In this document: piece after piece, positions 1 to 64,000 of the stretch | Layout: the number at the start of each line of letters is the position of its first letter | How positions within the stretch are numbered: the stretch's first letter is position 1 | From: Patellaria atrata CBS 101060 | Taxonomy: Eukaryota | DNA length: 64,000 nt | Direction: 5' to 3' | NCBI GenBank assembly: GCA_010093705.1 | Contig: MU006096.1 | Coordinates: forward strand, 642,004-706,003 | Made by a program: the position numbers and the translations under genes | The notes under the pieces: model-generated | What the model saw: only the letters and a program-made list of their open reading frames with translations | Databases searched by the model: none | Told to the model about the DNA's origin: nothing

Positions 1-567
1 TATCCTTACGAAACGCCGTTGAGAGAATAAACTACAAAGTAGGACGAGTGAAATTTCAAACTTTGATGCCGTCCAGATCTGTCCAATTTCTGAACACAGG
101 TGCGTTATTCGAGGCGGTTGATACTGATTAAGACCACATTCGTGTAACTTATCCCTTTGCCAAAGTTTCCCGGATACTGTAGATTTATCGAAAAGCTTCC
201 CTTGCGCTGTAGGGATAAGGAGAGGGCCGGAAACGAATTGACGTCAGATCCAGTGCTTTTGGGTGCGAGAAAGGGAAGATACTTCTTACTGTACACATCA
301 ATATTTTGAAGTAGTTTTCCACTCCAGGGTCACAACCAGTGAGAGGCGTGGATAGTTGGGCGTGATCTCATGAATGAAAAAGGAGGCTGACTCAGCAAGC
401 GTCGGTCCGTCGGAGCCCAACACGTCTCACTTTTGGGAGTGCGAACTCTTTTCCAAGCAATTATCATCACCCAGCAAGTTCCATCGCCACGCGCATCCAA
501 ACCATTCGACTGACCCAGAGACTACTGGCTCAGTCCCCATCTTCTCATTTCGCGCTTCCAAAGTTTT

Positions 568-3500
568 ATGCAACCAGAGCTTCCTGACGTTACCCCAAAA
601 GCTCCATCAGAACCTGCCCAACAAGAACTTTCAGAACCATCTTCCCAGCATGGACTGCACTACAATCATGATCGCCCGCTCCACCTCCGGCACGAGGAGG
701 TCGAGCGGAGCGGACCCTCATCGCTATTGTGGGAGGAGGATATGTCAAAGTACTCGTCACCAGAACGTGACGAATCGGACGCGCCGTCTTTTGAGCGATT
801 GAGCAAATCTTTAACGCCTCCGGGCCACCGCATCGCAGAATATGAGAGCTCAAAGACTCCTACGCGAGAATTGGACTTTGAAGAAGTAGATTTTCGTGTT
901 GCTAGGAACTCACGCCAACCTGAAGACGGAAGGTCTGCGATATCTTTTCTGCCCAACGGTAAGTGAACGATAACCATTTGGTTTTATGTAACAGTTGTAG
1001 TGCTAATTGGAATTACTCTCTAGAGATATTGACCCATGTATTATCACATCTATCTCCTACTGATCTCTCTGCAGTCAGTCTGGTTTCCCAACGATTTCAT
1101 AACCTTGTAACGACACCACATGCGTGGCGAGTTGCTTTCGCTCGATACTTCCAAGGACAGAATGCGATTGCGGCAGCTACAGGTTTTTTTGAGTCTAATA
1201 ACGGACGCGAAGATCTACGTTCAGATAAACGATATTTCACGAGGCTTACCGCACTTGCATCTTGGAGAAGCGAGTATATTCTTCGAACTCGCTTGCTAAG
1301 ATCACTTACAAGAGGTAAACCGACCCAAGCGCTAGGCTCACCGAACAATAGTCGCTCTGGCCTAGGTCAAAATGCTAACGCTATTGTCATGTATAACTCC
1401 AATCTTTTGGCGTTGGTGAACCATATGCATGCCGCATTTGGCGATGGTCTCAACAAACGCTTTCCGCGCTTCTTACATGGCGCTGATGAGTTTGGAATTG
1501 CATCCATGAGCGAAGCGAACATCGGCAAAGTACAGAGTTGGGGTTTATCGGACCAACCAACGTTCCTTCAGTTTTCAGAGTTGTTCCCTGGGGATGCACA
1601 ATGGGGCCTCGGTGCAGGGGATATTGTAGGTTGCCCCAATGTGATGGACGTTAGCCAACCTTGTGGAATGATCTACGGGGAAGGACACCCAGGAGGAGCA
1701 CTTTATTTCCGTTCGATTGATGAAATGCGTGGCAACCGCATCAACGTCCCGGTGGAGCTCTCCATTCTGGATCTTGGTATTCCTAATGTCGCTACCAATG
1801 ATGAATCAATCTGCTCCGTCTGGATAGCGAAGTCTCGATCCATCCCAACTCTATCCGAGGGCCTCGTGGGTATTCTCTCTGGGTCCTCCTCAGGAATTGT
1901 CTCTTCGTTCAGTCTTGGGACTGATGGTCTTCGTGATCAACGCATCACGCGTGGGGAATTGACCGCCAAGTGGGTTCTGAGTCCCGGCGTTCCAGTCATA
2001 GCTATAGCTGTAGACGATACCTATTCCATCAAGCGCCAAGCTCAGAACCGTATATGGGCTGTGGCGCTCAACGCTTTGGGGGAGGTGTTCTACTTAACGA
2101 AATTTCCCCAGAGACCCAAGGCAGAACGAGGAACGAAATCGGACACCAAGGGCTTGGAACGTCTTGCCTGGATAACTGGTAGGTCTGTGTACTGGAACCT
2201 TGTGGAGCCCAGTAGACGAGCTGCACGATCAGATCCGTATAATGTTGGTGTTGATGGTAGCTATTCTCCTCGTTCTTCCTGGAATGGTACATGCTTGAAT
2301 ACGAACCAAATCAGGGCTGAAACAAGAGAAGTTGAAGAGTTCTTGTTGAAAAGACCCAAGGACTTCCAGAAATCCTGCCTTGGGTGGGATATGCAACGGA
2401 AGTTAGAAGTCGATTTTGCTGGTGACGATGGAAATTACGCCGGGGAATCTGTCATCGTAATAAGCTGTGGCCTCGATGAGGGTCACCCTAGTAGTGCTCT
2501 TAGATTCACTAGATGTAAAGTCACAGAGCAGTTACTAGAGGAAGCCAGCTCAAAAACTGAACAGCACGCTCCGCCTTGGGGTTCCGAGCTGGAATCGATC
2601 TTCGGCAATTCAAAAGGTACTTCACGGCTCTCTCTTTCATCCGCCTCCCATGGTCGACAGGATAGAAGATCTTCTAATTCACTTTCTGGATCCTCGCCTG
2701 AACGAGCAGGCCGATTCGAGGAGTGGCGGACTTCCTCGTTTTCATTTGGCTCGCCAAAGCCTCCCGCGATAGCCACGTCTGCCATCGATATGTCAACTTA
2801 TAGCTTGCTGACTTTGTCCGAAGATCCTGTGCTTGGATTCTCGGGAGTCTCAACAGCGTCTTCTCCCTTCGCTTCGCCTCTCTCATCCGATTCCCAACCA
2901 GCTTCTCCAGCAGATATTCCTGGTCAGAGAGCGCGCTTTCTTGCAATGGGAACCAAAAATGGAATCATATTTCTTTGGGATATCAGAGCACCGGTGTCTA
3001 AGTCTTCAGACTTTGTTAACACCGTTAAACCTCTACGAATAATCTATACTGATTCACCCGAGATTTCATGCATTGCTCTGACCGGCTTGTATCTCGTTCA
3101 CGGTGGCAATGATGGACTCGTTCAAGCTTGGGATCCACTCACGTCCACAACTCAACCCATACGTACCATTAACTCACGCTTTTCATCTCGCGCTCGTCGC
3201 CGCCTTGTCCAAGCGCAGGCTACGCCGCAAGGTGTAGGTATCAATATGTTTGCTGCTGGCGCGATATGTTTAGACCCAGATCCTACCGTGCTCCGCGGAG
3301 TCGTATCGCTCGGAACTCATCTGCGCTATTGGAGCTACAGTTCTTCAGCGATTGATCAATATAAGGGTCACAAGCGCAGACCTCGACGCTCTGAGCGCGG
3401 CAGTAATAACGGTGGTGAAAGGTTTGCTGGAGGCGGCAGTAACAATCTTAAGCACTATATTGCTAATGAAAAATATGAACTCGAACGCGAGGAAGAGCAT

Positions 3501-4121
3501 CGTGCACGCGAAGCCGATCACCTCGCGGGAAGATTTGGTATTGATCTGCTCGATAACGAAGATGAAGCAATAGCTTATGCTGCTCTTTTGTCTCAAGAAA
3601 CCTTAGCATTAGATGAACAGCGACGTCAGAGCGAGAGCAGCATGGAAACTAGCGTTTTGCAGCAAGGTCTGTCCTCCGGTAGTGTTTTCACGAGCTCCAC
3701 AGTCACACCTGAAGGGAGTCCCAAGAACTTGACCTCGTCGTCACCAATTCTCAAAGACGACTCGGAGTTGGATGCGGAAATTGCGGAAGCTATAAGAATA
3801 AGCCTACAGGAAGAAGCGATAAGGTCCGGTCAGACAGATATTTCGATGCATGGCACGGGCTCTGCAAGCTTTCATATTCCTATACGATATACTAAGCATC
3901 GAAAGTCCGGACGCTCTACTAGTTTAAGTGATTCGCCTCCGGAGAGCAGCGTTCCCTCATCTAGCAAAGCTGAAGAGATGAGCGACCTAGAATTTGCCCT
4001 ACAGCTAAGTATAGCAGAGGAAGAGAGTAGAAACGAAGTCTCTGAGTTAATCGACGAGTTTCCCGCTCTAGATCCACCTAGTAGAGGAACAGGAAAGGGG
4101 AAAGGGAAAGGCCGCGCATGA
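568..4121 (+). CDS. F-box / WD40-like protein with C-terminal UIM motifs (Pof10-like)
   Basis: Exon 568-958, intron 959-1023 (GTAAGT...GCTAAT...TAG). Splicing builds the F-box LPNEILTHVLSHLSPTDLSAVSLVSQRF. WD-like segments (IFLWDIR, VQAWDP) and UIM-like DAEIAEAIRISLQE and DLEFALQLSIAEE. Confidence 0.85.
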
Positions 4122-4526
4122 GTTGTTGCTTATGCGAGTGGAGTTCTAGGTATAATCTCATGGAGGAGCTGTATTGTGCACCTCAGATTTCATTCAGTTC
4201 GTTATTGATTGCAAGTTTCCTTTCTCATTGGTGTATTTAATAAGCCGCGGTCGCAAGACCTCACCTGTTTATTTCTCACTGATACTTGTTGCTAATAGAT
4301 TTTGACCAATTTATCTTTCGCTCTATATCTTCTAATTACCTTGATCCTATCTTGATGGTAAACTTGGGAGGTGTCGGGTAACCATTAGGTTAAAGTTAAG
4401 TAACGTACCTTAATGGAAGGTAGGAAGCCTATTTCCACATTCGGCATGCGCGTTAGTATGGCGCACGTCCTTTGGCAAATTCATTGTATGTTCAAGATAT
4501 TCCTCAGGGAATCAATAGTCTTAAAT

Positions 4527-7500
4527 ATGGATGACGCAACAATGGAGAACCACACAGATGCGTCTGTACAAGAGGACGAAATTTCTACAAGCGACGCAAC
4601 TACCAGCGATGTCAACGCTGAGCAAATCCAGACGGATTCTAGATCAGAACCACTTCTAGAGCTCGAATATGAGCCCACAGTCCTTGAATTTACGCGCTTC
4701 CATGGTCTCTCGAAGAACTTCCAAGAAGCGACTTTGAGCAAATGGAGTTTGCAGCTAGACTTTGAAAATGACGACGAGCAGCTCGAACAACTCTTATTCC
4801 CTAGTCTTACGGATTCTAAAGTCAAAGAGCGCCTAGTTATTAACAAGTCTCCAGCTGAGCTTTTAAAGACGATTCTCACCCTATCAGATTGTCCAAGTTC
4901 TACTGATGTTTCCGATATACCAAGAAAGTATGCACAGCTGAAAGTCGAGTTACCCGTTCTAAACACTGAGCCTGAAATGGATATGCTTAAATTCGGATGT
5001 ACTGCGGTGTCCGATTTGAAAGATTTCGGATTCCCCTTAGAAGATATCGACGAAGAGAATGATGAAGGACTGCAGTGGCCGTCGAAGTCTCGACGCTACA
5101 CCACTTCCTGGGACTCACGAGCTAGAGCCGAGAAGCTGAAGGTATCTAGACACGGACTCATGTTCCTCCAGAATTTAATGGGGAGTAACGAAAACCATGA
5201 AAAGGCCATTGTTCAATCTCAAACGGACACTACATACGAAAGGGTAAATCCGTCAATATCTGGTCCGAAATAGCGGCTAATACTAGTAGAGGGCAACGTT
5301 CGAGCCAGTTACGCCACCATTACTTCCACTCAGTCCTCCTTTGAAATACTTCGAGCCGTTCTCTCCTGCAGGCTATCTCGAACCTTGGTCAGACCTTGAA
5401 GATACTACCGCTGCTGAGCTTCGAAATATAGATGAAGAGCTAATGAAGAAGGATGCTATAGTGCCTATCGCTAACGGGGAGGATGGTAATATAATACAGC
5501 AACTGTCGTCCGAAGATATCACCCGAATTTACAGTCCCTTAGTATCAATAGGCAAAAGCGCATCTATATCTCCACAGAAGCGGAAACTTTCTGACCTAAA
5601 GGTCGAAGGCCCACTCACACCACCGATCTTTGATCAGTTGTCGGTCAAAAAAGGGAAATTAGTGTCCTTCCCCGACGTTATTCATGACTTTATACCTAAG
5701 ATTTCTAACCTAGTTGAAAATACAGAGGACCCAATGAACCCAACAGGAGATGTTGATGCATTCTTCAACGAATGTTTTACCCCATTTGCCGAAAAGGCTC
5801 AAAGAGAACTGGAAAATGAACAACTAGTTGAAGCAGACTGCACGAAGAGAGTCAGTGTACCTGAAGTCGAGCAAATAGTACCACAGAGGCCTTGGGAAGT
5901 GTATTGTTCGAAGCCTCGAGGAGGGCCAGTAATCCCGCGGACTGAGCTCGAGGCTCAACGTAAGATGCTGCTGCGGACTAAGCACGAAGATCTACGCCAG
6001 TTCCATCACTGGCATGGTGTGTCAAAGATTGAACGCGAACTCAGATGGAGCCCATTTCCTCCCGAACTAGAAAAGATCAAGTTAGAAGAACAGATCGATT
6101 ATGAAGATCAACTAAACGACTTTTTGAATGGTTTAGATATCCAAGATATCGTTCGTAGTGACTCGCTTACCTGGAACCCGGAAGGGTTGAGGCTATTTGA
6201 CGACAAGGAAGATACCGATGAAGAGGTTGAACCCGACCCGCATATTGAACGTCTAATTGCGTATTTCCGGGGCGGGACTGGGGATATACACCGTACACAG
6301 ATTGATTCAGTCCCCGAAGAGAATCTTACTTCTGCGAGGAGTGAGCTCATTCTCAGACGTATCAATACTGTGAAACAGGACTTCCTTTCGAAGCACGTCT
6401 CTGACGGGAATGCTATAACCAATCATGCTCCAAAAGATAACAATGTTATGTTTGGTAGCAGGTTTTCGGCTGCAGCTGCAATTTCGAATTTCATGTCTCT
6501 GCATGGTAAGAGTAGGACACCGGAGACGGGACCAGTTTCTTCCCAAACAGAGCAGGTTCCAAACCTGGACTCTAAAAGCACAGTTGAAGAATGGACAGTT
6601 CTTCCGACCTCCACGAAGGCCACTCCGCATGTCGCTCAAGCGACACTGCCACCCGGTCTGGCAGTCAAACAGCTGCTACCTTCTCTACCTCTTTCTCCAT
6701 CTCCGATCTCAACAAGCATTATTCTCTCTTCCGACTTGCTTTCACGTCGGTCCTTGATTCGCAGTCTGGAACATTTCTTCACGGGAAATGCATTCATCTA
6801 CCGTGATGATGCACGTATAACACCTCCAATGGTTCCGTCCACTTCCGGGTTTTCAAACCCTAAGGAAGCCGACGAACCTGATATTCTGATATCTCCGGCA
6901 TTAGGGTTGTTTTTAACGACACTACAAAAGATTAAGCAGAGACCGTTGCCAGGTCAAGCCGCTCAGCCAGAAGGGATCAAGAACAGAATTACTGCTATGT
7001 CCTCAAAAGTTGAGAAGTTAATGGTATTAGTCAGTGAAGGCCGGACCGATTATAAGCATTTCAATGGAACGGCCGACTCGATGGAAGACCAACAGGTCAA
7101 TGAATACCGCCTGCTTGAGTCTCGAAATTGTGAGGCGTTATGTGATCTCATAAGTTATTGCACCCTAGTAGATGCCGACGTATATGTGCAGTACGTGCCT
7201 GGTGGTGAGGCTAAGTTAGCACAATGGATTGCTGGACTAGCTACTCGTTTTTCTACATCCAGCGAAGAACAGAACGAATCGCAACTGATACAAGACGAGA
7301 CGCTCTGGGAGCTTTTCCTGCGACGCGCTGGCTTCAATGCTTATGCTGCTCAAGTTGTTCTATCTTCCTTGAAGTCATCTTACGGCTCTGAAGCTGATCT
7401 CCAAAGCAACAGACCTGCTGCTAGGGAGTTATTTGGGCTGCCAGCATTCGTCAATATGACTCCTGAGGAGAGATTAGAAAGATTCCAGGGAGTAATGGGA

Positions 7501-7599
7501 GGGGCAAGAGTGTTGAGAAAGGTGAATGCTACCCTTGAGAAGAGCTGGCCAAGCGCTTGTGACGGGTTTGCGGCATTGGGAAACGAGAAAATGGGATGA
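4527..7599 (+). CDS. Conserved fungal protein with a C-terminal XPF-like/HhH-like region; candidate Zip2/SHOC1 homolog
   Basis: Two long ORFs joined in frame by intron 5244-5289 (GTAAAT...GCTAAT...TAG). C-terminal motifs EPDILISPALG and ETLWELFLRRAGFNAYAAQVVL. Start codon uncertain. Confidence 0.65.
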
Positions 7600-7737
7600 G
7601 CGACGGTGCCCGACATTTTGCAATCTGTTCCCCTATAATACGCGTTGAGCTATGTCTCTGGATTTCAACTACTATATAGGGTGTCTAGACTATCAAGAAC
7701 TCCCACCTATGCGCCTTGTCAGACCGTGTCTCGTTGG

Positions 7738-8367
7738 TCAGTTATCGACAGGGGCTCCGTCAAATCCCTTACCACCTTTGCTACCTCTCCAGTACATCTT
7801 ACCTGGTAATCTGTCCGTTACACCTTCGACCATGTTCTCACAGAAAAGGTGTTGTTTGGCATACAGTAGTTGCTTGCCATATCCTTTCCCGTCTCTCTCA
7901 GCTCTGATACCAGTTTCATCTTCTATCTTCTTGCCTGTCTTCTGCCCACATAACACATCCTCGTCCAGATTCCCGACATACAATTCAGTGTCATTAGGAG
8001 CATTGTCGGACATATACGTAAGGGGACTTCCGCACTCGCTACAGAAACTTCTTTTTGCAAAGCTCGATGATCTGTAGGTTTTGTAGGTAGGGAACGAGCT
8101 GAGAGGAGGTTGAATGTTCTGGGTAGGGATCGTGATAAGTTGGGGTAAGATAGATCCCATTGCTTTACGGCACATGGTACATTGGCAAGTTCCATTCTAA
8201 AGGGGTTAGTTTTCAGTTGAGAGAGATTCTAGTAATTTTCCTGGGAACCGTAAGAAACATACATCAGCTGGAGGCCAATCGGAATCCGGCGAGAAGGAGA
8301 TCTTGTATTGAATTGCTTTGCAAAGACATCCTCCAGTGATGAACTCTGGACGAGCGTTTGAAGCCAT
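7738..8367 (-). CDS. GFA / CENP-V (Mss4-like) zinc-binding protein
   Basis: Exon 1 has ITGGCLCKAIQY; intron 8262-8197; exon 2 has CQCTMCRK and RSFCSECGSPL. Confidence 0.9.
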
Positions 8368-9115
8368 ACTACAAAGCATGAGCTGTATGTAAGTGCTGAT
8401 TAGGAACAGGTCATCAGTTGAATTTGAAGTTGGGTGAGGTTTTGCCTGCAGTAGAGTTACCTAGATGAGGATATGCATCTTATACTAATTCATAACTACC
8501 TAGCATGCATGTATACCCCGTACAGGTCTTCGAAAGGGCGTGCTTGGATATTATCTCCAACATATGAAATCAGTGGCGGGAGAGTATTTAGAGCTATAGT
8601 TCCAACGCAGTGTAGATCCTACATGCTTGCATTATTCAACAAGCATCGGATTGTTCGCATTCGTTTCAATAGTCCCATTAGAAATATCATGATTTTGGTC
8701 AAGGCTTAATCGTACTGTGAATACAAAGTCTGAAGTGTTGACGATGTAATGTACTGTCGTACTGTTCACATATGGTACTGTACAAGTTCGGGAACGTCAT
8801 GGAGGAGGGGCAGGGGGTTGTATCACGTTCACCTCCGAGCCCGGTTTCCGCATCTGTCATCAACAGAGAAGCAACAACCTCTCCTGGAGTAAGATCCACC
8901 TGCTTTATGCCCGCACTTATTTAATCGTCCTCAGATTCTTCAATATTACGTTCTCCAGCATGGCGCAATGACGGGAGCGATTACCTGCTCGTGCCGCAAC
9001 AGCAAGTCGCGTCATTTAGTATACTTTGATCGATGCGTCTTGCTACCTGTTCCTTTGGTGTATGTTACCTAGCTAAACACAGTTGTTGATCGTTGGATAA
9101 AGACAGAGAACCGCA

Positions 9116-12025
9116 ATGGCCGAAAAGAACCTTCCACCTACCTCGACCTCTTTCATGAACACCACTTCTGGCTTCACGCCTTCCCCGATGGACCTGCTGA
9201 TGGTCATACCTCGACTTGCTCAACGCGCCGGAGCTTTCGCTTTTTTTCACATGCCGGAACAATTTGACAATTTCATTGGCAAGGTACGAAATGGCGGTAG
9301 TGTTATTGCGGAACCAACAATTCCGGAAACTATCAACATCACAGCCAAAATGACGCCGTCAACATTCGATCAAAGTGCTACCCCTCCACTTGCTTCTGCT
9401 GCTGCAGCACAACAAGCAGCGACACAAGCCACAAAGAATCTTTTCAACTTTCAGAATGTGAGAAACTTGGGTGGTGTGTTCCAGTATATGACTTCAAAGT
9501 GGGCTTTAGCCACGTTCGCGGCACATATCCTGGCGAATCGTACACACTTTTACGCTTCTTCACGAGTACCTTTGACCCTTAGATGGCCGATGCGTTTGGT
9601 TCTGTACATTATACCAATTTTCATATTCACCTATCAAACTCTCTGGATCCTACAAGGGCTCCGGTGTCAGACATCACTGGATTGGCCCGAGTTGAGGTAT
9701 GGAAATTCAGAGACACACCTCGACATCGATTTTGCTGGGGACGGAGGCTACCTATATCGACTGAGCTCTACAATACTTTTCTGGGAAACCGATGCGGATG
9801 CTTGTCGTAATGTCAATATGGGCGCCGTTGATGGACCGGTGACCGAGCTGAGTGGTTCTCTTGCACTTCTATGGCCCCTATTCGTTTCCTTGTGTTTCAG
9901 TACGTTCGTTGATACACTTGTTAACGCTTTACAAGGCCGAGCGTTCATGCCTGAGACCGGAATGACCATTTTCGAGCATTCTCTTGCGTTCGCGGAAGCA
10001 GAAGCAATGATTACCCGACCGTTTGACTTCGGCGGATTAGCAGTTAAAGGCGTCTCTGCTGATACCATCACTGTCTCAAAGGGCGTGGAGGGCAGCGGTA
10101 AAGTCTTGATCACCAAAGCTCTCATGCTCCAAGTCATGAACGTCCCTTCAGAAGTGCTTCTAATTTCACTGATATCATCGTTAAGTCACCTCACAGGAGG
10201 CATATTGGTCGTCTTAGGAATGAAATCCAAGTTGAGGCTTATTCATTCCGGCATTTGGGGCCTTGCGTACATGAGCACTTTTGCTTGGAGCTTCTGGAAA
10301 TTTTCGTTCAGGGACCTCGATGACGGCAAAGACTCTGCTATCTTAAGGTTCCCTACTGTCTGTATCATCGGATTCATTCCACACCTATTGATTCTTATAG
10401 GAATCGCTTGTTGCGCCATGATCTATGGGTTAGCTCTTGTCATAACAGCTTTTGCACTGCCCGGTCGGTTCGTCGGGTTCAAGGAGAGATTAGCTGCAGC
10501 CTATGAAAATCTGCATGCGAATGTTCACCTCTCGACAAACACCCCGATATCATTTAGCTGGCATGACGATTTCTATACGGCACTTCTGAAGACCGGCTTC
10601 ACAATACTCACCTCGGCAAGCGAAGCAGTCTACCTTAATGAGGGATCGAAAGTTCGCGTAGCCCAATCTACATGGCTGGAAGAAAAGCGAATCCAAGAGC
10701 TTTTTCAACAGAAAACTCTCTTGCACCGAATTATTAACAGAATCCCAGCGGAAATCCGGAACGATGCAATGGCGTTGAACATTGGCCTTTCAGAAGCTCC
10801 TAACCGGGACAATGACGGTAGTTTCCTTCACTCTGGCTATGCTCAAGAGCGCAAGACGCGAAAGGCCCAAGCTACAACCGCAAAGGAACTAGAACTTGGT
10901 ATCCTCGAACGCAGAAGTAGATATGTCATGACGACGGAGTTCTTGAAAGCTCTGTTTTCGTTCATTGCTTCATTGAATGCGTGGATATTCATCAGACTAT
11001 TACAGGCCATGAGAATCACGTACCGTCCAAGATGGCTTCTCCGTATATCAGGTATAGATGAACAAATAAGGAAAGGTCGCCCTCAAAGTCGAGGTGTCAA
11101 AACGCATTCTCGGGAGAAGTTGCGGGATTTCTACCATATCTTACCTGATGGGACTCTTAGATACTTTACTGACAGACCGGTATCTCCAACGCAGTTTCAA
11201 TATTCGAATGATCGCAACGTAGATGTCGAGGATATAACTCGCGATCGGATCCAGACTTGGTTTACAGAAAAAGAGCCGCCGGAGAAGATCGAGGAGAGAG
11301 TTAACGATCATCTCTACGAGTGGTGGAAAGGTGGCGGTTGGTGGGGAGATAAAGACGAGAGTGGAGAGTACGTAGACCACATGGAAGATGACGATATCAC
11401 CAGTGTAATCACAATATCCTCAACTGCTGAACGGGAAGACGAGTGGTCCGATATTGACGAAGGTGTGCGTACTCCAACTCAAGAAGATCCATATCCTATC
11501 AGCAGAGAGGCCACGCCGATGACTGATGATTTGATGAATACTTCCCATCTTGCAAACCTTCTAGATCCCCAAACAGCCGATCAACGATCAGAAGCGCAGA
11601 TATTAGCAAGACATCTGAAGAGCGAGGGCATTATGACGCGATCTCAGTATAAGCGAGACCTACTGAGAGATCGATCTCGTATACTATTATCGCGAAATGG
11701 AAGTACTACAGTAGGTGGCCTCTTGTCAGCAGAAGATGAAGAGCGTGAACTGGAGAAATTCATCCTCGATCGACGTTCGGCTACCCCTCGGAGCTCGAAT
11801 GACAATAAAAACGGAGCTACATGGGATACTGGAGCTGAAGGCATGGGATCAGGCGGACCGCAATGCGTGGTTTGTCAGTTCTCACCACGGACTGTCTTAG
11901 TTTGGCCATGCGGTTGTCTGAGTCTTTGCGATGACTGCAGAGTGGGCCTTGCGGCTAGAAACTTCTCGTCTTGCGTTTGCTGCCGTAGCAATGTGGTGGC
12001 ATATTCGCGTCTGTATGTTCCCTGA
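9116..12025 (+). CDS. Multi-pass membrane RING E3 ubiquitin ligase (Asi1/Asi3-like)
   Basis: 969-aa single ORF with several hydrophobic helices, FEHSLAFAE motif and a C-terminal RING (CVVC...PCGCLSLCDDC...CVCC). Confidence 0.85.
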   Translation: MAEKNLPPTSTSFMNTTSGFTPSPMDLLMVIPRLAQRAGAFAFFHMPEQFDNFIGKVRNGGSVIAEPTIPETINITAKMTPSTFDQSATPPLASAAAAQQAATQATKNLFNFQNVRNLGGVFQYMTSKWALATFAAHILANRTHFYASSRVPLTLRWPMRLVLYIIPIFIFTYQTLWILQGLRCQTSLDWPELRYGNSETHLDIDFAGDGGYLYRLSSTILFWETDADACRNVNMGAVDGPVTELSGSLALLWPLFVSLCFSTFVDTLVNALQGRAFMPETGMTIFEHSLAFAEAEAMITRPFDFGGLAVKGVSADTITVSKGVEGSGKVLITKALMLQVMNVPSEVLLISLISSLSHLTGGILVVLGMKSKLRLIHSGIWGLAYMSTFAWSFWKFSFRDLDDGKDSAILRFPTVCIIGFIPHLLILIGIACCAMIYGLALVITAFALPGRFVGFKERLAAAYENLHANVHLSTNTPISFSWHDDFYTALLKTGFTILTSASEAVYLNEGSKVRVAQSTWLEEKRIQELFQQKTLLHRIINRIPAEIRNDAMALNIGLSEAPNRDNDGSFLHSGYAQERKTRKAQATTAKELELGILERRSRYVMTTEFLKALFSFIASLNAWIFIRLLQAMRITYRPRWLLRISGIDEQIRKGRPQSRGVKTHSREKLRDFYHILPDGTLRYFTDRPVSPTQFQYSNDRNVDVEDITRDRIQTWFTEKEPPEKIEERVNDHLYEWWKGGGWWGDKDESGEYVDHMEDDDITSVITISSTAEREDEWSDIDEGVRTPTQEDPYPISREATPMTDDLMNTSHLANLLDPQTADQRSEAQILARHLKSEGIMTRSQYKRDLLRDRSRILLSRNGSTTVGGLLSAEDEERELEKFILDRRSATPRSSNDNKNGATWDTGAEGMGSGGPQCVVCQFSPRTVLVWPCGCLSLCDDCRVGLAARNFSSCVCCRSNVVAYSRLYVP

Positions 12026-13071
12026 GCATCTTACGATCTCATGCATCATCGAAAGGAGTTCGGGATTTCAGGGTTCAGGAATAGGGCGCAAGCATTGTTT
12101 GACTCCTCTGGGAGCATCATACAGAAGCGGTACTGTACATACTAGAACAATCGTTTGTCCGTGGCGTGAATGAGCGATAGACTTCGTGGATGAAATGATT
12201 TGTACAGTTCTTTTACTGCTCAACCAATACCCAATCATATTCTGGCATCATACTTGATCACTCTTAGTACCCCATTAGGGAATAGGTGTGAAGCTTGTGC
12301 CCTGAGTGGCATACAGTTCATATCTTGATAAGCAGATTAGAAATGCAAAATTATGCTTCGGTTTACTATAGTGAACATAGTGACACTCTGTCTCTCTCCT
12401 TCTCTAAATAAATCCGTGTCCTATCCTGTCATATCTAGTACTTCGCAATTACTATATGCCTTCAGGAAGTGCGGGATTGTTTGCACTATAAACTCGAGTC
12501 CGGAATGTTAATGTTGTGTTATACAGCCAAATTCCTCTGCACAACACAATGGAATATCTCCCTAGGATAAGGGGTAACCCAAAAGGAGGTCGAAGCCAAA
12601 AGTTAGCATGATGGATTCTTGTCGGAAATCGCTCGGGGCGGAGATTTTTTGTTGTAACCTTTAGATCTGGACTCATTCTTGAATCTGTTCACTGATTCAT
12701 CACTTACCGATTACACTCAGTTAGATCCTCTTCCAATTAATAATACAAGTGAACATTTCCCCGCTTTGTGCACGTTCGAATTGTCAAGGCACGTCAGGAT
12801 GCTCGGCTCCCTTGCTCCAAGATACTAATTGCGTCACGACGACTCTACGAAGACGCACTTTATCTTGAAAGATCTTAGTATGAGCTTCAGGGATATACAA
12901 ATCGTGCAAAGTATATCAATGAGAATGAATTCCCTTTTGAAAGAACTCAGGCTTGCTCAATACTCAAACACTGAGAACATTAGTTTTATATCTTACTCCC
13001 CCGTCATCTTGAGCAATTGATCGCGTTTTGTGCTAATATATTCCACGAATCATACCAATTATACCAACGTC

Positions 13072-14295
13072 ATGGCTCCCTCAACATCGAAGCAATGGGT
13101 CGTTGCAGGCAAGGATGGATTCGATTCTTTGAAATTCGAGGAAAAGGAGATTCCCAAGCTGGGAGACAAGGATGTATTAGTAAAGTGTGCGTCCTCATTT
13201 GCCTTCATTTTGCGTTTCTTATACAGTACACATAAAATTGACATTTCATAGTTCACGCTACATCCCTGAATTACCGTGATCTCGTCATTCCAAAGGTTGG
13301 GCTTTTCCCTTAAGATTTTATCACCTAAAGCCCACTAAGGTTAACCAACTGCAGGGCAAATATCCTTTCCCGCTCAACGACAATATAGTCCCGGGATCCG
13401 ATGGCGCTGGTACCGTTGAAGCGGTCGGCATCAATGTCAGCCGCTTCCAACCCGGCGACCGTGTCGTAACTCTATTCAATCAGGGCCACCAAGCTGGCAG
13501 CTTAGATATGAACTCTATATCGACCGGGCTTGGCGGCACATTGCACGGAACCCTCCGCACCTATGGGACCTTTGATGAGACTGGTCTAGTCAAGGCTCCC
13601 AGTAATCTTAATTGGTTAGAAGCCAGCACTCTCAGCTGCGCGGCCTTGACAGCATGGAACGCGCTTTACGGATTAGAGAGTCGAGCGCTCAGGCAAGGAG
13701 ATTGGGTCTTAACACAGGGCACGGGTGGTGTTAGTGTATTTGCTTTGCAGGCGAGTAGTCTCCTTTCGACCTCTTTATCTTTTCCTGCAGTTTCATAGCT
13801 AACCTCCCACAGTTCGCTAAATCCGCTGGTGCAAGAGTGATCGCAACAACTTCCTCCGACGACAAAGCCAATAAACTCAAAGAGCTCGGTGCTGACCACG
13901 TGATAAACTACAATGAGGACGCCAACTGGGGCGAGACTGCCAAAAAGCTCACCGGCGGCATCGGCGTACAGCATATTCCCGAAGTTGGTGGTCCGGCAAC
14001 CCTCAAGCAGTCCCTCAAAGCTATTGCCATCGACGGTGTGATCAGCGTCATCGGCTTCGTGGGTGGCGGGAAGGATTCACCCTCTTTCCTCGAGGTACTT
14101 AATAGTCTTTGCACGGTGCGTGGTCTCCTTGTCGGAAGTAGGTTGCAGTTCGAGGATATGAACCGTGCGATTGAGGCGAATAACATCAAACCCGTGGTTG
14201 ATGAGAAGGTGTTCAAGCTGGAGGAGGCGAAGGAGGCGTATCAGTATATGTGGGATCGGAAGCACTTTGGGAAGCTGGTCATTCAGATCGAGTAG
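13072..14295 (+). CDS. Zn-ADH-like medium-chain dehydrogenase/reductase
   Basis: Four exons. Motifs SLNYRD, PGSDGAG, CAALTAWNAL, QGTGGVS, HFGKLVI. Third intron 13751-13812 is GC-AG. Confidence 0.92.
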
Positions 14296-15018
14296 GTAGC
14301 CAGTATGTCGAAGGAGACAAAGGAGATGAGCACTTGCTGAGCTCAGATAGATCATCCTTGACAGATGATAATACACGGACGTATACGACTCCCATATTAG
14401 CGAGAATTTGAGCTCTGCTAACCATTGACCTCATGGGTCTATTTTCGTTGGGATTCCCTTTTGGCTGTGACTGATATTTGCGATATATGATGTCTTGTCA
14501 CTGTTCTCCCTATTCAATTTCATTGTCCACCACTTATCTATATTGATACAAAGACACTTTCCATCACTTTCCCGTTCCTTCCCTTTGGAAAGGATTTTAA
14601 CCTGTTATACTATTTACTTACCAACCAAAAAACCTCTCAAATCAATTCAAAAAGTATCTCCCACCGAGAGCTTAGCCCAAGTCAATACTACCACTCCACG
14701 ATACCGTTTGCACAACTTCTACACGCGACGGCAAGGAAACTCTGGATAGTGAACTTTAATAATATATCCCGTCTATGTCTATATGGTGGTAGGCAGCTTA
14801 GATTTCTAAAATAATCACTTCTGGAAGCGGAACCAAGGATACGCTTTATGCTATCTCTGTCCTTACTACTTTCCATCCCGCTTTGTTGCAGTGTAACTTA
14901 TTCCATCAGATCCCTTCTCCTCAGTATCATTGCCGTTAAGTGTTTTACATGGATAGTATCTAAACGGTTTGAGGTTTGATGCTATCTTAAATCATTCCAG
15001 CTTCATGATTCCGCAACC

Positions 15019-16603
15019 CTAACACCCCAGATACTTCTGCTCGACCCACCTCTCCTCATAATCATCCACAAGCCTGCAAACCACAACCATGATATCTGGA
15101 AACACGCTCAGTAATCTGTTCACCCCCTTCCTACCTGCCAAATACGCCACAAACACAATTCTCTCCTCATCGACACCATGGTCGACCAACACCCGCACCG
15201 CCATCAGCGCTGCCGCTCCGGACGTCATCTGGCTATCCAGCAGCAACACCCTCGCGTCAGCGGGCAGGTTCGGGGCTAAGCGGAGATAATGCAACTCGGG
15301 CTCCCCGGTGGTCCGATGCGTCTGTATCAACACGCGGCCGATGCGGCAATCGGGGATGACGCGCTTCAGCCCGATCTCGAGGACGGAGCCGCCGCGGAGG
15401 ATGGTTACGGCACTCACCTCACCGGTCTGCTTCAAGCCTATGTAGTGATTGTTCTGGGCGGTTAGGATCTGTGTCGGCTTGAACTCCATGCACGCGATGG
15501 CGCGCTCGACGAGGAGGGCGGTGAGACGGTCGAAGTAAAATATGAAGTCTTCCCGGGGCAGGGACGGGTCGAGGAGGAGGGTGTTCATGCCGACTATTTG
15601 GCGCGTCTGCGGGAGTTCGATGAGGTTGGGAGATGGAGGGGCGGCTTCGGCCACCCGGCCCAGACGCTTCAGCTCTACTTGGTGCAGGCGGGATTTGAGT
15701 TTGAGGATCTTGCGGATGCGATCGGCGACCATGCCGATGGCGACGGTGTTTTCGATCCCTCGTGGGATGATGATGTCCGCGATGTTGCGTTGCGGTTCGA
15801 CGTATCTGTGGAAGTTCGGCTTCACGAAGGAGAACCATTGTTTGATGCAGCCGCCTATGTCTCGACCCCTATCTTTGACGTCGCGGAGCACTTTTGAGCT
15901 GTGTTAGCCTTTTTGGTGGTAAAATGATTAAGTTTGATAACGTACATCTTCGAGATAGACATAGATCGGCGTCTGCTTCTGCAAAAATCTATCTTTCGTC
16001 AGTTACGGTTTGAATGGTCCCTGGGTTCTTTACGTAGGGCAGACCTTCAAATCAAGTAAATCCAAAACGCGCTGGTCATGCAATGCAAAGATGCCTTCTA
16101 ATATCAATACATGGGGAGAATAAATCGTATGCACTTCTGTTACACGCTGATGCTTTTCAAAGGAGTAAATCGGTAAATCGGCTTTCTTCCTATACTGGAT
16201 TAATACGTCACGCGAGCAGTAAATCTGGTTTTAACAGGGGCCGCACCCTTCTTTAATAGCTCGTAACTTTTCAACTAATAGATCAAAATCAATGGCTGCT
16301 GGGGCGTCAAAGTCGAATTCACAATTGAATGCCTTTTTCGACTGTTCGGGTGTCAGGGGATTGTAGAAAGAATCCTTATGTGTATGATTAGAACTCGTTA
16401 ACAGTTATACGAAGTAGTGATACTAGGCATACCATGGACATGATGACAACCCATGGTAAATTCATAGAAGCTACAATTGCTAGAGCTAAGGATGTCTTCC
16501 CCGATCCTGAACTTCCAGCTATTCCAATAATACTCGTATTAAACCATGGCGGCGAGTAATGAGCCTTTTGTTGGCTTTTCTGATCGTCCGTTGCTTCCTC
16601 CAT
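15019..16603 (-). CDS. URK1: Uridine kinase with C-terminal UPRTase-like domain
   Basis: P-loop IGIAGSSGSGKTS, DSFY, ILEGIF, VKPNF...VEPQR..ADIIIPRG, followed by a PRTase domain (ILRGG, LLLDSQMTSGAAA). Four introns. Confidence 0.92.
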
Positions 16604-17021
16604 GGCCGCAACTCGACGGGAGAGATTCTTAGGGTAGAAGATATTGTATGTTCAGGGCATACTGTGTATAGAGAAACTTATAAAACACTGGAAACACCCC
16701 CCCTCCTCTTTCGTCGACGTAAGAGATATTGAAAAGTGTTGTAGTAAAGGTAAGGTAAGCATCTCCTCTAATCTCGAATACTAAGCCGAGGAAGTTCTAG
16801 TTCGATGAAGCGCACGTGAATTAAACCATCATTGGTCAAAATGGGAACAGAGCTCTCGCTTCTAACTGCAAGCTTTTCTTTACCTTCAACCTCATTCATA
16901 GCGAGAACTTCTTTCTTTTCTACAACTTTTTGAAACTGCGTAGGGTGCTCTTCGTCGGAGCCTCGTAGTACCCTTGACCTTTAGCAGATGGATGTCCGCT
17001 GAATGATCAAAGTAGCCCGCT

Positions 17022-18286
17022 ATGGTAGCTGAGCGTTGTGCATCCTACTCAAAGATGTCTGCTCACCATCTTTCAGAGCTCTTCTACAGCCTCCGTCGGC
17101 TTGGGTACGTCCACACGACATGTCTTCGAGCGACGGGTTGAGGAGATCAAACCTTCCAAGACGTACGTTCCCGCTCCTTCCTTTTTTCCAGTAGTTCGGT
17201 CGAAGCACATGATGCGACAAACGACAAGTTGGGAATCTCTCCGACAACATCAATGAGGAGACTATGTTAACTTGATTTCTGACCTTCAACCTCTTATTCT
17301 ACTGGATACGGAAACCTTCAGCTACCATGGCTGCACTCCTGTATGGAGATGATTGGCTGACGAAAAAGTTCAACAGTGATATTAATTCTGTCATCATGGA
17401 TTATCTCATCACCGAAGGCTACCCGCATGCAGCAAAGACATTCGCTATGGAGTCAAATATCCAAAACTATGGAGATAGAGATTCGATAGAGCAAAGAGTA
17501 GCCATTCGAAAGGCCATCCACGCCGGCGACATTCAATCTGCCATCGAAAAGATAAACGATCTAAACCCTCAGGTAAGACGCATGTATACTTCTCTAGATT
17601 CATCTTTATCCCACTCTTTGCTATGATTATACACCGTTTCATGCACCACTCATAGCCACTGCTTTGATGATAGAAAAACACCAACTTCAGTCCTCAGTAT
17701 GAGCAATACAACCACTCCAACAATTTCGTCTCTTATGCTACTTGTTACCTTTCAGCTAACCCGATGGAACGCTTAGATCCTAGACCACGACTCATCTTTA
17801 CATTTTGCTCTCCTCCGCCTCCAACTCATCGAACTCATCCGTACTTGCACCTCAACGCCTAACGGCGACATCACACCAGCCCTGACATTCGCAACCACAC
17901 AACTGGCCCCCCGAGCTCCCACAAACGACACCTTCCTCGCCGACCTAGAAAAAACAATGGCACTACTCATCTTCCCCCGCGAAAACCTCAGTCCCCCTCT
18001 CGCCGGTCTTCTCGATTCAAGTCTTCGGCAACAAGTCGCAACGAGGGTTAACGAAGCCATCCTACTAAGCCAAGGCAAAGACAGAGAGGCCAAGATAAAA
18101 GGCCTGATAAAACTGCGAGTGTGGTCGGAGCAGAAAGCGAGGGATAACGGGGTCAAAGATCTACCCAGTCGCCTGCCGTTGGGTTTGGATGATGAGGTGG
18201 GCATGGAAGCGAGCGAGGAAGAAGAGGAGGAGGAAGATGAAGATGAGACTATGAATGGAGGTGCGGATGATCCTATGGTTCCGTAG
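17022..18286 (+). CDS. GID8: LisH/CTLH/CRA protein, GID/CTLH complex subunit Gid8 (TWA1)
   Basis: LisH DINSVIMDYLITEGYPHAAKTF, CTLH AIHAGDIQSAIEKIND, then LHFALLRLQLIE and LEKTMALL. Introns 17163-17376 and 17573-17776. The ATG micro-exon at 17022 is tentative. Confidence 0.85.
17204..17287 (+). ncRNA. Intronic box C/D snoRNA (SNORD79/U79-like guide for LSU rRNA)
   Basis: C box ATGATG 17209, D' CCGA 17241, C' ATGAGGA 17253, D CTGA 17279. Flanking stem GGTCGAAG/CTTCAACC. Guide TGGGAATCTC is antisense to the conserved LSU sequence GAGAUUCCCA. Confidence 0.8.
17618..17706 (+). ncRNA. Intronic box C/D snoRNA (snR40/U32-like guide for SSU rRNA)
   Basis: Terminal stem TTGC/GCAA, C box ATGATTA 17623, C' TGATGA 17665, degenerate D ATGA 17699. 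Guide CATGCACCAC is antisense to the conserved SSU sequence GUGGUGCAUG. Confidence 0.72.
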
Positions 18287-19361
18287 TGGGGAGATTATGG
18301 ATGAGTGATGATTGTATGATGCATTCATGGGCGTATTGGAGTACTGGAAGGACGGCGGACGGGTGGGGTTTGAGATATTGCTCAGGATTCACTTATCGAT
18401 ATACTAATGGGATTTCCTCCAATTGATACCTCCGTGTCTGTTGAGTGAACTACGCTTCGACCTCATACCAAAAGTTCATCATCCCCTCGTCTCGATCCAT
18501 GTACCTTGGTCTGCTTCACGACCCTCGCAGGCGCGGTAGATGAACTCCGTGACAATCGATGCTATTCGGTTACGCTTACTAGCACGTCTTTCGCCCCATG
18601 ATACGATCCTATGTCAACGTACGTCCAGCGCGTTGGAGCAATCGAGCGCCGGTTGTACAGTGCAGTACGATACAGCTAACCCCTCTAAAAAAAAATAAAA
18701 AAAAAAAATCGCAGGAATCCGAAATTATCTGCATTTATCGTATAGTGCAGTACAGTACACTCTGCACTCAGCGCTCCGCACAACAGAAAGAGAGAAGCAT
18801 GGGATTAGCCTAGTATTATACTATACTCTCCTACCTCTACTTAGCCAGTTTAATTCGCATACCCTCACCCCCGAATTGACGTCGCGTCTACATCACGAAC
18901 CACGATCTCGATATGGCCTCAGAATCCCGTGATCCGTGATACGTTGTAAAGGTTATAGGTGTCTACCTATCACCTTTCACTCCTGTCAGGAACCTGAGAT
19001 ACCGTCATTGCCCATTGCGTTCACGTCCCCTTCACCTCGTCAGATGGGTGTACTGGTGCGATAGCAAGGGTTCGTTGTTGTTTGCTGATATCTTGTACAA
19101 TCCAATCCAATACAATTCGTTTTTGCTTTTGCGCTGTCGATGTGATTCTTCCGTCTTTCCATCATCCCGATCACGGTTGCTGTGCGACGTATATCTCTTC
19201 TTTAATCAGCCATGTAATGCATGACAGTGTTTCCCAAATCGCTTTTAAGGGTCTTCCGGCTCTCTGGCAGTATCCTAGCTCTGTAACCCCTCCACGAGTT
19301 CCCTCCTCGAGGAGATACACGACCATCTTCTCGTTTCGAAGATCACTTCCAAACGTCCCCG

Positions 19362-21155
19362 TTACTCGATAACATACGGCCCCGCGCCCTCTCCGAACAG
19401 CAAATGCGGCTTCCGCTGAGCCAGATCCAAAATCGTCTGCGCGAACACTGAATTGGCCCACGCGAACCAACTCCCTATGCAATCATCAGTAATACTCCAC
19501 AAACACCCCCCTCTCCTCGAACTCACTTGTATAATCCCTGATAACATCGACATTGATACTCTCATGCACAAGCCCAAGTCTGCAACTCTTCTTCACCAGC
19601 CCCACCAACCTCACAATCTCCTCGTCCTCCTCGCTCGTCATAGCCTGCACGAGGAGACTCATAGGCCACGCGTTCTGCGGTCCGATATGTGGGCCCCCTA
19701 TCCCCTCGAACATGCGGCCGGAGAGGAAATACGGATTCCCCCGTTTCGCGAGCAGCATCTTGCGCGTGTTCTGATACGTCGTATCTGCACGATCAACGAA
19801 GCCTAGGAGGGGTAAAGCGAGCAGAGAGGGTAGATTCGCATCGTCCATTATGATGTGGGAGCCGTAACCGTCGACCTCGTACGCGAAGACGTGGCCGTAT
19901 TTCTTGTGTGTCACGACGCCGTGTTCCCAGACCCCTGCTTCGATCCTCTCGGAGCGCGCCTGTAGGTCTTTGGCGATTTTTGTCTTTCCTGCTTCGTTTA
20001 GGATGGCTGCGGTGCGTTTGAGTTCTACGGCCATCATGGCGTTAGCGGGGATGAAGAAGCCTAGGGTCGTGGCATCGTCGCTGGGGCGGAAAGCACTGCG
20101 GATGAGGCCCGTGCCGCTGTTCAGGGGGTTGCCGATACCGCCGAGGTTCAAGGTCTCGGTGCCTGTGGTGGTGTGGCGCTGGAAGCGGTATTCGTTGAGG
20201 TCGAATTCGCCGGTTTCGGGACGGAATGTTGGTTTTGATTGTTGGTCGAGGACGTTGAGAAGGGTGGAGAGCGCTTCGTACCAGCGCGGGGTCAGGAATG
20301 CGGTAGATTTGGTATGGTCGTAAAACTGGTTTGCGAGGGAGAGGAAGTGGGCGAGGGAGTCGAGCTCGTATTTGCACTCGAACACGAAGGAGGGTGAGTA
20401 GTATGGGTGGACGTCATCATCCATACCATTATCGGAGGGATCTAGCCTGCTAGGAGGTGGTGGCTGGAAAGCATTGCAGTACGGAGACCCAATGACGAAC
20501 TCTGCTTGGGTGTTGATGGCTCCTAATATAAGCTCCTCGATCGCCTTGTCCTTCTTCGCTAGTTTCTGGTACTGGGCCAATTGGTTCGTCGAGTCTCTGA
20601 GCCATTCCGCGTTGATGTCTCCGGTGACTATGAAGGACTGCGGTCCCTCCCATGCTCCATCCTCGGTCTTGCTCTTCTTTGCCTTTTTCTTACGTTCTTT
20701 TGCATCCGTAACATTACTATGCCATCGCACGGTGGTATCTAAGGTATTAGGGAAGGCATTCTCAAAAATTCGAGCTAGGTCTTTATCTTTCATGCGTGAA
20801 GTAATATCTTCTATAACTTTTTCCACCAAGGGGGACTCGAACGTCCGACAGTACCGTGATGGCCGCTGAAAAGGTAACTCCATAGGACCTTCGCTATACG
20901 GGGAGCTGTATGTAGAACAGTTGAATTAGAGACTGTACTAATGTGTAGACCGTCATGAGAATAGTAGACATACTGTGAAAACTCCGAATAGGTTTTGTAA
21001 TCTGGACATGCCGTCCTGTACCGTGCTCTATCAAGCGGTTGTTGATTACTGCTGCCACGTCCTAGGGTATCAGTATTGGAAGCTGAGATTTGTGGAATGT
21101 ACAGCGTGGCCACGCTGAGCAGCCCAATTAAGGCTTCTGGGAGTGAGTTGAACAT
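19362..21155 (-). CDS. Secreted glycoside hydrolase family 125 (DUF1237, Mug157-like exo-alpha-1,6-mannosidase)
   Basis: Signal peptide. Motifs FENAFPNTLDTTV, TGDINAEWLRDS, ECKYELDSL, SAFRPSDD, MDDANLPSLL, SWFAWANS. Introns 20973-20906 and 19526-19475. Confidence 0.92.
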
Positions 21156-21821
21156 CGATATTATTCGAGGTCTATAAGCTCTGAGTTCATTCAATGCTCT
21201 CGGACCTGGATTTCAAGACGAAGTAATCCGAATAGAAGAAATCAATGGGGTAGACGAGAGGTTTATGCGGATCTTATAATACGATTTAATTGTACGGTAA
21301 ATGAGGGAGTAGAGAAGTCATATGGTTCTATCACAGGAATTCGATGTATGTACAGTAGCGGCGGGGAGCATGCCAATCGCCAAACATCGCGTGGCTTCTT
21401 CCTCCCCTGCATCCCTCTACATACTATAACAACCTCAGAAGCAGGTACCAAGCCGTCGATCGCAGAGTACCACATATCTGGGGTATATTAGTAGTATCGG
21501 GGGAATTATACCAAGTTTCAATTCGAGAATCTGTTTCCAGTCGTCTCCGTGTGGAGAACTGTCATTTCACTACATGTCCTTGCTGATATTCGCAATCCAG
21601 AATCTACCGAACGGTAAGAGAGCATTTGATCCTTATATTGACCTATTCACAACAGTCCGGGAACGCAGGTCATGGTATATTCACCTTCCAGATGAAAAAC
21701 GCTCTGCTCTCTAAGGCTATGGCACAATCTTCTCTCACGTATCTCCAGCACGATATCTTTATTCTGCATCCATCCTTTTCCGAAATCATCAGTATTATAA
21801 AGAATCTGCAATACTATCTAC

Positions 21822-22602
21822 CTAGTTCAACTCCCTCGTCTCCACCCAACTCCGCGGTGCCCGATCATCGCACAATCCCACAGGACAAGGATAGTTACCA
21901 CAGCGATACGTCTGATCCACAACCCCCGAACTCTCCTTCCAATACGCCGTCCCCCAAAACCTGAAAGCCGCAGAAACCCGCGCGCACTTCATGTCAACAG
22001 CTTTCCCAAACGTCTTCGCGAACCAGAATTCAAGCCGCTTCGCACTCTTTATCGTGTCGAACCGGGGCCTTGGCGCAGGTGCGGTTCCCCAATGCGGCCA
22101 TTTGCCCGTCGGCGAAAGGATCGTCAGAAAGCTGGGGAACGAAATCTGTTTGCTCTTGCGGATCCTGACGGTTTTGAAAGACAGGAAGGCGACGGCAAGG
22201 AGGAAGAGACCGCCGGGGACGAGGAGACCGATCAGCAGTGCGTTTCTTAACTTGTACTTGTTGTTTTTCGACGATACCGCGTCTACGCTAACTATGAGCT
22301 TTGCACGGAGTCTAGTGAGAGGAGTAATTGCAAACCTTCTGTTGTGGGGATTGGTTCTCCTTCTCCGTCGCTCGGAATGGGTAACACTGAAAATTCCTTA
22401 TGTCAGTCTCTTATATTGTTTGCGTGAGGTTATTGATCGCCTTTCACTCACGACTTGGAGCAACGTCTGGAGGCTGAATGACGATCCTTCGATCTGAGCT
22501 GGTATCAAACGTTCCGGTCAATATGATTGTGTCTGTAGATTTAGCAGAAATCTCCAGACAAATAGCTAGTAGAATGAAAAGAGTGAGAATAAACTTATTC
22601 AT
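21822..22602 (-). CDS. Hypothetical single-pass type I membrane protein
   Basis: Signal peptide MNKFILTLFILLAICLEISA. Two predicted introns (GTGAGT and GTTTGC donors) give an open frame with TM helix ALLIGLLVPGGLFLLAVAFLSF followed by basic KTVRIRKSK. Confidence 0.6.
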
Positions 22603-23090
22603 AGCAAATCGAGCTAGAAAAACCGATAGATATTCAAGAGAAATTTTACGCATTTTAGGAGTGCGTACTGTATGTTCTTTAACAATACCTCAAAATCTAC
22701 AAGGCTGGAGGATCATATAAAAGAGTCCAAAAACACTGCCTTGCACGTTTTGAAAGGCCCTGTTTCTTCAGCTTGCTTATAAGTGGCTTGCATAGCTCGT
22801 TTATAACGGATGTTGATTTGCTCATTCATAGTCTATTTTTCCCTCAGCACATTTCACTCACCCAAAACGAACATGTTATGAATTTGGACGAAGCCATTTT
22901 GCCTACCGATATTTAGTTTCTAATCTTAACAAGGCTTGATAGTAAGTATGTCTAGCACCATATCTCGAGACTGCGCATATCCCGTAAGGCTGTGGCAGCC
23001 TGCTCGAGTATAAATCCATGAGACAAGGAAAGATATAAGTATGCGCGAACCCGTAACTCATTCCATCATCCATACCGCTAAGACTTTGAA

Positions 23091-24100
23091 ATGGAGGTCT
23101 TATTGATCGTTCTGTCCATTTCTTTCCATCTCTGGTCCAGCCATGCCGTAAACAGTACGGACGACTGGATCCGAATAAATCGAACAGAGATCTGGCGTGA
23201 CTTAGACAGCTGTGCTCAAGAATGCGTCTTGACAGTAAACGATAAGGTGTGGGATGTTGAGCAAGGCAGATATTGCCGGAGCTACGGCTGTGTCTGTTCC
23301 GGGAGCACCCGAGGACCTAACTTTCAGAATGCGGAATCTAATGTGACAACTTGTGCTGAAGCTCAATGTAGCCGCGAGGAGGCTGTAGAGAGCGCGACAC
23401 AAACGCTTGGGGACCTGTGTCTGGTTCTTTCTTTAAACTCGACGCGGCAAGTCGCAGATAACGGTAATAAGGCAATATCGTGTATCCAACCAAGAACCAA
23501 TTTTCCCGTACTGATGGCTTTTCTATAGGGAGTATCATTAGAATCACCGCAGAGGGATATCCGAACATCACAGACTGTGCAAGATTCGTTCTAAACGGTT
23601 GTCTTAACGAGGATGGTATCCGTGACGAGCCTGACTGCAATCCCAGCAAAAGGACTCCCAGCTGGGAAGAATATAGGGGCGTTGCGGAGCAGCAAGATTG
23701 TACGACGCCCGAGTGCATCTGCCGCGGTCCGAACTTCGACGTCTCCTTCGGTGTTGCATATGATGCTGGAATTGAGTTCTGCGCCATGCGGCCGTCGACC
23801 AGAGCGCTACCCAATCCTCAAGTAGACGACATGATGAACGTTCTTGCGGAGTATTGTACGGGTCACGGGTATCCGCAACGTAATTATACGTACACGTATA
23901 CCGGCCAGCCACCTGGTTCAGAGACACCTAAGAGTAAGCAGTCTCTGCGAAATTGTGCGGCTCCTATATACTGACTTTTTGATACAGAAATGACGGTCGA
24001 GTCTAAGACGCAGCTCGGTTTAGCTGCCGCTGCACTGGTTGTGGCCCTCGTAGCATTGTGGATATCTTATAGGATGTTTAAATTGGCCAAGGAAGCATAA
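23091..24100 (+). CDS. Cell-surface protein with two 8-Cys (CFEM-like) domains and a C-terminal TM anchor
   Basis: Signal peptide. Domain 1 has CAQEC...C...CVC...C...C...C; domain 2 has 8 Cys including CTTPECIC. Introns 23464-23528 and ~23934-23987. Final exon encodes LGLAAAALVVALVALWISY. Confidence 0.75.
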
Positions 24101-24696
24101 AAGTATCTTGAAGGGAGGAATGAAGAAATCAGTTGAACGAGGGTATAACTCCGCATAGAACGCTTTTGACTATGTTATCTACGTTATCTATCCAAAAGTA
24201 TTTTAACCATAGAGAGGCCCCAAACCTGCTTAATGTGGAATTGGGTAGGGGAGGGGAGTAATGTGAGCCTCACAGGACAAAGATGGATATGGACGGGAGA
24301 TTAGTAGAGTTGAAATAAAATCTAAGGAACTGAAAGGTACTCCACTTACCCGTATGGTTATACTTGACTCATTTCGTCATTGACTCGAATAAGGAAGTCG
24401 AAGAAATTAAGTGAAATAAATCCATGCATTCTTTTGACCGATTGTTCTGACACACAATCGAAAACACAGTAATCAGATAGCTACCGCCGCAATGAATGAG
24501 CTACTGACGCAAGAGGTATCTAAACTATACACAATTGAATCAAAATTGAAAATACAAAGAGGGAGAATAGAAGAACCAGGTGATGTTTTGGGTATCACTC
24601 CTGCCTCCCTAACCGTGCAGGAAATAAGAAAAACCAATCCTAATCCCCAGTCGAAGGCGCTCGATTTTTTGGACGAACGCATCGAATCCAAGCAGA

Positions 24697-26939
24697 TTAC
24701 CAGGTTACCCCTTGCTGGACATAAGCGCCTGCTTCGAGTGCCGGGATGGAGAACCCATATCCATCCGTCTTGCCTTCACGATCTTGCGGAGAGATCTCAA
24801 CCCTCAAAGTAACATCGACGCCGTACAATCCACCCAATCCCGTCTGTTTCAGACCGTTTGAGGCAGCATGATTCGTGCCTGCTCCTTGTTCACCGGAGTG
24901 AATGGGACGACGTGGATTCTTGATGTCAATGTGCTCACTTGATTCACCATTTGCGCTGTTACCATTAGCAGGCAGAATCGAACTGCTGTTTCCAACTCTA
25001 CCATCGGCGATATCTAGGGCATCATGACTCTCTGCGATGATCGCGTAGTTGCGGCTAGGCATCGTGGAATGGTTTTTGGATCTGGTCTTGCTCTTGATTC
25101 CTTCTACTTTCTCACCTTCGTCGTTGATGACACCCGGGTCACGATCGAAGATCTCCAAGAGAGTTTCATCCGTATCATGGTCAAGATGATGGATCTTGTT
25201 TCTTCTAGCTAAAAGATCCGCTACTGCTTGGGGTGGCGGTTTGTTGGTGATGGCTGAACTAATGATATTCGGCATATATCGCCAGTCCTGTTCTGCTGGA
25301 ATCTTGAGCTTAGGATTACTGTAGAAGCGGCCGATAGCAGCAAGATGGACATCTCCGCTAAGGATGGATATACGGACATTCCTCTCCTTTGACAGCTTTT
25401 GCAAACTTTGGACAAGCTCTCGACGCTCATGTTTATGTTGATGAGCGGCATAATGATCATCAAGATCATCAAGAAGATCGACTTGACCGTCAAACTGATT
25501 GAACAAGCCTCCCGCTATACCGAAACGCTTATTTAGGAAACGGATTGGGCCAATAATTGGGGATGAAAGGATGTTCTCGAGCCATTGGAGGCGAGGGTAA
25601 GCAATGGGAACTCCCAAGAGAAGAATAAGATGCTTGATTTCCTTATTCGCGGATAATTCCTTGTCAATACGGCCAAAGAAAAGTTCATATGTTTCAGGAT
25701 AATTGATTTGATGGCGTGTTCGTTCAGTACGAGCATCGATTCCAGCAAACGCGATGCGAGCACCTAACTGGCAATAGATATTCCGGCTACGCTCTTCAAC
25801 ATACGGACCTGGTTTCGGGCCAATGATGTATGATGGATCCTCCTGTGTTTCCTTCATGACGAAAGTATCATGTAATTGATTAGGGTCGGCAGAGGTACCT
25901 TCCTTGTTATCAGCCATCGTGTTTGGCTCATCAGTGGTGAAGGTGCTTTTTGCGGGGGCAATATGATGCTGAAAGAGTAAGTAGTATCTGAAGATATGTC
26001 AGTCATATTTCCTCAATGCGAGATTGAGACGAACTTGTGAGCCACTCCACCGATTCCACGAAACACACCACAACGCATAAATCGATCAGTGTAGGATCCA
26101 AAGCCATCAATAATATCATGATCATCCCAAATGTTAAGCTGAGCTATCTGGCCATTCGCAGCCGAAAATGGTTCCGTATTGTACCAACGGACATAGTTCT
26201 GGTAGTAATACTCATCGCAATCGGCGCGCATCTTTTCATTAAATGGATAATGTCGTCTTTTTTGTGGATTGTGCACGGCTGTCCAAGGTTTGAGGGGTCC
26301 ATCCACGCGCACACCATCGTTATAGATCTGATCTCCACCACCAATCATAACGTGGAAAGGCTTGCTAGAATGCATGCGAAGGACGTCATTCCACAGTGAA
26401 GGGCCTTTCCAAGCATCCATGTCTGTTCCAACGCTAAAGCCATTACAGGAGTGAAATAATATCCGCATGGATTGTATTCTTGACGGTACTACGAACGACT
26501 GAGTCCCCTTTCGGCCTTCTTCATCGGATCCTACGACATGGAGTTTTGGAATGGTATATTCCCACCTTGCCTCGTATGGTTGTATGGGGGAATCGATCCT
26601 GAAGCGGAAAAATGCCTTGTTCGGATCCTCGTACAACTTTTCTCCTTCGAAGCTCCGTGACTTCTCTCCACTTTCAGTACCATTGGACCCTCCCGCATCT
26701 CCAATAGGACCAAGGCAGCGCAGATGCAGTTGTGGATCAACCTGACCAGGTTTGGTCACAATAAGTACACTTCCATGCCATATTGGAACATCTGAATTGA
26801 CGTCGCTCATATGCCTGTAGTTGAGTAGAGGCCCACATATAACCTCAAGCTGGTCTGAGGTGCTAACGATTTGAGGTCCTCTTCCGTAACCACCGTTACT
26901 GTTGTGGGCCAGGTTTGAGCTTTCTGGTTGCTGATCCAT
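24697..26939 (-). CDS. PhoD-like metallophosphatase domain protein
   Basis: FHSCNGFS, GGGDQIYND, WDDHDIIDGFGSY, LDDLDDHY, SGDVHLAA. Intron 26034-25988. Confidence 0.88.
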
Positions 26940-28104
26940 GATCGAGTTTGCAGGTCGGAGAAATTATTGTAATTGTGTATGACCTTTCTTTATCGTAATC
27001 GACGCGGAAGGCGAAAGGAGTGACTCGAGAATCGAAATGGGAGGTATATGACTCGTTGAAGTAGCTGCGAAACCTGAGCTTTGCTATCAATCAATAGTAA
27101 CACGAACGTAACACAAGGAATGCGCTGAAACCTGTTATAAAAGCGCGATCACTGCGCATATGAAAAAGTTCTGCAGCAGTAGATAATGAAGTTGGAATAG
27201 CTCAGTAGAAAAAAGAGCGTGTTGGATGCATATGTTTCAAGAAAGAGGTCTAATTCTAAAGGGCAAGAGTGGCTTGCAGCACTGAGGCTGGCGTGAGCAG
27301 CTGAAAGACGTCAACAAGCTTTTAGCTGCTTGCCCAGTGCATCGCCAAATCAAGGAATTTGTGTGCCTTTCATCCACTTGCCACACATTTGGTTATCTGC
27401 TTAGGATGCAATGCCCCGAGATATCCGGCTGATCCTGGGCTTTTATATTTTCTGTACGTCGCAACGCGTAATCCAGCTTGGAAATATATTTGGGCACAGA
27501 GCATATGAGAGCTTCGAGTAAACCGAATACCATGATATTGATTGGTCAATCTGGCCCCCGACCTCTGGCATCTCTAAGTTACCTTCGATATCAGTACTGA
27601 GAATGTAATATACAAAGTATGAACGTACAAAAATACGATCGCACACATCTGGACATTTATTAGGAGCAAATACTTGACCCACATAGGATGTTATATTCTC
27701 TGCGACTGGGTTTCTGAATTTCAACGTCCTACCATTGAAAACAGTTAAGTTGTATCCAGGAGCCCACAGTTGCGATAGCTATCAATCGCTTTACTAGTAA
27801 CGAAGCATGAGCTTGAAGCTCTGCAGTACATAATTGCAGTTGGTTGGTGCTTTCAGGTATTGTACGATTTAGATTAGTCTGTTTATCATGCTATATCGCA
27901 ATCTCCTATCGGTATGTAGTGACGGCAGGACATTCTATGTCCCCATTTATATCGTAATATTGCTATCAAAATGTTAGAATGAACCCATTGGTTACATGAG
28001 CTGTATATACCTTCCTTTTTCCTTTTTATCCATGGACGAAGACAGAGATAGAACCTCAGCGACGTTCCGTATGAGCAAGTGTATCCATAGCAGCGTCTTC
28101 CGCC

Positions 28105-28911
28105 TTAAATATCCGGAGGAATATGGAATTTAAACTTCTTATTCGCTCTCTCCGCCGGCCGAATCTCAAACTGATCTCCATGTAATTCAAAAACTAAGCT
28201 CTTCGGTTTCGTCATCTCCGCTTCTACACCATCACCCTCCTTACCCTCCTCCTCTCCCTCCTGATCCCCCACAAACGGAACTTCAAACCTAAACACCGTA
28301 TGCGCCTTCGGAATAGCTACTCTTATTAGCCTCATCCCCAAATCCCACTTTAGGAACTTACTCCACACCCTATCCCCCGTCCCCACAACCACAAAAGCGC
28401 CTCTAGTCTCCTTAACCACGAACCCCCTCAACCCCACCCTAGTCACACACCTGCATCTAACAACCTCAACCTCCGCCCCGTGAAAATCCGCACTCGCCAG
28501 CAACGGGCCCGCCGTATCCTTCACCACGTATCCCCCACCCGGACCACCCAACCCAAGCACATCCCTAATATAACCCGCCCAAATCCCACTCAAGCCCCTA
28601 AAAACCTCATACCTCACCTCCCCGCTCTGCACATCATGAACCCCCAACTTCCTTTTCTCCTTTGCGGACAGCGGTCGCGGTTTCCTCCGCCTCTTTTCCT
28701 TCTCCTTCTCTTTGCGCTCGCGGGCTCTTTGGCGCTGGGTTCGCGCGTCGGGGTGAGTGGAGGGTGTGGCGGGTGGGGACGAGGGACGGAGGAGGAGGGG
28801 CCGGCGGACGATGTGGGAGAGGAAAATCTCGTTGGCGATGTCGGGGGCGTGGGAGCGGAGGAGGAGGTTCAGGGCGGCGTGTTGGGTTTCGGGGGGAGTG
28901 GTGGAATGCAT
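28105..28911 (-). CDS. POP4: RNase P/MRP subunit p29
   Basis: KPRPLSAKEKRKLG, LASADFHGAEVEV, IPKAHTVFRFE, ELHGDQF..RPAERANKKFK. 45-nt in-frame intron 28361-28317. Confidence 0.9.
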   Translation of the reverse strand: MHSTTPPETQHAALNLLLRSHAPDIANEIFLSHIVRRPLLLRPSSPPATPSTHPDARTQRQRARERKEKEKEKRRRKPRPLSAKEKRKLGVHDVQSGEVRYEVFRGLSGIWAGYIRDVLGLGGPGGGYVVKDTAGPLLASADFHGAEVEVVRCRCVTRVGLRGFVVKETRGAFVVVGTGDRVWSKFLKWDLGMRLIRVAIPKAHTVFRFEVPFVGDQEGEEEGKEGDGVEAEMTKPKSLVFELHGDQFEIRPAERANKKFKFHIPPDI

Positions 28912-29394
28912 TGGGAGGTAGAGGCCGTTGTGTTTGGGGGTAGGTATTGTGTAGAGTAGTAAACTAGATTTAATTTCAACAAACAGGTATATTTTGTGCA
29001 TGAGTCGTGCATGGAGCTGTTTGAGCTGTGTGACTCGGGTAGAACGCATGGTCCGAGCCATATCCGAAATCTTGGCATATTACAAAATCTCTTTGAAAGG
29101 GTGTGATATTTTTTGGTCATTAGTTAAACGTTTAGTGATACAATGAATTTATATATTTATCTGAAATCTCGTGGAAAAGTCTCGTAGATTCATGTGCGAT
29201 ATGAAAAATTTTAGATGAGGTGGTAAAAAGTGAAGTTTCCAAAAATGCGACGTTGAACGCAAAGTTGGGCCCGTGCTCTATAGTCACGTGAAGGTGATCG
29301 TTTGTTTAGGGATTCTTCATATTGTACTTCTGAATATCCTCAAACCAAAGGCCCTATTTAATATTTTACTAAGGGGCGGCTGTATCTTCATTTC

Positions 29395-29573
29395 TGTCGT
29401 GATGCAGTTGGTTCTTTCCTTTGTCACTTTCCTTTAGTCAAGTGTTCGAATCCCATCCCCCAACGAACTGATATCACGGCTTAATATTGGAATTATTACT
29501 CCATGAAAAACTAGGCTTTTCTGGACCCTCATCGAAGCCTAGCCTCGATGAGGGTGCTGTTTTGCCTTTTTTT
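29395..29573 (+). ncRNA. Putative Pol III small RNA, copy 1 (A/B boxes, 2x TTTCCTTT(A)GTCA, 3' hairpins, T7)
   Basis: A-box-like TGATGCAGTTGG 29400-29411; repeats 29415-29426 and 29428-29440; B-box GTTCGAATCC 29444-29453; 29396-29413 pairs with 29462-29480; 11-bp hairpin 29525-29555; T7 at 29567-29573. Confidence 0.6.
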
Positions 29574-29577
29574 CTCC

Positions 29578-31941
29578 CTATAGGCGAGATTTTTTTAAAG
29601 CCTTTGCTGTTGCTCCATCTATCCCTTTACCATCTTTGTTCTGATATGCTACATCATCTTTGTTCGCCAACTCAATTACCTTCTCAGCAGCCTCTTCGAA
29701 GTCGTCAAACGCATACAGTGGTAGTCCACTCTCCGTAATCTGAGTAACAGATCATTAGCTCCGTACTCAACGCCCTAATCTGAAGGGAATGGTACTCACT
29801 ATTTGTTGCCCCAGCTTCTCATTCGTACCCCTAATCCTCACCACAACCGGTACGCGCATGTCTAACTCTTCAAACGCCATGATGACTCCTTTAGCAATCA
29901 TATCGCCCAAGGTGAGTCCGCCAAAAATATTCACAAACACGACCTTGACCCGGGGATCCTGTAGAATGAGCTCAAAGCTCTTCTTCACTGTTTCTGATGT
30001 GGCCTTCCCTCCAGTGTCTAGAAAGTTCGCCGCCTTTCCCCCGCGCCGAGCTAGTGCATCAACTGTATTCATGGCAAGTCCGGCACCATTTACTAGAGTT
30101 CCAATATTCGCGGTACTGTCCGTTGGATCATGGAGCTTGATATATATGATGCCATCTTTTTCCGCTTCTACTTCTGGTACTTCAATCGTTGTAATCTTCC
30201 TCAAGGAGTGAATATCCTGCTGTCGCTTTGCGGTCCTAAAACTTGAGTCGTCGAAGGAAAACTTAGGGTTGCTTATAAGGAGATCGTCTGTGTCATTTGA
30301 GACTGATATCTGAGTTTCCAGAGTGAGTGCTTCTCTCTCCTTGAACATGGTAACAAGTGTCTGAATTAGTTTGACTGTCCTCGATTTCGCAACTCTTGGT
30401 GCGGAGTCTAATTGTAGGTACTCTAAGACTTCCGTTATAGTCTGGTTGCTCGGTCCTTCCATATAACTATAGGGGAATGATTTTGATCTTTTACGTATCT
30501 TATTTGGATTTGTTGTGCGTGAAACAATAATACAGGGGCAACGATTGGATCTATCGATGGTGACTGCTAGCAACTGTAATTCTGATAGTTTCGTTGGGGA
30601 TGTTGCAGTCCCAAATCCATACGTTCGTAACAAATCTGAAGACTGATCAGTTCCTAAGTGCAGATTACGCCGCTGTAATATGTTACGTTCCATATTACGG
30701 ACCATAGGACGGCGTCCTATGGTATGGTATCCTCTATGTTGACTTGAAAATGTCGACTGAAATTGGATCAGAAATGATTCGAGTATGAGTATATTCAACG
30801 TACGATGGAGTGATGACTACCGCCATAATGCGAAAGCAAGATTTTCATTACACGACCAAACTTCGCCGGATGATCCACCATTATAACGCCAGCATCTTGA
30901 AGAGATTTATACTTAAATCTCAATTTGGGATCGCCTGGTGACTCGAAGGCACCTGCATGTCCGTAGATCTTGCCTTCTTGCCAGCAATAACCACCAAGTA
31001 AAGCTGCGATTGGCCTATTGTTGTATTAGTCTCGTCGGTCGGGATTCTGATATTATTATCTTACTTTGGTTTCCGTGTACGCTTTTTGTACTCGTTAACC
31101 CATTCAGCAGCATGAATTTCTGTATTCCCCCCAACTTCTCCTATTAAGATTATAGCTTCTGTATCATCGTCTGTCTCCAATGCTGATAGACCATCTACGA
31201 AATCAGTACCTGCAACGATATCACCACCCATGCCTATGCAGAGACTCTGGCCAAGACCAGCGCGCGTCAAAGAAGCAACTGTCTCGTAACTTAGAGTACC
31301 GGATTTCGCTATGATGCCAATGTTGCCAGGCGAAAATGCCGGTAATGGTTGAAATCCAATCCGGCATTTTCCAATAGCTGATATAATACCAGGGGCGTTC
31401 GCACCTACAAGCCTGGACTTTGACTGGCTATTAAGAATCGAATGTATCTAAAGCGGTTCAGATGGCGATGATAGTATACTTTATAGCTAACTTTAAGGCT
31501 TACCCTTAGCATATCGTGAACCGGTATGTGTTCTGCAACCGCCACAATCAATGGTATCTCGGCTTCAATGGCTTCTTCAATCGCAGCAGCTGCATGCTGT
31601 GCGGAGACGAAGACAGCTGTAGCGTCGGGTTTCAATTGCTCCTTCGCTGCTCGAACACTAGGCAAGACAGGTAGACCAAGATGCTCCCCAGTCTTGTTCG
31701 GTGTTACTCCTCCTACGATTTTCGTCCCATACTCGATTGACTGCTTTGCATTGGCTGTTGCTTGCTTTCCTGTAAACCCCTGGTAAAGGACTCGCGTATG
31801 TTTCCCTATTCTAAGATTGGAGATTGTATCTGCGTAGACTTGATGTTTTTGGCTTGTAGAAAAGTTGGCCCGCGAATGACATCTTAAAATTGAAAAGAAT
31901 GGAATTGGTTTTGTGCTGCTATGGAAATGATGGGAAAGCAT
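29578..31941 (-). CDS. Fused succinyl-CoA synthetase alpha + truncated beta subunit-like CoA ligase (716 aa) with C-terminal SRL
   Basis: Exons 31941-31504, 31447-31065, 31014-30804, 30756-29800, 29739-29578 (sum 2151 nt, in frame). Alpha motifs QGFTGKQAT, IIAKSGTLSYE and phospho-His GHAGA; beta motifs VNGAGLAMNTVD, ANFLDTGG, VNIFGG. Confidence 0.85.
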
Positions 31942-32666
31942 CGTACGAAACGGTAACTAAAGAAAGACGAATCTCTTGTAACTGAACACATAAAAAGCTT
32001 TTCACTTCTACCCTGTTACGTACAGGTCGCGTGCTATATAGTAATCACAGTATTTTTAAAGTTACATACTCTTACATACCGTCTATGTAGCCCCAATCTA
32101 TGCTCTAGAAAGAACTTGAGGTGGAAGAAAAGATCATTTCAGAAAAAGGGCCGGAAATATCGGTGGAGGGAAATAACGCTCTCCTCCTAATTATTACGGG
32201 AGGATGCCGTATCCGACCTCGGATAGCCGTCATAGAGATGACGCAGCATTATCTCCTTAATCCTACTGTAATAATAATCATGGCTTTACAAAGGACGTTA
32301 TGGAACGATAATGATAAAGGCTTCGAGTATTCTGTTGATATGTTTTCCAGCTCCCATTCGCGAGACGCCAGTCTAGGTCGAACGGAGCTCAATACGGGCA
32401 ATTTCAGGGACGATCGAGGGGTTCCCAAAGCTGCACCTTTCCTCTCCACTTTTCAATGGTATGAAGGGTCCACAGGCCACGCAAGTGACAATTCAACTCC
32501 TTGCAAGTAGGAAGGCGCGAGTGTAGTGATAGCCTTTGTATATATTTCCCTAACCTCCAATTCTCCGTCGTATCTCTGTGTTCCACGACATCTATCCTCG
32601 CCGTCACCCTAGATACTGTACTATATTTGTATCACTTTCCGTGTGATAAAATAACACAAAATTACC

Positions 32667-33215
32667 ATGGCACCCCCTCAAACCCTCGACACCTCCCTCC
32701 AAAAACTCAACCTCTCCACCACCACCCCTCGCAAGTCGGCGAAGAAGCCCAAAGCCCCCGCCGTAGCCGACTCCTGGGAAGATGAAGCGTCCTCGTCCTC
32801 AGACACAGAAACCGAAACCGCACCCACCACCACCTCTCTGCAATCCCTGCGTACCGAATCTCCCTGCGCACCGCCTCCCACGCCCGCGTCTCCCACGGGT
32901 CACTCAACCCTCTTTTCGTACGACAATTCGGACTTCACGTCTCCGACGAGGTATGGGCGGTCGGATGAGAACCGAGGACATGGCGGTGAGACTGGCAGAG
33001 ATCTGGAACGCAGGCCGGAGAAGACAACGGCTGTGGCGGGGAGAATGATAGCTGCGGGGTTGGGGTTGAGGGCACCGAAGAAGACAGAGGAGCAGAGGGC
33101 ATATGACAAAGCGATGAGAGAGAAGGAAGCGAAGAGGCGGCAGGAAGAGAGGGAGGCGCAGGTTAGAGCAAAGGAAGAGGTGGAGAGGAAGAAGAGGGCA
33201 GTATGGGAGGATTGA
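32667..33215 (+). CDS. Conserved hypothetical protein with SUZ-C-like motif and C-terminal coiled coil
   Basis: 182-aa ORF with VADSWEDE, RPEKTTAVAGRMIAAGLGLR and a charged tail ending VWED. Confidence 0.75.
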   Translation: MAPPQTLDTSLQKLNLSTTTPRKSAKKPKAPAVADSWEDEASSSSDTETETAPTTTSLQSLRTESPCAPPPTPASPTGHSTLFSYDNSDFTSPTRYGRSDENRGHGGETGRDLERRPEKTTAVAGRMIAAGLGLRAPKKTEEQRAYDKAMREKEAKRRQEEREAQVRAKEEVERKKRAVWED

Positions 33216-33686
33216 GAGTTGGGTTATGAGTGAATTGCTGAGTTGTTCCCGTTTTGTGAGATTGTTTGTACGATTATGGGGCGGGAAGCTGTAGCATGGA
33301 GTTCAGGTGATATGAATGGTCGGTAGGGATGGCTATCTCAGTTATTCACTTGAGCGTGCAACATGTGGTATAACATCGATACAAGCATACCAACCGGATT
33401 AATGAGTGTTCAGATGCTTTTCTCTCGCTATATTGACTATGAAATTACACGCACTTTGCAAGAGAGCCGCCTGGGATGACACCTACAGCGCCTTTGACAT
33501 GCCCTGAAATGTGTGAAAGGATGTACCACAACTGTCTGCCGTTCGTGAAAGACATGTTCTCCATGAATCATAATGCTCACTGAAGACTGAATAAACGCCG
33601 AAGTTCCAATCGCAATGCCCAAATCGTTGGATGTGGAAGTTGGCTTGCTTTAGATTGTAGATGAGGAGAGTTCGGGTGAATATCCA

Positions 33687-34102
33687 TCAGCCGCCAATCT
33701 GCTCTTGGTGGACTTCTAATGTATCGCCGTCCTGCATCTCGAGCTGTGCGATTGTTAGTGCTGTTACTATGAAGGCCAGATGTTGTTAAATGCTTGTCTG
33801 AGACTGTTCTGAACACAAGCAGATACTGATTCTATCCCGATGTATCCATAAGAACTGCAACTCACCATCTCTGGGTTGTCTGTGGCGGCCACACGTTGAC
33901 CATCAAACAGGAAACGGACACTTGAAGGTGACTTTCCTTGCCTCTCGCAGAAGGCATCCATCAACTTCTTGAGTGCTGTTGTACGCTTGATTTTGAAGAA
34001 CACCTCATTGTTGTTGTCGGTAACCTTGATATTGAGATGCTCAGTTTGTGGCGGTGCGTCTTCTGGTTTCTGCATGTTACCGGGTGATGCGTTTTCGGAC
34101 AT
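33687..34102 (-). CDS. SMT3: SUMO (small ubiquitin-like modifier)
   Basis: EHLNIKVTDNNNEVFFKIKRTTALKKLMDAFCERQGK; intron 33865-33744; exon 2 LEMQDGDTLEVHQEQIGG-stop. Confidence 0.97.
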
Positions 34103-35551
34103 ATCTAGTCACTGTTGAAGGATTGAGTTTTGTCTAGAGGGAATTTTGAGCGCGTCGAAGTGCTGGTTATGATGTGTAGGCAGCACTAGGCAAAGTTAGT
34201 GGGGTTGAAAGAAAGAAAAGAAAGGAAGTGCAGCGAGGCTGGTAGACGTTTGGTGGGCTAAAAGGCGTCTTTCGCTTTAAGTACCTTTGAAGGAGACTGG
34301 GATTACGCTCTTTTAACTCCGGCAAATCAATGTCACGGGTGCGTAGGTAAAAGTGAACGTAATCTCACTTTTATAGATGTATTTACCAGTGGCAAAAGAG
34401 GGATGCTGCCCGGATCACCAAAGGAACGGGGGGGAACGCGTCGTTGGGCATGAGCAAGAGAAGTTGGAGAGAAGAAATGATGAGGTGGGGTTACAAGTTC
34501 ATCAGTGCCAGTCACGTCGTTTGTAAGATTATCAACATTTTCACGAGGCAAACTGTCATATCCAACTCTTCATCGAACGGGGTTTCATTCTGTCTCTCTA
34601 AACTAGCGGTTGAGAAGCAATGGTAATCTTCCAATTTCCAATACCAAACCTCCCAAAGCTCAACCAGGTGTCGTCACTAACTCATACAAATGAATAGGGG
34701 TTAGAAGACGATTTGAAGACAGATCCACCATGTCATCCCAGAGCATGTGCTATACAAAGTATGTCCTCTTGGAATTCCTGATGGGGTTCTGTAGGACAGC
34801 AGAATTGGCAATTAATCCGTGAGATAGATTGCCTCCAAAAGTCCAATTATAATGAGGACAAATGTAGGAAAGAAGTACGTCTATCGTATAGAAATACAAG
34901 CCCTGGCAACAATGTTGACCTTCTCTTATCTAGGTTGATGCATTATACGAGTGTTGTAATGCCTTTTATAAAACGAATGGGGACGATGCAAAGACCGTGA
35001 GCTGTCCAAAGCCATCTCTTTTGCGGTGAGCTTTCCTGATGTTCTGCACACTACCTAGCCATTCTGACCACAGTATATCATAGACTAAAAATGAAACAGA
35101 GAAGTCAGGAAGCATAGTATTCACGGGCGAGGGGAAAGGGTACGAAGTGTACAAGTATATGTCACGCCCTGTTCGGAATCACCATTTCATTCCCACATAA
35201 TAAACGGAGGTAATGGCGGGTTTGAAAGAAGACGTATTTTGTTTCTAAGGCATTCTTGAGCGCGCAAAGAGACCGCAATGGATCTGTATAAACATTAATT
35301 AGGTTCATACCGAGACTCTAAATAGAAGCCTACAAGACATTGTAGAGAAAAGGAAATTTGAAAAAGCGAAGGTCGGGATCCCGACAATTTATGGGAAATT
35401 TTTTAGCGGAGCCTACACGCCAAGCAAATGGTCGCGTTGTACCTTTCGAGCTCCCTGTTTTGCGACTGTTAACAACAGGACCTGAACGTGACTTCTATCT
35501 CTTCACATTCTGCCATCTACTCTTTACTTAATATTTGAAGATCCAGACGCA

Positions 35552-38500
35552 ATGGCTCCAATAACACGACGGTCTCAGTCGCTGCGCACGTCGGCTCCCG
35601 TCCTGGCAGAGGTATGTTTCTTTTGTAATCATTTGTAGGACAACTTATCTCGACGGCTATTCTATCATTCCTTTATGCACATTCTAACTGCTCATAGCGA
35701 TTGGGTCACCGAGAAGAAAGCTGGGAACATCTCAATGTAAATGTGTTCGCCTTGATTTTCGGAGAAAGCTTCTGACAAAACCTAGACGAACGGAATATCT
35801 AATGATACAATGGCATCGAACAGAGGTAGTTTTCAGATTATAATCATTAGCAGCTTAAGATCGCGCTAACATGCTGTCCTGTAGGTCAAAGGACAGCCTC
35901 CCTTAACGGTCATGATGCAGAAGACGACCAGCTACATCCTTTGCGACATTTAGCAGACCGAGTTGGATCGCAAGTGGACGACTTTGCTAAGCGGGTTGAC
36001 GTCTGGTACAATCAAGCGATAAATGATAAGAAGAATGGTGGTTCAGAATTGGATACATATAATCGAGTCCTATCGCTAGTAGATGAGTTTAAGACAATAT
36101 CAGACAACACCGTACAGAGACTGAGCAAGAAGCATCGGTTCGATCACGAAAAGAGTCAGAAAGCCGCTCTACACGAGAAAATCAAGGGACTCGAGGACTC
36201 TGCCACTCATGGAATCAACTCCCGCGGCGAGTTGGGCGTTGTCCAGTCCGCGACGTCAACGTCAACCTCAGTGCAAGACCTCACACAATGGCAAGCTGAA
36301 GCTGATACGTGGGATCTCTTTCGTACATTGCTGGATTTTCACCGTCATCCTACAGAGAGTAAAACGGCGAAAGAAAAGAGAGACCGCCTCCAACAATTAA
36401 GCGCACTGCACCAATATACACCACCTGGAGAGATATGGGAGCGCTATATTCTCGAAAGTGACAATGCAAGAGAGCGAAATCTGATACTACGATGGCTAGA
36501 GAAGACGGCGGATCGGACGGAAAGTGACATATCCTCCATCGTTGACCAACTCGAGTCTCAATCAGGCAAAGGGAAAGGACTGTGGCAGATGGGATGGCTT
36601 GATACAAGGGAGAAGATAAAGGCACAGAAGAGAATGCGACCTTGGAATAGCTCCCGTGGTACTGATGAACTCTTACTCAGAAGTTCTACAAACTCGAACA
36701 ATATAGTGACCCAGCTGGACCCTGATGCGCCATCGAGGCAGAAGAAATCTTTAGAAAGGGCTGACGAATACCACGAAAAAGCAATATGGCTGACATGTTG
36801 GGAGATGTTGCGACGAGGAAAGTCTATCAAAGAGATCCACGAGTGGTTTGAAGAACAAACTGAAGGTTGGCGGGCTCTTAGCATGGGCATGTCTTTCCCA
36901 CAACAGGACCTTCATATGTGCGTGTCAGACATTAAAAGCGGAGGATTATGGCGCCGAATATGCCTAGCGGCCGCAGAAGCATCAACTAATCAGTATGAAA
37001 AAGCTGTCTATGGTCTTCTTAGTGGAGATATCAGCACAGTAGAACCCGTCTGTCGAACTTGGGACGATTATCTTTTCGTCCGCCTCAACTCCTTACTGTT
37101 GAGCGAATTCGATCACTACCTCCAAGAAAGGTTCCCTCAAAGGATCCCATCGAGTCTGAAGCGTAAGTTTGGCTTAACGGATGCCATCCAAATTCACGGC
37201 GAACGTTCCGTCGCGAATCGCAACGTTATTCAGTTCGTGGATAGAACCGTGAAATCCAAAGACGGAGCCATTAACCCAATCAAGGTGATCCAGGGGAGTC
37301 TTATTGCCGGAACCTTTGAGGAATTTGCTCGCAAACTCGGCATTGCGTTGGCGAAAAAGGCAAATGCAGGCGAAATCAAATCGAAGTTAATCCAGGACTG
37401 CGAGGAACCCGTTGACGAAGAGTATATGAGCATAGCGCACGATTACGACGCTCTTCGCATGGTCGCTCACATTCTTATAATCTATATGGGATTGGGCATG
37501 CGAATTGATGGTCCTAATAGCTATCTTTACGAGAACGTACTTGTCGGATATATTGACTACCTCAGACTATCTGGGAAGATTGAAGTTTACCCTACATACG
37601 CAGCGTTGCTCCCCGTTACCCGCTGCTATTCTACCATTGCTCGTGTTCTACCTGATATTCGAGCAACCCATGAGCAGAGACGTCAGATCAGACTACTCAA
37701 AATGCTGGGCCTTCACCCGATTCCTATACTTTTCGCGCAATGCTCCTTCATTTTTCACGAATCAGACTTTAAGCTTCTTCCAAATGCAAAGAGCTATCTC
37801 AGACACCTCTCTCTTCTTGAGCCTACGGCCCAAAAAATCTGGCCTCAATCTAGGCTTCGAGAAGACTTAGAAAGAGGGCTTCTTGATACACCACTTTCTC
37901 CTAGTGAATTGGGAGTTGTCCGTGCCGCTGGATGGTTTATGTTAATACCGGGAGAGTTCGAGGAAACATTTTTAATCTTGAGTACTGTTTTGCAAAATCT
38001 ATTGGGTAAGTCGTGTCCATCACCCACCTATCCTCCACGCACTAACATATGTCTCAAGTAAAGGGCCGCATCTCCGCAGCTCGTGCTCTATGCGAAAAGG
38101 TTCCTTTCAAGGATATCTCTCTCGTGAAGACCCCTAACGTACTTGGGCGCGCCATTCACATCATGGAAGATGCCCATGAAGATGATGAGGAGGAAGTATA
38201 TGAGCCGCGACGATCAACACGTTCTGGGTCGAGGCGACCCTCACCTTTACGACGACCGTCTACAACAGATCAACAGAACGAGAAATTGCTCATCCGTCGA
38301 TTACAAGAGATTGCTCGTCCCTATTATGATTTGCAACAATTAGTGAACGCAATAGAAGCGTTGAACGAGTGGAACAAAGTGGAGCGAGAAACAATTGCGT
38401 AAGTGTGATTGCAAAACTAAACGTAACGTCATTACCGTGACAAGCCTTTACTAATATTGTCCAGGAAGCGTAATGAAGCCGTGAAGAACCCGGAAGAGAG

Positions 38501-38942
38501 CAGGAAACGACAAGATAAGTCTCGTCTTAAGAGGGCTTTCGAACATGTCCAATCGGCTATGGAACCTCTCTTTAGAGATTTTCTCACTCACGCCGAAGAT
38601 CTCTGGCAAAAGGATATCTTCAACAAGATCAAATGTGCATATCTTCCAGAATTGATCTTGGCTTTCGACAGCGTGATTCACAGCAGCGCGCAATTTCTAG
38701 GTCGTGACCAGCTCCTCATCGCCATGGATTTAGCCACCGCTATCGCCGATGAGGAAAACGCACCACTCGCTGATTGTTTCGTCGAGAGTAAACGTATGGG
38801 AGAGCTTGTTGCCGCCTTTGCCGAGAACAGTCTAGCAATGCTCGAATATAATGAAGGGGAGGAGCAAAGGAGAGGACCGAAGAAGAAGAGAGGCTGGGCT
38901 GGCCAAACTATTGGGATCTGGAATCTGGGGGTTTCAAACTAG
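35552..38942 (+). CDS. NUP84: Nucleoporin Nup84/Nup107
   Basis: Three small 5' exons (35552-35611, 35698-35736, 35786-35825) splice in frame into the long exon. Motifs WQAEADTWDL, TQLDPDAPSRQ, WEMLRRG, YEKAVYGLLSGD, CRTWDDYLF, YLPELILA. Confidence 0.92.
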
Positions 38943-39531
38943 TACTTTGATTGATTTCTAAACTTTTATCCCTTTTCGTAACCGTAAATGGTTCTCTTCC
39001 GGTGGCGCAAGAAGTAAATAATTGGGTTCAATATGTGTTCAATAGGGATTAGGACATCGATCGTGAGCTCTCTTTAACGATTCAAGTATGTTCTCGTCGA
39101 CTATTTAGAGTCAGCAAAGTCTTGCGTCAATTATCTTTCTTAAATCAAAATACACACCGTTTCGGTTGCATGTTACCTGTCCAGTTACCCCTATCTTGCA
39201 ATTTCTATGCTTCCGTACCTCAGGGATTCACGTGATAAAGTCATACCTGACATGGTTACATTATGCTTGGTGTATTCATACAAGAAGGTCATGAGCACCT
39301 GTACATATACACGTGGTCATTTTTTCCTGCCGATTTATGATACGTCATTCCTTTCAAACCTAGGCTCCTGTGTTTACAATCAACAAAGCTCGCACATCCT
39401 ACCTAATTTTGCCCACCTCACTTGTCATTTCCAGTCTCCATCCTAATAGATCATCCACAATCACAATCACATAGATTCTTCTCCCACATAGTCAAATCTA
39501 TCCCATAATCTTCAGGAGCAGTCTCGCAACG

Positions 39532-41535
39532 ATGAGTTACCCACCAAATATAGACGCAATGCGGCTCGGGCGCCTCTCAGCTCTCCTCGAGGATATGAAG
39601 CAAACTGTACTCCAACTGCACGACGAGTTCCATGACTTGACGCAGGAAAACTGGCAGCACATTTTGGACGGTCTCTTCCCCGCTAACGCTTCACTTAACA
39701 CGTCTGCCCACGCGAGACCTGCACCTACAAACGCAGAGACGCAAAAGCGTTTGGTCACGCTGCCTCGCCTAAATATCAATCTTTCACAACAAAATCTGGT
39801 GCCTACCTTTCCTACCAGCAACTCTCCACCGCGAGTTGGAGAACCTACATCCACAAGTCCGTGGCTGGAGCCTGAGTTCACATCGATTAACACGCCATCG
39901 AAGCGAGTGAGAGAGGTTACGCTTGAGCAAGAAGCTACACCGACGAAGACCAAGTCGAGACTTTCAATCAGGCCTGCTGGCACACAGAAGGCAACTCCAA
40001 AACGAACTCCAAGGCACCAATCAACGTCATCACAGAAGACCACGCCCAAGCAAGCTTGGAAACAGACTTTGCAAGACTACATCGCACCTACTCAGAATCA
40101 TACCCCGAACATCGCATCTACACAACCCACTACACCTCAAACATCACCCGTGCGTTCAACCACCTCTGACCCAGAAGTTCCATCGACAACAAGGAATAAA
40201 CGCGTGAGGATTGACTACGCAATTGTAGAACGTCAAGAGATCAAAAATATTCTAGCTTCCACAATCGACGATCCCTTTGTTCTCTTAGACGAGTCAAAAC
40301 TTCCCGTCCGTCCACTCCAACTCGGTGTCTGGGGCCCCGTGAGCACCAAAACCATAATGAACAGACCCTTCGGCCGCGGCCCGGTCATCCGGGGCGTCAA
40401 GGAAGGCCCGATGCCGCTCAAACCTGCTGAAGAAGTGCCGAAGGCGGTGGGAAAGAAGCGGGAGCGTCGTCGTACTCTGGATGGCACTGATGATAACGGT
40501 GAAAGTTCCGCACAAGCTACGAAGAAAAAGACCCCCGAGGCACAAATGATCACCGATAAACCATCTCTCAGCACCCCTCCTGCGCAAAGCGCACCAGAGG
40601 TAGTCACAGCCGAGATGGAGCGCGAAGCGAAGCGCAAAGCTGATCTGCGCGCACGCCATCCCGATCTCTACGCCGCGTCACCGATCAAGAAACGTCGCAA
40701 GGACGAAGGCCTCGAAGGTTCCCCTGTGAATACCCTCATGGGTACCATGGCTACCACGCAGCCACCACCAACACCTTCCAGCAAGACCCTCACAGTCCCT
40801 CCGCGCGTCTCCCACAGCATGCCCATCCCGGCCGACGCGTCCATTCCAAAGACGCCCACAAGGGACCTCACGACCTCGGTTGCGCAGCCAAAACCCGCAA
40901 CTCAGATCCACCAGCTGCTAAGCAGCATCCCGAAATCCCGTCAGCGAGATACCCAGTCCGTTGCCCAAGGCACCACAGCGGGTAGTACACCCACACGCCC
41001 AGACAAAGGGACTCAGACACACATGCTTTCTCCCGGCGGCACCGCGGCTCAATACCCCGCAAGTATGTCCCCGACATCCTCCTCCCAGTGGGGAGTGACA
41101 GATTCCAGTCCCGCGACACCAACCGTACACACATACCTCGACACCTCCACCTTTCCGCCGTCCCGCTCCCTCCTCGCCGGCCTCCTCGGCTCCACCGCAC
41201 ACGCCCGTCCCGCGTCCCGTCCTGCTGTCCCGTTGTCCGCCGCGCCGTGGAACCCGCGTGGGCCTTCCCTCCCGGCGGTTCCGACGACCAATGTGGGTGC
41301 ACGGCAAAGCGGCCAGAGTAGACGAGAACAGGGAAGCGAGGAGGGGTTGGGAGAGAGGGATGCGGGCCGCGAGGCGAGCGCGAGCTGTGGCTACGCCACG
41401 GAGAGCGAGGGGGGGGATACGGGGGATGTGGATGGTTGGGAGGGAGGAATCGTTGTGCAAGTGGGACAGAGACGCGCGGTTTCGGTTATCAGTTTAGGGG
41501 GCTCGGAGAGTGGGAGTGAGGGGGACGGGGAATAG
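39532..41535 (+). CDS. Hypothetical low-complexity Pro/Thr/Ser-rich protein with NLS-like motifs
   Basis: 667-aa uninterrupted ORF with basic clusters (KKRERRR, PIKKRRK). No recognisable domain. Confidence 0.6.
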   Translation: MSYPPNIDAMRLGRLSALLEDMKQTVLQLHDEFHDLTQENWQHILDGLFPANASLNTSAHARPAPTNAETQKRLVTLPRLNINLSQQNLVPTFPTSNSPPRVGEPTSTSPWLEPEFTSINTPSKRVREVTLEQEATPTKTKSRLSIRPAGTQKATPKRTPRHQSTSSQKTTPKQAWKQTLQDYIAPTQNHTPNIASTQPTTPQTSPVRSTTSDPEVPSTTRNKRVRIDYAIVERQEIKNILASTIDDPFVLLDESKLPVRPLQLGVWGPVSTKTIMNRPFGRGPVIRGVKEGPMPLKPAEEVPKAVGKKRERRRTLDGTDDNGESSAQATKKKTPEAQMITDKPSLSTPPAQSAPEVVTAEMEREAKRKADLRARHPDLYAASPIKKRRKDEGLEGSPVNTLMGTMATTQPPPTPSSKTLTVPPRVSHSMPIPADASIPKTPTRDLTTSVAQPKPATQIHQLLSSIPKSRQRDTQSVAQGTTAGSTPTRPDKGTQTHMLSPGGTAAQYPASMSPTSSSQWGVTDSSPATPTVHTYLDTSTFPPSRSLLAGLLGSTAHARPASRPAVPLSAAPWNPRGPSLPAVPTTNVGARQSGQSRREQGSEEGLGERDAGREASASCGYATESEGGDTGDVDGWEGGIVVQVGQRRAVSVISLGGSESGSEGDGE

Positions 41536-42561
41536 GGGTGTGCGGATGAGTGCTGATCTTGGGTTGGTGCGTGTGTGGGGATTCGCTGTCGGGGTTACTT
41601 AGGAGCGGAGAGTACGGGTGAGACGGGTGAGACGGGTGGGGAGGGGGTGAGGGAAAGGGGGCAAGGAGATGTTTGTAGTCATTACAATGATCCTTAGTTC
41701 TAGGGCTGCGGCTTTGTTCACTAGTAGGTGTGTGGAGAGATGGTATTGCTAGGTTCTGTCGGCTGGCGCTTTCCCGTCGCCTTACCGTAGATGCCCGTTG
41801 AGATGGTCGGATTGTTCGGTAGTACCAACCTGTGATATTTCGAAAGAGTACAGTGTGGAGACATTCGAGCGGAGAGTTGCTCGTGGTGTTTTCTGCCGTG
41901 TTGCTTTGAGGTGTGATGTGACTGTGACCCCCTTTTGCTTGGTGATACGATGCCAAGTGGATTGGGAGTTTTGGTACTAACTTTACTAGTTTGGTATTAT
42001 TATTGAGTGGATTCGGTTGTTCTATGATTGATTCTTACTAGTGCTAGTATAGTTGCTAGTGGGATTGGGGTTGGGATACTACTGTGTCTTGTTGGAACTG
42101 GTACCGGGTATTAGACTGATCAGACAGTTTAGTCTGGAAGCAAAAGTTAAGGTCAAAAAGTAACAGTAGAGTAATCAATTAAATCCAAATATATCGTACC
42201 CGGAACCAATTCTCAATCCTCAGTGACTACATCCCGAAATTCAGTGCCCGCTGCAATAAATCAATATACCAATACCCCAAGCACGGTTCTTCTTTCAAGA
42301 TCTGTGATGCGACGGCCAACGGGTGTAACTATATACAAGATAAGATAGCCAAGCACCCCCTGGACCGTTGTATGTCCTGATACTGTGTGTGATCCATTGT
42401 GTGCTCAGCTTCATTAAAACCTTAAAAATCCTGTGGGAGAAAAATAGGACAAAAGAGTACTGGCATGGATCTAGAACCGTATTCCTAAAGTAGAGTATAG
42501 TGGTATAGATCAGCCGTAAGATGGGGATGTTCTGGTTGAGCTTACTATTCTCTTTTTTGGG

Positions 42562-42925
42562 AGTATGGAGTACCTCTCGATAGTATGAAGTATGGAGTGC
42601 CTCTTGATAGTGCATGGTTCTGAGTGTTCTGCTGAGAAGTGGCTACAACCCCAAGGCTTGGGTAGCTAATCTAAGTGACTTGGGTCCACATAGAGATCTT
42701 GTTACTCTTTGAAAATCGAGTCTCTTTGAAGATCGAGAAATCTCTTCAGGGCTTAATGCATCGTTCGTGGGCGTCCCCACCGGCAGCCTGACATCAGCTT
42801 CTCTAAACTGGGGTATGCTTGTTGTTGAGGACTTGGTAGAGATTGTGATTTATAGAGGGGACTTGTAGCCTTATGCCTCTCACACGTGATTTTTGTAGAG
42901 GGGACTTGATAGTCTTATGCCTCTT
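42562..42925. repeat. Cluster of short local tandem duplications (27-bp, 17-bp and ~42-bp periods)
   Basis: AGTATGGAGTRCCTCTYGATAGT x2; CTCTTTGAARATCGAG x2; GTGATTT..TAGAGGGGACTTG(A)TAGYCTTATGCCTCT x2. Confidence 0.8.
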
Positions 42926-42949
42926 AAATTGAATGCCTGTATCTTGTTA

Positions 42950-44460
42950 GGACTTATAGCTTTTGTGACATAGACAAGCGATCTCTGGCTCTTCATTGGT
43001 GAAGAACTGGTCCAAGATGAAGCTGGAAGATCTGCATATTTCTAATCGCCAGTTCACGTAGTGGTGACCTCTCCCGGGAGACGGAGCGGAGTCAGTCCTG
43101 TTGGAGCACGCTATGCATTACCAACAATCTGGATGTATGATCCTTTGATATCTTCGGTGTTGAGGAGAACCAAGATGAGGATGTAGTTGTAGAAATTGAT
43201 CTCGATGCTTGTTTGTACGTCTGGTAATGGATGATAGTCTGAACGGGGGCAGCGGAGACCGGTGGCTCGACGGATACTTCGGAAACAGCACCTGGGTTCT
43301 TGGAGTCCCATGTCCATCTTCAATCATGGAGATGTTCAACGACCGTGTATAGGGATTTTAGAACTCCTTCGCTGGTGCCGTTGTGCTGCGACTCTGGTCT
43401 TTGTGAGATTGCGGCAAGGAGAACGGATAAATCCCCCAAGATATCTATTAGATAGCTGGTGAGTTTCTTACTAAGGGGGTCTTTAGCCCACGGAACAGTT
43501 TTCCAGCTATCGTCATTGATATCTGCAGCTGACTTCCTGGTAATAAGATCTCGGATAATCTGTCTAGGTAGTTTGTTAGTAAGTACACTCCTAGTGAAGA
43601 TTGATGCCATCGAATGTACAATGCCAAAGACGGTAGATAACACCAAAGGGCTTTCGAGATCTTGTTTGAGTTTGCGCCGAGCAGTGTTTAGCAAGCGTAC
43701 AGCAAACTAAGAGTGCCAAACATAGCAAGGCAAGAGATAAGGTAAGTTTAGGGGGCATCCATACGACCATGTTTAATGGTTCTAAACTGGGCGAAGTTTA
43801 CTTACGAGAGATAGCCTGCATGCATCGTAACACGATCGTGAAGGTTTTTCTTGGGAATATCCTGGGCCGCATTGTTTAAGTTTTTGTACAAGTTCGTCGT
43901 AGTACTTCCAACATTTGAAAGGTTTTATCCACTTCTTGTTCGAACTACCTTACTAAATTAGGTAATGTACCTAATGATAACTGACGAGATAGTCATCTCA
44001 CGCACCTCAAACATAGCCATGATCATCATTGAATTATAAGCGATGCGACTTCACCTTTGTCTTCCTTAACTCGTTGAACGTCAAGCAAAATTCAGCCTCT
44101 TAATAGAGCATGCAACCCTTGATAGTAATATCTGGCCGTTTGTGTCGGTTTCCAAAATGGGCCATTGCCAGTGCTTTTGCTGCGGTATGGGCTAATTAGG
44201 ATACAGTTCCCGAACAAGAAAGATCCATCCAAGGTCGTCCAAACGCTCCATAAATAGATCTGGTGAGCAGGAAGTAAACGGCAGTTATATCCTCGAATCC
44301 GGCTGGATCCAACTCCCGAGGAACAGAAGGTTCAGACATGTCCCGAACGGATAGATCGGTAGTATCATACGTAGTATAGCCGGCGCACTTGAAACCTGAC
44401 CTGGAGGACATGGACATCCTGCATCGTCAGTACTCTGCGCGTTCGCCATCTGCAGCTACT
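42950..44460 (-). pseudogene. Decayed Zn2Cys6 / fungal-specific transcription factor
   Basis: Remnants RSGFKCAGY (end of C6 cluster, with an upstream stop), ALAMAHFG, SWKTVPWAKDPLSK..YLIDIL and LEICRS lie in different frames with several in-frame stops. Confidence 0.65.
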
Positions 44461-45100
44461 AATCAGGATATATATGTAAGATTACTCAACAACTCCATTA
44501 CATACCACACTTGATATTTTTTACTGAAGATGTAACACATGCTCTGCTTTTCGGTACACCATCCATTTTCGCAATTTAAACTAGGACTTATGACTTTACA
44601 CAAAGAAACTAAATGATCGTTGGATTCCATATATCAAAGATTAAAGGCTTATATAGGCATTTGAGCATTATCGAGTAGAGTAGAAACATCACGTATCGTC
44701 TTTTAGTAGCCATCTTTAGAATAGAACCAAAACGAATGAAATGTTGACTACGCCAGTACGCCTTGACTTGTCCTAGGAAAGGGAGCATCCCGAGGGATGA
44801 AATCTATCTAATGATCCAGTCGTGATAAAGGCCGATATTAGTCTGTACACTCTGTACAGCTTATCTTAGTTGCTGAGACTCTCTACGAGATTTTCGTCTA
44901 TCACAACGCGTTTTGATGTATCTGACGCTTTCGGTCTAGAATTAACACGACGCCACGTACGATTCCATGAACTAATAAACCTACTACTATACCTTAGCTA
45001 ATTAGAACGTTTAAACCTTATAATCGCTTATTTGGTATTCCTCGAAAATTTATACCCGCTTTTTGTATAAGTAATCTATAATAACTTTAAAGTAATATAT

Positions 45101-45390
45101 TGTTACGGCCACAAGTTGTGAAAGGACGTAGATGGCGAGTGAGGGGAACCACTCGGGAGGACTGCGGACGAGAGTGAGTGACCAGAAGTCACGTGACCTG
45201 GTCGTTCGGTCGTTCGGTCGTTCGGTCGTAGGAGACGACCAAACGACCAACGAGAAATAGGACTGTGAAGAAGGAATACTTAAGGACGCTCCCTTACGCA
45301 TGTATTTAGAATCTTCGTAGTTCTTCTTACCAATAGATTTATCATCTACATTGAATGTTACGGTTTAGAACTTGATTTCGCCTTGTCACA
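45101..45390 (+). mobile_element. Possible solo LTR
   Basis: Begins TGTTAC and ends GTCACA, with an internal TACTTAAG TATA-like box and a GGTCGTTC tandem. Set in TpA-rich DNA. No matching target-site duplication. Confidence 0.4.
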
Positions 45391-45802
45391 CTGTTTTCAT
45401 ACAGTACGTTTTGTCTCATTATGAGCCTTACCCGCGAAGTCAAGGAGTCAGCAGGTTGTATCGTCAACTTGAAGTGCCGAACTCACACAAGTCTCCTATC
45501 ATTAACGAAACCTACCTTCGAGGTTGATCACGTTAGTGAGAAGCCTGGCGCGTTTCTAGACTTATTTTGTTCCGCCTTAATAAGTATTGACTCCCGTTGT
45601 AACATATATCTCAACTAAAATACTCCTATTTTATCTTAAGAGTAGTATTAAGAGGAAGCCCTTTTAAGCCTCTAGCTATTTTATTTAGAATATACTAACT
45701 AACGCGTGCTAGGCCTTCATTAGAACGCGTGTAATCAACTGTAAATAAATCTCTAGTCTGGCCACGTATATCATAATATACGGCACTAAATACGTGCTAC
45801 TC

Positions 45803-46015
45803 CACGTACGGCACGATGTACGGCCCGACATCCGACTCGACGTACGGCATGATGCATGTCCCCAGATACAGATACAGCCCCAAATACGGTATCAGATACG
45901 GTATCAGATACGGTACTATATACGTGCTGTAGACGGCCCTACGTACGGCCCAACTGACGGCACGGCAGACAGCCCTGCCTACCGATCGGCCACGACGTTC
46001 CTATGGGCCGTACGC
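45803..46015. repeat. Degenerate 12-bp-period minisatellite
   Basis: Units such as CACGTACGGCAC, GATGTACGGCCC, GACGTACGGCAT, CGGTATCAGATA x2 and GGCCCTACGTAC. Confidence 0.65.
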
Positions 46016-46657
46016 CCATCTTAAGAGATATAAAAGTCGACGAGGAGCTTGATACGCGGCATACGAGATAGTTTATAATTTTTGACGGAGATCTGACCAC
46101 GTTATAATTAATGTTTAGCGGTTAGGTCTATAGTAGGAGATTTTTGAAGGCTTTAATCTCGGTTCGGGAACTACTTGGGCGAGACTCGGAAGTGCTGACT
46201 GGACGTCCGTAGAACTCGTTCTACGCACTATTTGCAATTGTAAAGCAGCCTAAGTGCGTAAGACTAAATATATGCAGCCTTTTCCAGCCACCGTCGAAGT
46301 TATGTCCTATAACTGCAAGATGTTATCTGCACATAAGCATCCACTTACCGAGGTTCACGGACATCGCCAGTTGGCCAAGGGCACTTGATAGTGAGATGTA
46401 ATATCTACAGACTGCAATTTTGGGTACAATAACTGCGAAAATGTAATCAAACCGATACTTTGTAAGCCGAATCCGAAAAGCTTCTTTGTAGATTCATCAG
46501 TACGATCAGTAAACAGGGAAGTGCAAAATGTCCCCGTCGTATTCACAGAAGCATTATTAGAGTATGGATGTTTATATCTGGAATGCGTCCCACTCATACA
46601 TCGAAACTTCTACCATACGACAAAAGCCATCTACTAAACGGCAAAATCAATCGAACG

Positions 46658-47765
46658 ATGGCACTTCCAAAATCAAACGGGAAACTCGTCCTCATTACCG
46701 GAGTGAACGGGTATATCGCCGCGCAGACAGCACGGGCGTTTCTTGAAGCAGGATACTCCGTTCGAGGAACTGTTAGGTCCCATGGATCGAGCAAAGATCT
46801 TCTAGACGTCTTGAAACGATTCGCGGAGGATGGAAGATTGGAGATAGTCGAGGTCAAGGATATTACATTGCCCGGTGCTTTCGATGAAGCGGTGAAAGGT
46901 ACCGTACAGCTACGCACAACAGTATTTGAGAAGAAGCTCATTAACAGTACTAGGAGTGCATGCAATTGGCCACATGGCCTCTCCGGTCTCAATGAGCTTT
47001 ACCGATCCAGAACCAGTGATCAAGGCTGCGGTGGGAGGAACCAAATCGATCCTGGCATCCGCAAAGTCCAAAGCAGGCCCACAACTTAAGAGTGTTGTCG
47101 TAACCTCGTCTATCGTTGCAATACGTTCTCTAAAGAAGCCACCATATACATTAACAGAATCTGATTGGAATACCTTCTCGGAAGGAGAAGTTTCCAGATT
47201 AGGGTCAGCAGCCCCTGGACCTCAAATCTACTCCGCCAGCAAGACAGCAGCTGAGAGAGCTTTCTGGGAATTCAAAGATGTCGAAAGGCCCACATTTGAT
47301 ATGTCAGCTATCAATCCTGTTTTTGTTATTGGCCCAGCTTTGAAAGCACCTAGCAGCCCAGATAAGATCGGCGAGACACCAAAGCCAATATGGTACACTC
47401 TAACAGGACAGGAGATTCCGCCTCCTTTTGGAGGGACCAGTACTTTTGTCGATGTACGTGACGTCTCTAGGTTGATGGTATTTGCGGTCCAATATCCCGA
47501 AATAACTAGCGGTGAACGCTACATCGCTTGCGGAGGCCTAGCAGGAGAGCAGGCACAACGGGATATCTTGAGAGCACAGTATCCAGATCGACATCATATC
47601 ATCAAGATAGGGGAGCCTGGAAAGGGATATAGAGCCGATTATCGATTTCCGGAGGGAGTTGTTTCAATCGACAACAGTAAGGCGGTCAAAGCTACTGGGC
47701 AGGACTGGATTCCATATGACCAGAGCGTGATTGATACTGCAAAGTCATTCGAGCACCTTTTGTAG
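46658..47765 (+). CDS. NAD(P)-dependent epimerase/dehydratase family aldehyde reductase (GRE2/ARII-like)
   Basis: VLITGVNGYIAA, VRGTVRS, HMASPV, TSSIVA, YSASKTAAE, VDVRDV. Intron 46899-46953. Confidence 0.92.
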
Positions 47766-49353
47766 AAGTTATTTCGGTACCTGTTTAAGGAATCTGTTTT
47801 GTTTTCTACTCTTGGGGGTAGTGACTAGGAGAGGTGATAATGAGACTTATGAATAGAAAGTACTGCGAGAGAGTATCCGTATCAGCTTATCATCTCCCGC
47901 ATTGCGGTTAGACAATCCTCGGCTTTGTATTTTTACCAAACAAAAGCTGTAATACCGCTACTGTGCAGTATTAACCAATTTCGAGTGCATGTACAACCAA
48001 GCCGTTCGGAGCACCAAAAGTATTTGTACCTTGACCGGTATCTATACTGTACAATAGAGTTAAGGACACCTTAGGGGAGCGGATGAATAGCACCTAAATT
48101 AACACTGGTATTATTTCAATACCACTGGTAATTCCGTGGATTTTGTTCTTCGCCGTACAGTAGTGTTAAAAAGTTCAACGAAATAGCTTACAGTAGGTGA
48201 CGGATGCCGTCACTTGCAAGGGACCATGTTTAACATATTAAGCAGCCATTCAGTCAGTTGACAGTCCTATCGAATGGTACCTGGAAATTGAGGCTATTCC
48301 AGCCCTATTGCGATGTGAGCTGGAGTTTAACCTGGTCGAAAGAAAAGGTTCTCCACGATATGCAAGAAAAGAACCCCTTAGACTACATAGGTGTTGTTGC
48401 CTCTCGTTAGCTAAGTATGTAATCGACACTCACTAATTTAGTCATCCTATTCTGGGGATGTATCTGCCTGGATCACTCGTCCTAGTATCATGTATAGAAA
48501 GCACACCGACTTGCCACTTTGCCAAAGTAATCCCAACAATCAAGCGGTATAGTATGCGTTCTCATCCGGCACCTAGGAGCGGGATAGGGCCACTATCCAT
48601 TATTTCGAGAAAGTACTCAAAGGAGTCAGGGTATCTCTTGAACCACGGTCCAACCTTCCTTAGCTTTCTTGCCTTAAACTGACGAATTCCTTTTCAAATA
48701 AAAAATGACCGAAGCGGAGAATTGACTGGAATTGGCAAGCAAACTGTTGAAGGTGGGAAAGACTTGTTTGCAACTTACGAACCTGAATGCCTCTCCTTAG
48801 CTCGGCATTAACGATACATACCCAGCATTTAATGGAGAGAAGAAGGTAACATTCCTTAGAGACTTGTTACGACGTCAGTTGGGATGAAATTCTTCAAGTG
48901 GAGGAGGTCGAGGGGATGATTCGGAAATCAGCATAAGGATTTGATATCCGGCAAAAGCTGCCCACTCCACTAGCGTAACACTGCGCCCCTTATTGTGGCT
49001 TAGTTACACACCAACCGCCCGCTTTCCCTTTCCCTCCATCGGATACAGTAAACTCAGCAATTGCTCAATTTATCTGCTGTGCCCACATTGCCTTCAAATT
49101 CCTGCAGCAGATTGCTCTTTTCTTCCTTCCGTACTACCCTCCAAACGTCTTCAATACTTCCATCCGAAGGTACTTATTAGAATTGGTGCTTAAGCACCCC
49201 GCCGACCGAATTTCTGGGTGATCGCCACGCCGATCTCTGAATCACCTCACTCTCAGGCACAAACGGAAAAGCAGACCACGCGAGCAAACCCCAACTGCCA
49301 CCCACCTTCCATTCTCCATCAACCTTTACATCAAACTCTATAAATTTGCAACA

Positions 49354-50238
49354 ATGCACCCGAATCAGCGCGTCCGCCTCTTTGCGCTCCTCATGATCAT
49401 CATCGTCATAACACTCATCTACACCACCTCCTCCGCCCGCCGCACGCGCTCCTCGGATTTCTACGTCAAGACGTCACAAGCGCTGCAAGAGCAGGCCGCA
49501 CGCGCGGCCGACGCCAAAGCCGCCGAAGCCTTCTCGGACGATCAGGTCAAGGCGCGCCTCAGGGAGGCCGAAGAAGCGGCCAAACGGTCTGCGGAGAAGA
49601 AGGGCGCGCGTGTGCAGGAGATCATTTCGGATGAGGCACGCAGAGAGACTGGGAACGAGCGGGAGGTTGTCGGTGGTGCTGCTGGCGATGGTGATGGCAA
49701 GAGTGTCGCAGGCAGGGTGTACCTGAAGCCAGGTGAGAAAGAGACCGTAGATGGGGTCGCGAGGGTAGGAAATACGGGTGATGGGGTTCAAGATGGCCCA
49801 CAACCGGAGACACAGGAGACGCTTAGAGAGCATGAGGTCGAGCAGGAGTTAAATTCTATCCTGAAGAAGAGTCCAAGTGAGTTCATTGATGAGGTTGTCG
49901 TGGGAGGGGTTGAGCGGGGCTAATGAGGAACAGTCATCATATTCTCGAAGACGTACTGCCCGTACTCCAAGAAAGCGAAGCGTATATTCCACCAGTACAA
50001 GATCACTCCAGCGCCGTACATCGTCGAAATCGACGAACATCCCTTGGGTCCCGAATTACAAGCCGCACTTGCCAAGAGCACGGGACGACGAACTGTACCG
50101 AACATCCTAATCAACGGCAAGAGCATAGGTGGCGGTGACGATATCGAGGCTCTGCATGAAAGTGGCAAACTAGTTAATACGGTCAAGAGCATGGGCGGAA
50201 AGCGTATCACCGAAGCCGCCCTAATAGAAGCCTCATAA
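49354..50238 (+). CDS. Monothiol glutaredoxin with N-terminal membrane anchor (Grx6/Grx7-like)
   Basis: TM helix LFALLMIIIVITLIY; intron 49877-49933; FSKTYCPYSKKAK and TVPNILINGKSIGGGDD. Confidence 0.9.
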
Positions 50239-50581
50239 AAGTAAGGTAACTACAGCACGGCCACAGCACGACATAACATCTCAAAAGGAGCGGAGCCACA
50301 AGTTCTCCCAATAATACACATCGCTCTCCTACTGTTTGCATGTTTTCATCCTTCGGGGCGTCAATTGGATGGTTACCCTGGGTTACGACCTGGCGTTCAA
50401 AAGAGTTGGAGGCGTTTTTACAAATCAGATACCCTGTAAGATACTCACGACGCCTCGTCTAGTAGATAATGGAGAGTATGCTATGCATCACATCATAGAA
50501 ATGCTTCGGTTCAAGATATAGATAACATCCGCATATTTTACCATTGCTACATTTTCAGTGACATAACCTTATCTTTCTCCC

Positions 50582-50998
50582 ACCCCCTACTTACTACATC
50601 GACACCCCTTCTTAAAACGGGAGGTGACTAACCCAAAGGCAGTCAAATTGCACATCCACGCCGGCGTAAGCCCCTCTTAAGCGGTCTTAGTATAGCATCC
50701 AGATTTTATCACAGATTTAAACTCTTTAGTATAAATACGGTAGGTTAGATTTGTGCTTAGATACGTCATTAGATAAAGTATTAGATATAGCTCAAACACA
50801 TACTTATATACGGCTTTAAATTAGCTAGTAGTTTATAATAGTATATATAAATTTAGCTATACTTAGCGGTAGAATAAGTATACCGTACCTTTGAGCTGAA
50901 AAAGTAATGTTTGGATTTTAGTGCTATGAGATATAAGTTTTGCACGCCCTCTATAATAAAAAGTTCGACTGCATTTTTAGATGTAGTAAGTAGGGGGT
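50582..50998. mobile_element. MITE-like element or DNA transposon remnant with 19-bp inverted repeats
   Basis: ACCCCCTACTTACTACATC (50582-50600) and its exact reverse complement (50980-50998) flank an AT- and TpA-rich interior. Confidence 0.65.
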
Positions 50999-51242
50999 TG
51001 TCGAAATAACAGGTCCCCCCTTTATTACTTCCCTTCACAATACTACTCCTATATTACTGAGGTGTACACTTACGCCCCCATATGCCCACGGATGATGTAA
51101 TTTCGCTCGGAAGTGCGCTTCGGGTGTTGTGACTTTGTGGTGTTGTTATTCCCTGATGTTGTACCTACAAAGGAGTAACCGTTTAGGCAAATCCCATCAC
51201 CAAACTCATCCCTTATAACCACTTAGACGGTGATCACTTTCA

Positions 51243-51394
51243 ATTCTGGCGGCAATGGCTGAGTGGTAATTTTCCTTTGTCATATTTCCTTTAGTCAAAT
51301 TTCCTATAGTCATCAGTTCGAGCCCCGCCTCCGCCAGAATATAAAGTTAAATGCGTTCGCCGGGTTAACTTTCCCTCTACGGAGGTTTTCTTTT
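51243..51394 (+). ncRNA. Putative Pol III small RNA, copy 2 (A/B boxes, 3x TTTCCTWT(A)GTCA, 3' hairpins, T-run)
   Basis: Perfect 10-bp stem ATTCTGGCGG (51243-51252) / CCGCCAGAAT (51331-51340); A-box TGGCTGAGTGG 51256-51266; repeats at 51271, 51285 and 51300; B-box GTTCGAGCC 51316-51324; hairpins AAAGTTAA/TTAACTTT and CCTC-TACG-GAGG; TTTTCTTTT then longer T runs. Confidence 0.68.
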
Positions 51395-51992
51395 GCACTA
51401 TTTTTTCCCCTCTTTTTTTTTTTTTCTTTAACTGTACAAGGTTCTGTTAGGGGTGTTATTTGACTACGCCATTTGTTTTGTTTTTGTTGTGATCCAACGA
51501 TAGAACTCGATTGCTGGACTCTATGTTCGCGAGAGGGTTAGTGGAATAAAGGAGCCTAAGACTTTACATAACGACGTGGAATTTATAGGCGAAGGATCCT
51601 ACGTGGGTTTGTCCGTAGTGTTTCGAGTAGCTATGGTGTGTATATATTCGTTAGTTTCGAGATTTGTAGGGTAATAAACGTTTTGATAGATGTGAGATCT
51701 GCCTTTCTAGCTCCCTTCAGACGTCTATGTAATAAGAAGGTATGGAAACAGATGCGTGATAGGCGGCCCCCGGCCCGCCGAAATAATGAGTGGTGGATAG
51801 CGTATATGTCACTTACGAATCAAGTAGGTAGAACAGTGAACAGTCAAGCTTGAATTTAAAGAAGTAGGCATATATTAATTGGATAGAGGATATCAAACGG
51901 TAGAGAAGGAAATGTTACCGAATAAATATGTTTGATATTGAATTGATATGAAATACTTGTACGGAATACCTGTACCAATCTTCTATTGAAAA

Positions 51993-52858
51993 CTACTGCG
52001 TCTTTCCGTACGAATTGAATAGTGATGCTCCCGGTAGTTTGCGACCATCGCTCAAGGTACGTTCAGTTTTCCGGACATACGCTAGAAGAAAAGGATAGAT
52101 AACATCGGAGATTGTTGTAGTAGTCCACATGAAAACCGAAAACGGAGACATGAAGTACTCGTGTGCTTCCCTCCAATGATACCATAAGATGCCATACCCG
52201 ACTGGAAGACCAAGGAAAGAACCAATGGCTCGGGTTATCCTAGTTAGTTAGTAGGAACCTAAGTATAGTTCATGTGAATGCAAACGTACCAAATACCATA
52301 ACTCACACCTCCGCTATGCCCTCGAGTAAGCAGTTGAGCCAAGCTACTGGTAGATATGTACAACTGGATGATAGCTGCAGTCCAATACCCCAATTCGGTA
52401 GTATCAGGACCCAAACGCCCATGATAGAACTTTCCTTCTTTCCGACCGACATCATTATCCACCCACCATTTCGAAAACGAACCAACGGCCGCAATAGACA
52501 GAAAAGCCAATACGGCAAAAACGACATGTAGATTTTTGGTGATCAGGGGTGAATGGCTCCACTCATTTTTACCGTATTGAAGAAAGCAGTAGATGAGGGG
52601 AATGTCAAGGAGAAGCCAGATGATGAAAACAATCTTCTCGAGAAGTTCTTCGGCGACGAATAAACCCATCACTATTTCCCAGCCGAAATTTAAGGTCAGA
52701 GCTAGTAGAGGCATACCGTAGGATTTGGTTTTGAAAGCTTGCCGGACATGGAGAATGTAACATATAGTCCAGAGAGGTCCCGCAATTGATAATATCACGC
52801 CTGTCATTGGGATAACATAGGATGGGACATGTGGCGGTGGAACATCGTTGGAGCCCAT
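51993..52858 (-). CDS. PaxB/Pyr4-family integral membrane terpene cyclase-like protein
   Basis: LWTICY..V....KTKSYGMPLLALTLNFGWE, WLLLD, RGHSGGVSYGIW, final SDVIYP. Intron 52289-52240. Confidence 0.85.
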
Positions 52859-53217
52859 TTTTGCGGTTGAAGCTGATTGACGAGGTTTGTATCTGTAGGT
52901 TGAAATAATGTTTTTATAGGCGTCCAGCTGCCAAGGAGGGAGCACTTCCAGATTAGTACTACAATACGGCCGTATAGGACGCCTCATGGAGTGCCTTGAT
53001 TTGTGGTATTTACCTTACCGTAAGATCTCACGCCGCTGTGCTTCCGTCATAAATCTAGGTTTTATCGGCCAATTCTAAAGTACAGATGCCGCCGGATCGG
53101 GTCCTCACGGGATACACGGCAAGGTCTAAAGTATAGTCATCGGTATCCGCTCTTCCCGGGCCGAAAACGCGGAAATGGTTTGGGTATCATGTATATTAGA
53201 TTGTCTGATCAACAATA

Positions 53218-54321
53218 TTATGCGATGTCCTCTCCCAACTTTCCTAAAACTTGCAGAACTTTCAATACATTCCTTACACCTCTAAGGGTGTTCTCGTCGG
53301 GTCCTAGACCCTTTTCGAACCTTGCATGCGCAAAGTCAATGAGCTTCACTATCGCGACTTTTGGTGTGTCATCCTCATCATCCTCTTCTGCCATCTCCTT
53401 CTCTGTATAATCCTCCTCTAATGCTCGCTCCTCTTCCTCTACAGCAGCATCGTAAGCTTCACCATCGCCTTCGTAAGCGAAGAGTAACGAAGCTGAGTAC
53501 ATTCTGCTCTCCTCTTCTTCAAGGACAACCTGGATATCGCTTATGGCAGCAGAAAATCGCTTAATTAAGTCTGCGCTCTTAGCAGGTGTGATCCCAGCGC
53601 CAGGTACACATAGAAATTCTTTGAAAGCCTTCGTTATATTATCCACGGTGAAGGTGCGTCCATACATCTTATTATAGCTCCGATAATTCTTGCTCGTATC
53701 GAGTTCAGTATACTGATAGCCAGGCTTGTCGTCCGATCCTGCAGCTGGAGATGCTCCTTTCCAGACTTTCATTCCCGCAATTCTGAACCCCAGACTTGAA
53801 GACGTCGTCTCCCTGGACACTTTATCTAGCTTTTCCCGCTTGTCTAACGAGGCTTGCTCATCCCACAATTGTGCACCAAGCTTGATGTCCAACACATTTG
53901 GCTTTGTGAAACTGGCTGTTATATCTTCGAGCACAATGCTTATCTCCGTCGAGAGCTTTTTACCCTTCAATGGAGTATCTTCGAAGGTTGACGAGGTTGC
54001 TACTTCAAGCGCAGCTTGAGCGGCGGCCTCAGGATCGGCAGTTACAGCAGACTGCGAAGCGTCATTGAGTGCAAGTGTCCCGTAGAATTGGGGCATATGT
54101 GCCGCGAATCGGGGGTGTGACGCGATGGCGGTGCCGTAAAATTCAATCTCAGCTTGAGTACATGGCTTGATGATAAAGGAGCCCGTATCGTCAGATAGGA
54201 CACCATCACTACTCAGTAGTTAGAAATCATGGTTTCCAGATGAATAGAAATTGCGAACATACTGGCCCGCTGCGGCATTGCCAAAAGCCTGAAGCTTGGA
54301 GGGGTCGAGTTTGGAGGACAT
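53218..54321 (-). CDS. IPK2: Inositol polyphosphate multikinase (Arg82/Ipk2)
   Basis: AAGHDGV across intron 54262-54209, IIKPCTQAEIEFY, PNVLDIKLG, SSSLGFRIAGM, SASLLFAYEGD, KLIDFAH. Confidence 0.93.
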
Positions 54322-55061
54322 AGTTGTATAGCTGATATAAAGTTCAAGAAGGAAAGTGGAAGATTCAAGGGAGACGCAGGTCCAGCTGGAGGGGTCCTAA
54401 ATAGCACCCCCACACCCCGCGATAACTGGGCGTACGCGTCCAGCGTAAGCAAGGCATAACCGGTCTGTGTGGCAGAGTACAGGAAACGAACGGCTACATC
54501 GGCTCGGCTGGAATGCACCATCCGACGGGGATCTCGGAACCTGAAGGACAAGGGTTGACGCAGTTTCAACTACAACCCATCAAACATGTAGAAGATATTG
54601 TTGTTTTGGGCATACAATCCATCTAGAGAATGATAGCAAGGCGTTTGTACAGTATGTGGGCCTCTCAAGGGCGCCTGAGATCATGTTGAAGCTCTAGGTA
54701 GGAATAAACGTTTCATTGTAAAGACATCCTGTTCTCCATAATAAATTGATTCAATGTCGTATTCGAAGTTCCGGTGCCCATCCTCATCATCATCACTATC
54801 ATTATCGGCCCTCTCAATTATCACAAGCTCATGCAAGTTCCCGTATGATGCGTCCCGACTGTCCCTCTTGCAGGATGTGACTTCCTTACGTCTTCACTCG
54901 TTCTACCCTACAAACAAATCCAATCTCTATAATAATTCCGTCTCTCTCTTTCTTTTCAACGACCTATCTCATTCAGTAAAGCCCACCAACTTGACCACTT
55001 CCCCATCTTAATTCGATTAATAGCGTCGACATTCGTGTTTGACCAATTTCTCAATCCAAGC

Positions 55062-57301
55062 ATGGAAAACCAAAAGGAAAATAAAAATCCTAAACCAGAT
55101 CCAATTATCGAGACGATGACTCTTAGAGTCGATAACCTGAGGATTTTTGGGGACAGCAAAATCCCTGACACTCAAACTGAGTCTAGTGCTATCGAGGTAG
55201 CCTTGCTAGCAAAATCACCTTCTACTATTCCGGCCAACCCACTTGACGGCGCAGAGATACCCGACCATCCAAAAGGCGATGAGATTCGCAGACAAGTGCG
55301 TGCTGCTCATACCCTTACCTAAGTGGGAGATAACACCCACTTCGTCAATACTCCCACTCAAGACCAATTGCGATAGACTAACATCATGCCCAGGTCGAAT
55401 ACTACTTCTCCGACGAAAACCTACCCACCGATATGCACTTGCTCGAAAAATGCGGCGGTTGCGAGAACAACCCAGTGCCCATCAAGCACATCTGTGGCTT
55501 CTCCAAGATGCGCAAATATAAGCCTTACCTCCAGGTCGTTGAGGCGCTTCGAAGGAGTGACTTCCTAGAAGTCACGGAGGATAAGAAGGTCAAGCGACGA
55601 GTACCAATATCACGATCCTGTCTGGACCTAGACTGGAAGGAGAAGAACGATGGTATCGACAAGCTAAATTCCAATTCTAAGCCCACGATGCCCAGGCCAG
55701 AACGGCTGCCAGATGCGCCCAAAGTCGTTGATCCTAGGGCAACGAAGCCAGGCATGACAAAAGGAATGCTGAAGCCCACCGGCATGGAAGAATACTTCGC
55801 CGATGCTCCCGTCACACCCGCCGAGTTCGAAGAGGAAAGGGCAATGTACGACCTCGAGAACGACTTCCATGAACGTATCGAGACCGCCATCCAACGCTAT
55901 AAAGCACGCCGCAAGTTCCATCAAGGTCCCAAGCGCGTTTTCGACGCCCTGATGCACTACAGCGGTATCTACTCCGGCCCCAAGCAATTCACAGGCAACC
56001 TCACCCCCGAGGAAATGGAGAGGTACGATGCCGGCGACATCGCCCGCTTGAACGCTACCCACTTCGTCGGAGAGGACAAATACGATGACACAAAATGGAG
56101 CGTCGATTTCGTCGGCGTGGCGCAGGGTTTTCTATCGAGCAATCTCATGACGTTCATCCACTCCCTCCCCTCCCCGGATCCCCGCATCGCGACGCACGTT
56201 CTGCAGAACTTCTACAACTACCTCCTGCACCACAACGTGTGCGTCGAGCACACCGACGCCATCTACAAAGCCCGCGCCGTCTGCAAACAACACGACGCCG
56301 AGTGGCCGCTCGTCGAGGGCGCAGGACACGCCATGCCCGGCGCCTTCTCGGTCGCCTGCTCGACGCTCTTCGGCGGCTACTTCGAGAACGTCTACATCGG
56401 CGGCGAGGACCACTGGAGCGTGGGGTACAACTTCAAGCACGGCAACGTCGGCATGTCGACCGAGGAGGCGCGCATAGTCTTCACCACCGGCATCGCAGCT
56501 TACGGCACCGACACCATGTTTGCCTTGCTCTTCCCCTCTGCTAACATTTCCAATTCGGACCCGAACTCGGCATTCAAGCTCATCGACCCCTTGACCCGCA
56601 TCCGCGTTGGCTGTACCTTGGACCTCGGCCTCGAAGTCATAGGTAAGTCCCCCGCGTCCCCCGAGATCAGAGCCGTGTACGACGGCCAAACACACCTCCT
56701 CCACGGCCGAGATACCAAGCTCAAACCCCTCGGGATCCTGCAAGTGCGCTACTGGAACCCGCCCGGCTTCGAGGAGTGGGATCTCCCCGACTCCGTGCTG
56801 GCCGAGCTCGCGAGCCTCGAGGGCCGCACCTTCGACCTCTGGCTCGAGGACGAAGTATTGGAGATGTGTTTTGTCGGCATGAAGATGGAGGGGAAGTTGA
56901 GGAGTCTTGTTTTTGAACCCGATGACGATAACGGTAACGGTAATGGTAAAGGGGTTAATGAGCATCGTAGTGAAGAAGTCGACGGGTTTGAAGTCCTCGG
57001 ACTAGCCGAGAAGAAAGAAAACGAAATCCTCTATTTCGAAGGCCCATGGCAGACTCACGTCAGCTTTTACAGATACCTCCCAAACGAGCTTGTCCTCAAG
57101 CCTGTCAAAGAGATCAGGTGGTTTTTCAAGGATGGAGAGAAGGTCGTCGAGGGCGGGGATAAGGGCGTTAGTTTGCCGCCTAGTTCCGCGAGTGGGACGG
57201 GGGATGGGGGGAGTGTTAAGGGAGTTGATGGGAGGGGGGTGCAGGCTGAGGAGGTTGAGGAGTACATATTGGGTTCGAAGGGAAGGAAATTGCGTGGTTG
57301 A
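55062..57301 (+). CDS. Argonaute siRNA chaperone Arb1-like protein with an N-terminal La motif
   Basis: Intron 55296-55393 builds the La HTH IRRQVEYYFSDENLPTDMHL. It is followed by Arb1-type PTGMEEYFADAPVTPAEFEEE...ERIETAIQRY and NFYNYLLHHNVC. Confidence 0.85.
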
Positions 57302-58005
57302 TAACTGGTCTGAGGCTGAGGATGATGGTATCGGCAATGATACGGATGTCTATTATATCGATCTCTTATTGGCTGATATTCTCGAGACGATGTTTGTAGC
57401 ATTAGGAATCAAAATCATTGGATATCAAAGCCACTAGAAATGAAAATAGCTATCAAAACCATCACGACTCCCACTGTAACTCCACCTCCTGAGATCCCAC
57501 CCTAGACACAAGTATCAAACTACAATGCGCCGCAGCGTTACCAATGCCCATGCCCATGTCCCTACCCTACTCATACTCCATCCGATCTCGGGCTTGAGCC
57601 TCATTATACCCACTCCGCCTATCCCTGGTTGGTTACTTCATGCTTACCATACTATAAAGTATAAGTGGGTAGGAGACCGATAGGTCTATAGTAAGATGAT
57701 TCATTGACCTAGGTGCCCAAATACAGCCAGGGATCAATCGAGAGCGTTGAAAATTCCCGTATAAAAAAGTTAAAGCGCAGATCCGATTTGAGCGTGACAA
57801 GTCGGTAAGCGGAGTGATAGAACAGCATTACGTTATGACAGTAACGAGTTTGCCATCAGCAACTTGGTTAGGAACAGGCACCGGGATCCAGTATCCCTCG
57901 CATAGCAAAACACCAATCGCGCATGAACTCCATCAGAACCCAAACCCCGCCCAAGCACGCAGAACTAGATATCCAAAACCCTCACACTTCCCAGCTAGCC
58001 CAAAC

Positions 58006-60003
58006 CTAAACGCTAAGACCATGCCACGCGCTCTCCCTCCTATCCCACCACATCTTCACCCTCCCATCCCTCTCACCCGCACTCTCATCTTCCCCGGCCT
58101 TCTTTTTCTCCCTTTCCCTCTCCCTTTCAGCATCCTTATCCGCGCTAACCGTCCTAGCATGTCTCCGATCCTCCTGCTCAGCCGCCAGCCTCACTCTCGC
58201 CAACTCGGCCGCAATTCTCTGCCCATCAGACGCGGGTCTCTGCGCCTTCCCCCCCAAAAGCGCCTTCGAGCCTCCAACAACAGCCGACGCCGTCGCCGAA
58301 CCCGCCGAAACCGTCTCTCTAAACGACGGCCGCATCCTCCGTCCTTTTTCCGCATCGGTAGCGACCGAGTCGCGGTGGTGGACGAGCTCGTTGTGCGCGT
58401 AGGGACGCCAACAGACGAAGCTGCCGAGGAAGGAACCGTCGGAGCTAGGGATGTGACGCCATGGTTTCTCGCGTAGGGAGAAGACGATCGAGTCGACGGT
58501 GCCCATGGACGTGAGGCAGAAGATGGTGAGGACGCTAATGACGTGAGGGGGATGGTTGGCGTAGTAGTCGCTGTATTGCATGCTGTGAAGGATGTATGGG
58601 AAGACCCACCACGCTATGTAGACGAGGGGGTAGATGAAGAGGAGGCGGAGTTGGCGACGGATGGCGCGTCTGCGGGCCCTCATGTTGCGGTCTGCTTCTG
58701 GTTGAGTTTTGGAAGTTTTGTTGGATGTATTTGACGGGGAGTGGTCTGCAGGGGTACCAGTGTTAGGGGGGGCGCCATCGGTAATGAGACATAGGTCTAT
58801 TTCTGGCCTTGAGTATATATTGGAGTCGTAAGTGTCGGAAGGGGAGGTTTGAGCTGAAGGGAAGGTGACTACAGAGGGTCGTCGTTCTGGATTTACGTGA
58901 GAGGCTCCATCAGTGTAAGCGACGTCTGCTGATGCTTGCCTAGAGTGCGCGAGCGCTCCCGAAACTATGGAATGCCGTCGACTGTGGGAAGCGATAGGAG
59001 GCATAATTGGGTCTGTGGGAGCGGTAGCATCCCAGATGTCAGAGTGAGAAGGCTTTCTAGCAGCTGGAGAATTAGTATGGTTACCAGAGTGATTGGTTGC
59101 GCTTTCATCGGGTCGCACTCCTGATACAGTTTCACCGGTGCTGTAATCCATAGACGATCCTTCGAACTGTCTGAATTGAACACATACATGCCAGTAAATA
59201 GCAATTGCAAGAGAGAGAATAGTGACGCAAATAATGTATCGCGGGCCCCAAGATAAGGCAAGTCGGTACCAAATGGGGCGAATAGGGAGAGTGCAGAAAG
59301 GTCCTTGAGAGCGGAATGGGTCGTTCGGGTTGACAAAGGCAAGCCCAGTTATTAACGTAGGGATTATTATGAGACAAGCGTAAACGTAATGCCGGTAGTT
59401 GTAAAGGCCATCAGATGCATTGTGTACCATAGGTGGACGGAACACTTGCAAGGCAGCATGAATCGCTATGAAGAAAGCTGAAAAGTCTGGCAAGATACAT
59501 GAGAATTCCGTAAGGCAGATCACCGTGTGGAACTCTCACCGGCCAACACAGTCCCCCATTGTACCATGTATCCATTTCCTTGACAGAATCCTGTTTCGGT
59601 CTGGACTGGGCCATCAATAAATGCAACCATAGCAAAGACCAAATACCACAGATTTCTGCATAGGTCTCCGGTGACGAGGAACATGATTAATCTGTAATGT
59701 AGTTAAATATTGCACACGTCTAATTTCTACCGTGAACACTTACTTGTGCCTGAAGCGCTTCCTCATGCGTGCGAACCAATAGAAGGTTACTAAGGTAAAT
59801 AGGACACTGATAGAGGACGTTACGGCTGCGAGGACTTGGAGGGTGAAGGTAAATCGATCGGAATAGAGATTCTTTGTGACCGCCGCGTCGTTGAGACTTC
59901 GAGTATGGATTTCATTGAACTGCTCAGTAAGGATATCGGACGATTCTGGAAGGAAATGAGATGTTCTCCGCAGCAGGGTCGGAATTAGAGGATAGGTTTT
60001 CAT
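58006..60003 (-). CDS. Git3/Gpr1-family (carbon-sensing class) G-protein-coupled receptor
   Basis: FYWFARMRKRFRHKLIMFL, FCQGNGY, CTLPIRPIWYRLALSWGPRY, IRRQLRLLFIYPLVY, VDSIVFSLREKPW. Two introns. Confidence 0.92.
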
Positions 60004-60653
60004 GTTTAGTAGGGAGATATAATTTCAAGGGAAATGACAGTGAGCGCTACCAATTCAAATTTGGTTGGCTCAACCATACTCTAAGAAATGTTCGAAGAGA
60101 CGAAGAAGGACATTAGGTGCGATGTAGGCAAAGGGTCAAGATAGTTCCAGAGGGGGACTCGGACTGAAATAGAAATCTGCATACGCGGTTGTCACGGTTG
60201 TTGCGCTAACTTCGAACGAATAGAAATCGAATCGACTTAACATTATTTCAGTTTGGCATCGACTATCTCACAGTTTAACTAGTGTTGTTTCTCTTTTGAC
60301 GCGTTAAACTGGCAAGATGTTTGAGTTGAAAGCGGAAAGCTCAGGATGGACAAAGGGGGGAAACTGCAACCATACACCAAGCATGGAATTGGTGGTACGA
60401 CCTCTACATTCCTTAGGTTAACCTTGTATCTATTCTAGAATTTCGAAATTGAAGCGCTTAATTACTGCCGAAGCAGTTTGGATAGCATTGACTAGAGATT
60501 TTTCAGCATACTGATCGAGATCTGCATGATATGATAAAGAAACATCACTCCGATGCTTGAAGATACTTGCTATAGTATACCTGTCTTGAGATTAGGGATA
60601 AACTCCGATCAAATGCTCCAAGTAGTACGACGATCTACCATCCGGTGGATCTA

Positions 60654-61580
60654 TCAATCTATACTCGGCCCGAGTACTATGAGACTGAATCTGAGCTCTC
60701 CACCACCGACCTCTTGCTCGCGCTTGATAAAACTCCTCACACCCAAGTCGAGTGCTATTTCGGAGAGAACATCTTCCTCAGCGCCTAGAATGCCTCGTTT
60801 TAAGGGTCCTTTGCGTCGACCGTCAAGTTCCCACAGTGCATTATCTTCAGACTTGATAAAGCAGACATAATGTAGATCCACTTTATCATCCGCCGCGGGA
60901 GCCGCCGTATCACCACCGCTCGCCGCTTCTTGATGCGCACTTTCAAGGGCTTGCGATTCGTAGAGTAAGTCGGCCCGATCCATTGGTTTAAGTGGGATTG
61001 CGTCTGCGAGCAGCTTTGCAAGCTGAGTTTCCGGTTCTGTTTAGTACGTTAGGAAGTTTTCGACTACAATGCAAATGGATGGAACAATGGGCACGTGGGA
61101 ATGTTCAAAAAGAAAAGCCACACACCTATGAATGCCCGTGCAGCGCCGTTTGAGACACCATGGAGCAGACCTATTAAGCCACAAGCGTTTCCTATCGTCT
61201 GCTTATACCATACTACTTCTTCTTGAGGGCCAGAGCCATTATACTCTTCCTTATCTGCGTCCTCGTTTCTTCGAAAACCTTCGTATGTCTCGCTAACGGG
61301 AAAGACTAGTAACAGAGCGTAGGCTGGTCGAGGCGTGAAGGCCAGAAGTTCTGGGTCGTCTATGGAGAAGACGTCTTGAAAGCCCAATTTTTTGGACATA
61401 CCAAGATTGTGCATCAAAGTGGACATCACCTCAGGATTGTTTTCTATCCCAGTTAGTTTCTTTGATCATATAATTAGGACACTTGAGAGATCAACCTAAT
61501 GGGATGAACCTCTTGCGGGATCTTGGTACATCCGGGTTATCCAGATTATGATCATCTATCTTTTCCTGAACGGTAGCCAT
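60654..61580 (-). CDS. YUH1: Ubiquitin C-terminal hydrolase, peptidase C12 (UCH-L3/Yuh1)
   Basis: FIPLENNPEVM, KQTIGNACGLIGLLH, LHYVCF, LWELDGRRKGP. Two introns. Confidence 0.93.
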
Positions 61581-62089
61581 TTTGGAAAGGCCTCAAAGGT
61601 TGAAGGAGTTACAGGGTATCGGGTAGATAGAGGGAAGCTCTCGAAGTTATAGTATCAATGGAAGAAAATGTGGAAGCAGACGCGGCATGGTGGGGTACTT
61701 GAACTCGGGGTTGACGCGAAGTCAGCAGCCTGGCGCCTGCTAAGTTCTAGGCAGATGTCACATACCGCCGAAATAAGGACTCGGGAGTTGGACTCTTTAT
61801 TTTATGAGAAAAAGGGGGAGTGAGAAGGATTTTAAGATGGAACACCGAGGGACACCGGGATATTAAAGAGAAACAAATATTTGCTGCAAAACCCCCTTTT
61901 ACCGACCCCTATTTGATATGTTGCGACAACTCAGCGTAAATAGTACATTTTCTATATCTACACATCACGGCCGTTAACCGTCTTTGTTACTCAAAACTTT
62001 TTGTCTGGCTTGAACTCCGAACAAAAGATTAAAAGTCTGCCCCGCAGAAGTACTCCTCATACTTTATTATTAGAATGCGATGGGGAAGT

Positions 62090-63978
62090 TTAACCTAACA
62101 CCATGCCTCGTAATCCTGCCATATCACCTTCTTTTGCTGCAATTTCAAAATAGCCATAGATGATAGTAACCGCAAGCAAAATACCGGTACCACTGCCGAG
62201 AGCGCCGAGGAGATCACTGGCAACTGAGAGAGCACCAATGCAAGCACCACCAAAAGCGGCCTATCAGAAATTAATATGGGTACATGATCATTTGGGAAAA
62301 TTTCAAAACTTACAGCAGTTGGGATGACACGCTTCAATTCCTTGTACATGCTCTGTTCACGGTGACCAGCCATAACAAGACCTTGTTCCTTGAGCTGCTT
62401 CGCAACGTCACGTGGGCTGCTTCCAGAGACCTCGATCCACTAAGAAAGAGATTAGCATTAACGATTGACTAAGCGTGGAGATGGAAATACTTACGGTCTT
62501 TGAGAAAACAGCACAAGCAACCAACATATAAGCTATGTAGACAGCTGTGTGAACAGGATCAAGAAGAGCTTCAGTAAAATTAAGAGGTGGAGACATGTAG
62601 TACGCAATTCCAGAAGCGGCATAAAGTTGGGCAGATCCATCGCGACTCTCCCAAACACCGATGAGACGGACCAGGAGGTTCTCAGAGAAGCGAGAATAGA
62701 GCATCTGGCTGACAAGGAAGATGTTGGAGGATAGAGCAGACTGCAACATGATAGGCATGTTTGAGGTGTAGAACAAGCGGACTGGGTAGCTACCGCGCAT
62801 ACCTCTCTGGCGTGAGGATTTGACCGGAATTTCAACACGGAAACCTTGGAGATAGATGACCGCAGCAAAGACAGCAACGGTAGCCAGCAAGTTCATAATG
62901 TTGGGAAGGTTCTGTCTGTAGAAAGCCTCACGGAGAGCCAATTGCTTGTTGGGCCAAGTGATCAGAAGATGGAATAGAGCGATGATCGCGCCCTCAAACT
63001 CGGGGCCTCTGCCGGTATTGACAGTGGTGGGAGAGAATGCCTTCCAGACGATAGATTCGCAGATGTTGGTCGCAATGAAGAGCGAAATACCGGAGCCAAG
63101 ACCATAACCCTTCTGGAGAAGTTCGTCCAAAAGGATGACGATGAGGCCAGCAATGACGAGCTGAACAACCAAAAGAACACAGACACCCATGCCAAGATCA
63201 GAAGGTTGACCGTATAGACCGGTAATAACATACACGCAAGCTTGACCAAAGGAGAGGATGATCGCAAGGAGTTTTTGGGCAGTCTGGTAAAGTTCACGGT
63301 CGCTTTTAAGGTCACTAATCAACTGCGTTAGCTTATGTCGGTCCGAATGAATTATATGTTCCCGTCCGATGCACAGTTCAGATGGGAAGACCCAGGAGCA
63401 GGGGTTGGACATACAGATTCACGTCGATAAGGTGAGTACCAGCTAGAAGCTGGAAAACCATTCCTGAAGAAATAATTGGTGTGATACCCAATTCCATCAA
63501 TGTACCTCTGTTACTAGCCAACATCATACGTAGCCAATATAGGGGGTCAGAGGTGTCCGATGACACAATACCATACCTGAGAATGTTAGAGAGGATTTTG
63601 CAGGCTATTAGTCGTCTTCTGAACTCACAATGGCATCTGGCTCATGACCAAGAAGATCAATAGTGTCGTTCCTGTCCATACTAGACGCTAAAAGCCGGTA
63701 GCTATTAGCAAGTATAATTTGTGGGTGTGATTCAGCTCCAGTGCGAAATCTCCGTATCCCTTGAGCTCGGAGGTTCCCTTTGGTTGAAATTGAGGTCGCC
63801 ATACCTGATTGAAAGCAACCTTGGTCTCCGGAGAGCTAACCTCTGGTAGTAGAGGTGTAAATGGTTTCACCAAATCGAGAAAACGTACTGCGCACAGAAA
63901 ATAAAAACATTAGCAAGGTCCCTGAATTGTGAGTTACATCGAAGCTGGATGAAAAGGGATAGACTCACAGCCGCTCAT
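62090..63978 (-). CDS. SEC61: Protein translocon subunit Sec61 alpha
   Basis: [64 protein letters not shown]. Six introns. Confidence 0.97.
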
Positions 63979-64000
63979 GTTGGACTTATCGCTGGACCAA

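Follow-up and report, generated by a model that had tools for sequence, protein, structure and literature searches.

A candidate two-member family of tRNA-derived RNA polymerase III units carrying tandem 12- to 13-nt motifs in Patellaria atrata CBS 101060

What is the stretch of about 190 bases that lies between a POP4 gene and a gene resembling succinyl-CoA synthetase (SCS), and that carries on its plus strand (29355-29573) the signals of a type-2 RNA polymerase III (Pol III) unit, a partial A box among them? An earlier note, made from the sequence, had taken it for the second member of a putative Pol III RNA family. The window, that is the whole stretch of 64 000 nucleotides analysed here, is fungal nuclear DNA. 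The POP4 protein encoded to the left of the element was 94% identical to p29 of Patellaria atrata CBS 101060 with 100% query cover, and the next-best relative, among the best 120 listed of 637 proteins (E<=1e-10, 2262 candidates), was 48% identical. An exact protein look-up with the POP4 gene model gave no identical entry; this and the 6% mismatch are probably due to an intron read through by the gene model. The flanking features are as follows.

28108 to 28911, minus strand: coding region of POP4 (RNase P/MRP p29; gene model, Pfam E 5e-24)
29578 to 29580, minus strand: stop codon of the convergent, fused SCS-like gene (open reading frame 29578 to 29751; Pfam CoA_binding and two Ligase_CoA matches)

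The element, hereafter the 29-kb element, sits in the 666-nt gap that separates these two tandem minus-strand genes, directly behind the SCS gene and at least about 475 nt upstream of the POP4 ATG. The SCS gene itself (29578-31956, minus strand) appears to be an alpha/beta fusion in which alpha-like CoA_binding and Ligase_CoA domains come first and a beta-like Ligase_CoA domain is C-terminal. Two further observations concern the window at large. A short tandem repeat with the 8-nt unit GGTCGTTC is present at 45200-45229 (three overlapping 14-nt copies at 8-nt spacing), and the GC content of 40001-42000 is 0.578 vs 0.42-0.54 elsewhere in the window. The parts of the 29-kb element were assigned by sequence reading, alignment and fold prediction, with TRGCNNAGTGG as the A-box consensus and GGTTCGANNCC as the B-box consensus.

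29355 to 29363, plus strand: TATA-like element TATTTAATA, at about -29 to -21 from the predicted start
29387 to 29399, plus strand: conserved 5' block TTCATTTCTGTCG, aligning to TTCAATTCTGGCG at 51239-51251
29396 to 29413, plus strand: 5' strand of the closing stem, including the A box (fold prediction)
29400 to 29411, plus strand: A-box-like TGATGCAGTTGG, 7/9 specified positions, in the 12-nt form of the tRNA A box
29415 to 29426, plus strand: unit 1, TTTCCTTTGTCA, 12/12 identical to 51271-51282
29428 to 29440, plus strand: unit 2, TTTCCTTTAGTCA, 13/13 identical to 51285-51297
29443 to 29453, plus strand: B box TGTTCGAATCC, 8/9 specified positions of the consensus, lying 44 nt beyond the A-box start
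29462 to 29480, plus strand: 3' strand of the closing stem, AACGAACTGATATCACGGC (fold prediction), without sequence similarity to the 51-kb copy
29525 to 29555, plus strand: perfect 11-bp hairpin ACCCTCATCGA / TCGATGAGGGT, the 3' half of which carries the conserved CCTC-GAT-GAGG (29543-29553)
29543 to 29577, plus strand: conserved 3' end module, comprising CCTC..GAGG, a U-rich stretch, TTTTGC and T7 (29567-29573); 27/38 columns identical to 51374-51411

The motifs listed in the earlier note, namely TATTTAATA, TGATGCAGTTGG, TTTCCTTTGTCA, TTTCCTTTAGTCA, the T7 run and the B-box string GTTCGAATCC (29444-29453), were all found where it had placed them. The pairing it had proposed between GTCGTGATGCAGTT and AACTGATATCACGGC was recovered as the minimum-free-energy pairing, with 14 bp, two G-U pairs and one bulge, and the T7 run does adjoin the stop codon of the convergent SCS-like gene, with a gap of 4 nt (29574-29577).

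A second locus with the same order of parts lies in the same window at 51 kb:

51213 to 51425, plus strand: whole sister copy, with the same part order as the 29-kb copy and three units (core 51243-51406)
51213 to 51218, plus strand: TATA-like TTATAA (sequence reading)
51239 to 51251, plus strand: 5' block (alignment)
51243 to 51252 with 51331 to 51340, plus strand: closing stem (fold prediction)
51256 to 51266, plus strand: A box TGGCTGAGTGG, 9/9 specified positions
51271 to 51282, 51285 to 51297 and 51300 to 51312, plus strand: three units
51315 to 51325, plus strand: B box AGTTCGAGCCC, 8/9 specified positions
51374 to 51385, plus strand: hairpin CCTC-TACG-GAGG (alignment)
51391 to 51396, plus strand: TTTTGC (alignment)
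51401 to 51406 and 51413 to 51425, plus strand: oligo-T, T6 followed by T13 (sequence reading)

Both copies thus present a TATA-like element, an A box, two or three units, a B box, a closing stem, a spacer, a hairpin module of the form CCTC-N3-4-GAGG and an oligo-T run, and their 5' blocks have TTCAWTTCTGKCG in common. The units of both copies take the form TTTCCT-(TT/TTA/ATA)-GTCA and are spaced 13-15 nt apart. The claim that the 29-kb element is a second family member holds on this common order and on the alignment to the copy at 51243, in which the shared units were identical at 25/25 positions; the unit number differs as had been reported, with two units at 29 kb and three at 51243-51406. 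Convergent genes flank the sister copy: on one side a glutaredoxin gene, which ends at 50238, and on the other, on the minus strand, a gene for a Pyr4-like cyclase. The copy is reached only some 680 nt past the nearest stop codon of the minus strand. The product of the cyclase gene (51993-53014, minus strand) is a Pyr4-like terpene cyclase of the transmembrane type (Pfam PF25129, E 1e-36), a hint that a meroterpenoid gene cluster may lie close by. Within the same 1.75-kb gap of the convergent genes, about 250 nt upstream of the 51-kb copy, an AT-rich segment filled with TA dinucleotides (50690-50980) resembles a relic of a repeat degraded by RIP.

The frequency of the motifs was examined in the 64-kb window. 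The string TTTCCTWTRGTCA gave four matches with at most one mismatch against 0.33 expected, a number reached in 0/100 shuffles, and three of the four fell in the two loci. Exact copies of TTTCCTTTGTCA occurred only at 29415 and 51271. With up to two substitutions allowed, units were matched 13 times on the plus strand and 11 times on the minus strand, and the only clustered matches were the five at the two loci (29415-29440 and 51271-51312). The B-box string GTTCGANNCC had five matches vs 1.93 expected; two of these sit 3 nt past the last unit of the respective copy, and the others, at 5906, 20833 and 35812, had no units or boxes nearby on reading. T runs of six or more numbered 16 on the plus strand of the 64 kb, giving P = 0.03 for such a run within 140 nt of a random site, and TATA-like hexamers occurred in the -36..-13 zone of 1.6% of random sites, a pattern picked after the data had been inspected. 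The combination of motifs is far beyond chance, which is excluded as an explanation by these counts.

In Pol III type-2 promoters the distance from A to B box ranges from 31 to 93 nt, with the A box at +8 and the start 10-12 nt upstream of +1 (PMC5356446). The spacing was 44 nt in the 29-kb copy and 59 nt in the 51-kb copy, both inside this range. By the A-box rule transcription would start at about 29381-29384, just ahead of the conserved 5' block, and in the sister copy at 51237-51239, so that the TATA-like boxes of both copies stand about 20-30 nt ahead of the predicted start. The longest internal T run was four in both copies, with none of five or more, and an oligo-T run follows in each (T7 and T6, respectively). 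The Pol III boxes claimed for the 29-kb element were borne out for the B box (8/9, as in the sister copy), for the spacing, for the T7 run and for the TATA-like element; the A box agreed with the consensus only in part, with 7/9 positions vs 9/9 at 51 kb, and is degenerate in having TGAT in place of TRGC. Counting against a Pol III gene family is that only two members were present in the 64-kb window, and the boxes could be an inheritance from a tRNA ancestor that no longer works.

Could the loci simply be tRNA genes or another known RNA? ARAGORN predicted 0 tRNA genes in the 64 kb, and the tRNA model RF00005 was unmatched both at gathering score in the window and at E<=10 in the two loci. The D stem, anticodon arm and T stem were absent from the predicted folds, in which a closing stem surrounds a mostly open loop and the bases flanking the B box are unpaired. 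A search of Rfam, including vault RNA (RF00006), gave 0 matches at gathering score in the window; at E<=10 there were six weak matches per locus (E 0.43-7.7), which represent noise. Box C/D snoRNAs of the snR52 type carry a C box RUGAUGA and a D box CUGA beside a short terminal stem. The candidate sequences at 29 kb, GUGAUGC and CUGA, both take part in a Watson-Crick stem, and the 51-kb copy lacks a C box RUGAUGA and has CUGA only within its A box, so this identity was rejected; snoRNA models scored far under their gathering scores (snoR100 on the minus strand, 16.1 vs 50 bits; SNORD97, 15.2 vs 45). The best explanation of the promoter-like sequences would be that the two loci are paralogous small genes on the plus strand that descend from, or are modelled on, tRNA genes and are no longer tRNAs.

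Conservation was assessed by a block-wise alignment of the two copies, each block being compared with 1000 shuffles. Unit 1 and unit 2 were identical in 12/12 and 13/13 columns, a degree of identity reached by 0/1000 shuffles in either case. The 3' end module, with 27/38 identical columns (reached by 1/1000 shuffles), and the 5' head, with 20/32 (31/1000), were moderately conserved. The B-box block had 8/13 identical columns (191/1000), the shared part being only the GTTCGA..CC core, and the 3' stem strand (11/27; 682/1000) and the spacer (24/62; 798/1000) were at shuffle level. Judged by this alignment, no other part of the element comes near the repeats in constraint. Outside the interval from the 5' block to the T run the two loci were unrelated, so that homology starts and stops where a Pol III transcript would.

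This pattern bears on the possibility that the copies are decaying relics of tRNA-derived, SINE-like elements or pseudo-tRNAs, at most weakly transcribed and without a function for the RNA, comparable to AfuSINE2, ZOD1 and iYGR033c. We regard this as unlikely, if a serious contender. By its description (PMC5063351), AfuSINE2 matches the elements in outline, neither locus has a tRNA fold, and the 51-kb copy adjoins the AT-rich, RIP-like relic at 50690-50980. Neutral decay should, however, be even, whereas the units are 25/25 identical next to blocks at shuffle level, and closing stems have been kept in both copies from different sequences. The copies are not alike over their whole length, as those of a SINE should be, and their repeats lie between the A and B boxes rather than in a body behind a tRNA head. 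Nor was an A-rich or LINE-like tail present, and on inspection of the flanks of either copy no target-site duplications were seen.

Beyond sequence, both copies keep a closing stem. The duplex of the closing stem had a predicted energy of -22.9 kcal/mol at 29 kb, reached by 5/2000 shuffles and by 36/3000 genomic samples of the same geometry, and of -21.7 kcal/mol at 51 kb, reached by 40/2000 shuffles and 75/3000 such samples. The stems are unrelated in sequence, and pairing is kept in both. On the minus strand the 29-kb stem reached only -14.5 kcal/mol vs -22.9 on the plus strand, because it needs G-U pairs, and the fold of the 29-kb head had a z-score of -3.4 on the plus strand (0/200 shuffles) vs -0.2 on the minus strand. 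At 51 kb the head gained modestly over shuffles and about equally on both strands (z -2.4 and -2.0), and the 3' region was unstructured (z ~0). The hairpin at 29525-29555 was similarly stable on the two strands (z -6.3 on plus, -7.1 on minus) and for this reason gives no strand information. A separate observation on this part of the plus strand (29510-29542) is that CUAGGCU before the strong hairpin complements AGCCUAG in the hairpin loop, making a pseudoknot possible; the complementarity may be due to chance, CCTAGG being palindromic. A stem that is kept without its sequence, and at 29 kb on the plus strand only, resembles the outcome of selection on RNA, which for a comparison of two predicted folds is suggestive but not proof.

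The strand preference also speaks to a reading in which the 29-kb sequence acts in the minus-strand SCS mRNA, as a 3' UTR motif or structure that takes in the strong hairpin found 20 nt beyond its stop codon. We consider this very improbable, even though the region must lie in or beside the SCS 3' UTR and the minus strand forms the hairpin at 29525-29555 just as stably (z -7.1). It would leave the closing stem weak on the strand concerned (-14.5 vs -22.9 kcal/mol; z -0.2), the sister copy stranded about 680 nt past the nearest minus-strand stop, and both promoter boxes, like the T runs, on the plus strand. Still less credit can be given to the idea that the loci are MITE remnants, with the closing stem as terminal inverted repeats and the units as subterminal, transposase-binding repeats. 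The geometry is suggestive of such elements in that inverted repeats of 10-15 bp flank a core of 85-98 bp with short direct repeats; members of a MITE family share their terminal repeats, however, and here the stems are unrelated and only the interior is shared, with the conserved 5' block and 3' module outside the inverted repeats and no target-site duplications seen when the flanks were read.

If the repeats are the constrained part, they might act in DNA rather than RNA. The repeats, read on the minus strand as TGAC-N2-3-AGGAAA, would then bind a transcription factor, perhaps together with a B box occupied by TFIIIC only, as at ETC loci, and the element's target would be the POP4 promoter, or it would form a boundary; the RNA would be immaterial. 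An exact site of 12-13 bp with the fixed halves TTTCCT and GTCA would suit a sequence-specific protein, as would the location upstream of POP4, and TFIIIC-only boundary sites are described in two sources (PMC5356446, PMC4228148). We nevertheless hold this reading to be improbable. The spacing of the half-sites varies between 2 and 3 nt, which DNA-binding dimers tolerate poorly, and the closing stems, the plus-strand preference that arises through G-U pairs, the oligo-T runs and the 3' module would be left unexplained. Moreover, the 51-kb copy lies between convergent genes and has no promoter to serve; no Pol II promoter is to be expected in such a position, a difficulty for any view of the repeats as promoter elements.

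Occurrences of the unit pair elsewhere were also considered in this connection. A metagenome scan for the pair returned three loci, one bacterial-looking and coding and two fungal-looking and intergenic as judged by sequence reading, and none of the three had an A box, B box or oligo-T beside the units. The two fungal-looking loci, in which the pair precedes an apparent ATG and is without a B box, would be in keeping with a DNA element; by rough estimate three matches are about what chance would give, with about three expected if the collection comprises ~10^12 bases (an assumed size), and the scan carries no weight. As an observation in its own right, in these two loci CCTTTGTCA-N4-5-TTTCCTTTAGTCA reads in the sense direction towards an apparent ATG with an intron behind it, at a distance of about 170 nt in one (L001, 401-428) and about 25 nt in the other (L003, 149-175), both on the minus strand of the locus. 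This may be a chance occurrence or a distinct motif of promoters or 5' UTRs. A scan of prokaryote genomes with the strict unit pair gave 0 matches, and the family was thus seen nowhere beyond the window in these two scans. Literature searches with the motif strings (bioRxiv, PMC) returned only unrelated uses such as primers and no description of such a family, and the strings were absent from one supplementary file of PMC5063351.

Several identities for the unit were considered and set aside. A mimic of a 3' splice site, an Mcm1/homeodomain half-operator and Ssd1- or Nova-type motifs all fitted poorly, and a complement to the CR-I region of RNase P fitted one unit junction only.

Taken together, the two loci are, as far as can be judged at the level of DNA sequence, a real, non-random two-member family with a set of type-2 signals, in which the A box of the 29-kb copy is partial, and an RNA-like pattern of conservation. 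That they are lineage-specific, tRNA-derived genes for Pol III non-coding RNAs, each with a loop presenting a repeated motif, is a reading about as probable as its negation. Under this Pol III reading TFIIIC would bind the B box at 29443-29453 and the weaker A box at 29400-29411, and TFIIIB would be placed on the TATA-like element at 29355-29363. Pol III would start near 29381-29390 and stop in the T7 run at 29567-29573, yielding an RNA of about 185-190 nt. In the folded RNA a closing stem of 14 bp would hold a loop, for the most part unpaired, that shows UUUCCU-N2-3-GUCA twice (three times in the 51-kb paralog); beyond the stem would come a spacer and then the terminal hairpin and a U tail. 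The strictly conserved repeats would be the working part and may offer an RNA-binding protein or a complementary RNA several docking points at once; the fixed halves, the linker of 2-3 nt and the unit spacing of 13-15 nt appear to fit a reader of single-stranded RNA better than a DNA-binding dimer.

The position of the element suggests a further, likely effect that would be independent of the RNA. The bound Pol III machinery may form a roadblock 4 nt behind SCS and upstream of POP4, and could limit read-through from SCS into the POP4 promoter. Pol III complexes of yeast prevent Pol II read-through as well as 5'-extended transcripts of the gene downstream; one of them stands at ZOD1, a tRNA relic that lies upstream of RPM2 (PMC4228148). 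The RNA would in addition be antisense to the SCS 3' UTR. This antisense relation, proposed in the earlier note, is forced by the geometry: with only 4 nt between the T7 run and the SCS stop codon, a 3' UTR of SCS (itself a predicted feature) overlaps the element as soon as it exceeds 4 nt. The most elaborate form of the hypothesis is possible but doubtful. It would make the pair a lineage-specific Pol III RNA family of a Dothideomycete fungus in which the promoter scaffold of a tRNA gene and a closing stem display two to three invariant copies of UUUCCU-N2-3-GUCA. The array would be a multivalent decoy, or else a scaffold, to which a sequence-specific RNA-binding protein or a complementary RNA attaches; its capacity would depend on the number of copies, and the Pol III complex would at the same time keep Pol II neighbours apart. 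A function for the variable valency is pure inference.

A Pol III RNA with a core of tandem single-stranded motifs would, if true, amount to a natural sponge or scaffold design, and mutation of the units or of the B box would provide an easy experimental handle. Even without a role for the RNA, the 29-kb element would be a non-yeast case of a tRNA-derived Pol III unit set between two genes, 4 nt behind the first and upstream of the second, a placement that bears on the insulation of tandem genes in compact fungal genomes. Few fungal Pol III transcripts beyond tRNA, 5S, U6, SRP RNA and RNase P RNA are described (PMC5356446), and a limited literature search on filamentous ascomycetes found none described except SINE-like elements.

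The nearest precedents are tRNA-gene-derived Pol III loci and leader-type A/B promoters of yeast, namely ZOD1, iYGR033c (ETC9), RPR1 and SNR52, which possess both boxes but no functional tRNA, as here, and in which the boxes may lie outside the functional RNA (PMC5356446). Pol III binds or weakly transcribes the yeast loci, where occupancy and transcription have been shown; in the Patellaria pair both are predicted. ZOD1 also blocks 5'-extended RPM2 transcripts and so shapes neighbouring Pol II transcripts (PMC4228148). The yeast loci differ from the present pair in having neither a tandem conserved motif of 12-13 nt between the boxes nor a paralog pair with a conserved 3' module. AfuSINE2 of Aspergillus fumigatus (PMC5063351) resembles the pair in belonging to a filamentous ascomycete, in its size of 140-493 bp, low copy number and degenerate A and B boxes, and in having a 3' part unrelated to tRNA before an oligo-T tract and no cloverleaf. 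It has target-site duplications of 4-14 bp (PMC5063351), unlike the Patellaria pair, in which none were seen and the copies agree only in blocks and have kept a closing stem.

In vault and Y RNAs the paired 5' and 3' ends enclose a variable, largely unpaired central loop and a U tail is present; vault RNA has internal A and B boxes in or beside the strands of the stem. The predicted RNAs are alike in the stem that pairs the ends, the open loop and the U tail, and differ in that they have no Rfam match, that the RNA runs about 90 nt past the stem and that the loop consists of a tandem repeat. They lack the D arm and T arm of a tRNA, and the 3' stem strand of the 29-kb copy lies 13 nt farther from the B box than in a tRNA; what they share with tRNA genes are the sequences and the spacing of the A and B boxes and, in the 51-kb copy, an acceptor-like stem that is nearly in place.

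Follow-up and report, generated by a model that had tools for sequence, protein, structure and literature searches.

The two loci described here are best explained as members of a tRNA-derived, RNA polymerase III (Pol III)-type, multi-copy small-RNA gene family whose RNAs display single-stranded motifs, an explanation given about an even chance of being correct. The observation on which it rests is real and is not a product of chance. One of the loci, copy 2, is probably either a small RNA specific to its lineage or an element of the SINE-like kind. Taken together, the loci look like members of a dispersed family whose short genes are gutted tRNA genes, with tandem, pyrimidine-rich motifs of 12-13 nucleotides that would replace the anticodon arm.

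Structure of the Two Copies

Both loci lie in a single 64-kb stretch of DNA, the whole of which was analyzed and is called the window here. Copy 2 occupies positions 51213-51425 of the + strand and reads, from left to right, TTATAA, closing stem, A box, three units, B box, hairpins, and T-runs. The original prediction had listed the TATA-like sequence, the stem, the A box, the three units, the B box, the hairpins, and the T-runs, and all were recovered at or near the positions it gave. This is the arrangement of a type-2 Pol III unit preceded by a TATA, and use by Pol III is predicted. The inner part of the closing stem (ATTCTGGCGG/CCGCCAGAAT, 51243-51252 / 51331-51340) is a perfect 10-bp inverted repeat. 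When extended, the stem has 17-nucleotide arms that are 88% complementary (51236-51252 / 51331-51347) and is composed of the 10 perfect base pairs plus 5 more past a 2x2 mismatch, for a total of 15 bp. The 5’ arm of the 8-bp hairpin that follows overlaps the outer closing stem, so the two pairings are alternatives.

The layout was said to recur 22 kb away, and this is confirmed. At copy 1 (29355-29573) the parts are present in the same order with two units instead of three. The A-box consensus is TRGCNNAGTGG. The architecture claimed for copy 1 holds overall, although its A box (TGATGCAGTTGG) departs from this consensus at one position. Each locus has, on a single strand, both boxes followed by a run of 5 or more T, and at both the B box starts exactly 4 nucleotides past the last unit. 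The spacing from A box to B box, start to start, is 60 nucleotides in copy 2 and 44 nucleotides in copy 1. The features of the two copies are listed in Table 1.

Table 1. Features of copies 1 and 2, with positions in the window.
Feature	Copy	Position	Strand	Basis or remark
TATA-like TTATAA	2	51213-51218	+	~22-30 nt ahead of predicted start
Closing-stem 5’ strand and predicted 5’ end	2	51236-51252	+	Inverted-repeat search
A box TGGCTGAGTGG	2	51256-51266	+	Fits the consensus
Unit 1 TTTCCTTTGTCA	2	51271-51282	+	Motif search
Unit 2 TTTCCTTTAGTCA	2	51285-51297	+	Further contigs have C at 51292
Unit 3 TTTCCTATAGTCA	2	51300-51312	+	C at 51307 in one other contig
B box GTTCGAGCC	2	51316-51324	+	Pattern search
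Closing-stem 3’ strand	2	51331-51347	+	Inverted repeat and fold
8-bp hairpin AAAGTTAA/TTAACTTT	2	51343-51350 / 51365-51372	+	Inverted repeat and fold
CCUC(UACG)GAGG hairpin	2	51374-51385	+	Sequence and fold
Terminator region	2	51386-51425	+	T4 51386-51389, T4 51391-51394, T6 51401-51406, T13 51413-51425
TATA-like TATTTAATA	1	29355-29363	+	Sequence
Closing-stem 5’ strand	1	29396-29409	+	14 bp, one bulge, two G-U pairs; fold
A-box-like TGATGCAGTTGG	1	29400-29411	+	Read directly
Units TTTCCTTTGTCA and TTTCCTTTAGTCA	1	29415-29440	+	Motif search
B box GTTCGAATC	1	29444-29452	+	Pattern search
Closing-stem 3’ strand	1	29466-29480	+	Fold
Perfect 10-bp hairpin CCCTCATCGA/TCGATGAGGG	1	29526-29554	+	Inverted repeat and fold
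Terminator T4 and T7 runs	1	29560-29573	+	T7 = 29567-29573

Occurrence of the Motif and Likeness of the Two Copies

The pattern TTTCCTWTNGTCA has three matches in the 64-kb window, all of them within the two loci, against an expected 0.03, and none of 100 shuffles reaches three. Exact matches to TTTCCTTTGTCA in the window are likewise confined to the two loci. When up to one mismatch is allowed, TTTCCTTTGTCA has four matches against an expected 0.42 (0 of 100 shuffles reach four), and the one-mismatch matches outside the two loci are found at 4216 and 59331. The B-box pattern GTTCRANNC occurs 15 times in the 64 kb when both strands are counted.

The likeness of copies 1 and 2 extends beyond the units. 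A 13-nucleotide sequence around the predicted start, TTCAWTTCTGKCG, is common to both, and a C-rich tract 3’ of the B box aligns between them. At its base (CCCTC...GAGG), the UACG hairpin of copy 2, the last in that copy, aligns with the long hairpin of copy 1, and the T-runs of copy 2 align with the TTTTGCC-T7-CTCCC terminator of copy 1 (TTTTGC..T6-7..CCC). The sequences flanking the units are more alike than shuffled sequences, both upstream (5 of 500 shuffles) and downstream (4 of 500 shuffles). The stems had been described as unrelated in sequence; they do differ in sequence and in register, but the shared TTCAWTTCTGKCG and the likeness of the flanks show that they are not entirely unrelated.

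The nhmmer program links the two copies weakly (E 0.07-0.3), and it does so through the units. The window copies are so diverged that covariation rests on one sequence pair. Both of the differing stems pair. The earlier argument that the motif is conserved while the stem is not is a tentative one, drawn from just two diverged sequences.

Further Copies in DNA Contigs of One Sample

Contigs of DNA runs X1 and X2, both from one sample, were compared with positions 44000-62000 of the window. The distinct further contigs over the unit region number six in X1 and five in X2, and all contain a C at position 51292, where the window contains a T. Beyond the window’s own sequence, the unit region occurs in the sample in no fewer than five or six variants. 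Copy 2 had been labeled the second of two copies. This is correct for the 64-kb window, in which nhmmer located no third copy, but not for the sample.

At 51292, the C-carrying contigs account for a summed depth of 4609 out of 4848 in X1, and for 7426 in X2. The single contigs that flank the region have a depth of approximately 303 (X1) and 442 (X2). The summed depth of the unit region is approximately 16 times that of the flanks, a ratio that suggests roughly fifteen copies, with the reservation that summed contig depth is no copy number. The further copies are near-identical (at least 95%), and approximately 100 nucleotides or more are preserved, which is beyond the boxes alone.

The long contigs break at copy 2. 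The unique upstream sequence ends at 51265, and the unique downstream sequence starts at 51401 or 51455. A word length of 31 letters was assumed when the contig ends were read. Under this assumption, the upstream end at 51265 places the start of the shared sequence at approximately 51235-51236, which coincides with the start of the extended stem and with the start expected approximately 22 nucleotides after the TATA. Under the same assumption, an exact-match contig spanning 51262-51337 consists of all the words that contain the window’s T at 51292 or 51307, so the sequence on either side would be shared with other copies.

For one other copy, the upstream flank is visible for 30 nucleotides, as a loose end before 51234. 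This flank contains CCCTTATAA at the same offset and matches at 10 of the 21 other positions. As far as this flank can be read, a CCCTTATAA kept within divergent sequence is what a Pol III gene family under selection for its TATA would show. A joint from 51297 to 51340 marks a copy in which unit 3, the B box, and the stem’s 3’ strand are missing and the downstream part is shared. The similarity of the contigs in the downstream direction runs to 51397, and variant units were also seen.

Genomic Setting

The window is nuclear DNA of the filamentous-ascomycete type, with intron-bearing housekeeping genes and a GC content of approximately 47%. Its genes include GH125, Nup84, RNase P/MRP p29, succinyl-CoA ligase, inositol polyphosphate kinase, Arb1, and a Pyr4-like terpene cyclase.

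Copy 1 is located between two of these genes. The succinyl-CoA ligase beta gene (- strand) has a stop codon at 29578-29580, where its last exon ends, 4 nucleotides from the T7 run of copy 1 (+ strand), and the 3’ UTR of its mRNA must therefore run antisense through all of copy 1. On the other side, copy 1 (29385-29576, + strand) is approximately 330-400 bp upstream of the RNase P/MRP p29 (Pop4-type) gene (28105-29061, - strand) and is divergent from it. That a tRNA-processing factor adjoins copy 1 may be a coincidence.

Copy 2 is in a 2.3-kb gene-free interval. This interval also contains an AT-rich low-complexity stretch (50700-50990) approximately 250-550 bp upstream of copy 2, which could be a decayed repeat. 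A solo-LTR-like repeat of 504 bp (45101-45604) begins and ends with TG...CA, its inverted termini being TGTTAC/GTAACA, and a 5-bp direct repeat, TATAT, flanks it. It contains an internal GGTCGTTC-type microsatellite that some contig joints skip, and its summed contig depth in the DNA runs is approximately 35-45 times that of the flanks.

Two other observations were made in the window. A 667-amino-acid ORF (39532-41535, + strand) is located in a GC-rich stretch (58% GC at 40001-42000). It is present in the protein collection, and among the 8000 candidates scored no relative other than itself was identified at E<=1e-30; it looks like an orphan or fast-evolving gene. At 24975-25003 (- strand), inside a PhoD-like ORF, A-box-like and B-box-like sequences start 20 nucleotides apart (at 25003 and 24983), and this pair is taken as chance.

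Folding and Strand Signal

The shell of each copy, which takes in the closing stem and the sequence within it, folds better than shuffled sequence. The copy 2 shell (51236-51347) has a z of -3.04, with 2 of 200 shuffles folding as well, and the copy 1 shell (29390-29480) has a z of -3.20, with 1 of 200. The full-length fold of copy 2 is no better than that of shuffles (z -1.16, 24 of 200).

On the - strand, the copy 1 shell shows no fold advantage (z -0.41; 69 of 200 shuffles equal it). The copy 1 stem needs G-U pairs and folds well on the + strand only, which points to a signal at the RNA level. The strand with the better fold is the strand that contains the boxes and the T-runs.

The interior is poor in G, with 3 G in 49 nucleotides in copy 2 and 3 G in 32 nucleotides in copy 1. 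With so few G, the interior pyrimidine runs have nearly no pairing partners, and thus no anticodon stem or T stem can be formed.

Comparison with tRNA Genes and Catalogued RNAs

The statement that the element cannot form a cloverleaf is borne out by ARAGORN, which identified 0 tRNA genes in the window, both by default and with introns of 0-120 nucleotides. When the threshold was lowered to 70%, ARAGORN returned a forced model at 51247-51337 in which 6 of the 7 acceptor pairs form, the T-stem has 2 bp, and an intron falls at 33/34, which is the wrong place. This forced model shows that the shell descends from a tRNA and has lost the cloverleaf.

A check against Rfam had also been proposed, and it gave 0 matches at the gathering score. 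At E<=10, each of the two loci has six weak matches at the level of noise, none of them to tRNA, Y RNA, vault RNA, SRP RNA, or RNase P RNA.

Two further assignments were considered and rejected. No branch-site-like CTRAY is present for a spliceosomal intron (GTAATT ... YAG), and the removal of such an intron would leave too little RNA. A C/D-box snoRNA at copy 1 (GUGAUGC ... CUGA) fails in that the outside nucleotides form no terminal stem and the Rfam snoRNA matches are no better than noise.

Searches Outside the Window

A metagenome scan for two adjacent units returned seven loci, all of which are plain tandem duplications of the 12-nucleotide word in unrelated contigs, without A or B boxes. 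A scan of prokaryote genomes for a unit with a B box returned one chance match in a bacterial coding region, and a scan of viral contigs for the unit and B box pattern without its last bases returned 0 matches. None of the collections scanned is designed for fungal genomes, so this absence says little about conservation.

In the literature, the matches listed for the unit and its variant, read on either strand, all concern unrelated topics. The excerpted text of a paper on fungal ncRNA motifs (PMC5640933) describes no tRNA-like or Pol III motif, and a survey of small RNAs in A. fumigatus (PMC2377427) has 0 occurrences of the term ‘polymerase III’.

Mobile and DNA-Level Alternatives

The main alternative is that the family is a tRNA-derived, SINE-like or otherwise mobile repeat, which recently multiplied in the genome either as a short DNA element or through its Pol III transcript. 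Its internal promoter would then be formed by the A and B boxes and the unit array would be an internal minisatellite, with no function for the host. This explanation is possible but doubtful. It agrees with the several copies of at least 95% identity, with the sharp beginning of the similarity near the predicted start, and with the variation in unit number and sequence among copies seen in the loose ends and the deletion-type joint. Published fungal tRNA-derived SINEs also offer a precedent of like size, copy number, and boxes. According to the excerpted text of PMC5063351, they are 140-900 bp in length and are present in 5-160 copies. AfuSINE2, MgSINE, and Foxy share with the element a tRNA-derived head with A and B boxes, a 3’ part unrelated to tRNA, and a low to moderate copy number, and in the AfuSINE2 families both boxes are degenerate and, as in the element, no cloverleaf forms (PMC5063351, excerpts).

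The differences from these SINEs, as they are described in the same excerpts, are found at the ends and between the boxes. The element has no A/T-rich or trinucleotide tail and no target-site duplications were found, and it has a conserved upstream TATA and a tandem motif array between its boxes. No flanking direct repeats of at least 8 nucleotides (seed 6) were located at either locus, in a search that is blind to repeats of 4-7 nucleotides. In place of an A/T-rich, A-rich, or simple-repeat tail, the element ends in T-runs that align between the diverged copies. Copies 1 and 2 are alike in the upstream promoter region, as given above, and a third copy has the same TATA box at the same offset. 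Both facts count against a SINE because a retroposed copy would not carry an upstream promoter. Copies 1 and 2 also keep different, well-paired stems, one of which includes G-U pairs. An assignment as a MITE was rejected because the copies have different inverted arms and no target duplication, and because the stem of copy 1 needs G-U pairs.

A second alternative is that the loci are decayed tRNA genes or DNA-level elements that serve neighboring genes, with any RNA being irrelevant. They would be TFIIIC-binding relics (like the ETC sites of yeast) or clusters of transcription-factor sites on the - strand, where the units read as TGACTAA-type sequences that we take to be AP-1/bZIP half-sites. 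This is decidedly unlikely. There is no gene start near copy 2 on the - strand. A binding site would have no need of a TATA, of a strand-specific stem with G-U pairs, or of aligned T-run terminators, and the near-identical copies preserve approximately 100 nucleotides or more, beyond the boxes. An ETC site or relic would be a B box standing alone or with an A box; instead, a TATA, a stem, 3’ hairpins, and a terminator were found, and align, in both copies.

In a third alternative, the locus is a genuine tRNA gene whose intron is unusual, or whose structure is split, in a way that standard tools miss. This would account for the perfect A box, the good B box, the acceptor-like stem, and the tRNA-gene-like family structure of a TATA box with divergent flanks, but is highly improbable given that no cloverleaf forms with introns up to 120 nucleotides, that the G-poor interior cannot make an anticodon stem or T stem, and that only approximately 48 nucleotides are left once the unit array is removed.

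Likeness to Known Systems

The closest likeness is to tRNA genes of the S. pombe type, in which TATA boxes are located 20-35 bp before Pol III starts (PMC4600332, excerpts). The element shares with such genes the A and B boxes and their spacing, an acceptor-like stem, an oligo-T terminator, a TATA approximately 25 nucleotides before the start, and multiple copies with what look like divergent flanks. It differs from them in lacking a D-stem, an anticodon arm, and a T-stem, in being unrecognized by ARAGORN and by the Rfam tRNA model, and in having a 3’ domain of approximately 70-100 extra nucleotides before the terminator.

In vault and Y RNAs, the 5’ and 3’ ends pair and enclose a large internal loop that is partly pyrimidine-rich, and vault RNA genes have internal A and B boxes. 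The element resembles both in its paired ends and pyrimidine-rich loop, and vault RNA also in its A and B boxes. It differs in having no Rfam match to either at E<=10.

The Class I RNAs of Dictyostelia, as described in the excerpted text of PMC7919456, offer an analogy of design only, with no sequence relation. They too are a lineage-restricted, multi-gene small-RNA family. Their 5’ and 3’ ends are held together by a stem whose sequence changes while its pairing is kept, and they have a short, conserved, mostly unpaired motif and conserved upstream promoter elements (PMC7919456). Unlike the element, they are approximately 60 nucleotides in length, contain one 11-nucleotide motif, and have an upstream DUSE and no A or B boxes (PMC7919456).

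Proposed RNA and Mechanism

For the preferred explanation, a small-RNA gene family, we infer transcription, the ends of the RNA, and every step of function as follows. The predicted genes would be approximately 150-190 nucleotides in length and would be read by Pol III, with TFIIIC on the internal A and B boxes and TFIIIB/TBP on the TTATAA approximately 25 nucleotides upstream, as on fission-yeast tRNA genes. Transcription of copy 2 would start near 51236-51243 and stop in the T-runs at 51386-51425. Of a tRNA, the RNA would retain just a shell, in which an acceptor-like stem closes the molecule and the A and B boxes supply the sequences of the D-loop and the T-loop, respectively. A pyrimidine-rich loop of 32-49 nucleotides that is predicted to be largely unpaired would take the place of the D-stem, the anticodon arm, and the T-stem. 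This loop would bear two or three UUUCCUYY(A)GUCA units, possibly more in other copies, and the shell would be followed by one or two hairpins and a U-tail.

Four observations are consistent with a family of genes that spread as DNA and has been kept by selection. The promoter and terminator are conserved between two old paralogues. The TATA is at a fixed distance in a third copy. The stems differ yet pair. The G-U pairs make the fold asymmetric between strands.

The most natural guess is that the RNA would act as a decoy or scaffold by showing the repeated motif to a sequence-specific RNA-binding protein. It is less probable that the motif pairs with a purine-rich target. The motif reads as a polypyrimidine tract followed by YAG, and the majority variant (C at 51292) keeps the YAG. 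Judged by their letters, the UUUCCUYYAG-UCA motifs resemble 3’ splice sites or sites at which RNA-binding proteins attach; the likeness to YAG is an observation and not evidence of a link to splicing. In the most specific version of the proposal, which is speculative and rather unlikely, a tRNA gene of a filamentous fungus would have turned into a new and abundant class of small Pol III RNA encoded by many genes, in which a variable UUUCCUYYAG-UCA array takes the place of the anticodon arm. As a multivalent decoy or scaffold, this RNA would titrate a factor that binds pyrimidine tracts.

Ssd1 was considered as the binding protein. The Ssd1 site is CNYUCNYU (PMC8934651, excerpts), which has two matches in the units of copy 1 and none in the units of copy 2, and the idea was rejected on this count. 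The sole match of copy 2 is in the 3’ domain, and Ssd1 is kept as a weak lead.

Implications

If the loci are SINE-like, the element would be an unusual one, without a tail or visible target duplications and with its own TATA box, and it would help in annotating repeats and tRNA pseudogenes in this lineage. To our knowledge, very few fungal Pol III RNAs are known beyond tRNA, 5S, U6, SRP, and RNase P/MRP RNAs. If the small-RNA family is real, it would be a new class of fungal regulatory RNA and a clear case of the re-use of a tRNA gene.
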